A stretch of DNA of 42,517 bases from Candidatus Delongbacteria bacterium. Its GTDB lineage: Bacteria; UBA4055. A model generated the notes under the pieces. That model made no database searches and was not told the origin of the DNA. It saw only the letters and a list, made by a program, of their open reading frames with translations. Position numbers and translations under genes: made by a program. Below, one piece after another: positions 1 to 42,517 of the stretch (within the stretch, counting starts at the first letter, position 1; each line of letters starts with the position of its first letter). The DNA lies in NCBI GenBank assembly GCA_016937995.1, contig JAFGVM010000025.1:1-42517 (forward strand), written 5' to 3'.

Positions 1-465
1 AAACCTAGAGGAAGGGATGATCATATTATTAATAAGGGCTCATCTATAGAGATAGTTTTTTTCGGGATTTTAATGGGGGGTTTAGCCTTTGCGAACTATG
101 GATACTTTATCAGCAGGATGGGATCTTTCGGTGAAGGTTCACGGTTACATTTCCATGCTACCACTATAAGTTATGTTACTATCGTTGCCTGTCAGTTTAT
201 CAATATTCTTTCCAGACGATATGAAACGATAACGATATTCAATATGACTCTGTTTACGAATAGAAAAATAATCTATTCGATTGTTCTTTCAATTGTGATG
301 TGTGCTGTAGTGATCTATGTGCCGGGAGTAAATACATTCCTGAAATTCGCTCCGTTAAAGGCTTACGACCTGATGACAATATTTGTTTCTGCAATGATAT
401 TCTTATTTGCACATGAAATGTTAAAGGTGTTTAAGAGGAGGAGGGTTAAATCTTCTACTTTGTAA
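1..465 (+). CDS. Cation-transporting P-type ATPase, C-terminal part (5' truncated by window)
   Basis: Frame is open from base 1 (KPRGRDDHII...), followed by hydrophobic helices with 'TISYVTIVACQFINILSRR', 'LFTNRK' and 'IYVPGVNTFLKFAPL', typical of the C-terminal domain of Ca2+/cation P-type ATPases. Confidence 0.85.
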   Translation, partial: KPRGRDDHIINKGSSIEIVFFGILMGGLAFANYGYFISRMGSFGEGSRLHFHATTISYVTIVACQFINILSRRYETITIFNMTLFTNRKIIYSIVLSIVMCAVVIYVPGVNTFLKFAPLKAYDLMTIFVSAMIFLFAHEMLKVFKRRRVKSSTL

Positions 466-499
466 TAAAATCGATACCAGATAACTATATTGTTTTCTG

Positions 500-640
500 A
501 TACTTTTGCTTGACCAAAAGTAACCATCCCGAGAATCGGGACAAGTCTGACATTAAAACTCCAGACAGTGTGGGTAGAGACGTAGTACTACTATGTCTTT
601 ACTACACACATGCCTCTTATCCCAATGAATCGGGGCAGAC
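500..640. repeat. Cluster of short palindromic REP-like elements
   Basis: TACTTTTG-cttgac-CAAAAGTA (501-522); TCCCGA-gaa-TCGGGA (527-541); GTAGAGACGTAG-tacta-CTATGTCTTTAC (574-602); degenerate CCCAATGAATCGGGG (621-635). Confidence 0.65.
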
Positions 641-749
641 CGTCGGTTTCTCAATGGGACTCTGACTTCGTTCGAGTATCGGTCGTAAAATATATGTAAG
701 AGGTGCGCAAAGCTGTTAAGCTTGTGCATTTAAGGTGTGTTTTATAAAA

Positions 750-1736
750 TCAATTATTTTTGATCACTTTCGAATAAGGTGCATTAAACAGCCCCATCTC
801 TTTCAAAACCATATGCAGATCCATTCCCCAAGCTTTCCTAGTTCTGAACCCTGAATCAGAGATTTCAACAGCTCTATAATGATAAGTATTAACATTCTGC
901 TGTATTAAAATTTTAGGTTTAGTATCAAATTCTACAATATCATTCCACTGTATCTCACCGTCCATGACAAGCATATCAAGATTATATTTCAAAGGTTCTC
1001 CTTCAATGAAAATATTCTCTTTAAAAAGTGTCAGCATAGCTATCGCAGGAGCCATATTAGAATAATCTCTCTGGATAGGTCCACCCTTATGAACATGAGT
1101 ACAGACTGTTCTATAGTTTATAAATGTAGAAATATCATCAAAACCTACTTCACCACCGGCAGCTATACCTTCCTGATATCTGAAACTGATCTTTAAAGCC
1201 TCATCAAAGAATATTGAATAGTAGCTGGTAATTTTCATTCCAGCCGGAAGACATTTAATATCAGGCTTAAGGTCTTTTCGTTGGGCAGATGCCAGAAAAT
1301 AAATATCCTTCAAATAGTTAAGTTTTTTATCCCTATATCTTTCCAGTGCTTTCGTAACAAGTTGTGTACCTAAACTGAAACCGACGATAACATACGGAAT
1401 TTTATTTTCTTCCAGTTTTGAAATTATATTAGTGTTGAAATGAGTTGTAGCACTGTCAGCCACATTTTTAGAATTTTCCCATTGTTCTATAGGATTAAGA
1501 AAATCTATTCTCTCTTTTTCCCAGCGGTATGTAAAAACATCGAAATTCAAAGCCGGATGCTCACTGAGAAATTCCAGCATTTTCTCTTTAAAAGGCTCGA
1601 CTTTACGGTATTCCGCAAAACCGTGAACATAAATAAAAACAAGATCCCTACTAAATGAAGAATCAGGTAGTTCAGAAGGGATCTGTGCGAATAGGATTTT
1701 GCTTGATATTAATATACCAATAAATAATTTAATCAT
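750..1736 (-). CDS. Secreted alpha/beta-hydrolase-fold protein (DUF726-like)
   Basis: Signal-peptide-like N-terminus; oxyanion motif 'YVHGF'; nucleophile elbow 'IVGFSLG' (GxSxG). Confidence 0.6.
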   Translation of the reverse strand: MIKLFIGILISSKILFAQIPSELPDSSFSRDLVFIYVHGFAEYRKVEPFKEKMLEFLSEHPALNFDVFTYRWEKERIDFLNPIEQWENSKNVADSATTHFNTNIISKLEENKIPYVIVGFSLGTQLVTKALERYRDKKLNYLKDIYFLASAQRKDLKPDIKCLPAGMKITSYYSIFFDEALKISFRYQEGIAAGGEVGFDDISTFINYRTVCTHVHKGGPIQRDYSNMAPAIAMLTLFKENIFIEGEPLKYNLDMLVMDGEIQWNDIVEFDTKPKILIQQNVNTYHYRAVEISDSGFRTRKAWGMDLHMVLKEMGLFNAPYSKVIKNN

Positions 1737-2065
1737 TGTATATTACTACGCTTTCTTTTTAGTCTATTGACGAGAAATATGATTATACTGGTTAGAAAGC
1801 CTAAAATAGTTAAAATATATATATCCAGTGTGTAGTGGAAATTAGTTTCCGAATATCCCATTATTTTTAGGCATTTAACTATTTCTTTGGGTTCTCCCTG
1901 ATATTCCCACCCAATTGGATCATAAAAGAATAAATCTTCTTCAGGATAAAACCAGGAATATTGTTTTGTAAATCTGTTTACCTCTATCCACTGATGTGTT
2001 GCAAACAAACTAGATTGCATAATAAATATCAGAAAAAATGTTATTAGAATTTTAAGAGATCTCAT
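1733..2065 (-). CDS. Hypothetical exported protein with a C-terminal membrane anchor
   Basis: ORF track gives 2089, but ATG 2065 yields a signal-like 'MRSLKILITFFLIFIMQSSLFA'; C-terminal TM helix followed by a basic tail; overlaps both neighbours. Confidence 0.55.
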   Translation of the reverse strand: MRSLKILITFFLIFIMQSSLFATHQWIEVNRFTKQYSWFYPEEDLFFYDPIGWEYQGEPKEIVKCLKIMGYSETNFHYTLDIYILTILGFLTSIIIFLVNRLKRKRSNIQ

Positions 2066-2450
2066 AACCAAAAATTTTTTCCGCTTCAATTAGAAATTCT
2101 TTTTCACTGAGAGATAATGCCTTCTTTTCCATCATACAAACTTCTTTTCTGTCTTCAGTGAGGATATTAGGCACGACTAGATCAGCTTCAACTTCGATCT
2201 TGTTTTCTCTGAGAAATTCTAAAGCTGATTCAGAGATAGTTCCGGTGACAAGTTTAGTAATAATTCCTCTGTGAACGATCATTTTTGCTGCTGCTAATCC
2301 AAATAACTTGTCAAATAGAATATATTTACCTGTTCGAAATTTATTTAAGCAGTTGATAAGAGGTCTGAGACCTTTTCCGGTTTCGCTGTGTACAATAGTA
2401 TCATTTTGCACCAGTGCCAGGTCATATTTTGTAAAATCAGGCTTCAGCAT
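2052..2450 (-). CDS. DUF1893 family protein
   Basis: 'GKGLRPL', 'DKLFGLAAA', 'ISESALEFL', 'VPNI...VCMMEKK' match the DUF1893 (TM1506-like) pattern GxxPL / DKxxGxAAA / CPME. Confidence 0.8.
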   Translation of the reverse strand: MLKPDFTKYDLALVQNDTIVHSETGKGLRPLINCLNKFRTGKYILFDKLFGLAAAKMIVHRGIITKLVTGTISESALEFLRENKIEVEADLVVPNILTEDRKEVCMMEKKALSLSEKEFLIEAEKIFGYEIS

Positions 2451-2912
2451 CTATAGCATCTCTTTGGTCTTCTTTGCTCCGAAAACCCAGATAAAGTCAG
2501 TAACAAGCAAACCAATTACAAGATAGGTTAAAACTTTTACAGGCATACCAATGATGAAATAGTCGATCAAAATAATTAAAGGCAGCTGAACTGCTAGAGT
2601 TTTTGCAAGTGCACTGAATTCATTTCCTTTATAGAATTTACCGAATAAAAATCCTAGAAGAGCATTAAACAGAACTATATAAGGATTACTCATTGCAATA
2701 GCTGAATAGAGCGAACCTATTCCACCGGCAAGAAGTCCACCTGTTGAACCGTACATCATAGCAGCCAGAAAGATTGCATACTGGAAAAAATGCAGTTTAA
2801 AACCGATCAAGTTAATGTTTATTAATCCAAGAACATTAGGTAATGCCATTAGAATTACCATAATTGAAATGTTCTTTGCATCAAGTTTAAGTTCGAAATT
2901 TGCTGTTTTCAT
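2451..2912 (-). CDS. ECF transporter S-component (substrate unknown)
   Basis: 153 aa with ~5-6 TM helices; 'IFLAAMMYGSTGGLLAG' fits the AxxxG..G.. S-component signature; RBS GGAG upstream. Confidence 0.7.
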   Translation of the reverse strand: MKTANFELKLDAKNISIMVILMALPNVLGLININLIGFKLHFFQYAIFLAAMMYGSTGGLLAGGIGSLYSAIAMSNPYIVLFNALLGFLFGKFYKGNEFSALAKTLAVQLPLIILIDYFIIGMPVKVLTYLVIGLLVTDFIWVFGAKKTKEML

Positions 2913-2923
2913 TTTTACTCCTG

Positions 2924-3033
2924 TGTCATTGCGAGTCCCGTAATTCGGGATGTGGCAATCTTGTTTTGTTTATACGATATGCCCATGTAGGTCGTCTTTA
3001 CTGTTTTTCTTTGTGTCTCTGTGTCTTTGTGAG
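2924..3033. repeat. REP-like palindromic elements
   Basis: TGTCATTGCGAG-[TCCCG-taatt-CGGGA]-TGTGGCAATC (2924-2960) and tandem CTTTGTGT-CTCTGTGT-CTTTGTGA (3009-3032). Confidence 0.6.
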
Positions 3034-3036
3034 AGA

Positions 3037-4185
3037 CTATTTTTCTTCCCAGTCAGGTCGTGAATCAAATTCCGCTACGACCTTTTTCAATTCTTCGGGA
3101 ATGTTTATTCCATGCGGACATCTTGGTACACATTCTCCACATTCAACACAATTTGATGCTTTCCCTCTGTCCCCGACGAACATTTTGTAGAATTTGTAAT
3201 ATTTGTCGTCATTGTATAAGAATTTGCTGTTCAGATGTTCAAAGCATGAAGGAATACTTACTCCGTAAGGGCATGGAAGGCAGTACATGCAACCGGTACA
3301 ACCAACCTGCTGTAAATTTTTATAAGTATCAGCTACTTTTTTGATAGTTGATAGATCATCTACAGTCAGTGAATTTATTTCAGCGTTATCGGCAATTCTT
3401 AGATTTTCATACAAATGTTCATCTTCGGTCATTCCGGAAAGTAGAGTAAATATCCCAGGGAAATTCCAGACCCATCTTAAAGCCCATTCAACCGGAGTCC
3501 AATCTTTTCCAGTATCTTTATATAATTTTTTCACAGATTCAGGTGGTTCAACAGCTAACTTTCCTCCTCTGAGAGGTTCCATTGCTATAACTGAGATATT
3601 CCTGTCAACTGCATAATGATAACCTTCTATACCGGCCTGATATTTTTCGTCCAGTATATTGAACTGTATCTGACAGAACTTCCAGTCGTATGCATCAATT
3701 ATCTCTTTGAAAACTTCAATATTACCGTGGAAAGAAAATCCTGCATTTTTTATTTTCCCTTCAGCTAAAAGTTTATCAAGAAATTCCAGAACACCGAAGC
3801 TTTTCATTTTATCCCAGCTGTTCCTGCTCAAAGCATGAACAAGATAATAATCTATGTAATCTGTCTGAAGTTCCTTAAGTTGCTGGTCAAAATGATCCTG
3901 CATACTATAATCTTCTTTAATGTACCATGAAGATAGTTTTGTCGCTAGAAACACCTTGTCTCTAAGGTTGTTTTCCTTAAGAAATTTTCCTACGAAAGGT
4001 TCACTTTTGCCACCATGATAAGGTTTTGCAGTATCAAGGTAATTTACTCCATTATCAATAGCGTGTTTTAGTTGCTTGGCTGCTTTTTCTTCATCGATCT
4101 GTCCGTCTTTTTGAGGGAATCTCATACATCCAAATCCGAGAATTGAAATTTCCTCTCCTGTTTTTATTATTTTTCTATATTTCAT
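3037..4185 (-). CDS. Aldo/keto reductase with C-terminal 4Fe-4S dicluster domain
   Basis: 'LGFGCMRFP', 'NYLDTAKPYH', 'LATKL', 'DYYLVH', 'MEPLRGG'; C-terminal CTGCMYCLPCP and CVECGECVPRCP. Confidence 0.92.
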   Translation of the reverse strand: MKYRKIIKTGEEISILGFGCMRFPQKDGQIDEEKAAKQLKHAIDNGVNYLDTAKPYHGGKSEPFVGKFLKENNLRDKVFLATKLSSWYIKEDYSMQDHFDQQLKELQTDYIDYYLVHALSRNSWDKMKSFGVLEFLDKLLAEGKIKNAGFSFHGNIEVFKEIIDAYDWKFCQIQFNILDEKYQAGIEGYHYAVDRNISVIAMEPLRGGKLAVEPPESVKKLYKDTGKDWTPVEWALRWVWNFPGIFTLLSGMTEDEHLYENLRIADNAEINSLTVDDLSTIKKVADTYKNLQQVGCTGCMYCLPCPYGVSIPSCFEHLNSKFLYNDDKYYKFYKMFVGDRGKASNCVECGECVPRCPHGINIPEELKKVVAEFDSRPDWEEK

Positions 4186-4198
4186 ATATGCTCCTCAT

Positions 4199-4251
4199 CG
4201 TCATCCTGAACTTGATTCAGGATCTTTTCCCCACAGGTTGAAAACCTGTGG
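4199..4251. repeat. Two adjacent perfect palindromes (REP-like; could also terminate hutI)
   Basis: CGTC-ATCCTGAA-cttga-TTCAGGAT-CT (4199-4225) and CCACAGGTT-gaa-AACCTGTGG (4231-4251). Confidence 0.7.
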
Positions 4252-4290
4252 TTATAGGTTTTATATACCGTTAGGATAATTACAATACCA

Positions 4291-5523
4291 TTAATTATTA
4301 ATAATCAATTTTCCATTCTTAATTACTTTCTTTACCAGGTTCATACCCATACTATAAGGAATTTCACTTATATTTTTTATGTCCATTATCAGAAGGTCAG
4401 CTTTTTTTCTTTTTTCAATTGATCCGATCTCATTTTCCTTACCAAGTGCTTTTGCCCCTCCTATCGTTGCTCCCCAGAGTAATTCTTCAGCTGTCATCTT
4501 TAAATATACCGCAGAAATGGTCATTATCAAAGGAAGGGACATACAATAGCAGGTTCCCGGATTAAAGTCAGTTGATAATGCGATTTTGCCACCTTTATCA
4601 ATGATCTTTCTTGCCGGTGGATAATCTGACATTCCAATAAAAAATGATGATCCGGGCATAAGATTAAATACTACATCGTTTTTTATCATTTCATCGATAG
4701 CTTTGTCAGAGATATATTCAAGATGATCGGAACTTAATGCTCCCAGTTCAGCTGCAAGTTCGCTTCCACCGTTACAGGTCAACTGATCTGCATGGATCTT
4801 TACTTTAAGGCCATTGCCCTTCGCAGCTGTTAATATTCTTCTGCCTTCTTCAACAGTATAATAGTTTTTCTCAATGAAAATATCACAAGCTTCAGCAAGT
4901 TTCTCTTTTGCAACAAACGGAATTGTCTTATTAATTAATGTATAAATATATTCTTCTCTGTTGTCTTTGAATTCCTCAGGTATGTCATGAGCTCCAAGAA
5001 AAGTTGGAACAAGATCAATATCACTTTCTTTATTTATTCTTTTGATTACTTTCAGCATTTTTATCTCATCATCATGAGTTAAACCATAGCCTGATTTGGC
5101 TTCAAGAGTAGTAGTTCCGTACTGAATAAATTCATTAATTCTTTTCAGAGAAATACTATAGAGCTCCTCTTCGGACAACTTTCTAAGTTTCCTCACACTA
5201 TTCTTTATTCCACCACCGGACTCTGCGATCTCCAGGTAAGATTTGCCAGCATTTCTCATCTCAAATTCATTATCTCTAAGTTCTGCAAAGATAGGATGAG
5301 CATGAGAATCTACAAATCCTGGTATAACAGTTTTTCCTTCAGCGTCCAATATACCATAGTTTTCCAGGCGTATTGCGTTTATCTCAATTTCATCAGCACA
5401 AATTTCTTGAATGATACCATTAGTTATAATCAAAGAGCAATTTTCCCTGATCTCAAAAATTCCTACTTTATTTTGAATAGGATTATATAGCTTGCCAATA
5501 TTTTTTATTATTATATTGTTCAT
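4291..5523 (-). CDS. hutI: Imidazolonepropionase
   Basis: 'PGFVDSHAHPIF', 'GTTTLEAKSGYGL', 'TFLGAH', 'KIHADQL', 'SSDHLE', 'ALSTDFNPGT' are diagnostic HutI motifs. Confidence 0.95.
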   Translation of the reverse strand: MNNIIIKNIGKLYNPIQNKVGIFEIRENCSLIITNGIIQEICADEIEINAIRLENYGILDAEGKTVIPGFVDSHAHPIFAELRDNEFEMRNAGKSYLEIAESGGGIKNSVRKLRKLSEEELYSISLKRINEFIQYGTTTLEAKSGYGLTHDDEIKMLKVIKRINKESDIDLVPTFLGAHDIPEEFKDNREEYIYTLINKTIPFVAKEKLAEACDIFIEKNYYTVEEGRRILTAAKGNGLKVKIHADQLTCNGGSELAAELGALSSDHLEYISDKAIDEMIKNDVVFNLMPGSSFFIGMSDYPPARKIIDKGGKIALSTDFNPGTCYCMSLPLIMTISAVYLKMTAEELLWGATIGGAKALGKENEIGSIEKRKKADLLIMDIKNISEIPYSMGMNLVKKVIKNGKLIINN

Positions 5524-5783
5524 TCGATCTCCAGTTATAACTTATTATCTTCAAAATCTATAAATAATTAACTGCTAAATCAACTATTATTTAAATGTGT
5601 AGATATGTAAAGGGTATTTGTTCCCAGTTCGTTGTTATATATAAAATTGCACATCACACTGATTTTAGTCGAAGAATTTATTACAAATAAGTTTCACTAA
5701 TTTTTAAAATATTATTCAAAATAAGATAAATATCATAATTATTGTGTTGGATTATGCTTAAAATACCTATGTGCAAAAAAAGC

Positions 5784-5812
5784 TTGACATTGAAAAATAA
5801 ATTACGTAGATT
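5784..5812 (+). promoter_or_regulatory. Sigma70-type promoter for trxA
   Basis: TTGACA (5784-5789), 17-nt spacer, TAGATT (5807-5812), about 50 nt upstream of the trxA start. Confidence 0.7.
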
Positions 5813-5863
5813 TGTATATAGCGACGAAACTAACTAACAACAAATCTACAGTGGAGAAATAAA

Positions 5864-6190
5864 ATGGCAGCACTACACGTAACAGACGAAACATTTGAGC
5901 AAGAAGTAATTAAATCCGACATTCCAGTATTAATAGACTGTTGGGCGGAATGGTGTGCACCTTGTCGAATGGTTGGTCCGACAATTGAAAAATTAGCAGA
6001 TGAATTTGCCGGAAAATTCAAAATTGCAAAACTGGATGTTGACAGTAACAGAGAAACTTCAATGAAATACAGTATTACATCGATACCGACAATGTTAATA
6101 TTTGTAAACGGTGAAGTTGTTGACGGGTTGATAGGAGCTCATCCAGAAGGAAACATTAGAGCCAAGATCGAGCAATATTTGGGGAAATAG
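5864..6190 (+). CDS. trxA: Thioredoxin
   Basis: 108 aa; WAEWCAPC active site; 'SIPT' cis-Pro loop; RBS GGAG. Confidence 0.93.
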   Translation: MAALHVTDETFEQEVIKSDIPVLIDCWAEWCAPCRMVGPTIEKLADEFAGKFKIAKLDVDSNRETSMKYSITSIPTMLIFVNGEVVDGLIGAHPEGNIRAKIEQYLGK

Positions 6191-6198
6191 GTATTATA

Positions 6199-6234
6199 GT
6201 TACAGTCAGTCAATGCTTTTGATATGGCTGTAAC
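6199..6234 (+). other. Intercistronic stem-loop between the two thioredoxin genes
   Basis: GTTACAGTCA-GTCAA-tgctt-TTGAT-a-TGGCTGTAAC; no U-tract, so it is more likely a stabiliser or processing element than a terminator. Confidence 0.5.
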
Positions 6235-6263
6235 ACATCTTAAATTTAAAATGAGAGTAGATC

Positions 6264-6695
6264 ATGTATAAACAAACAACATTGATATTATTATTCGGTT
6301 TAATTTTACCACTTATAGCTGCCAACAAGAATCTAACAATACTAAGTGATGATAATTTCAAAAAGGAAGTTTTAGAATCTGAACAGATAGTCCTTGTGGA
6401 TTTTTGGGCACCATGGTGTGGTCCCTGTAAAAAATTGGGACCTATAATTGAAGAACTGGCGAATGAAAATAATAATATAAAATTTACGAAGCTAAATGTA
6501 GATAACAGTAAAAAAGTTGCTGGTAGTTATGGAATTAGATCTATACCAACTGTAGCAATTTTTAAAGATGGAAAACCGATTGATGGATTTGTTGGTCTTA
6601 AATCAAAATCCGAGATAGAGACAATTTTAAAAAAATATTCACAAAAAGCAGAAACTAAAAGTACAGAAAAGTCTATGCCGAAAAAAAATAATTAG
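6264..6695 (+). CDS. Thioredoxin with N-terminal signal peptide
   Basis: WAPWCGPC and 'IRSIPT'; N-terminal 'MYKQTTLILLFGLILPLIAA' hydrophobic leader; Lys-rich tail. Confidence 0.88.
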   Translation: MYKQTTLILLFGLILPLIAANKNLTILSDDNFKKEVLESEQIVLVDFWAPWCGPCKKLGPIIEELANENNNIKFTKLNVDNSKKVAGSYGIRSIPTVAIFKDGKPIDGFVGLKSKSEIETILKKYSQKAETKSTEKSMPKKNN

Positions 6696-6884
6696 TATGA
6701 AATTTGTTTTTTTTAAATTTTTTGTTATATTGTTATCAGGGGGATTAGGATACGCATATTATTATTTTATTGGATGTAATACTTCAGGCTGATCGATAAC
6801 GTCTAGCCCGTGGGGTTCAATATTATATGGGTTGATGTTCGGCTATCTATTCTCTTCTTATGTTAAAGAAAACAAAAGTAACGA

Positions 6885-7337
6885 GTGAAGATGAAAGTAA
6901 TTGGAACGCAAAATGGTTATATGTCTCTGGATATAGTTCAGGATGGTTTTCATATAGTCGTTGATGCAGATAAGAAAGTTGGTGGAGAGAATAAAGGTCC
7001 TACTCCTAAAGGTTTGCTGCTTAGCGGACTTGTTGGATGTACCGGAATGGATGTGGCCTCGATTTTAAGAAAAATGAAAATAGAGTATTCTAAATTGGAA
7101 TTATCAGCAGAAACAGAATTAACGGAAGAGCATCCAAAAGTATTTAAAGAAATAACTATAACATATTATTTGGAAGGAGATACAGGTTTAGATAGGGCTA
7201 AAATTAGAAGAGCTGTAGAATTGTCTATGACCAAGTATTGTGGTGTTACTGAAATGTTAAAAAAGAATAGCGACATAAATTACTCAATCTATTTAAACGG
7301 GGAGGAAATCAATGGCAAAGAAAGTGTATCAAAATGA
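6885..7337 (+). CDS. OsmC/YhfA family protein
   Basis: 'GGENKGPTPKGLLLSGLVGCTGMDV', 'EHPKVF', 'LSMTKYCGV' with both conserved Cys. Confidence 0.9.
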   Translation: MKMKVIGTQNGYMSLDIVQDGFHIVVDADKKVGGENKGPTPKGLLLSGLVGCTGMDVASILRKMKIEYSKLELSAETELTEEHPKVFKEITITYYLEGDTGLDRAKIRRAVELSMTKYCGVTEMLKKNSDINYSIYLNGEEINGKESVSK

Positions 7338-7641
7338 TCATGTGGAAATCGCAAAAGCTTTTAAAGTTTTAGCTAATCCAAAAAGGATCAATCTTTTACT
7401 GGCTCTTAGAACTGAGTCTTGTAGAGTTGGAAATCTGCAGGAATGCATCAATGAACCATTTCCGATCATTTCTCAGCAACTTGCAATTCTGAGGAAGAAA
7501 GGTGTCGTTTCTAAGACAAAGAACAAGAAGAATGAAGCTTATTATTCAATTGATGATGAGTTCACAAACAAGCTTCTTGATCTTATTTTAAAGCATGATA
7601 AAGAGAACGAAGGTAAGAAAAAGACAAAGAAAAAGAAGTAA
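7312..7641 (+). CDS. ArsR/SmtB family transcriptional regulator
   Basis: 'AKAFKVLANPKRINLL', 'ISQQLAILRKKGVV', 'YYSI' winged-HTH pattern; RBS GGAGG. Confidence 0.85.
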   Translation: MAKKVYQNDHVEIAKAFKVLANPKRINLLLALRTESCRVGNLQECINEPFPIISQQLAILRKKGVVSKTKNKKNEAYYSIDDEFTNKLLDLILKHDKENEGKKKTKKKK

Positions 7642-7666
7642 TATTTATCTTTTTTTACCGTTATAT

Positions 7667-7707
7667 AAGGCCCGGTATTAGAGTATGTTTACCTAATAAA
7701 GGGTCTT
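7667..7707. terminator. Possible hairpin terminator between convergent ArsR and selU genes
   Basis: AAGGCCC-gg-TATTAG...CTAATA-aa-GGGTCTT followed by a T-rich run on the + strand; stem is imperfect. Confidence 0.35.
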
Positions 7708-8891
7708 TATTTTTTAAATTGGTGTATGATAGAAATTATATCTTCTATGGTGTCATCAGTGTTTCTATTGTCAATTTCTGCGACAATATTCTTATATTTA
7801 CCGGCATATCTTTTGTCGTAATATTCAACCAGTATCCATTTTATAAATTCTTCATACCTGCCTGAATTTAATAATTCTAAAAGTTCTGACACTTTTTTAC
7901 TTCCAAGTAATTTTTTGAAAAATGCCGATCTTTCGACAGTTGAATAAACCGATTCAACTCCATTGCCTGAGAAATATTCATTCCGTATTCTTTCTATTCT
8001 GAGTTCAATAAGTGAATTTATCTTTATTGTTGGAGAGAGCAGCATTTGCTGATAAAAAGGATCAGGAATGTTAAATTTACTGATCTTCTTGCTTTCTCCC
8101 TCAGATAAAAATGGATACGGAGATTTATTAGAAGAAATTATCTGAGTAAATAAATTATTTTCGAATTGTGATTGTGATAACGGGATCGAATTACTCTTAA
8201 GTTCATAACGGATATGGCCGAATAAGCTGGAAGCATGTCCAGCTGCTTTCTCAATATCAAGAACAGGATAATCGGAACTGATCTTTTCTAGGATCTCTGT
8301 TTTACCGCATCCAGTGAGTCCTGTAAGAATAATAAGTCCGTTCTTTATTTTTGAATTACTCTGTAAATATAGTTGTTCAAATATTTTACTTCGGTAAGCT
8401 TTGTAACCCCCTTCTATTTTAACAACATCAGCACCGTATTTTTTCAGATATGAATAACCTGCAGTGCTTCTTCCTCCGCCTCTCCAGCAATATACGAAAA
8501 TGGTATTACCATGATAATTGTCAACTATATTTTTAAGTTCTTTTTCTTTTTTATCCGCGTATTTTAATGCTAAAAATAAAGCAGCTTTTGGTGAGAATTG
8601 TTTATATAAAAAACCTACTTCATCTCTTTCATCATTATTCAGAATTGGAAAATTAATTGCATTAGGAAGTTTATCATCGAGAAATTCACTTTCAGATCTT
8701 AGGTCCAAAGTAATTAATTTATGGTTTAAACGATAAAGTTCGATCCATTCATCAATAGTGATAGTATTGATACTACTTTCATTAAAATGATCTTTGAAAG
8801 AGTTTGGTAATTTATCAATATCAGTTGAGTTATTTCTAACAAATTCGACCAGTGCTGAACGGTCTTTTTTTTTCATTGAATTAATATTCAT
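7707..8891 (-). CDS. selU: tRNA 2-selenouridine synthase
   Basis: Rhodanese domain 'DLRSESEF', 'YCWRGGGRS', 'GGYKAYR' plus P-loop 'GLTGCGKT', 'SQSQFEN', 'EGESKKI', 'YYDKRY' (SelU/MnmH). Confidence 0.9.
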   Translation of the reverse strand: MNINSMKKKDRSALVEFVRNNSTDIDKLPNSFKDHFNESSINTITIDEWIELYRLNHKLITLDLRSESEFLDDKLPNAINFPILNNDERDEVGFLYKQFSPKAALFLALKYADKKEKELKNIVDNYHGNTIFVYCWRGGGRSTAGYSYLKKYGADVVKIEGGYKAYRSKIFEQLYLQSNSKIKNGLIILTGLTGCGKTEILEKISSDYPVLDIEKAAGHASSLFGHIRYELKSNSIPLSQSQFENNLFTQIISSNKSPYPFLSEGESKKISKFNIPDPFYQQMLLSPTIKINSLIELRIERIRNEYFSGNGVESVYSTVERSAFFKKLLGSKKVSELLELLNSGRYEEFIKWILVEYYDKRYAGKYKNIVAEIDNRNTDDTIEDIISIIHQFKK

Positions 8892-9270
8892 TATCCTTTT
8901 GTAGATTATTCAATTTTATTGCTGCTATCAAAGAAAGAAATGACATGGGTAATAGAAAAAATGAGCTGTTAAAAACGATCTGCAGACCTGTAATATCTAC
9001 ACCGGAATTTCTTTTGATTATTTCAGGGAAATAAATGTAAAAAACAGCCAGTTTTGCTAATGGAAATGCAATTCCAAAAACCGATAAAAAACAATTCCAA
9101 GTTTTATCTTTTATCCATCTCTTGTTTTTTATTAACGAGCCGCCCTTTGCGATAAAAATAAAAGTAATAACTACATCCAGTACAATATTAACTCTGGCAA
9201 TTAAATTTAAAAGTCCTGCAAATACTAAAAATTGTCCGAAAGTTGTATATGGATGTTTTTTATCCAGCAT
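8881..9270 (-). CDS. Hypothetical integral membrane protein
   Basis: 129 aa with 3-4 hydrophobic segments; overlaps both the serpin stop and the selU start. Confidence 0.65.
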   Translation of the reverse strand: MLDKKHPYTTFGQFLVFAGLLNLIARVNIVLDVVITFIFIAKGGSLIKNKRWIKDKTWNCFLSVFGIAFPLAKLAVFYIYFPEIIKRNSGVDITGLQIVFNSSFFLLPMSFLSLIAAIKLNNLQKDNEY

Positions 9271-10490
9271 TATTTTATACTTGGGTCGTTCAGTCTTCCT
9301 GTAAACAGGATGGTACCGGTCTCATTTTCTCTGATAAAGTAAAAGAAAGGATGATCACATTTAAATTCAGGACATGGTTGAGGCATAGCTCCTTTCATTC
9401 TCATAACTACAGCAGTGGCTGCAGCGGCTTCAGTTCCTTTTTCATCAACCTCGATAAAGGTCTTATGAATTATAGCTGAAATATAAAGTTCTTTATTACC
9501 TGTCATTTTTGAAAAATCCGCTGCTTTAGTGAAAGCATCATTCATTCCAAGATCTTTCATCAGACTGCTTAATTCATAAGATAAATTTAATTTAAACTTA
9601 GGAAAATATACTTTCACTTCTTTTCCTTTTATATTATCTATTGCCGAATCAATAGTGCTCATGTTCAGCTCAGACTCAATTTTGCCCAATCCCTGAGTCT
9701 CTTTTGGTAAAAGTACTAACATAGAGACATCGTTACCCTTATATGGCATCTCCAGGAATTGAAATTTATCGTTTTCATAATACCCATACATTGCTTTATT
9801 ATACATCATTTCTGATGCTACGTCATTACCTTTGGCATTATGGAAAGTGGTTGTTTTAGTTGCGTTTTTTTGGAATTGTTCTTTCCATTCTCCTTTAAAA
9901 TATACAGCATTTGTTAATACCAACCGGGTAAGAGCATCTAAAATTCCCTGTTGAATAAGTTCTTTGATCTTATCATTTGTTTTTTCTTCCACCCACTGAT
10001 TAATTATCTGTCTAGATTTTTCATCTTCGGCAAAATTCAGGTTTTCTATCTGGGCATTGTAGTATTTTTTTCCGATATTTTTGAATGCATCGAGAAAAGT
10101 GTATCCCTCCTGCATCCAAAGACTATTAGCTACACTCAGCTTCACTATTCCTTTTTTACCGATCTCATTTATTTTATCAGTTATCTTTGAGAAATCCTGA
10201 TGGAATGCATCTGTATTTTTAGTAAACTCCAGTGCTTTTGCCATCTCAACTTCAGTATTCCCATTCGATCCCGCAAATGTCATAGCGAGTGCTGAAGATA
10301 TGCTATATGGTGAAAAAAAGATATTGTCGTTCTTTTCATCTGCTGAAAGTTTGCTATATGCTTTCAGCATGAATTCATTATTCCCCTTAGATGCATCGTA
10401 AGGTTGATCCGTTTTCGGTTCAAGATCAGTAAATGACATTGCATTTCCTGCCAGATACATAAAAGCAACTAATACTAATAATTTCTTCAT
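9270..10490 (-). CDS. Secreted serpin (serine protease inhibitor)
   Basis: 'NIFFSPYSISSALAM', 'INQWVEEKTNDKI', 'NAVYFKGEW', hinge 'EKGTEAAAAT', 'DHPFFYFI'; signal peptide; ATG 10490 preceded by RBS GAGGTG (ORF track starts at 10496). Confidence 0.95.
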   Translation of the reverse strand: MKKLLVLVAFMYLAGNAMSFTDLEPKTDQPYDASKGNNEFMLKAYSKLSADEKNDNIFFSPYSISSALAMTFAGSNGNTEVEMAKALEFTKNTDAFHQDFSKITDKINEIGKKGIVKLSVANSLWMQEGYTFLDAFKNIGKKYYNAQIENLNFAEDEKSRQIINQWVEEKTNDKIKELIQQGILDALTRLVLTNAVYFKGEWKEQFQKNATKTTTFHNAKGNDVASEMMYNKAMYGYYENDKFQFLEMPYKGNDVSMLVLLPKETQGLGKIESELNMSTIDSAIDNIKGKEVKVYFPKFKLNLSYELSSLMKDLGMNDAFTKAADFSKMTGNKELYISAIIHKTFIEVDEKGTEAAAATAVVMRMKGAMPQPCPEFKCDHPFFYFIRENETGTILFTGRLNDPSIK

Positions 10491-10520
10491 GAGCACCTCT
10501 TTGTTTCTTATGTAACAATT

Positions 10521-11339
10521 TTATTGCTTGTATAGTTCATTCTCTTTTAAGTTAACTCTTTCGATATAAGTGCTTTTACCCGACTCACTGTCAACAGTAA
10601 TAAAAACACCATTGAGCCTAAGGTCATCTGATGCCACTTCATATCTGAATGGTGTCTGATATTTGAAACGGTTAAGTGCAACTTCAGTTTTCATTCCCAA
10701 GACGGAATCGAATGGTCCTGTCATTCCGGCATCAGAGATAAATGCAGTTCCCTTTGGAAATATTTCCTCATCAGCTGTCTGCACATGTGTATGAGTGCCT
10801 ACAACTGCACTGACCTGTCCATCAAGGAATCTTCCCATTGCAATTTTCTCAGCGGTTGCTTCCGCATGAAAATCTACAAAAATAATACTGGCTTGAGATT
10901 TAAGCCTACTAATGAAATCTTTAATTTTTGAGAAAGGACAGTCTATTGGCTGCATAAATGTTCTGCCCTGTAAATTAATTACAGCGATCTTTTGTCCTAA
11001 GCTACTCTCTTTTATACAATGTCCTCTTCCGGGTACTCCTTCTGGGTAGTTCATCGGCCTGAGAATATTAGAATATCTTGGATTTGCCATAGTATTATGA
11101 AAATTTGCATAATCCCAGATGTGATTTCCTGATGTGATAACATCAACACCCATGCTGAAATATTTATTTGCCAAACCTTCGCTTAACCCCTTTCCATTTC
11201 TGGTATTTTCACCATTTACAATAATGAATTCAGGTGAATACTTCAGCTTTAAATAGGGTAAAGCTTTTTCAAAGATCCTCATTCCGGGTTCACCAATAAC
11301 ATCCGCTATGAATAAAATTTTTACTTCCATTGATCCCAC
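10521..11339 (-). CDS. ymdB: YmdB-family metallophosphoesterase (TIGR00282)
   Basis: 'VNGEN', 'TSGNHIWD', 'RPMNYP', 'DFHAEATAEK', 'GTHTHVQTAD', 'GMTGP'; lies directly after rny. Start may be ATG 11330. Confidence 0.92.
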   Translation of the reverse strand: MGSMEVKILFIADVIGEPGMRIFEKALPYLKLKYSPEFIIVNGENTRNGKGLSEGLANKYFSMGVDVITSGNHIWDYANFHNTMANPRYSNILRPMNYPEGVPGRGHCIKESSLGQKIAVINLQGRTFMQPIDCPFSKIKDFISRLKSQASIIFVDFHAEATAEKIAMGRFLDGQVSAVVGTHTHVQTADEEIFPKGTAFISDAGMTGPFDSVLGMKTEVALNRFKYQTPFRYEVASDDLRLNGVFITVDSESGKSTYIERVNLKENELYKQ

Positions 11340-11367
11340 TTTCTAATTATTAGCACTGAAGTATGGT

Positions 11368-12942
11368 CTATTTTGCTACTCCACTTGCTCTATATTCTCT
11401 AATAACAGTAACTTTAATATGTCCAGGATACTTCATTTCATCCTGAATTTTTTGAGCAATATCAGTTGCCAGCATATCAGCTCTTGCATCATCAACTTCC
11501 TCGTTTTCAACAAGAACCCTGATCTCTCTTCCTGCTTGAATAGCATAAGATTTTGTAACACCTTCATATTCTAATGCCACTGCCTCAAGTTTTTCAAGTC
11601 TCTGTAAATAATTACCAAGAGTTTCTCTTCTTGCTCCCGGTCTTGAAGAGGAAATGGCATCTGCAGCAGCAACTAATGAACTTATCGGATGCATAGCAGG
11701 AACATCTTCATGATGTGAAGCGATAGCATTTATTATAATTTTATGCTCTTTGTATTTTCTCGCAATTTCAATACCAAGTTCAACATGAGTACCTTCCTGA
11801 TACTGATCTACCGCTTTACCGATATCATGTAAAAGACCTGCTCTGACAGCTAATTTTGTATCATATCCCATTTCAGTTGCCATCAGACCGCAAAGTTTAG
11901 CACATTCAATGGAATGAAGCAGAACATTTTGACCGTAACTGGTTCTGTATTCCAATCTTCCCAGCAGTTTAACAATTTCTGGATGAAGGTTATGAACTCC
12001 AAGGTCAATGACCGTATCATTTCCGATTTCTTTGATCAGAGCTTCCATTTCTTTTTTAGATTTTTCAACCACTTCTTCTATCTTACCAGGATGAACTCTA
12101 CCGTCCTGAATAAGTTTTTCAAGTGCATTCTTTGCAATTGCTCTTCTGTACGGGTCAAATCCTGAAAGAACCACTGCTCCCGGAGTATCATCAACGATCA
12201 CCTCAATTCCAGTAGCCTGCTCGAAAGATCTTATGTTCCTTCCTTCTCTACCGATTATCCTTCCTTTTATCTCATCGTTAGGAAGGTTAACAACAGATAA
12301 AGTAGTATCAGCACTATGATCGGCCGCTGTTCTCTGGATGGCTGAAACAACTATTTCCTTAGCTTCTCTATCAGCAGTTTCCTTAGCTTCATCTTTAATA
12401 TCTTTGATAAGCTTTGCAACACTATTCTTAGCATCCGTGATCAAATGTGCTTTCAATTCCTCCAGAACTTCCTCTTTGGTTAAACCGGATATTTTCTCAA
12501 GTTTATCGATAGCTTCCTGGTATTTTATATCAACTTGTTCTTGTTTTTCAGCCAAGAATCTTTTCTTGTCCTCTATGGACTGTTCCTTACTTTTAAGCTC
12601 TTTTTCCTTTTTGAGCATCTCTTCGTTTTTTACTTTAATATCATTTTGAATATCTTTTAATTTCAACTCTTCTTTATGTATTTCATTTTCTTTTTTTCTG
12701 ATCTCGTCTTCATGTATTTGTTTATCCTTTGAGATCTGATCTCTGATCTTTATTTCTTCCTTAAGTATACTTGCCTGTGATTCTTTTAATTGTAATTCAG
12801 CTTCTCTTTCGGCTTTGGCAATTATTTTTTCAGCTTGAGCCTTAGAGCTTCCGATTTTACTTTCAATTAACCATTTTGCTACGATATATCCAACTAAAAA
12901 TGCAATTGGGATTGATATCAATAAATATAGTTCCTGCGTCAT
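11368..12942 (-). CDS. rny: Ribonuclease Y
   Basis: N-terminal TM, coiled coil, KH '[13 protein letters not shown]', HD 'LLHDIGK', 'RPGARRE', '[12 protein letters not shown]'. Confidence 0.97.
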
Positions 12943-13012
12943 ATTATCTCCATGTTGATTAAAATCATTTATTTCATTATTATATTAAAAGCGTCAGATA
13001 GATAAAATTTAT

Positions 13013-13190
13013 TTACAACCCCTAACGTAGTAAGTCGATTATTTGGTACGTTGGGTGCCGTTCTTACTGATCCATAGTCCACTACCCTGAAAAGAGCCGC
13101 ATTTTTTCGTGCGGAGGAGGCTTTATGTCACTATAAGTTAACTAACTCCCTGTTTGTAGCTTTTGAAACTACTACATAAAGGGGTTGTAA
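13013..13190 (-). ncRNA. ssrS: 6S RNA
   Basis: About 178-nt element closed by a terminal stem (TTACAACCCCT...AGGGGTTGTAA); minus strand contains CAGGGAG and CGGCACCCA motifs typical of 6S; located immediately downstream of zapA, the known ssrS position. Confidence 0.85.
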
Positions 13191-13191
13191 T

Positions 13192-13461
13192 TTATTCTAG
13201 AGAAACATCGAGTTCATTCATGATCTTATCAATACTATTCATATTTTCTCTATAGGTTTTATCATTTTTCAGGAATTCCGCTGTAATGTTCAATGCTGCT
13301 AGTACAGCAATTCTCTTAGTCGAATGCTCATTGGATGTTTTTCGGGTCTCTTCCATCTTTTTAATTACATATTCGACAACTTCCTTGATGTATTCCTTCT
13401 GGTCAGTGTTAACCCTTACAGGAAATTCTTCTCCGAGGATATTTACTTTAATTGATTCCAT
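13192..13461 (-). CDS. zapA: Cell division protein ZapA
   Basis: 'IKVNILGEEFPV', 'RIAVLAALNITAE'; pheT-x-zapA-rny order. Confidence 0.92.
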   Translation of the reverse strand: MESIKVNILGEEFPVRVNTDQKEYIKEVVEYVIKKMEETRKTSNEHSTKRIAVLAALNITAEFLKNDKTYRENMNSIDKIMNELDVSLE

Positions 13462-13480
13462 CCTACGCTCGGATTAATTA

Positions 13481-13867
13481 TTACAATAATGTATCTAATT
13501 GTTCCAGTTCTGATTCTACTTCTTTTTCTTCCTCATCTTCGGTTTTTTCTTCGACCTTGTCAGCAGTTTTATTTTTTACCGTTTTCTTTTCCTGCTTTTC
13601 TTCTACATCATCAGAGAACAAAGACTCCAATTCAGATAGTTTTTCTTCGATTTCTTTTACTGCTTCTTCATTCTGGCTTGAAATTTTATTTTTCTCACCA
13701 AGTACTTTATCCAATTCAGCTTTCAGATCTTTGTTCTTTTTCTTTATTTCTTCAAGTTCTGAATTGATATTTTCAATTTCTTTATTCTTTGCGTCAAGCT
13801 CACTTTGCTGAGATTTAATTTTATCAGCTGCTTGAACTATCTTTTCTTTGATCTTGTTAAAATCCAT
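13481..13867 (-). CDS. Coiled-coil protein, ZapB-like by position
   Basis: Heptad-rich, highly charged 128 aa between pheT and zapA; acidic C-terminal tail. Confidence 0.6.
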   Translation of the reverse strand: MDFNKIKEKIVQAADKIKSQQSELDAKNKEIENINSELEEIKKKNKDLKAELDKVLGEKNKISSQNEEAVKEIEEKLSELESLFSDDVEEKQEKKTVKNKTADKVEEKTEDEEEKEVESELEQLDTLL

Positions 13868-13878
13868 ATTTGATCCTT

Positions 13879-16260
13879 TTATCTAATTTCAACGTTCAGG
13901 TCTTTTTTTAGCCCGTTAATTATCTTATTAAATATTTTGTCAATTTCCTTATCTGTTAAGGTTTTATCCATTGATTGGAACTCCATTCTAAAAGTATATG
14001 ACTTCTTGTCAGGATCGATCTGTTCACCTTTATAATGGTCTGTCGTTAAAATATTTATTAGCTCTTTACCTCCGTATTTTTTAATAACATTTGCTATTGT
14101 CAATGATTCTTCATCATCATTCATAAGAACGGACAGATCCTTTTTTACTTTAGGATATTTAGACAGTTCTTTAATGGTACATTCACCTTTGAGCTCCATA
14201 CAGTCTTCAACAAGCATTTCAAAGCAGAATATATCACTTTTAATTTCAAAAATTCGGGTTGTATCCGTGGATAATTTCCCAAAAGTGGCAATTTTATTTC
14301 CATTCCTGAATACTGACAGAGATTGTGATCTGTTGAAATAATCCGGAATATCCTTATTTTCATATTTGACGTCGTTAACTTTCTTTAATTCAAAAAATCG
14401 TTCAACGATTCCTTTTATATCATAAAAATCATACTCGAGTTCGCTTTCATTCCACTGCTGTTTTCTGTTTATTCCGGATAAAAGTACAGCAAAGGAGTTT
14501 TTTTCTTCTAATTTACCATTTATCTCGTAGAATATTTTACCAACTTCAAAAATATTTATACTATCGTATTTCCTCCGGATGTTCTTATCAGCAATATTGG
14601 CTAAAGAGGTAAGAATAGAGTTTCTTAAATGGTTCATTTCCTCGTTTAGAGGGTGCTGAATCCTGATAGGTTTCTTTTCAAAAGGTAAACAATATTTGAG
14701 ATCGACCATACTTTTCGCAGATATTTCGATCAATCCCATATTTACAAGTTGCTCTCTGATATTATCAATTTCGAGCTCTTCTGGATCTTCATTGATCTTT
14801 AAGTCAACATTGGATTTTGTTTGATCAGGGATCTTATCATAACCGTATAATCTTACAACCTCTTCGATAAGATCTATCTCTCTTGTAATATCAGGTCTGA
14901 AAGTCGGGACCTGAACAGAAAGTACATCTTCTGATTTTACCTCAGTCCTCAGATCAATAGAATTTAATGAATGTATTATATCTTCTTTATCAATTTTGAA
15001 CCCGAGAAGCTTTTCAGTTCGGCTCAGTCTTAGTTCAATAGTAAGTTCCTTGATCTTTTTAGGATATACATCAAATATACCTTTTGTGGTTTCTCCACCG
15101 GCCAGTTCATTTATCAAAGCGGCAGCTCTATCAACAACAAATTCAGCGTTATTAGGATCAACACCCCTCTCAAATCTTTTTGATGAGTCAGATAAGATGT
15201 TGGTATGCTTAACAGTATGTCTAATATCTGCAAGATTGAAGTATGCTACCTCAAGCAGTACATCTGTAGTTTTTTCAGTTACACCACTGTTTAATCCACC
15301 CATTACACCTGCTAAAGCTACAGGTTTTTCTACATCACATATAAGTAGGATGTCATCATTTAATTTTAACTTGTTATCATCTAATGTAGTGAATTCTTCT
15401 CCATTTTTTGCTTTTCTTACAATGATCTTTTTCCCTGCTATATCATTGAAGTCAAAAGCATGCAAGGGATGTCCAGTTTCCATTAAAACAAAATTCGTAA
15501 TATCCACGACATTATTTATTGGTCGTAACCCAACTGCAATTAATTTTTCCTGCAGCCATTTAGGTGAGTCTTTAACAGTGATATCTTTTATCAAACGTGC
15601 AGAATATCTTGGACAAGCATCAGTATCTTGGATCTCAATATTAATGTTATCTTCGATCTTAACATTACTTTCTTTAAGTTCAAATTCAGGAATTTGAAGC
15701 TTCTTTCCTGTTAAAAAAGCAAATTCACGTCCAAATCCCAAATACCCTAAAGCATCTGCGCGATTTGCAGTAACTTCAAGATCAAAAACATGATCTTCAA
15801 AACCAAATAGATCTTTCAATGGAGTTCCCGGATTGTATTTGTCATCCAATACCATGATCCCGTCATGATTATCAGATAGACCCAGTTCATCCTCAGCACA
15901 GATCATCCCGTTTGATTCAATACCTCTCATCTTAGCTTTCTTGATCTTAAAATCAGGGAATTGTGCACCAACCAGCGCAACAGGAACAGTTTGTCCTTCT
16001 TTTACGTTAGGAGCTCCACATACTATTTGAAGATCTTCATCACCAACATTTACCTTGCACACTGTTAGGCGGTCAGCATCAGGATGCTTTGAGCATTCAA
16101 GTACTTTTCCAACAACGAAATTCTCATAATTCTTGTTTACATATTCAACTGCTTCAGATTCAAATCCTAAAATTGCTAATCTATGGGCTATTTCATTCGC
16201 GTTCGATGCATCTATATCAAAATCGATGTAATCTTTTAACCATTTTGCTGATATTTTCAT
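13879..16260 (-). CDS. pheT: Phenylalanine-tRNA ligase beta subunit
   Basis: 'HPDADRL', 'IVCGAPNV', 'TANRADAL', 'RPINNVVDITN', 'RFERGVDP', 'RPDITREIDLIEEV', C-terminal anticodon-binding domain. Confidence 0.98.
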   Translation of the reverse strand: MKISAKWLKDYIDFDIDASNANEIAHRLAILGFESEAVEYVNKNYENFVVGKVLECSKHPDADRLTVCKVNVGDEDLQIVCGAPNVKEGQTVPVALVGAQFPDFKIKKAKMRGIESNGMICAEDELGLSDNHDGIMVLDDKYNPGTPLKDLFGFEDHVFDLEVTANRADALGYLGFGREFAFLTGKKLQIPEFELKESNVKIEDNINIEIQDTDACPRYSARLIKDITVKDSPKWLQEKLIAVGLRPINNVVDITNFVLMETGHPLHAFDFNDIAGKKIIVRKAKNGEEFTTLDDNKLKLNDDILLICDVEKPVALAGVMGGLNSGVTEKTTDVLLEVAYFNLADIRHTVKHTNILSDSSKRFERGVDPNNAEFVVDRAAALINELAGGETTKGIFDVYPKKIKELTIELRLSRTEKLLGFKIDKEDIIHSLNSIDLRTEVKSEDVLSVQVPTFRPDITREIDLIEEVVRLYGYDKIPDQTKSNVDLKINEDPEELEIDNIREQLVNMGLIEISAKSMVDLKYCLPFEKKPIRIQHPLNEEMNHLRNSILTSLANIADKNIRRKYDSINIFEVGKIFYEINGKLEEKNSFAVLLSGINRKQQWNESELEYDFYDIKGIVERFFELKKVNDVKYENKDIPDYFNRSQSLSVFRNGNKIATFGKLSTDTTRIFEIKSDIFCFEMLVEDCMELKGECTIKELSKYPKVKKDLSVLMNDDEESLTIANVIKKYGGKELINILTTDHYKGEQIDPDKKSYTFRMEFQSMDKTLTDKEIDKIFNKIINGLKKDLNVEIR

Positions 16261-16280
16261 TATCTATTCCAAAGTTTGTT

Positions 16281-17318
16281 TTAAAATTGCTCAAGAAATC
16301 TCAGATCATTCTCATAAATATCCCTGATATCGTTGAGTCCGTATTTCAACATCGTTAATCTTTCAATTCCCAGGCCGAATGCAAATCCGGTATACTTTTC
16401 ACTGTCAACACCAACATTTTCAAGAAGTTTAGGATGGACCATACCACAACCTCCAAGTTCTATCCAACCACTGTTCTTGCATAAAGAACATCCATCACCA
16501 CCACATTTAAAACAGGTTACATCGACTTCTGCTGAAGGTTCTGTAAAAGGGAAATAATGAGGTCTGAACCGTACATTTGTTTCTTGACCGTATAAGTGTT
16601 TGAAGAATGCAAGAAGAGTTCCTTTTAGTTCGGCAAAAGAAACATTTTCATCTACATACAATCCTTCCAGCTGCATGAACATGGCTGTATGTGTTGAGTT
16701 TTCTTTCTCGTTACGATATACTCTTCCAGGACAGATAATTCTATACGGAGGATCAGATTTTTCCATAGTTCTGATCTGGACCGAAGATGTTTCAGTTCTC
16801 AATAGAAGTTGAGAATCTTTATCAACGTACAATGAGTCTGTTACTTTTCTTGCTGGATGCCATTCAGGCATATTTAATGCGTCAAAAATATAATGTTCAG
16901 TTTCTATTTCCGGACCTATTGCCACAGAAAAACCCATCTGTCTAAATATCTGCTTTATCTCATCTCTCATTTTGTAAAGAGGGTGATATTTACCGACTGG
17001 TAACTTTCTTCCGGGTAATGTAAGATCTATTTTATTATCCTCGTTATTGCTGAATCCCGCTTTTAATCTGTTTATCAGTTCGTATGCTTCTTCCCTGAGA
17101 CTGTTAAGTATCTGACCAAACTCTTTCTTATCTTGATTTTGAACTTCTTTTATCTTGGAGAACAATTCAGGGATCATTCCTTTTTTACTCAGATATTTTA
17201 TTCTTTTTTCTTCAACGATCTCATATGTGCTAGAATTTCCGATCTCACTTAAAATTTCATTCTTTAGTTGTTTTAATTCATCAATTTTCATCAAGTTATC
17301 CGTTTTATCTTCTTTCAT
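16281..17318 (-). CDS. pheS: Phenylalanine-tRNA ligase alpha subunit
   Basis: 'HPAR', 'PGRVYR', 'FRPHYFPFTEPS', 'GCGMVHP', 'GFAFGLGIERL'. Start uncertain (17348, 17318 or 17291). Confidence 0.96.
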   Translation of the reverse strand: MKEDKTDNLMKIDELKQLKNEILSEIGNSSTYEIVEEKRIKYLSKKGMIPELFSKIKEVQNQDKKEFGQILNSLREEAYELINRLKAGFSNNEDNKIDLTLPGRKLPVGKYHPLYKMRDEIKQIFRQMGFSVAIGPEIETEHYIFDALNMPEWHPARKVTDSLYVDKDSQLLLRTETSSVQIRTMEKSDPPYRIICPGRVYRNEKENSTHTAMFMQLEGLYVDENVSFAELKGTLLAFFKHLYGQETNVRFRPHYFPFTEPSAEVDVTCFKCGGDGCSLCKNSGWIELGGCGMVHPKLLENVGVDSEKYTGFAFGLGIERLTMLKYGLNDIRDIYENDLRFLEQF

Positions 17319-17407
17319 GTCAATTTGACAGTATTCTTCTATCATCAATTAAGCTATTGTTATTAATTGATTATGCCTACTATTAACTATAACTAAATTA
17401 TTAGGTA

Positions 17408-17436
17408 AAAATAAAATTTTAGTGCTTAAAAGTCAA
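17408..17436 (-). promoter_or_regulatory. Putative sigma70 promoter for the pheS run
   Basis: Minus strand TTGACT, 17-nt spacer, TATTTT; the AT-rich background lowers specificity. Confidence 0.4.
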
Positions 17437-17465
17437 TCATTATAATTTTAAACTTACAGGGAAAT

Positions 17466-17494
17466 AAAAAAGGGAGTCAACTTGACTCCCTTTT
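17466..17494 (-). terminator. Rho-independent terminator of the tRNA operon
   Basis: Minus strand AAAAGGGAGTCAA-g-TTGACTCCC-TTTTTT immediately after tRNA-Leu. Confidence 0.88.
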
Positions 17495-17496
17495 CG

Positions 17497-17580
17497 TACT
17501 GAAGACCGGACTTGAACCGGTACACTCCGAAGAGCGAGGGATTTTAAGTCCCTTGTGTCTACCAATTCCACCACTCCAGC
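17497..17580 (-). tRNA. tRNA-Leu (anticodon TAA)
   Basis: GCTGGAG acceptor; D-loop GGAATTGGTAGAC; anticodon arm AGGGA-CTTAAAA-TCCCT; long variable arm; T-arm ACCGG-TTCAAGT-CCGGT; CCA not encoded. Confidence 0.96.
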
Positions 17581-17599
17581 AAACACTATGTTTTTCCAG

Positions 17600-17671
17600 A
17601 GGCGACGACCAGATTTGAACTGGTGAATGGAAGTTTTGCAGACTTCTGCCTTACCACTTGGCTACGTCGCC
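17600..17671 (-). tRNA. tRNA-Cys (anticodon GCA)
   Basis: GGCGACG acceptor; GAAGT-CTGCAAA-ACTTC anticodon arm; TTCAAAT T-loop; U discriminator; CCA not encoded. Confidence 0.96.
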
Positions 17672-17681
17672 AATAAAAAAG

Positions 17682-17753
<72 letters not shown>

Positions 17754-17766
17754 TTTTAGGGGGGTA

Positions 17767-17795
17767 AATATAATTAATAAAATTTTTGAATGCAA
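17767..17795 (-). promoter_or_regulatory. Sigma70 promoter of the tRNA Gly-Cys-Leu operon
   Basis: Minus strand TTGCAT, 17-nt spacer, TATATT, then a C-rich discriminator; the -10 box ends about 13 nt before tRNA-Gly. Confidence 0.7.
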
Positions 17796-17944
17796 GTGAA
17801 ATTTGAATATTTTAAGTGAAAAATTTGTAAGAACTTAAAAATACTTCATAGATCGGTTAATAATGATACAATTTTTAGTTGCTTTTTTCACATAAATTAT
17901 GGATTTTCCTTAATCTATAATATAACTAGAATCAGCATCAAATT

Positions 17945-20900
17945 ATGACGATAATAAATCAAAGGTATGAGACTGTAAAACTGCTTGGGGAGGGAGGTTT
18001 TGGCAGTGTATACAGTGTTAAAGATACTTTTGAGCATGATAAACTTCTGGCATTAAAAAAAATCAAGACCGGTGTTATCTCCAGTAAGGCTGTAAATGTT
18101 TTTAAGCTGGAATTCAAATTTTTAACCAGTTTGATCCATCCGAATCTGGTTAAAGTTCATAATTTTGATATAGACAAAGATACCGATGAGTTATTTTTTA
18201 CAATGGAGCATATTAAAGGAAAATCGCTCAATAAATCGCTTAAAGAGAGTTTTTCCTGGGAAAAAGTGGAAAATAATCTTATTCAGTCATCCCGAGCCCT
18301 GTCATATATTCATTCAAAAGAAATTATCCATTACGATATAAAACCGGATAATATTTTTATTGATGATTACGGAAGATTAAAGTTAATGGATTTTGGTTTT
18401 GCCGGGTCAAAAAATACTACAGAAGTTAGAGGTACGATGCAGTTCATTGCACCTGAACTTATACTTAAAAAAGATGTGACCCACCAAATAGATTTCTTTT
18501 CACTTGGAGTGACTTTTTACTATAGTATATCTGGAAAGTTACCTTTCAGTGGAAAGGATAAGCAGGAAATCATAGGGAATGCAATACGTGGGAATTTCAC
18601 ACCTATAAAAAAGTTAAAACCAGACACACCGGATAAGTTGGTCAGGGTTATTAATAAATTGATGGAACCTGATCCAAAAAACAGGTATGACAATGCTGAT
18701 GAGATAATTCTTGATCTTGTTGATGATCCAAGAAAAAGATCATCAGTTCTATTTTTGTTCACCGGTCAGGGAATTAGATCATATATTTCTTCCGGAAAGC
18801 TAATCGGTAGAAAAAGTGAACTTAAGCTCTTAATGTCTAACTCTGCGAAAGTATTTCAGGAGCAGGTATTTTTTGACAATAAGCCAATATTTCTGATCGG
18901 AAGATATGGTAATGGTAAATCCTCAATTCTCAGAGAGTATAAATATTTAATTCAATTGAATGAGAATATAGATTATTTTAATGCCAATTTTGTAAGAGGA
19001 GATGAAACTAAATATCAGGCTTTCGAGATCATTATAGCTGAGATGTTCAGAGTCTATGAATTGAAAAAAGAAGATTATCCGGATCTTTCATTTATTTTTG
19101 AAAATAAGAAAGGTATTGAGGACTTCGACGACTCTTCTCAAGCAAGAATACAGAAGATAAGAGAAATTGATGCTATAACAGAATTCTTTGCGGAACTTTC
19201 TAAGCAATATAAATTTGTTCTCGAAGTAAAGGACTTCGGGAATGCAAATTCTTCATCCATTAATCTTTTCGAGAACTTGACCAGGATAATGAGAAAATAT
19301 CCTGAGCATGAAATGTCCTTTATGATAGTGACAACTGTTCAGACAGAGAATTTGAAATCATACCACAAAATTACAATAAAACGGTTAAAGCCCAATATTC
19401 ACCAATTAAGTATAGATCCTCTAAAAGCGGATGAGACTAGAGAATATATTCAAAATCTACTTCTTTCCAGGGGTTATAATAAATTTCCTGAAGAACTTCT
19501 CAGTTTTGTGCATCGTTTTACAGGAGGTGTTCCTTTTTACATTAACGAGTTATTTATATATTTGTTCTCGGAAAATTACCTATCAAGGTATAAATCAAAA
19601 TGGGTAATAAACCCGGCTTTCATGACAGAATTAAACATTGGTCTAAGAGATATAACTTACAAAAATTTTAAAAAATTCTCAAATATTGAGCAGGCAATAA
19701 TTAAGGAGCTCATGGTATTGGGAAGACCTACCCCTTATAAATACATGGATATTGTTTCAAAAGTATCAATGGTCGATAAGAAGATCATGATAAAATTTCT
19801 TCATAAATTATCAGACAGTGAAGTAATAGAGAAAATAAAATATCATGATGGTTTTAGGTACTATATAACCAGAAAATTATTTCTAAATTCTGTTGTAAAG
19901 GATTTCCCTAAAGACCAATACGCAAGATGGAACAACAGAACGGCAGAAATTTTGGAAAAAGAGTACGGTATAAGCAATGAAACTATTTATGCCCTTACTG
20001 ATTACTATTACAGAAGTCCACAAAAGGACAAAGCTATTGAAATGCTTAAACTGGCTATAAACAAATCTTCTGAAGAGAACAACCTGGAGTTTGCAGTAAC
20101 CAACCTGAAGAGGCTTCTTGCAATTGAAACTGACCCGAAGAACAAGATCAATATTTTCATATCGATGATCCAGAATCTATCAATAATCGGAAATTATTCC
20201 AATGTTCTGGATATGATAAATAAATTTGAAGGTGAAGACCATATTCTTACAGCTGTAAATAAATTGAATATTGATCTTATTAAATTTGACTCTTCATTTA
20301 AAGCAGGAAGGTATGATCTGCTTGAGAAAACAAGATCTTCCTTAAGTGATGTAAAGCTTAAAGGAAGAATCCCTAAAGAAATAAAAGCTTCCTATTTAAC
20401 CTGGCTTGGTGATTATCATAAAAATGATGGAAGCCTGGGTAAAGCATTAAGGTATTACAATAAAGCATATAAACTTCATAAGTCAGCAAAACGTGAACTG
20501 CTGAAATCGAAAGTGATGCTCAAGATATCAAAGATAAAAATAATTCAAGGCGAAACGAAACTATTACTTGATCAGATAAAAGAGATCCTGGAGATTTTCA
20601 AAAGATATAATGAAATTGACCTTATACTTGAGACCTACTACACTCTTGGAGATTTATACAAACAAATAAATGAGTATGACAAATCTCTGAATTCCTATAA
20701 CGATTGTAATATTTTAGCCAAAGAGCAGAACAATATAGTTCATGAGGTCAAATCTTCTCATAAATTGGCAGATTTCAAGATCGAATCTCTGCAATATAAT
20801 GATGCTTTATCACTTATAAACTGCGGTGTTGAAAAACCTGAAGATATAAACATTGTAGATCTTTCAGGAGATATATACTTTTACCGTTCAATGGTCAATT

Positions 20901-21640
20901 ATCAAATCGGTAATCTGGAAGAAGCACTGGAGAATATCAATAAATGTATAAACCTGAGAACTCTGCTGAAAAGAAATGCGAAACTGTATGATGCCATGAT
21001 CCATAAAGGTAAAATTCATATCCGTCAATGCAGATACAGTGATGCAAAAATAATACTGGACCTTCTGAGCAATAAAATTTCAAGAGAAAATAAGAGATTT
21101 ATGGTCAAATATTTTACTCTTGAATCTTTAATACTTATCGGTGAAAAAAAATATAAGAAAGCTGTTAATTTAATAGTTCGTGCAGAGAAAATTATTGAAA
21201 AGATAGGAAATCTGACAGAAAAAATTTCACTAAAGATCATACTTGCTTCAACTTATGATAAGATGGGAGATTTTAACAATACTCTGGGCACAATAGGAAC
21301 CGCATACGCTTTATTTATTCAGAACAAAGATGCATTGCTGCCAAACAGGATACTGAATCTTAAACTGATGATCTTTTATAACAAGGTAAAAGCATACGCG
21401 GGAGCTCATGAAGATGGTATTCGTGAAATGTCAGGAATTATTCAGATGATCGGAAATTATAAGATCCCGTTCTACAAAGCAGTTGTGAACTATAACCTTG
21501 GTAATATCTATTATGATACGAACGAAACTTATAGAGCAATCGCATGTTATAAAGTGGCAGTAAGAGAATATGAGAAACTTTCTAAAAATTATCCGGAATT
21601 AAAAAAAATGAACGATATTATTAAGAAAGAAGAAGGATAA
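17945..21640 (+). CDS. Ser/Thr protein kinase - STAND (AAA_16-like) NTPase - TPR protein
   Basis: Hanks motifs GEGGFGSV, ALKK, HYDIKPDN, DFG, GTMQFIAPE; then 'LIGRKSEL', Walker A 'GRYGNGKS', GxP 'TGGVPFYINE'; C-terminal TPR-like helical repeats. Confidence 0.88.
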   Translation: MTIINQRYETVKLLGEGGFGSVYSVKDTFEHDKLLALKKIKTGVISSKAVNVFKLEFKFLTSLIHPNLVKVHNFDIDKDTDELFFTMEHIKGKSLNKSLKESFSWEKVENNLIQSSRALSYIHSKEIIHYDIKPDNIFIDDYGRLKLMDFGFAGSKNTTEVRGTMQFIAPELILKKDVTHQIDFFSLGVTFYYSISGKLPFSGKDKQEIIGNAIRGNFTPIKKLKPDTPDKLVRVINKLMEPDPKNRYDNADEIILDLVDDPRKRSSVLFLFTGQGIRSYISSGKLIGRKSELKLLMSNSAKVFQEQVFFDNKPIFLIGRYGNGKSSILREYKYLIQLNENIDYFNANFVRGDETKYQAFEIIIAEMFRVYELKKEDYPDLSFIFENKKGIEDFDDSSQARIQKIREIDAITEFFAELSKQYKFVLEVKDFGNANSSSINLFENLTRIMRKYPEHEMSFMIVTTVQTENLKSYHKITIKRLKPNIHQLSIDPLKADETREYIQNLLLSRGYNKFPEELLSFVHRFTGGVPFYINELFIYLFSENYLSRYKSKWVINPAFMTELNIGLRDITYKNFKKFSNIEQAIIKELMVLGRPTPYKYMDIVSKVSMVDKKIMIKFLHKLSDSEVIEKIKYHDGFRYYITRKLFLNSVVKDFPKDQYARWNNRTAEILEKEYGISNETIYALTDYYYRSPQKDKAIEMLKLAINKSSEENNLEFAVTNLKRLLAIETDPKNKINIFISMIQNLSIIGNYSNVLDMINKFEGEDHILTAVNKLNIDLIKFDSSFKAGRYDLLEKTRSSLSDVKLKGRIPKEIKASYLTWLGDYHKNDGSLGKALRYYNKAYKLHKSAKRELLKSKVMLKISKIKIIQGETKLLLDQIKEILEIFKRYNEIDLILETYYTLGDLYKQINEYDKSLNSYNDCNILAKEQNNIVHEVKSSHKLADFKIESLQYNDALSLINCGVEKPEDINIVDLSGDIYFYRSMVNYQIGNLEEALENINKCINLRTLLKRNAKLYDAMIHKGKIHIRQCRYSDAKIILDLLSNKISRENKRFMVKYFTLESLILIGEKKYKKAVNLIVRAEKIIEKIGNLTEKISLKIILASTYDKMGDFNNTLGTIGTAYALFIQNKDALLPNRILNLKLMIFYNKVKAYAGAHEDGIREMSGIIQMIGNYKIPFYKAVVNYNLGNIYYDTNETYRAIACYKVAVREYEKLSKNYPELKKMNDIIKKEEG

Positions 21641-21698
21641 ACAGCTTCAATATCAATAATTAATGTTCACAATAGCGAAGTAAAACCAACTTAATTTT

Positions 21699-24600
21699 AT
21701 GAAATTTGAAAAAATATTTACACAAAGAATAAAACGGCTTTCATTACTGATAGTATCAAAGGATATCGTAGATAAAGCTGTCAGATCTTTTTTAATAATA
21801 ACATTATCAATTTTTGTCATTTCTCTAATAGAATTGTTCTATAACATGAACAGTTCATACAGAACTATCATAGTAATAATCACAATAGCGTTATTGTTAT
21901 TGCAATTTCTGCTTATATTTGTAGAAATTTTTAGAAAGAGTGTTCCCTTGATCTCTAATGATAGAGAAAAATACATAAAACTGGACAGTATGTTCCCGGA
22001 TTGTAATTATCTTTTTTTGTTCGATCTTCTCCAACTTAGAAAGGAAAATAAGAATAATGATTACTCCCTTATTGAAAATGCGATCTCATATCATGAGATT
22101 AAGTATAATTCTGTTATAACACCGAAAATATTCGATAAGAATTTTATAATCCGGCATTTATTTATTCCGATACTGATCATAGTGTCATTAACTTCGATTT
22201 TCAGGATCGAACCAATTAATAACTCTATAACAAGATTGATGAATTTTAAAACCGAATTCAAAAACCCATCATCTCATTTTTTACACCTCTTTGAAAAGAA
22301 TACTAAAATTGTACAGGGGGATGAATTATTATTATCCTGTCAAGTCTCAGGGAAATTACCTGATCAGCTTAAGATCCATAAAAGACCCTTAAATTCAAAA
22401 GATTTTACTTCACTGAATATATACCTTTCGGATACTACAGCAACTTTCAGAGAAAGATCTTCACAAAGTTTTTACTATTTCTTCTCTTCCGAGGAAACCA
22501 CTTCTGACACAGGATTCGTTCAGGTATTAAAAAGACCTGAATTGACCAATGTTAAGATGGTCGTTGATTTCCCATCGTATACGAAATTAAAAAGTGAAGA
22601 ATATCAAAATTTTATTGGTCCGGTCACGGTAATGAAAGGAAGTGATATAACTTTTTTCCTGGAACCTTCGTTTGAAGTTGATTCATTGAAAATTTTTGCA
22701 AATGTAGAAAATAAAGTATTTTCAAAAAAAATGAATCATACCGAAATTGGTTATACTACTATTGAACAAAAATTATTTTCTGATACAGAATTTTACTTTA
22801 AACTATACTACTCTTCTGATTCATTGTTGATAGAGAATGTTAACCCTATAATTTACCGTATAAACATACTGAATGATACATATCCAACAGTGAATTTAAT
22901 ACTTCCTGAAGATAATTTTAAACTGGATGAAAATTTAAAATTTCCTGTTTTTGCGACAGCATTTGATGATTTTTCTGTTAGATCAGTATACCTATACTAC
23001 AGAAAAATACCGTTTTTTGAAGATAACTTGAAAAATAATTTCACATTCAGCTATGAAAAAATTACGTATGATCAAAAATCGGATGGTGTTTGTGTTGTTA
23101 ATACAGTTAGATCAATAAATGACTTGAATTTATTACCTGAGGATAAGGTAGAAATTTTCTTGAGGGTTTACGATAATGATATGGTATCAGGTCCTAAGTT
23201 CAGTGATTCCAGACACATTTTTCTTTTACTGCCATCGTTAGAACAACTTTTTGAAGAAACAGCAAATAATTATGAACAGCAAAGTAAAAATATAGAGAAA
23301 GAGAAATTAAGAGATGAAAAGATAAGAGAAACTATTGAACAGTTAACACAAAAATTAAGAAAAGAAAATACTGTTGAGTGGAAAGATCAAAAAGAATTAA
23401 AAAAAATAGCTGAAGAACAGAATTTAATGATGGAGAATATCAAAGACATAGAAAAACAAATAGAGCAGAATATTGAACTTCTGGATAATAATACAATTCT
23501 GAGCACAGAAACACTGAAAAAATATAAACAATTAAAGACTATGGTTAGTGAATTATTCACAAAGGATATGAAAGATAAACTGGAAAAATTATCTGAGCTT
23601 TCACAAAAAACAGATCTGGATCAAAGTGAAATGAATGAACTGTTAAATAATTTTGAAAAACAGCAGGAAGAATTTAAAAATGGATTAGATAAAACACTTG
23701 AAATATTAAAACAGATAAAACAGGAATATCAGCTAGACAGGTTAATAAAATTAGCTGAAGAAATGATCAAAGACCAGATCTCTGTAAATGAAAAAATAGA
23801 AGAAATGAGTATCCATAAAGATCAAATAATCCATGATGAATCTAAGATACAGAGCTCTTTCGAATTATTGAGAAATGAAATAAGCTCTTTTCAGAAAGAT
23901 ATGGAGTCCGAATTTCCGGTTAAAGATCTAAAAGAACTGGCAGATAAAGTGAATTCTGATACAATACCGCAAGAATTTTCAGAATTAAATAAAGGTATTA
24001 ACCAGGGTAAAAAACAAGAAGCCGGAGATCATGGAGAGAAGTTAAGAGATAACTTTCTTGAAATTAAAAACATGCTAACTTCTGTAAAAGACAAGATGGT
24101 CGAAAAGAAAAAGGATGATATAAGCAATGTATTAGACCAGATAATCGATGAACTACTGTTCATTTCCGGAGAGATAGAAGAAATTAAGAATTACTCCAGA
24201 CATTTGGCTTATAATTCAACACATGCAGTAGAACTGATCAGAAGAAATGCGGAAATTGAAAATCTATTCAAGCAGGTAAATAAAAATATATTTAACATTG
24301 CAAAACAAACATTTTTTATAGATAATACTATTATAGCAAATATTGGAAGGATACTTGAGCAGTTTGAAACTATTTCAAGGATCCTAGAAAATCGACATTT
24401 TTCCCTGTCCACAGACAGTCATAAATATATAATGGGTAATGTAAATAAGCTGATAGTACTCCTTGCCAAAGCAAAAGAAAATGTTAACAATTCTAAGTCT
24501 GCTTCAGGATTGGAAGAGATGTTGAAAAAAATGGAAGAGCTTGCTGCAATGCAGTCAAGTTTAAATTCCGATAGTCAGAATACTATGCAGATGGGAAAAT

Positions 24601-25199
24601 CTGGAGAAAGTTCATTGTCCAAAATGCAGGAAATGATGAATAAATTAGCTCAACAACAGATGCAATTATCTGAGTTATTATCAAAAATGAAATCCGATAT
24701 GGGTATGCCTCAAAGCGGTGAGAATGGTAAGCCCGGCTCAGAAGGAAGTCCCGGGAATTCCGGGATGCCTAGTATACCTGGAGATCAAGGTATGCCGGGA
24801 CAGGGAAATTCGGGGAAAAACGGAAAAGGTTCCAATCCTGATCCAAATGGTAACGGTGATCCAGTGAATTCAGCACTTGGAAAGAAACTCGGTGGTATTG
24901 GCAAATCAATGAATGACGTAGCGAATGAATTGAAAAATAGAAAGCTGGATGAATCAGTATTGAACAAACAGAAGCAGATACTAAATAAGTTATTAGATGC
25001 TATTGAATCGACCAGAAGAGAAAAATACTCAAATAAAAGAGAAAGTAAAGGCAGCGATAAATACGCGATCGATCCGGGAGAGCTTGAATTGAACTTCAAG
25101 AACACATTACGCGAAAATCTTATCAGGTCCTTAAAAGATGATTACAGGAATGATTACAAGGTTAAAATAAAAAAATACTTCAAGGAATTGGAATACTAG
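21699..25199 (+). CDS. Large membrane-anchored DUF4175-like protein (beta domains plus long coiled coil)
   Basis: N-terminal TM helices; 'VDFPSYTKL', 'DTYPTVNL', 'AFDDFSV', 'YDNDMVSGPK'; Q/E/K-rich coiled coil; G/P-rich segment; terminal 'DYKVKIKKYFKEL'. Confidence 0.7.
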   Translation: MKFEKIFTQRIKRLSLLIVSKDIVDKAVRSFLIITLSIFVISLIELFYNMNSSYRTIIVIITIALLLLQFLLIFVEIFRKSVPLISNDREKYIKLDSMFPDCNYLFLFDLLQLRKENKNNDYSLIENAISYHEIKYNSVITPKIFDKNFIIRHLFIPILIIVSLTSIFRIEPINNSITRLMNFKTEFKNPSSHFLHLFEKNTKIVQGDELLLSCQVSGKLPDQLKIHKRPLNSKDFTSLNIYLSDTTATFRERSSQSFYYFFSSEETTSDTGFVQVLKRPELTNVKMVVDFPSYTKLKSEEYQNFIGPVTVMKGSDITFFLEPSFEVDSLKIFANVENKVFSKKMNHTEIGYTTIEQKLFSDTEFYFKLYYSSDSLLIENVNPIIYRINILNDTYPTVNLILPEDNFKLDENLKFPVFATAFDDFSVRSVYLYYRKIPFFEDNLKNNFTFSYEKITYDQKSDGVCVVNTVRSINDLNLLPEDKVEIFLRVYDNDMVSGPKFSDSRHIFLLLPSLEQLFEETANNYEQQSKNIEKEKLRDEKIRETIEQLTQKLRKENTVEWKDQKELKKIAEEQNLMMENIKDIEKQIEQNIELLDNNTILSTETLKKYKQLKTMVSELFTKDMKDKLEKLSELSQKTDLDQSEMNELLNNFEKQQEEFKNGLDKTLEILKQIKQEYQLDRLIKLAEEMIKDQISVNEKIEEMSIHKDQIIHDESKIQSSFELLRNEISSFQKDMESEFPVKDLKELADKVNSDTIPQEFSELNKGINQGKKQEAGDHGEKLRDNFLEIKNMLTSVKDKMVEKKKDDISNVLDQIIDELLFISGEIEEIKNYSRHLAYNSTHAVELIRRNAEIENLFKQVNKNIFNIAKQTFFIDNTIIANIGRILEQFETISRILENRHFSLSTDSHKYIMGNVNKLIVLLAKAKENVNNSKSASGLEEMLKKMEELAAMQSSLNSDSQNTMQMGKSGESSLSKMQEMMNKLAQQQMQLSELLSKMKSDMGMPQSGENGKPGSEGSPGNSGMPSIPGDQGMPGQGNSGKNGKGSNPDPNGNGDPVNSALGKKLGGIGKSMNDVANELKNRKLDESVLNKQKQILNKLLDAIESTRREKYSNKRESKGSDKYAIDPGELELNFKNTLRENLIRSLKDDYRNDYKVKIKKYFKELEY

Positions 25200-25222
25200 C
25201 CTATAATTTTTGGAGGTAAATT

Positions 25223-26767
25223 ATGAAAAAATTTATTTTTTTATTGATCGTCACACTTATTTTTCTTTCATGCTCAAAAGCAGGATCAGAAAAGTATACT
25301 TTACTAACTGTTAATTCAATGAACGGACAGATTTTTCCAAAGGTAAAAAATAATATAAAATTCGGTGGGTTCAGTCTGTTATCCTCAAATGTAAAAAAGA
25401 TCAGGAGCGATAAAATAAATGGAGAGGTAATTTTATTGGGAAATTCAAACTTCATTTACGGGGAAGTTGAAACTTATTTTACTTCTGGAAAAGCTGTTAT
25501 CGATCTTATGAATGAAATCGGGTTTAACTGTATGGTCATCGGACACAGAGAATTTTATTTTGGTTTTGATGTATTGGAATCACTATCAAAAAGAGCTAAA
25601 TTCCCGTTTATTTCTGCAAATATTGTGAAAAAGGACAGCAGTAGATTCGATTTTATCAAACCTTATTATATCATGCCTGACAATAAAACTGCTATCATTG
25701 GTATCAGCTCATTAAAAGTTATAAAAGCTAATTTAGAAAAAGATATTAGTGAAATATTATTGCTCGATCCTTCAGAATCTTTAGCCAAGTATAGCAAGTT
25801 GCTGAGGAAGAAGGGTATCAATAAAATAATAGCAGTGGGTGATTTTATGTGTGTTGCCGAAGGTGATAAATCCTTAAAGAATTATCAATTTTCTGAAATA
25901 ATAGAGAATAGTGACATTGACGTACTTATAGGTACTTCAAATGAAAAAGACAGAATGGATACTAACTGCATTTGTAATACGATTAAGTCCATTAAATTAC
26001 TCTCATCAGACATAGATGGTAATGAAATGCTGCTCTACAGTTATAACTTGAAAACAGGAATTGAAGAGTCTCAAATTTTCAAGATAAATTCAAATAACAG
26101 TGAACCGGACAAAGAATTATCCCGGACATTACATGAGCTAAATGAGCTTGTTAAAGAAACAGCTGGTCAGGTTCTAGGAATTTCAGAGGATGAGATATCA
26201 CATTTGGAAGGGAACTTGTTTAACAGAGAGTCATACTTGGGTGATCTGATCAGTGATATTATTCGTGAATATACGAATACTGATATTATGCTGCTCAACA
26301 GCGGAAAAGTAAGGAACGGATTTAGTAAAGGTCCGATCACTCTAATGGATCTTTATAACATACTTCCGTATGAAGGAACGGTAGTAAAAGTATCGATGAC
26401 AGGGAAGCAACTATTACGGGTTCTAGAAAGCAGCTGTGCTTTAAAAATGAGTAAAAGTTTCTTGCAAGTATCAGGTATAAAGTTTAAATTCGATCTTAGC
26501 AAAAATATTTACAAAAGAGTACTTGCAGAAAGTGTTATTATCGGTGGTGAGAAATTGCAACCTGAAAAAAAATATTCAGTATCCTTAACCAAGTATATAT
26601 TTGACGGTGGAGATCAATATTCAGAATTTTCAGATATGGGTATAGAACTTGAAATGGTATTTCAAAAACAGATGAGAGAAATAATTAAGCAATACATCCA
26701 ATCAAACAAGACCATAAGGATACATGAAAATAGCAGGATAACAGAAATAAATGATTATAAATTATAG
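25223..26767 (+). CDS. 5'-nucleotidase (UshA-like) lipoprotein with degenerate metal-binding site
   Basis: Lipobox FLS-C17; 'AKFPFISANI', 'IKPYYI'; C-terminal domain 'RESYLGDLISD', 'NSGKVR', 'ILPYE', 'QVSGI', 'GGDQY'; catalytic motifs substituted. Confidence 0.85.
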   Translation: MKKFIFLLIVTLIFLSCSKAGSEKYTLLTVNSMNGQIFPKVKNNIKFGGFSLLSSNVKKIRSDKINGEVILLGNSNFIYGEVETYFTSGKAVIDLMNEIGFNCMVIGHREFYFGFDVLESLSKRAKFPFISANIVKKDSSRFDFIKPYYIMPDNKTAIIGISSLKVIKANLEKDISEILLLDPSESLAKYSKLLRKKGINKIIAVGDFMCVAEGDKSLKNYQFSEIIENSDIDVLIGTSNEKDRMDTNCICNTIKSIKLLSSDIDGNEMLLYSYNLKTGIEESQIFKINSNNSEPDKELSRTLHELNELVKETAGQVLGISEDEISHLEGNLFNRESYLGDLISDIIREYTNTDIMLLNSGKVRNGFSKGPITLMDLYNILPYEGTVVKVSMTGKQLLRVLESSCALKMSKSFLQVSGIKFKFDLSKNIYKRVLAESVIIGGEKLQPEKKYSVSLTKYIFDGGDQYSEFSDMGIELEMVFQKQMREIIKQYIQSNKTIRIHENSRITEINDYKL

Positions 26768-26784
26768 CGACTGAGTTTTTTAAT

Positions 26785-29394
26785 ATGATAAGATTGTTCA
26801 GAGATAAATTACTATTCAAGCTGATATTAATTTTTTTTGTAGCTATTATTTTACCTATCGGTATAGCTGCTCTGTTGATTAATGATCACATTGAGGATAA
26901 ATATTGCGAAAATATTGAATCCTCTCTTGGATGGGGAAAGAATTATGTTATATCAAATTTTTCAAATGAGATAAAATTACTCAATGCAAGTATACTGAAA
27001 GTGCAGAACGATTCAAAATTTATTTCTTCGATTAAATACCACTTAGGTGATAAGGATGATTATCTGATACAGGTATCTCTTTCTCAAATTCTAACTGAAA
27101 ATAATCTGGATTTCATTTACGTGTACTGTAATAATACAGATATTGTTCACAGGTCGGGTAAATTCATACAAATTTCAGAGGAGTTATTAAAAAGAAAAAA
27201 TATTGAACCTGAAATAAGCTATTACAATTCAAAATTTATTACACAGGCTAAGATCAACATTGAAATAAATGATGTTGAAACCGGTAACATTACTATATTT
27301 TTAGGCAAAATTCTTTCAGAACAGATGCTTTATGACCTAAGCAGTATTATGGATCTTGATTTTATTCTGTTGAAAGAAAATAATGGTAGAATGATCAGTA
27401 CATATTCTACATTATTCGATACATACGGGCAAAATTACAATAAAGGTGAGATCGAACTGGAAAATGTAAGTATGCAAGAAAAAATGGAGAATGTCGAGAT
27501 ACTGGGTAAAAAATATTATTTGTTATCATTCCCACTAACATTTTTAGATGAAAAATACACTGGAGTAATACTTGCAGAGAATAATCCATCATATCTAGAC
27601 AATATTAAAAAATACCTCTATATCTTTTTTTTCGGATTGTTATTTTTTATTCTCGTAAGTCTTGTATTTATTCATAAAACCCTCTTCAAACCGATTTCAA
27701 AGCTATTATCAAGTATAAATGAGATATCAGATCAAATCGAAAAAGAAAAGCCAATTGAGAAGATCATTGTAAAAACTTCTGATGAAATATTTCTATTATC
27801 TGAAGCTTATAACAGTATGGCTTCAACACTTGGACAGAGTTTTTCAAAAGTTAAGTACCTTCAAAATTACTTATTGAATATTATCGAATCAATGCCTTCA
27901 TCTCTGATGGCACTTGATAAGAACGGGAGAGTAACTCAATGGAATCATGCTGCTGAGGATTTTACAGGTGTTTTGAAGAATGATGCTAAAGGCAAGGTTA
28001 TTTGGAATTTAGTTCCGGATCTAGGAATTGAAACAGAAGTTCTAAATTCTGTACATGATGAAAAACGCCAAAGAGAGTTCTATAAAGAATCAGTATGGAA
28101 TGGAGAAAAAAGAAATCTCAATATTCATATATTTCCATTGATAGCGAACGGAGTTCAGGGGAATGTAATCAGGATAGATGATATTACAGAGATGAAAAAT
28201 AAGGAAGAACAACTTCTTCAGGCTCAAAAAATGGAGACAATAGGTACTTTGGCTGGTGGTATTGCACATGATTTCAATAATATTTTAAGCGGAATAGTCG
28301 GAGTGATCTCAATACTCACGTTCAAGATGGATAAAGATGAGGATATACCGAAATCTCTGTTGAAAGAATATCTGGAAATAATGGAAGAATCGGGCAAACG
28401 AGCAGGTGAGATAGTACAAAGATTGCTTACACTGTCAAAGAAACAAAACACACATCTTGAAGCTGTTAATCTCTCAGATGTAGTTAAGCATGTAGAAAAA
28501 ATTTGTTTGAACAGTTTTGATAAGCGTATTGAGATAAAAAAGATCGGTACGGAAAATAATACTTTGATAAATGCGGATTTTACTCAGATAGAACAGCTGC
28601 TGTTGAATTTAAGTATCAATTCCGCCCATGCGATGACAATAATGAGAGACTCGGATGAAAAACAGGGAGGTATATTAACCTTTGAGATAGTTGAAAGTGC
28701 TGATCCTTCTGAAATAAGAAAATTTTTAAATGATGACTTAAAAAAAGAATATATTAAGTTAATGGTACATGATACAGGTGTTGGAATGACCAGAGATATC
28801 ATTAAACAGATCTATGAGCCTTTCTTTTCAACTAAAGAACTGGATTCAGGTACCGGTCTGGGATTGACAATGGTATACAATATTGTAACGCAGTTCAATG
28901 GTTTTATTGATGTTGAATCAGTACCTAATATAGGATCTGTTTTCAGTATTTATTTCCCAAAGTACAGTTTTGATGCTAAAGTTATTAATACAGAGAAAGA
29001 TCCTGTTTTAAAGAGAGGAGAAGGAAAAATATTGGTAATTGATGATGAACTGGTTTTAAGAGAACTCGCAAATTCAATGCTGACACAATGTGGATATGAA
29101 GTTTTGACAGCAAAAGACGGAGTTGAAGGTTTAGAAGTCTATAAACAGGAGTTTGCAAACATTACCGCCGTAATGCTTGACATGGTAATGCCTAAAATGA
29201 ACGGGAAAGATACGTATATTGAACTAAAAAAAATAAATCCGGATGTTAAAGTATTGTTAGCGTCAGGATTCACAAAAGACGACAGGGTTGAAGAAGTACT
29301 GAGTTTGGGTGTAAAAGATTTTATACAAAAACCGTATACTATCTATGAACTGTCAGATATAATAAGTAAGATAATCAATGGAGACCTGAACTGA
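26785..29394 (+). CDS. Membrane hybrid sensor histidine kinase (TM-sensor-TM-HAMP-PAS-HisKA-HATPase-REC)
   Basis: H-box 'AGGIAHDFNNIL', N-box 'QLLLNLSINSAHAM', 'DTGVGM', 'EPFFSTK', 'GTGLGL'; receiver 'LVIDDE...LDMVMP...SG...KP'; PAS 'WNHAAE'. Confidence 0.95.
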   Translation: MIRLFRDKLLFKLILIFFVAIILPIGIAALLINDHIEDKYCENIESSLGWGKNYVISNFSNEIKLLNASILKVQNDSKFISSIKYHLGDKDDYLIQVSLSQILTENNLDFIYVYCNNTDIVHRSGKFIQISEELLKRKNIEPEISYYNSKFITQAKINIEINDVETGNITIFLGKILSEQMLYDLSSIMDLDFILLKENNGRMISTYSTLFDTYGQNYNKGEIELENVSMQEKMENVEILGKKYYLLSFPLTFLDEKYTGVILAENNPSYLDNIKKYLYIFFFGLLFFILVSLVFIHKTLFKPISKLLSSINEISDQIEKEKPIEKIIVKTSDEIFLLSEAYNSMASTLGQSFSKVKYLQNYLLNIIESMPSSLMALDKNGRVTQWNHAAEDFTGVLKNDAKGKVIWNLVPDLGIETEVLNSVHDEKRQREFYKESVWNGEKRNLNIHIFPLIANGVQGNVIRIDDITEMKNKEEQLLQAQKMETIGTLAGGIAHDFNNILSGIVGVISILTFKMDKDEDIPKSLLKEYLEIMEESGKRAGEIVQRLLTLSKKQNTHLEAVNLSDVVKHVEKICLNSFDKRIEIKKIGTENNTLINADFTQIEQLLLNLSINSAHAMTIMRDSDEKQGGILTFEIVESADPSEIRKFLNDDLKKEYIKLMVHDTGVGMTRDIIKQIYEPFFSTKELDSGTGLGLTMVYNIVTQFNGFIDVESVPNIGSVFSIYFPKYSFDAKVINTEKDPVLKRGEGKILVIDDELVLRELANSMLTQCGYEVLTAKDGVEGLEVYKQEFANITAVMLDMVMPKMNGKDTYIELKKINPDVKVLLASGFTKDDRVEEVLSLGVKDFIQKPYTIYELSDIISKIINGDLN

Positions 29395-30266
29395 AAAGAG
29401 AAAGATTACCTGACTGGATAAAAATTGATTTTAAGCATGATTCTTCAGTATTAAAATTAAAAAAAGACTTAAAATCCAGAAAATTATATACTGTATGTGA
29501 AGAGGCAAGATGCCCCAATCTGTCTGAATGTTTCGGAGAAAAAAAGACTGCTACATTTATGATACTTGGTAAAAATTGTACAAGAAATTGTGCTTTTTGC
29601 AGTATTGCGAATGCTGATCCAAGCCGGATAGATCCGGATGAGCCTGAGAATATTGCACGGATGACCATGGAGCTGGAATTAAGCCATGTTGTAATTACGT
29701 CTGTAACAAGAGATGATCTTACAGATGGAGGTTCAGAACAATTTGTTAATGTCATAAATTCAATTCGTAATTTGACAAACGCTACAATTGAAGTACTTAC
29801 TCCTGATTTTGGGGGTAATGAAAAAGATAGAAAAAGAATATCAAATGTCAAACCGGACATTTATAATCATAACCTGGAGACAGTTCCTGATTTGTATGAC
29901 ATTATCAGACCACAGGCCATATACAGCAGATCTTTGGAATTTTTAAAAGGTATCAAAAGAGACGACAGAACCATATTGACTAAATCAGGGATAATGGTGG
30001 GTTTGGGTGAAACCGAGGAACAATTGAAAAGGTTATTAGATGATGTAGCTTCTTCAGAGGTTGATATCTTTACCTGTGGTCAATATCTTAGACCGTCAAA
30101 AAATAATTATAAAGTCCAGGAATACAGGTCGGAAGAATGGTTCCAAAAGTTCAGAGAAACAGCGTTAAAAGCAGGAATTAAAAATGTATACAGCTCACCT
30201 TTTACCAGAAGCTCATATAATGCAAGTGATATTATCAATAAGATCAAAAAAGGAACAAAAAGTTAA
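29391..30266 (+). CDS. lipA: Lipoyl synthase (start at non-canonical CTG 29391; ORF-track start 29559 is internal)
   Basis: In-frame upstream extension encodes 'RLPDWIK' and 'TVCEEARCPNLSEC' (CX4CX5C), then 'CTRNCAFC', 'VITSVTRDDL', 'NHNLETV', 'GQYLRPS', 'RSSY'. Confidence 0.93.
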   Translation: MKRERLPDWIKIDFKHDSSVLKLKKDLKSRKLYTVCEEARCPNLSECFGEKKTATFMILGKNCTRNCAFCSIANADPSRIDPDEPENIARMTMELELSHVVITSVTRDDLTDGGSEQFVNVINSIRNLTNATIEVLTPDFGGNEKDRKRISNVKPDIYNHNLETVPDLYDIIRPQAIYSRSLEFLKGIKRDDRTILTKSGIMVGLGETEEQLKRLLDDVASSEVDIFTCGQYLRPSKNNYKVQEYRSEEWFQKFRETALKAGIKNVYSSPFTRSSYNASDIINKIKKGTKS

Positions 30267-30278
30267 GAACGGGTAAAA

Positions 30279-31274
30279 ATGGAAATCAATGAAAAATTTA
30301 TACCTTACTGGATGAAAGGGACTGATAATTCAGTAGCTTTATATTCTTCTATTAAATGTGTCAGGAACTATAAAGATCGTAATTTTCCTGCCGGAAAGAA
30401 ACAGTTCAATAACAGTGATTCCGTAAAACTCACTGATGACATTCTTTCTGAAAAAATATCGGATGGAACCGTTAAAAAGATAGATCTTGAACAGCTTTCG
30501 ATAAATGAGCTGGTAATGATGCAAAAAGTCAGGATATTGCCAAATTTGAGAATATCAGAGTTAAAAAAATTAACGATATATACCTACGATAACGGCCAGG
30601 TCTTTTTATTGCTTAATTACATGGATCATCTGACTTTTTACTCTTATGGTCAGGGAGGTATGATAAAAAAAGCTTATTCGAATCTAAAAAAATTTCTTAA
30701 ACTATTTGATATAAAATACTTTGCTGTGGATGAAAAAAAACGATTTTTAACATCCTCTATTGAATATTTCGGAACAGGAATGAAATGTTTTTCTGTTCTA
30801 ACTTTAGCAGGATTAAGAGTAAAGAACAAATTCCCTGAGATCATTTCTTATTTATCCCAGAACAGCTATTCAAATAAAAAATATTTCGGGTTCGGAAGTA
30901 GTCTTGATGATCTTATAATAATAATGAACAAGGATTCTTTGACCCTTACCGAGAATAAAATTGTAGAAAATCATTACAATTTTCTTAAGCTATTATCAGA
31001 GGAAACAAAATTAAATTCTTTGACAAATAATGAATTAAATGACATATACATAAAAACAAAAAGAATTATGAGTGCGGAATTATTATCATTTAAAAGCTTT
31101 ATGGAAGCTTATAATTTGATTACATTATTAGTGGGTTATAATAAAATTAAAAAAATTAGAATTTCAGAGTTGAATAAAACACTTTCTATTCTTATAATTA
31201 ACCTACCCAGAGTGATTCATTCTGCTAGAGTTAAGAGGAAATTAATAGAAAATCTTATCCGCAAACTCGATTAA
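30279..31274 (+). CDS. Degenerate ATP:guanido phosphotransferase (McsB-like) protein
   Basis: 'VALYSSIKCVRNYKDRNFP', 'LLNYMDHL', 'FAVDEKKRFLTSSIEYFGTGMKC...LAGL' align in order with McsB motifs SSRIRLARN..FP, NEEDH, GYLTSCPTNVGTGLRA..HLPAL. Confidence 0.7.
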   Translation: MEINEKFIPYWMKGTDNSVALYSSIKCVRNYKDRNFPAGKKQFNNSDSVKLTDDILSEKISDGTVKKIDLEQLSINELVMMQKVRILPNLRISELKKLTIYTYDNGQVFLLLNYMDHLTFYSYGQGGMIKKAYSNLKKFLKLFDIKYFAVDEKKRFLTSSIEYFGTGMKCFSVLTLAGLRVKNKFPEIISYLSQNSYSNKKYFGFGSSLDDLIIIMNKDSLTLTENKIVENHYNFLKLLSEETKLNSLTNNELNDIYIKTKRIMSAELLSFKSFMEAYNLITLLVGYNKIKKIRISELNKTLSILIINLPRVIHSARVKRKLIENLIRKLD

Positions 31275-31328
31275 AATATGTTTTCGTTATCATGTTTAGA
31301 TCGGGATAAATAATATGGAGGTGGAAAA

Positions 31329-32024
31329 GTGAGTATAATGTCGATAGTGATACTCGTTGTAATGTTTTTTCTAGCAATGGTAGGAAAAGGAAAAGGAGTT
31401 GTAAATTATAAATTTCCGCTCGAAAAGGTAATATTTACTCTATTGTTTTTACCGGTATTTGCTAATTTTGCGAAAGGACATCTAGTTTCATTTGTTCCTG
31501 AGATGGCGGCTGCAATAATTGCTGCAGTATTAGGATTGATTATTGTGTTTATAATTGTGGGATATTTGTTGAATCTTATTACAAAAGTACCAAAATATGA
31601 AGATACCGGTTCTGACAGGTTTATGGGATTCATAGCAGGATTGATCAAAGGATATGTTTTATTTGCAATGATAATATTGATATATGCCGGAGCTTTTGCG
31701 GATATTGCTGCACCTTCAATGATAACTCATCAGATAAAGTATAATTTCATAAATAATAAAATTGAAAATGCGGTTGAATATTACCGACAAACAATATACA
31801 GTGTTTACAGGTCTGCTAAATCACAGGATGTTACAAATTTGACTTCAAAATCAGACGACTATTATAAAGGTAGAACAAAGATAGATATCAAAGGTAAAGG
31901 TGCAGAGGAGAATAACCTTAAAGGAAAAGTATTAGTGGATACTTCTGTTGCAGGCTATGTTCCCTGGGTAAGGAGTTCTATTGAATTTACAAATGATAAA
32001 GACGAAAAAGATACTAAGAAATAA
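31329..32024 (+). CDS. CvpA (colicin V production) family membrane protein
   Basis: Four TM segments with 'DRFMGFIAGLIKG' (D-R-x-x-G-x-x-x-G-x-x-K-G signature); soluble C-terminal tail; RBS GGAGGT. Confidence 0.65.
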   Translation: MSIMSIVILVVMFFLAMVGKGKGVVNYKFPLEKVIFTLLFLPVFANFAKGHLVSFVPEMAAAIIAAVLGLIIVFIIVGYLLNLITKVPKYEDTGSDRFMGFIAGLIKGYVLFAMIILIYAGAFADIAAPSMITHQIKYNFINNKIENAVEYYRQTIYSVYRSAKSQDVTNLTSKSDDYYKGRTKIDIKGKGAEENNLKGKVLVDTSVAGYVPWVRSSIEFTNDKDEKDTKK

Positions 32025-32030
32025 ATATAA

Positions 32031-33329
<1,299 letters not shown>

Positions 33330-33365
33330 AAATTAACAGATAAAACTTAAATTAGAGGGTGCAAA

Positions 33366-33605
33366 ATGGCTGAACTAAAATATGAGATCAAGAAAAATCT
33401 TGGTGTTCTGGGTGGAGAGATCAACGGATGGAGCAAGAAAGTAAATCTTATAAGCTGGAATGACAGAAAAGCTAAAGCTGATATAAGAGACTGGGACGGT
33501 TCGAACGAAAAAATGAGAAAAGGTATTACTCTTACTAAAGCTGAACTGATCGATCTTAAAAAGATACTTGAAGGTCTTGATCTTGAAAACCTTGACATGG
33601 CTTAA
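33366..33605 (+). CDS. YdbC/PC4-like single-stranded nucleic-acid-binding protein
   Basis: 'GWSKKVNLISWN', 'DIRDW', 'KMRKGITL' match the YdbC/PC4 family. Confidence 0.88.
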   Translation: MAELKYEIKKNLGVLGGEINGWSKKVNLISWNDRKAKADIRDWDGSNEKMRKGITLTKAELIDLKKILEGLDLENLDMA

Positions 33606-33640
33606 AAAAAAAGGAGTGATCTTAAATCACTCCTTTTTTT
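33604..33640. terminator. Bidirectional rho-independent terminator
   Basis: A-run, GGAGTGAT-cttaa-ATCACTCC, T-run, between convergent ydbC-like and rsmB genes. Confidence 0.9.
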
Positions 33641-34934
33641 ATTTAATTCTTTTTAATCTGGCAGCGAATGATCCTTCAAAATGATGAACTCCCGGATTAA
33701 CAGAATACATTCCTTCCGAGATCTTAAATGCATCTAAATTATCTACATTTTCTAAGATAAAGTCCGGGTCGAATTCTAAAAACTGCTCAATTATCTTACC
33801 GTTCTCATCGTCAAAGATAGAACATGTCGAATATACTATTATTCCACCGGTCTTTACATATTTTGAAGCTCTTTTTAAAATATCAAGCTGCAGTTTTTTT
33901 AGTAACTCTAACTGCTCCTCGTCCTTATTCCATCTGCTTTCAGGATGTCTTCTGAAATTTCCGCTCCCTGAGCATGGTGCATCTATCAGTATTCTATCGA
34001 ATTCATCAAATGACTGGAATTTTTCCGCTTCCTGAAAAGTAAGTTTAAAATAATCCAGACCTAATCTTAAAAAATTATTTTTGATCAACAGTTTTTTCTT
34101 TTGGGAAATATCATTTAAGTAAAGCTTTGTCTTGTTATTTGTTAATTCCTGTATATAGGTGGATTTCCCTCCAGGAGCGGAACAAAGATCAAGTACCTTT
34201 TCATTTTTCTTTGGTTGTAAAACTAGAACCGGCAAAGAGTGCGAAGGGTCCTGGATGTAGAACAAACCTTCTTCAAAAGATCTGGAATGGATCGGATTAC
34301 CTTCAGTTATCATCAGGAAATCAGAAAAATGATCGACCTTTTTCACATAGATATTTTCTTTCTCAAGTTCCACTGTAAGGTCTGTTGCAGAAGTTTTAAA
34401 ATTATTTACTCTGATATAAAGGCTGGGTATACTCTGATTGAATCTGATGATATTTTCAGCTGTTTCTTTTGAATAATAGCTGAATATCTTATTTCTTATC
34501 CATTCAGGATGAGAAAGTAATATATTATTATAAGAATTTAATTCATCCAAACTTATTTCAGTTGCCGTCATTTTTCTCAGGATAGCATTGATATACTTTG
34601 ACCTATGAATTCCAAGCTCTTTCTTAGCAATATTAACGTAATCATTTACTACCGCGTAATCTTTTGAACTGTTAAGATAAAAATACTCCACACCTGCACA
34701 AAGAAGAAGCATAGAAACATTAAATTTCTGCTTATCAATATTTTTATCGATCTTAGTTATCAGGATATTTTCAACGATAGGAAAATTTCTAAAGAACTGA
34801 TTTACCAGGTTTATCAGCTGTCTTTTATCCCTCTCATCCAGATCATTCATCAACTCAGGATACAAAGACTCGAACATCATTCGGCCGTTGAATATCTTTA
34901 TCACAGTTCTGTAAAATATATTACGAAGATTCAA
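33639..34934 (-). CDS. rsmB: 16S rRNA m5C967 methyltransferase (RsmB/Sun)
   Basis: NusB-like N-terminus 'YINAILRK'; 'SHPEW', 'FYIQD', 'DLCSAPGGKS', 'DAPCSGSG', 'YSTCS'. Confidence 0.9.
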   Translation of the reverse strand: MNLRNIFYRTVIKIFNGRMMFESLYPELMNDLDERDKRQLINLVNQFFRNFPIVENILITKIDKNIDKQKFNVSMLLLCAGVEYFYLNSSKDYAVVNDYVNIAKKELGIHRSKYINAILRKMTATEISLDELNSYNNILLSHPEWIRNKIFSYYSKETAENIIRFNQSIPSLYIRVNNFKTSATDLTVELEKENIYVKKVDHFSDFLMITEGNPIHSRSFEEGLFYIQDPSHSLPVLVLQPKKNEKVLDLCSAPGGKSTYIQELTNNKTKLYLNDISQKKKLLIKNNFLRLGLDYFKLTFQEAEKFQSFDEFDRILIDAPCSGSGNFRRHPESRWNKDEEQLELLKKLQLDILKRASKYVKTGGIIVYSTCSIFDDENGKIIEQFLEFDPDFILENVDNLDAFKISEGMYSVNPGVHHFEGSFAARLKRIK

Positions 34935-34938
34935 ACTA

Positions 34939-35430
34939 TTACTTCCTTTCCAGGTATAATGTCAATGAGTTACGACGGAATTGTTTTTTTAGAAAATACA
35001 AGTTCATCTGAGTATATAAATATTCATTCTTTAAAATGATTTCTTTATCCAGCATTATAGAAAAGTCAAAACTTCTTTCCTCTAAGGGTAGAAGGCTGAA
35101 AGACCTGTTTTTTATAACATCACTGGAATTAATTATCAGTTTCGTTCTATTTTTGTGCTCAGCCAGTATCGTGCAGATCAAAAATTTGTCGTCTGTTGTT
35201 TCAAAATCTTTTTTAGATTCGGTTAAGTTCTTTAATGTTAATAAAAAGGACGTTGGTCCGTCAATGGAATACTGGTTGTTTTCTGAGGTTAAAGTATATT
35301 GTACATCATCAATCATGACTGAGGCGAACATAGGTTTTTTTGACCATGATCTTTTTCCCTGGTTGATCATACTTGATGTACAGCTGATAAAAATAAGAAG
35401 TATGAAATTCAAAGTTAGAAATTTATTCAT
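34939..35430 (-). CDS. Hypothetical lipoprotein (beta-sandwich, weakly BsuPI-like)
   Basis: Lipobox 'IFISC'; 'YTLTSENNQYSIDGPTSFLLTLKN...LLPLEERSF' resembles Ig-like/BsuPI patterns; overlaps the HD-GYP stop. Confidence 0.55.
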   Translation of the reverse strand: MNKFLTLNFILLIFISCTSSMINQGKRSWSKKPMFASVMIDDVQYTLTSENNQYSIDGPTSFLLTLKNLTESKKDFETTDDKFLICTILAEHKNRTKLIINSSDVIKNRSFSLLPLEERSFDFSIMLDKEIILKNEYLYTQMNLYFLKKQFRRNSLTLYLERK

Positions 35431-36923
35431 TATACAATGATCCTGTCATTATCACGGGCATCTAAATAAATTTCATAAAGTTTATCATCAAGGAACATTT
35501 GCACGATATCTTTGTCAAGTTCACCATCTTTAGCCATAAATTCGAGTATTTTTATAGACCTGTCCAAAGGAACTGCTTTTTTATAGGGTCTGTCAGCTGC
35601 AGTAAGTGCTTCAAAAACATCTGCTACAGCAAGAATTCTTGACTGAAGCATAATATTCTCATGTCCGAGGTGGTATGGATATCCGCTTCCATCCAGCATT
35701 TCATGATGTGCCCCGGCTATTTTAGGGATATCTTTCAATTCCTCAGTAAATGGTACTTCTTTCAATATGTCAAGTGTACTTGAAACATGTTTTTTCATTT
35801 TTTCCCATTCATCAGGAGAGAAATTACCTTTGACAAAATCTGTTAACATAAAAATTTCTTTTTCAGTGAGATAACTGTGTTGGGTTCCATCAAATTCAGT
35901 GTAAAATTTAGCACCTATCTCTTTTACTTTGATCTTGTCCTCATCACTTATAAATCCAGGTAAATTCTTGGATATTATAAAATTCAACTCATTGTCAACA
36001 CCGTCGATAGCTTTCTTTATTTCATCCATGTCAGACATATTGAGGGTTATTGAGAATTTTATTGTCTCAAATCTGTTCGTTATCACTTCCATTTCGTCAT
36101 CAGAAAGCTTATTCTGTTTTTCCAGTACATTCTCAGGTACAGCAACTTTTCCCACATCATGTAATAAAGCTGCATACTTTAATTCTTCCAGCTTTTCATA
36201 GGTGAAAAAGATATTGGAATATACACCTTCTGTTTTGTTGTTGATGTGTTTAGCGATCATTTCAGATATAAAGGCAACTCTTTTAGAGTGACCGGCAGTA
36301 TGAGGACTTCTTTCTTCAATTGCCTGTGAAAATGATTTTACCAAAGCTTTATATAAATTTTTATTGGCTTCAAGCAATCTTACATTTGATAAAGCCACTG
36401 CAGCCTGACTTGCCAATGATAATATTATCTGTTCAAATTCAGCAGAGAAAGGAACAATATTTCCATTTTTATCAATTTTATTTATTAGCTGGATAACTCC
36501 TAGAATATCACCGTCAGTAGATCTCATAGGTACTGAGAGCATTGAAACTGTTCTGTAACCTGTCTTTTTGTCGTAAGATTTGTCAAAATCATACTCCTTA
36601 TCTTCTCCGATCTTATAACAATCACAGATATTTACTGTTTCTCCGGTTATTGCTGTATATCCTGAAATTGATTTTCTTGTCAGTGGAACAGAAAATGATT
36701 TAAATACACTTGATTCATCTTTTTTTAAAAGTGAGACTGTCTTGGTGGCTTCAAAAATAAGTTCGTGCTTATCAAGGTTCTTAATGTATAAAGAACATGC
36801 ATCACAGTCAGCAAATTCTATGATCTCATCAACAATTAAATTGAAGAGCTTATTCATTTTGGTCTCAGAACTTAAAGCTATTCCTATACGGTTGAATGCA
36901 AAAACCAATTCTTTATAATTCAT
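35430..36923 (-). CDS. GAF + HD-GYP cyclic-di-nucleotide phosphodiesterase
   Basis: GAF 'GYRTVSMLSVPM...GVIQLINK'; 'HTAGHSKRV', 'LLHDVGK', 'HHEMLDGSGYP', 'RPYKK'. Confidence 0.93.
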   Translation of the reverse strand: MNYKELVFAFNRIGIALSSETKMNKLFNLIVDEIIEFADCDACSLYIKNLDKHELIFEATKTVSLLKKDESSVFKSFSVPLTRKSISGYTAITGETVNICDCYKIGEDKEYDFDKSYDKKTGYRTVSMLSVPMRSTDGDILGVIQLINKIDKNGNIVPFSAEFEQIILSLASQAAVALSNVRLLEANKNLYKALVKSFSQAIEERSPHTAGHSKRVAFISEMIAKHINNKTEGVYSNIFFTYEKLEELKYAALLHDVGKVAVPENVLEKQNKLSDDEMEVITNRFETIKFSITLNMSDMDEIKKAIDGVDNELNFIISKNLPGFISDEDKIKVKEIGAKFYTEFDGTQHSYLTEKEIFMLTDFVKGNFSPDEWEKMKKHVSSTLDILKEVPFTEELKDIPKIAGAHHEMLDGSGYPYHLGHENIMLQSRILAVADVFEALTAADRPYKKAVPLDRSIKILEFMAKDGELDKDIVQMFLDDKLYEIYLDARDNDRIIV

Positions 36924-36931
36924 TATTCACC

Positions 36932-37102
36932 TCACTTAACCTCTTCATAATCCGCTTCTTCGATCCCGGTCGTACTGTTTTTCTTTGATTTTTCTTTTGG
37001 TTCCGGTTTTTTGAAAAATGATTCAGCTCTTCCAACCATTTTTCCAATATTGAAAGTTATGTATATTATCAATAGAAACATAAATACCCAAAATATGTTC
37101 AT
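36932..37102 (-). CDS. Small single-pass membrane protein, 56 aa (not in ORF track)
   Basis: Translation MNIFWVFMFLLIIYITFNIGKMVGRAESFFKKPEPKEKSKKNSTTGIEEADYEEVK*; fills the gap between the dNK and HD-GYP genes; C-terminal 'EADYEEVK' resembles DUF4834-type proteins. Confidence 0.75.
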   Translation of the reverse strand: MNIFWVFMFLLIIYITFNIGKMVGRAESFFKKPEPKEKSKKNSTTGIEEADYEEVK

Positions 37103-37120
37103 AAATTATTTACCCTTTTT

Positions 37121-37765
37121 TTAGATCTTTAAATATTTACTTTCATCAACACCTTCTTCTATCTCTTTAAAGATAGTGCTGATGTGCTCATTGTTCTCAA
37201 GGTTCAGTCCTTCAATATTAATGATAAGCAATGGACAATCCCTGAACCTTTCAAAAAAATAATGATAACCCTTATTCAAACCTTCAATATATTCCTCATT
37301 TACATCTTTTTCTACTGCACGGTTTCTCTTTTTTATGTTCTTATAAAGCAAGTTTGCATGAGGTGAGTGAAGATATATTACCAGATCAGGTAATTTTATC
37401 TTTGGGTTCATTACTTTTAATATCTGGTTATATAATGATAAATTTCTGTCGTCCAGATTGTATGAAGCATAGATCTGGTCTTTGTTGAAGATATAATTTG
37501 TAACAAGATTCTGCTGGAAAAGGTCACCGTAAGGTAGGTCCATCTGCTGTTGGTATCTTCTGGTCAGGTAGAATAATTGTAACGGTAAGGCCTGGGTTTC
37601 AGGATCATGGTAAAAATCTTTCAAAAATGAATTTGAATAATACACATCCTCTATCAATTTTGCATTCAACCATTTTGATAATTTTTTTGCCAGCAGATTC
37701 TTTCCGCTTCCGGGTACACCTTCTACTGCTATATATATCTGGTCTAAATTAAATTTCATCGTCAA
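37121..37765 (-). CDS. Deoxynucleoside kinase family protein
   Basis: 'YIAVEGVPGSGKN', 'FLKDFY', 'QLFYLTRRYQQ', 'PDLVIYL', 'IKKRNRAVE'; adjacent to folK. Confidence 0.85.
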   Translation of the reverse strand: MTMKFNLDQIYIAVEGVPGSGKNLLAKKLSKWLNAKLIEDVYYSNSFLKDFYHDPETQALPLQLFYLTRRYQQQMDLPYGDLFQQNLVTNYIFNKDQIYASYNLDDRNLSLYNQILKVMNPKIKLPDLVIYLHSPHANLLYKNIKKRNRAVEKDVNEEYIEGLNKGYHYFFERFRDCPLLIINIEGLNLENNEHISTIFKEIEEGVDESKYLKI

Positions 37766-38276
37766 GCCTGAATAATTTCTTTACTAAAGTGTTATCTTTG
37801 CACTCGTCCAGTGTCTCTCTTACAGTTCTGTTATCCCTGAACATGAAGTCCGGTTCTATCTCTGCTAAAGGGATAAGTACGAATTTTCTGTTCATATATT
37901 CCTTATGTGGAATAATTAAACTTTCATTGTCTATCTTTTGATCGTTGAAAGTTACGATATCTATGTCGATAGTTCGAGGAGAATTTTTAAATTCTCTCAC
38001 TCTTCCCAGTTCTGTTTCTATTTTATGTATCTCTGATAGTAGCTTATAAGGTTCTTTGGAATATTCTGTTGTTAGAATAATGTTGTAGAAATTATCCTGA
38101 TCTTTAAAACCGACCGGTTCTGTTTCATAGATAGATGATATCTTTAATATTTCAAGACCTGCAGAATTTAAACCTATTATTGCTTTTCTTAGATTTTCCT
38201 GCCTGTTCCCGATATTACTTCCCAAAGATAGAACAACCACATTCAACTTCTTACTTCTTGAATTAAGTTTGATCAA
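37749..38276 (-). CDS. folK: 6-hydroxymethyl-7,8-dihydropterin pyrophosphokinase
   Basis: 'LSLGSNIG', 'SSIYETEPVG', 'IETELGR', 'PRTIDIDI', 'IPH', 'RKFVLIPL'. The start may be TTG 38246. Confidence 0.95.
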   Translation of the reverse strand: MIKLNSRSKKLNVVVLSLGSNIGNRQENLRKAIIGLNSAGLEILKISSIYETEPVGFKDQDNFYNIILTTEYSKEPYKLLSEIHKIETELGRVREFKNSPRTIDIDIVTFNDQKIDNESLIIPHKEYMNRKFVLIPLAEIEPDFMFRDNRTVRETLDECKDNTLVKKLFRLDDEI

Positions 38277-38409
38277 CTGCTTATTTTACCTAAGTTCAAT
38301 ATATATTTTTAATAGTGTAAAGGCAAGATTATTAGGAGGGAAAATCAATGAAATGTAATATGTGGAAATGGAATGTTAAAGCATTCGGACCCATAGATGA
38401 TAAAGTCAG

Positions 38410-38523
38410 TGCTTTTTTGCCAATGTTGTGGAAGTATGCACAACGGTCATGGAAAAAAGCAGTGGGGTAAATAGCGATATGAATTCACCAAGTACCCCAT
38501 CGATATTTTGCCAATGTTAGCCC
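38410..38523. repeat. attC-like imperfect palindrome plus a duplicated right half-site
   Basis: TTTTGCCAATGTT occurs twice (~38415-38427 and ~38506-38518); 38438-38522 folds as CAAC..TGGAAAAAAGCAGTGGGGTA / TACCCCATCGATATTTTGCCA..GTTAG. Confidence 0.45.
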
Positions 38524-38926
38524 TTGTTTATTTTTCTTTTTCTTAATAGTTTGCTCTTCAATCCCTATGTGTCAATTTACAATTATCTGCATTTAAAGTA
38601 AAGTAATTGTTTAGTAGTTAATTTAATTCTTCGATCTTCAATCAATAAACTGATGTTGCAATTATTACTTTAATTCAAAAAGTAATTAATTATTTTCTTG
38701 CTATTTGATTTTTTTTTCTTTATATATGTAATGATGCAATTAGGGTTACTCTATTTTTTTTAAGATGTAAATATTGATGAAGTGAATGTGAAGACTTAAT
38801 AAGTCGTTGATGATAGCTGAAAGTAAAAGATTAATGTAGGGAATGTAAAAAATTATACTCCCCAAACATATAGAAAATTCTAAATTATCGAAGTTAGATA
38901 GAATAATATTATAATTGAGGTTAACA

Positions 38927-40366
38927 TTGAAAATTTTCAAGAAAATGTGTATAATTCTAATTATTATTAGTGCTTGCTACTCTGATGAATATATTGTGCC
39001 TATGAAGCCAGCATCTGTAGATGTCGCAGATATTGATTTTGATGGTGATCTAGATATTGTGATTGGACATCATTATAGTAATGATTGGTCAGGAATAACA
39101 ACTTTATCTAATAATGGTAAGGGTATATTTTCTGTTATAGATTCTTTTTATTTTGGGGGTAGCCATGGTTCCTTACATCTGTTAGACTTAGACAAAGACA
39201 ATAACTACGACATTATAACTGAATATTATGATGATGTTGAAAATGTTGGCATAGGTATTCTATTTGATTTTTACAATAATCTACATGAAAGTCATTATTT
39301 TTTAGACAATGGTGCAAGTAATTTTAAATTATGTGATATAGATGATGACAGCAATATAGATGTTACTTTTTGTAGTAATCCATATTTTTTTTGGGGATAT
39401 ATTAAAAATGACGGTGATGGAATATTTACCTCTCCAGTCTATTACAATTTAGATTATCCACCTCAAGATTTGGAAATTGGTGATTTGAATAATGATGGAA
39501 GGGAGGATATACTTATAGGGGGACAACTGGATTCGTGGTTGAACTATGATACTGGACTAGAGTATCATGAAATACCTGATTCAATTCATGCTAATACAAT
39601 AAAAGTGGCTGATATTGACAATGACCTTGATAACGATATTATCGGTTCTGTATGGTATATGCCTGGAACTTCTAAAAAGTTGGTAATTTACACTAATGAT
39701 GGAAGTGGGAACTTTGAATTAACATATTCTAAATGGATAGATGAAGCACTTACAGAAATGTTTATTTCAGACCTTAACAAAGATGATTATCCAGAAATAA
39801 TTTACAATGTGTCTTATTCGTATCCTAACTCAGATTATGAATTATTTCATACTTATATTTTATTTAACAACCAAGATGGCACCTTCCGAGATCCTATTGA
39901 CTATTATACAGGTATCTGTTCTCATAAATCTTTTGTTGCTGACTTAGATGGCAATGGAAGAAATGATATTATTACTCTAAATTATGACTTTTATAATCCA
40001 CCACCGTCAAGAGGTACTATACATATACTGTTTCAAGATAGTCTTGGTGGTTTTGTCGAAGAATCTCAAACATCAATTGACAATGGACAATTGATAATGG
40101 ACAATTATGAACTGTCTCAAAATTACCCTAATCCGTTTAATAATCAGACAAATATTCAATATCAACTTAAGAGTGTTTCTAAAATTGAAATAAACATCTT
40201 TAATCCAAATGGACAATTTGTTCGAAGTTTGGTAAATGAAAAAATGGGAAAGGGAAATCATTCAGTGATGTTTGATGCTAATAATTTAAATTCGGGAATC
40301 TATTATTATCAACTGAAGATTGATGGGAAGGTTATGAAAACGAAAAAGATGTTGTATCTAAGATAA
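38927..40366 (+). CDS. Secreted FG-GAP/VCBS-repeat protein with C-terminal T9SS-A/FlgD-like sorting domain
   Basis: About 7 repeats of the type 'ADIDFDGDLDIV', 'GDLNNDGREDIL', 'ADLDGNGRNDII'; C-terminal 'YELSQNYPNPFN...SGIYYYQL...KKMLYLR'; TTG 38927 has RBS GAGGT. Confidence 0.88.
   Translation: MKIFKKMCIILIIISACYSDEYIVPMKPASVDVADIDFDGDLDIVIGHHYSNDWSGITTLSNNGKGIFSVIDSFYFGGSHGSLHLLDLDKDNNYDIITEYYDDVENVGIGILFDFYNNLHESHYFLDNGASNFKLCDIDDDSNIDVTFCSNPYFFWGYIKNDGDGIFTSPVYYNLDYPPQDLEIGDLNNDGREDILIGGQLDSWLNYDTGLEYHEIPDSIHANTIKVADIDNDLDNDIIGSVWYMPGTSKKLVIYTNDGSGNFELTYSKWIDEALTEMFISDLNKDDYPEIIYNVSYSYPNSDYELFHTYILFNNQDGTFRDPIDYYTGICSHKSFVADLDGNGRNDIITLNYDFYNPPPSRGTIHILFQDSLGGFVEESQTSIDNGQLIMDNYELSQNYPNPFNNQTNIQYQLKSVSKIEINIFNPNGQFVRSLVNEKMGKGNHSVMFDANNLNSGIYYYQLKIDGKVMKTKKMLYLR
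40074..40108 (+). repeat. Heptamer tandem repeat inside the coding linker
   Basis: CAATTGA-CAATGGA-CAATTGA-TAATGGA-CAATTAT encoding S-I-D-N-G-Q-L-I-M-D-N-Y. Confidence 0.7.
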
Positions 40367-40471
40367 CAGATCTATTGAAAAGCAGAATTTAAAATGTTCC
40401 GGAAATGAAAATGAAAATGAAAATATTACTCTTAGACACACGTGACGAATAAAAATAAATTGGAGGTTGAA

Positions 40472-42517
40472 ATGGGATTAAACAAAGCAAAAGTAATGTT
40501 ATTAGTGTTGATGGTAAGTTCCCTTACGGCTATGCTATACGCGGGAGTAACAGGAGAAGATGCTAAAAATATGATATTAAACCAAATACTAGCAGAAGAA
40601 ATTGGGAGTGTAAATGTATTTAGTTTTAATGATGTAAAAACTAAACAAGATTATATAGAAATATCTGACAGACAATTATCGTGTCCCTATCAGCTTAATT
40701 GGGTGTTTTTCGTTGATGATGATATCTATGCCAATTGGGGACACCCTTGTAGATATATATTTATCAATAAAGAAAATGGGGATTACCAAATTATTAATGA
40801 GACATTACCACCTCTAAATACACGTAGCTTTGAAAATATATCTAAAGTTAATTTTACAAGAGAAAATAAACTTAAGACAGATTATGACGTGACTATACCT
40901 ACAGGAAAAGCTCCTGATGATCACAAATTTGCTGTGATCATCAATGGAGGATATAATAACTATTGGAATAGGATTCGTTACTGGAATGATACGTCCGCTA
41001 TCTATTGTACTCTCACACAGGTTTATGGTTACAAACCTGACAATATACATGTACACTCAACAAATGGCACAGTTGATTCAAACTATGGATCTTTAGATTT
41101 AGATGGTCCCGATGTAAGACCAAATTCAGTTGATATTCGTTATCCAGCTTTCAAGTCAAATATAAGAGATACTTTTGAATCATTAGCACATGAAATAGGA
41201 CCAGATGATCAACTATTTGTGTATGTAACTGATCATGGAGATATTCAGAATCGGATAGTATTATGGGGTACCGAAACAATATCAGCTCCAGAACTAGATG
41301 ATATGTTAGACCCAATAAAGGCATCTGAGATTATTGTTGTAATGGAGCAATGTTATGGAGGAGGATTTATAACCAATAATGATAATATAACTGATCCACA
41401 TAGAGTTATTCATACTGCTACAAGTGCTACTAAACTTTCATGGGTTGAAGGATGGATTACAGGTTTTGAATATGATGAGTTTGTATTTTATTGGACATCC
41501 GCTGCAAGAGGTTTTTATCCGGGTAATCATCCTTATTCCCCAGGCTATTATACAGTAGGTAATTTCCCATTCAGAGATATTGGAATAGTTGAATTTAATG
41601 ATCATCCACTTGATTACGATCCTGATGATCAACTCTATGGTGGTAATGGAGATGGATTTGTTCAAATGGAAGAGGCATTTGCATATGCTGATAATTTTGA
41701 TACTTGGTCAGGATTAGAGAATCCTGACGACAACTATTATAAACCAATTAGTGATGACCTCAGACATGAAATTCCAGTATCGTTTAATGATATTGGTTTT
41801 AATGAGGATTTACTAAGTCTAAACGGGTTGTGTGGCAATGTTACGAAATCAAATACTATTTCGGGTAATTATCTTATAAATCCAGATTTGGCATTAAGTA
41901 GCTATGTTTCTTTAACAGTGGGTCAGAATTCGTTACTATACAATAATGGTATTTTCACACTGGCAGCAAATTCTACTTTGTACCATGAAAGTAATTCAGA
42001 ATTAATATTGTTAGATGAATCAGTGTTGATTATAGATTTTGAATCGGAACTAATTTTTGCAGAAGATTCTAAGATTCTGGTTGAAGGAAATGCAAAAATT
42101 ATTGGGGATATTCAAATGGCAGATGGAGTAAATATTGTTATCCAGGAAAATTCTACTTTAAATCTACAACTTAGTAACCTAGCAATACTGCCAAATTCTA
42201 CATTAAAACTAGCAAAAAATTCAAAACTTGTTATAGGTAACGGTACTGAATTAATTGTCAATGATGGAGCGATAATAGAACTAGCAGAAGGTGCAGAGAT
42301 AATTGTGATGAATAAAGGAAAGCTCGAAGCCGACGGAACTACATTTTCTTATGTTGACGGTTCTGGAAATTGGCAAGGTATTATCGCTGAAGTTGGTAGT
42401 AGTGTCATTTTATCAAATACAAATATCAGCAATGCAGTTTGTGGTTTAAATGCATCAGCTTCAAATGTGAATGTTACAAGTTCATCTTTTACTGACTGTG
42501 AGAATGGAGTATCTCTA
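40472..42517 (+). CDS. Secreted clan CD (C13 legumain/caspase-like) cysteine peptidase with beta-helix region; 3' truncated, not in ORF track
   Basis: RBS GGAGGT, ATG 40472, open to the window end (682 codons). Signal peptide; 'KFAVIINGG', 'RYWND', 'LFVYVTDHG' (His 41234-41236), 'VVMEQCYGGGF' (Cys 41351-41353); then repetitive beta-strand pattern and 'WQGI'. Confidence 0.85.
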   Translation, partial: MGLNKAKVMLLVLMVSSLTAMLYAGVTGEDAKNMILNQILAEEIGSVNVFSFNDVKTKQDYIEISDRQLSCPYQLNWVFFVDDDIYANWGHPCRYIFINKENGDYQIINETLPPLNTRSFENISKVNFTRENKLKTDYDVTIPTGKAPDDHKFAVIINGGYNNYWNRIRYWNDTSAIYCTLTQVYGYKPDNIHVHSTNGTVDSNYGSLDLDGPDVRPNSVDIRYPAFKSNIRDTFESLAHEIGPDDQLFVYVTDHGDIQNRIVLWGTETISAPELDDMLDPIKASEIIVVMEQCYGGGFITNNDNITDPHRVIHTATSATKLSWVEGWITGFEYDEFVFYWTSAARGFYPGNHPYSPGYYTVGNFPFRDIGIVEFNDHPLDYDPDDQLYGGNGDGFVQMEEAFAYADNFDTWSGLENPDDNYYKPISDDLRHEIPVSFNDIGFNEDLLSLNGLCGNVTKSNTISGNYLINPDLALSSYVSLTVGQNSLLYNNGIFTLAANSTLYHESNSELILLDESVLIIDFESELIFAEDSKILVEGNAKIIGDIQMADGVNIVIQENSTLNLQLSNLAILPNSTLKLAKNSKLVIGNGTELIVNDGAIIELAEGAEIIVMNKGKLEADGTTFSYVDGSGNWQGIIAEVGSSVILSNTNISNAVCGLNASASNVNVTSSSFTDCENGVSL

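Follow-up and report, generated by a model that had tools for sequence, protein, structure and literature searches.

A two-gene module in a Candidatus Delongbacteria bacterium comprises a 5'-nucleotidase-like lipoprotein that has lost its catalytic centre (p5NT) and, immediately downstream, a hybrid histidine kinase (HHK). The favored role for p5NT, to which we assign a probability of roughly 0.6, is that of a co-sensor pseudoenzyme, i.e., a ligand-binding accessory subunit of HHK. That p5NT is a partner or co-sensor of the HHK periplasmic domain appears quite probable from the conservation of the pairing across phyla.

Gene layout

Both genes lie in the window, the whole stretch of DNA analysed (42,517 nucleotides; contig JAFGVM010000025.1). 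Their features are as follows:

25223 to 26767, + strand: p5NT gene (P0001), 514 amino acids, dead 5'-nucleotidase-like lipoprotein; GGAGG Shine-Dalgarno sequence 8 nt upstream
25223 to 25273, + strand: p5NT signal peptide, read from the sequence, with lipobox-like ...FLSC; Cys17 codon at 25271-25273
25292 to 26107, + strand: p5NT N-terminal domain (residues ~24-295), metallophosphatase fold; 8/8 metal/catalytic positions substituted
26216 to 26629, + strand: p5NT C-terminal 5_nucleotid_C domain (residues 332-469); N359, R364, Y383, Y458, G462, G463 and D464 kept
26768 to 26784, + strand: 17-nt spacer between the two ORFs
26785 to 29394, + strand: HHK gene (P0002), hybrid histidine kinase, 869 amino acids
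26881 to 27585, + strand: HHK periplasmic sensor (residues ~33-267), dCache/double-PDC-like according to a predicted model and Foldseek
27667 to 28194, + strand: HHK HAMP (residues 295-349) and PAS (residues 363-470), from Pfam
28246 to 28962, + strand: HHK HisKA (residues 488-555) and HATPase_c (residues 599-726), from Pfam
29029 to 29364, + strand: HHK receiver domain (residues 749-860), from Pfam

These coordinates agree with an earlier note on this DNA, which described an intact lipoprotein ORF ending 17 nt before the kinase gene. A terminator scan found nothing terminator-like in the spacer.

Fold and predicted lipid anchor of p5NT

The sole Pfam match of p5NT is 5_nucleotid_C (E 2e-35); Metallophos yields no match at E ≤ 0.01. 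The protein aligns over its full length with solved 5'-nucleotidases, including 3ivd (E 4e-30, residues 48-471) and UshA (1ush, E 1e-17). An AlphaFold model folds confidently throughout (pLDDT 89.3, pTM 0.84). Its Foldseek matches are exclusively 5'-nucleotidases, with E values from 7e-39 to 1e-34, and the TM score reaches 0.79 with 1oi8, an E. coli enzyme. Alignment, model and Foldseek search together bear out the two-domain UshA layout that the earlier note had read from the sequence. Against the NCBIfam UshA equivalog, p5NT scores 143.8 bits, far under the 600-bit cut-off.

The N-terminus consists of a hydrophobic stretch followed by Cys17 (...LIFLSC(17)S). This cysteine is conserved in all 28 members of the p5NT family and in 18/18 wider relatives; lipobox positions -3 and -2 (F and L) are atypical. 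p5NT is predicted to be a bacterial lipoprotein, exported and lipid-anchored.

Loss of the catalytic centre and retention of the nucleoside pocket

According to one review, the base is held in 5'-nucleotidases by the C-terminal domain, catalysis is carried out by the N-terminal domain with two metal ions, and a 96-degree domain rotation is required (PMC8475336). To compare the catalytic positions, 243 domains were aligned by HMM; 157 of them are canonical. D32, H34, D76, N108 and H109 each occur in all 157 canonical domains, and H207, H239 and H241 in 149, 152 and 147 of them, respectively. p5NT has S32, N34, N76, H108, R109, D207, S239 and E241 at these positions and keeps none of the eight residues. 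The altered motifs listed in the earlier note (TVNSMNG, GNSN, GHREFY, VGD and GTSNE) are all correct by this alignment.

S32, H108, R109 and D207 are found in every one of the 28 family members (42-70% identity), N34 and N76 in 27. Mean identity within the family is 0.59 in the N-domain and 0.66 in the C-domain. Since the substitutions are common to all 28 members and the N-domain is conserved nearly as well as the C-domain, recent decay is ruled out. Rejection of a recently decayed enzyme is further supported by the confident fold and by the orthologue check, intact catalytic motifs being present at 0/11 Delongbacteria loci. The proposal that p5NT is a pseudoenzyme under long purifying selection is thus supported. 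An active UshA/CD73-type enzyme (EC 3.1.3.5 and related) is likewise improbable, given the substituted site, the lack of a Metallophos match and the equivalog score. Names such as “bifunctional metallophosphatase/5'-nucleotidase” for p5NT-like proteins are very likely wrong in their activity part. A search of the window's own genome (97% complete) with p5NT as query found no second homologue.

The C-domain contains NSGKVR (359-364), LPYE (381-384) and KYIFDGGDQY (457-466), which fall in the N, R, two aromatic and GGD columns of the canonical domains. The nucleoside-binding features that had been thought to be kept are indeed in their canonical places. All 28 family members have N359, R364, F413, Y458, G462, G463 and D464, along with Y or W at position 383. 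In UshA-type enzymes the corresponding pocket residues serve in substrate binding. Such residues also have structural roles, hence their conservation is no proof of ligand binding. A further residue, the Arg 3 residues before E336, occurs in 71/157 canonical domains and is replaced by Phe in 27/28 family members. If this Arg is a phosphate clamp, the p5NT ligand might lack a 5'-phosphate held in the customary way. Retention of the pocket residues is the basis on which a nucleoside or nucleotide is tentatively suggested as the p5NT ligand.

The kinase and its periplasmic domain

HHK consists of TM1 (residues ~10-32), a periplasmic domain, TM2 (~268-299) and a HAMP-PAS-HisKA-HATPase_c-REC portion, the last three domains identifying it as a hybrid histidine kinase (Pfam E 1e-10, 1.5e-14 and 1.3e-20). 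The ~235 residues between TM1 and TM2 fit the extracytoplasmic domain of ~240 residues described previously. A model of this domain (pLDDT 84) matches Mlp24, Tlp3, DctB, 8w7p and LuxQ (3c30, 2hje) in Foldseek, and some of the matched structures contain amino acids, dicarboxylates or purines as ligands. Because domains of the dCache type usually recognise small molecules directly, HHK may need no partner.

Complex prediction with p5NT residues 20-514 and HHK residues 33-276 gave ipSAE scores of 0.41, 0.40 and 0.44 (best of three controls, 0.00), values that are weak by the tool's calibration. In that calibration 116 of the 157 solved complexes pass the mark, as do 2 of the 215 mismatched pairs; with scores of 0.60 or less, it is passed by just 18 of the 157 and by both of the passing mismatches. 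Contacts in these runs agreed to at least 95%, and partner pLDDT was at least 78.

Linkage of dead 5'-nucleotidases to signalling genes

Of 15 other Delongbacteria genomes, 11 carry a p5NT orthologue, and in all 11 loci the kinase gene lies immediately 3'. The entire region is syntenic in these bacteria, from a Ser/Thr kinase gene through enolase and including the housekeeping genes LipA, enolase and PheST; thus, adjacency inside Delongbacteria says little by itself. At the syntenic locus of one genome (G003), CC1166 is followed by a 397-amino acid kinase matching HHK residues 358-727 only, then by LipA. p5NT, TM1, sensor, TM2 and HAMP are jointly absent, REC is gone as well, and a search of the rest of this genome (82% complete) turned up no p5NT and no sensor. 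A single contiguous deletion, rather than co-selection, can account for the pattern; the tree does not place the genus.

Dead homologues were also found at 10 further genome loci, in nine spirochaete MAGs and one MAG labelled Thermodesulfobacteriota. The downstream gene is complete at seven of these (contig ends interrupt the other three) and in each case encodes an N-terminal region of ~280-320 amino acids followed by HAMP-HisKA-HATPase_c; six of the seven also have REC and four Guanylate_cyc. The upstream neighbours vary (DUF2807, methyltransferase, permease, sulfatase). At two metagenome loci (L142, L144), the dead homologue precedes a gene for an N-term-HAMP-SpoIIE(PP2C)-TPR protein. Outputs across the clade thus comprise HK-REC, HK-REC-cyclase and HAMP-PP2C phosphatase. 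The periplasmic domains of these partners are homologous: profiles from Delongbacteria and spirochaetes match with an hhalign probability of 97.3% (E 2.6e-11, 289 columns), the L142 partner matches at 97.2% (E 3e-11) and the L054 partner by BLASTP at E 3e-11.

Delongbacteria, spirochaete MAG and other contig sequences form a 24-tip clade of dead 5'-nucleotidases (FastTree support 1.0). Wherever the downstream gene can be read in this clade, its product is a membrane signalling protein whose ~300-amino acid periplasmic domain is homologous to the HHK sensor. Pocket residues are mostly retained (N359 in 19/24, R364 in 15/24, D464 in 19/24). In the remodelled N-domain only R109, whose constancy follows from the group definition, and E/D110 are constant; H, N, P, V and S all occur at position 108, and D, S, A, G and Q at 207.

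Among 105 nearest neighbours of 59 other loci, none has HisKA or HATPase_c at E ≤ 1e-8, and in a second control none of 101 ORFs matches HisKA, HATPase_c, HAMP or SpoIIE at E ≤ 1e-4. No kinase gene lies beside non-degenerate homologues in the loci examined, and no transporter is consistently linked to dead homologues among the loci compared. Some degenerate homologues have other neighbours: Amj comes next at L119, and at L176 and L177 the next gene, 764 nt away, encodes a subtilase. Within the dead clade, loss of the metal ligands does co-occur with an adjacent membrane signalling gene. Functional coupling of p5NT to the kinase, as proposed in the earlier note, gains support from adjacency to a homologous sensor across phyla, the different outputs, the lack of such pairing beside non-degenerate homologues and the joint absence in G003.

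Comparison with known systems

Full-length two-domain fold, export and base/ribose pocket motifs of the C-domain are shared by p5NT with E. coli UshA and human CD73, the structural matches having Foldseek E values of about 1e-35 to 1e-38. Unlike these, p5NT lacks all eight metal/catalytic residues and a Metallophos match, stays well under the equivalog cut-off and has a sensor kinase gene beside its own where nucleotide-salvage genes might be expected.

LuxP/LuxQ, TorT/TorS and ChvE/VirA are pairs of a periplasmic binding protein and a sensor kinase, with LuxQ working through LuxP. Like LuxP, p5NT is predicted to be exported and is encoded beside a hybrid kinase with a double-PDC/PAS periplasmic part. 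The difference is that p5NT is an enzyme-derived, lipid-anchored protein of 5'-nucleotidase fold, not a type I/II periplasmic binding protein, and that its ligand and its interaction with HHK are putative. PruR of Agrobacterium tumefaciens resembles p5NT in being an enzyme-fold periplasmic protein that serves as co-sensor of a membrane signalling enzyme. PruR is reported to have distant similarity to an enzymatic domain that binds MoCo; with a small metabolite as its ligand, it controls the output of DcpA via the DcpA periplasmic domain, the two being encoded in one operon conserved in many bacteria (PMC11194511). The PruR system is described with a SUOX-like fold, a pterin ligand, a GGDEF-EAL partner, and experimental evidence for binding and interaction (PMC11194511), whereas the dead proteins have a 5'-nucleotidase fold, hybrid kinase, PP2C or cyclase partners, and putative binding and interaction.

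In our reading, p5NT/HHK is a putative variant of the accessory-protein signalling represented by LuxP/LuxQ and PruR/DcpA. The earlier note knew of no described system of this kind. This stands for the specific pairing, as literature searches found no description of a dead 5'-nucleotidase lipoprotein paired with a sensor kinase, but not for the general principle of an enzyme-fold periplasmic co-sensor, already known from PruR/DcpA (PMC11194511).

Proposed mechanism and alternative explanations

As a co-sensor, p5NT would be a periplasmic, lipid-anchored pseudoenzyme keeping the hinged two-domain fold and the C-domain nucleoside pocket, with metal-dependent phosphoester hydrolysis predicted to be impossible. 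A nucleoside- or nucleotide-like ligand would be held between this pocket and the remodelled N-domain site (S32, N34, N76, H108, R109, D207), and its binding would alter the hinge state. The dCache-like domain of HHK, presumably in physical contact with p5NT, would read the change and relay it through TM2-HAMP-PAS to HisKA/HATPase_c and on to the fused receiver.

One alternative is that p5NT partners the HHK sensor but binds no small molecule, acting as a reporter of envelope state (lipoprotein trafficking, outer-membrane or peptidoglycan integrity), like RcsF and NlpE, or as a constitutive inhibitor or scaffold, like CpxP and ExoR. The linkage evidence fits this equally well, p5NT is a predicted lipoprotein, and the Arg near E336 is lost. 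A pure scaffold, however, need not keep the nucleoside pocket, invariant in the family and mostly kept in the wider clade, and the remodelled site of the N-domain likewise does not vary and consists of polar residues; we consider this explanation unlikely. Those same polar, strictly conserved replacements, including the His-Arg pair H108-R109 and D207, could instead point to metal-independent chemistry on a nucleotide-like substrate, the HHK dCache domain sensing product or substrate with no complex formed. The retained pocket and the common direct binding of small molecules by dCache domains agree with this, but positions 108 and 207 vary across the wider dead clade, as a catalytic site would not, and we know of no precedent for catalysis by a 5'-nucleotidase fold lacking the dinuclear metal centre. 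The idea appears improbable.

Adjacency might also reflect operon packing, with p5NT serving an unrelated periplasmic role such as nucleoside capture for uptake. The wholly syntenic Delongbacteria region would allow this, and at spirochaete locus L055 a xanthine/uracil permease gene lies divergently upstream. Yet the pairing is kept across phyla though no other neighbour is, the partners differ in cytoplasmic output but share a homologous periplasmic domain, non-degenerate homologues have no kinase beside them, and transporter linkage is inconsistent. This explanation is already disfavoured and, of those considered, we rate it lowest.

Extracellular nucleotides and nucleosides arise from lysis and host secretion and are abundant in sediments and biofilms. 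To our knowledge, few dedicated bacterial receptors for them have been described, and their sensing is poorly understood. The co-sensor reading of p5NT/HHK offers a concrete candidate, with an expressible soluble domain, a defined partner domain and natural kinase, phosphatase and cyclase variants; p5NT would also be an unambiguous prokaryotic example of an enzyme converted into a receptor. More speculatively, dead 5'-nucleotidases might constitute an old and widely distributed class of bacterial extracytoplasmic receptors that bind nucleosides, nucleotides or nucleotide-sugars, with hinge closure as the binding-induced switch and a dedicated dCache-like domain feeding histidine kinases, PP2C phosphatases and nucleotide cyclases, and with a second lineage independently recruited to diguanylate cyclases. 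If this is true, bacteria would have their own equivalent of purinergic sensing, built on the CD73 fold.

A second degenerate lineage

Degenerate homologues of the “KRE” type have, like p5NT, lost most catalytic residues. In all five complete loci (L152, L159, L164, L188 and L196) the gene overlaps by 4 nt a downstream N-term-(HAMP)-GGDEF membrane gene, in whose N-terminal domain no homology to the HHK sensor was detectable (hhalign probability 0.4%). Unlike p5NT, these proteins form a separate tree lineage grouping with near-canonical Gemmatimonadales-type proteins (support 0.987).

A 5′-nucleotidase fold without its metal site

The gene pair lies on contig C68 of a 2.75-Mb MAG, estimated to be 97% complete:

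25223-26767, +, p5NT, degenerate 5′-nucleotidase-like lipoprotein (514 aa, P0001)
26785-29394, +, HHK, hybrid histidine kinase (869 aa, P0002)

The arrangement is as described in the earlier note, both genes being on the + strand and 17 nt apart. A GGAGG sequence is found 8 nt ahead of the p5NT start. A simple scan detected no terminator-like site between the two genes, the scan performing no better than on shuffled sequence (80 promoter-like sites against 75.9 expected from shuffles).

The sole Pfam match in p5NT is 5_nucleotid_C (residues 332-469, E 2e-35); Pfam finds no Metallophos domain. The full length of the protein aligns with solved 5′-nucleotidases (3ivd, E 4e-30; UshA, E 1e-17). Whole-length Foldseek matches to its AlphaFold model (pLDDT 89.3, pTM 0.84) are to 5′-nucleotidases only, with E-values of 7e-39 to 1e-34 and a best TM of 0.79, to an E. 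coli enzyme structure. An ESM Atlas look-up likewise returned ordinary 5′-nucleotidase clusters only. The N-terminus consists of a hydrophobic signal sequence whose last residue, Cys17, is invariant across all aligned relatives.

The metal site was assessed in one HMM alignment of 243 domains drawn from 190 homologues, 157 of these domains being canonical. At the columns of window residues 32, 34, 76, 108, 109, 207, 239 and 241, D, H, D, N, H, H, H and H are found in 147-157 of the 157 canonical domains; p5NT has S, N, N, H, R, D, S and E. The motif changes listed from inspection of the sequence are thus the substitutions seen in the alignment. The C-domain features noted at the same time are also present: NSGKVR, LPYE and KYIFDGGDQY fall in columns matching the canonical N, R, aromatic, aromatic and GGD. 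The metal site that defines the UshA family was checked and is missing, so on sequence evidence p5NT would not count among its active enzymes.

Age and conservation of the degenerate family

A word-indexed search yielded 28 close relatives of p5NT, each annotated by Pfam for the C-domain only. Below these relatives the score falls from 409 to 133 bits, the level at which canonical enzymes start. The family alignment comprised the window protein and 27 relatives, the partial sequence P0009 being omitted; identities to p5NT range from 42 to 70%. Residues S32, H108, R109 and D207 are kept in all 28 members, N34 and N76 in 27, and 93 of the 514 positions are invariant. The dead N-domain is nearly as conserved as the C-domain (mean pairwise identity within the family, 0.59 vs 0.66). 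The shared substitutions in 28 members, together with the conservation of the N-domain, rule out recent decay of p5NT. Searched with p5NT as query, the window's own genome shows no second homologue.

The locus within Delongbacteria

The phylum is represented in GTDB by 16 species genomes of one family, and a p5NT orthologue is present in 11 of the 15 genomes other than that of the window. In all 11, the next gene is the HHK orthologue, 2-19 nt away (first-start ORF calls). These loci share a syntenic run made of a Ser/Thr kinase, CC1166 (the 1166-aa protein encoded upstream of p5NT), p5NT, HHK, LipA, a McsB-like gene, CvpA and enolase; since the whole stretch is syntenic, the adjacency of p5NT and HHK within the phylum is weak evidence taken alone.

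As for the four genomes without p5NT, one (G014) lacks it merely through contig breaks inside CC1166 and inside HHK. Two (G001 and G002) have neither p5NT nor the HHK sensor domain. In the fourth (G003), the syntenic place reads CC1166, a 397-aa kinase, LipA, the McsB-like gene, CvpA and enolase, the kinase being a truncated HHK orthologue:

L041 (G003:C22) 3988-5178, -, 397-aa kinase, PAS-HisKA-HATPase_c only

This protein matches only residues 358-727 of HHK. Hence p5NT and the TM1-sensor-TM2-HAMP part of HHK are absent together; the receiver is absent too. From the wider distribution we infer that the G003 state arose by secondary deletion; the tree of the upstream Ser/Thr kinase, built for placing the G003 genus, is a polytomy and leaves it unplaced. 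The CC1166 match at this locus carries one in-frame TAG.

Dead homologues beyond the phylum and their partners

Searched exhaustively with HMMER, 1.84 billion representatives yielded a graded series of relatives, many of the closest being likewise degenerate, with the pattern S-[KRN]-G / N / x-R-E. Loci were scanned for with a 7-sequence alignment (A5), as a wider one of 18 sequences (A4) offered no sufficiently conserved stretch. This gave 79 loci in species genomes and 79 in metagenome contigs, which were classified by the number of canonical residues among the eight positions.

Homologue loci by class (canonical, at least 7 canonical residues; degenerate, at most 4)
Species genomes: canonical 46, degenerate 21, intermediate 11, unclassifiable 1
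Metagenome contigs: canonical 44, degenerate 23, intermediate 5, unclassifiable 7

Outside Delongbacteria, degenerate genome loci occur in nine spirochaete MAGs, in a MAG labelled Thermodesulfobacteriota (L054) and at L119. In all seven complete spirochaete and L054 cases, the downstream gene is on the same strand, starts between -3 and +120 nt past the dead 5′-nucleotidase gene and has a product in which HAMP-HisKA-HATPase_c comes after an N-terminal region of about 280-320 aa. A receiver is present in six of the seven and Guanylate_cyc in four. In the three other downstream genes, cut by contig ends, Pfam finds nothing in the remaining 112-236 aa. Two metagenome loci, whose 5′-nucleotidases belong to the same dead clade, have a partner of a different kind:

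L142:6174-8465, sensor-HAMP-SpoIIE (PP2C phosphatase)-TPR protein
L144:1702-3993, sensor-HAMP-SpoIIE (PP2C phosphatase)-TPR protein

By profile and sequence comparison, these partners share a homologous periplasmic region with the window kinase. The Delongbacteria and spirochaete profiles match with a probability of 97.3% (E 2.6e-11, 289 columns); comparison with the L142 partner gives 97.2% (E 3e-11), and with the L054 partner a BLASTP E-value of 3e-11. A common motif, DFxL...(S/T)TxxDx(Y/F)G, runs through these regions. In a FastTree phylogeny of 74 homologues, all these dead proteins fall in one 24-tip clade (local support 1.0). The L054 protein (39% identity) nests within the Delongbacteria family clade (support 0.946), and its kinase has the architecture of HHK, HAMP-PAS-HisKA-HATPase_c-REC, which points to gene transfer or to a mis-binned contig.

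Upstream neighbours vary among the spirochaete and L054 loci (DUF2807, methyltransferase, xanthine/uracil permease, sulfatase). The permease gene (L055:2793-4157, -) is divergent from the dead 5′-nucleotidase gene of a spirochaete locus; this single case might bear on a purine or pyrimidine ligand. CC1166 and the Ser/Thr kinase, for their part, are ruled out as components of the module, as neither occurs at the spirochaete, L054 or L142 loci; the different contexts of CC1166 in G001 and G002 further count against its membership.

The linkage was set against the remaining loci with Pfam, as our own kinase-core HMM was too insensitive, missing the Pfam-confirmed kinase of L061. At E<=1e-8, not one of the 105 nearest neighbours taken from the other 59 genome loci matched HisKA or HATPase_c. 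The control was repeated at E<=1e-4 with 32 neighbours that had no first-round match and 69 neighbours of non-degenerate metagenome loci, and none of these 101 ORFs matched HisKA, HATPase_c, HAMP or SpoIIE. They were taken from 115 listed ORFs, the 14 omitted being near-duplicate loci or small contig-end pieces: L143 (2), L145 (2), L147, L148 (2), L150:1-321, L165:6300-6893, L171:1-392, L183, L185, L187 and L199:3813-4652. Three degenerate loci have no signalling gene after them: Amj follows at L119, and a subtilase, 764 nt away, at both L176 and L177. The kinase linkage on which the earlier proposal depended extends beyond local synteny, the dead clade pairing with a homologous sensor across phyla and no kinase being found beside the tested control loci.

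Degenerate or near-canonical homologues also occur elsewhere in the tree. In one type, found at L152, L159, L164, L188, L196 and also L179, a KRE motif replaces NHE. At all five complete metagenome loci, the KRE-type gene shares 4 nt with the next gene downstream, which encodes a membrane diguanylate cyclase of about 540 aa (N-term-(HAMP)-GGDEF), whose N-terminal domain looks helical. That these partners carry the sensor domain of the window kinase is ruled out, their N-terminal domain not being detectably related to it. Since the KRE type also stands apart in the tree, beside near-canonical Gemmatimonadales-type proteins, the pairing suggests a second, independent recruitment. The Gemmatimonadales-type loci (L091-L093, L111, L112, L116, L171, L172, L182 and L194) encode near-canonical 5′-nucleotidase-like lipoproteins in which motif I reads NDVY, with Tyr in place of the first His ligand, the remaining ligands being intact. 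About 180 nt downstream of each lies a gene for a 444-aa GAF-GGDEF protein (truncated at the contig end in L172).

The sensor domain and a proposed mechanism

HHK is organized as TM1, periplasmic domain, TM2, HAMP, PAS, HisKA, HATPase_c and receiver. The extracytoplasmic domain assigned to it on first inspection is indeed present, with about 235 aa between TM1 and TM2. The model of residues 1-300 (pLDDT 84) shows a long helix followed by two beta-rich modules, and its Foldseek matches are dCache-type domains (Mlp24, E 1.7e-7; the kinase ectodomain 8w7p; Tlp3; DctB), with LuxQ lower down in the list.

A complex of p5NT residues 20-514 with HHK residues 33-276 was predicted once, using own alignments. 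The ipSAE values were 0.41, 0.40 and 0.44, vs 0.00 for three controls, which the tool rates as "weak support". In calibration, the mark was attained by 116 of 157 solved complexes and by 2 of 215 mismatched pairs; scores of 0.60 or less include just 18 of the solved complexes and both passing mismatches. Contacts agree between runs to at least 95%, with a partner pLDDT of at least 78; the interface is not reported.

p5NT is a conserved exported protein that retains the hinged 5′-nucleotidase fold, with its nucleoside pocket intact, and lacks the metal site. Its gene is tied to a single kind of periplasmic sensor domain while the cytoplasmic output varies, and such constant pairing with one sensor kind across varying outputs is the signature of a shared input module. 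As the earlier note proposed, p5NT would bind a nucleoside- or nucleotide-like ligand. The large domain rotation of the family, given as 96 degrees for UshA in a review (PMC8475336), would have been turned into a binding switch, which the dCache-like domain of HHK would read to drive the kinase. R109, in place of the catalytic His, might substitute for the metals in gripping an anionic group. Against this stands a C-domain Arg, found in 71 of the 157 canonical domains, that is Phe in 27 of the 28 family members, so the ligand may lack a 5′-phosphate.

LuxP/LuxQ exemplifies a type of accessory-protein signalling system, which p5NT/HHK, as proposed from the genes, resembles. Closer still is PruR/DcpA, where a pterin is bound by a periplasmic protein of enzyme fold, which governs the activity of a membrane signalling enzyme from its own operon (PMC11194511). 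The earlier statement that no system of this kind had been described agrees with the literature searched, subscription journals not being covered, where no 5′-nucleotidase-like co-sensor was found; by term search, the word "nucleotidase" is absent from the text of a review of c-di-GMP sensory inputs (PMC8846402).

Other genes around the pair

17945-21640, +, cytoplasmic Ser/Thr protein kinase (1231 aa), fused to an AAA_16-like region and TPR repeats
21699-25199, +, CC1166, with transmembrane segments at its N-terminus, long stretches resembling coiled coil and a low-complexity tail
29559-30266, LipA (lipoyl synthase) ORF call, matching NCBIfam LipA over profile positions 51-282
30279-31274, +, distant McsB-like ATP:guanido phosphotransferase
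9270-10496, -, bacterial serpin (Pfam E 3e-125)
38915-40366, +, FG-GAP protein with a type IX secretion sorting tail

The Ser/Thr kinase heads the same-strand gene string and shows 58-85% identity across the family. CC1166, which has no Pfam or NCBIfam match, is conserved in every Delongbacteria genome searched, also where p5NT is absent. The LipA frame is open upstream of the ORF call (29382-29558), from before the HHK stop codon, and encodes there the conserved N-terminus including the Cys-rich motif. No ATG, GTG or TTG for LipA precedes 29559, and the L015 orthologue is alike, but an ATG is present in that of G003. LipA may thus have a non-standard start or be tightly coupled to the kinase gene. 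The McsB-like protein matches protein arginine kinase models at E ~1e-18, far under their cut-offs; its gene is flanked by LipA and CvpA, and neither McsA nor ClpC is encoded nearby. The sorting tail of the FG-GAP protein implies a diderm cell with a type IX secretion system.
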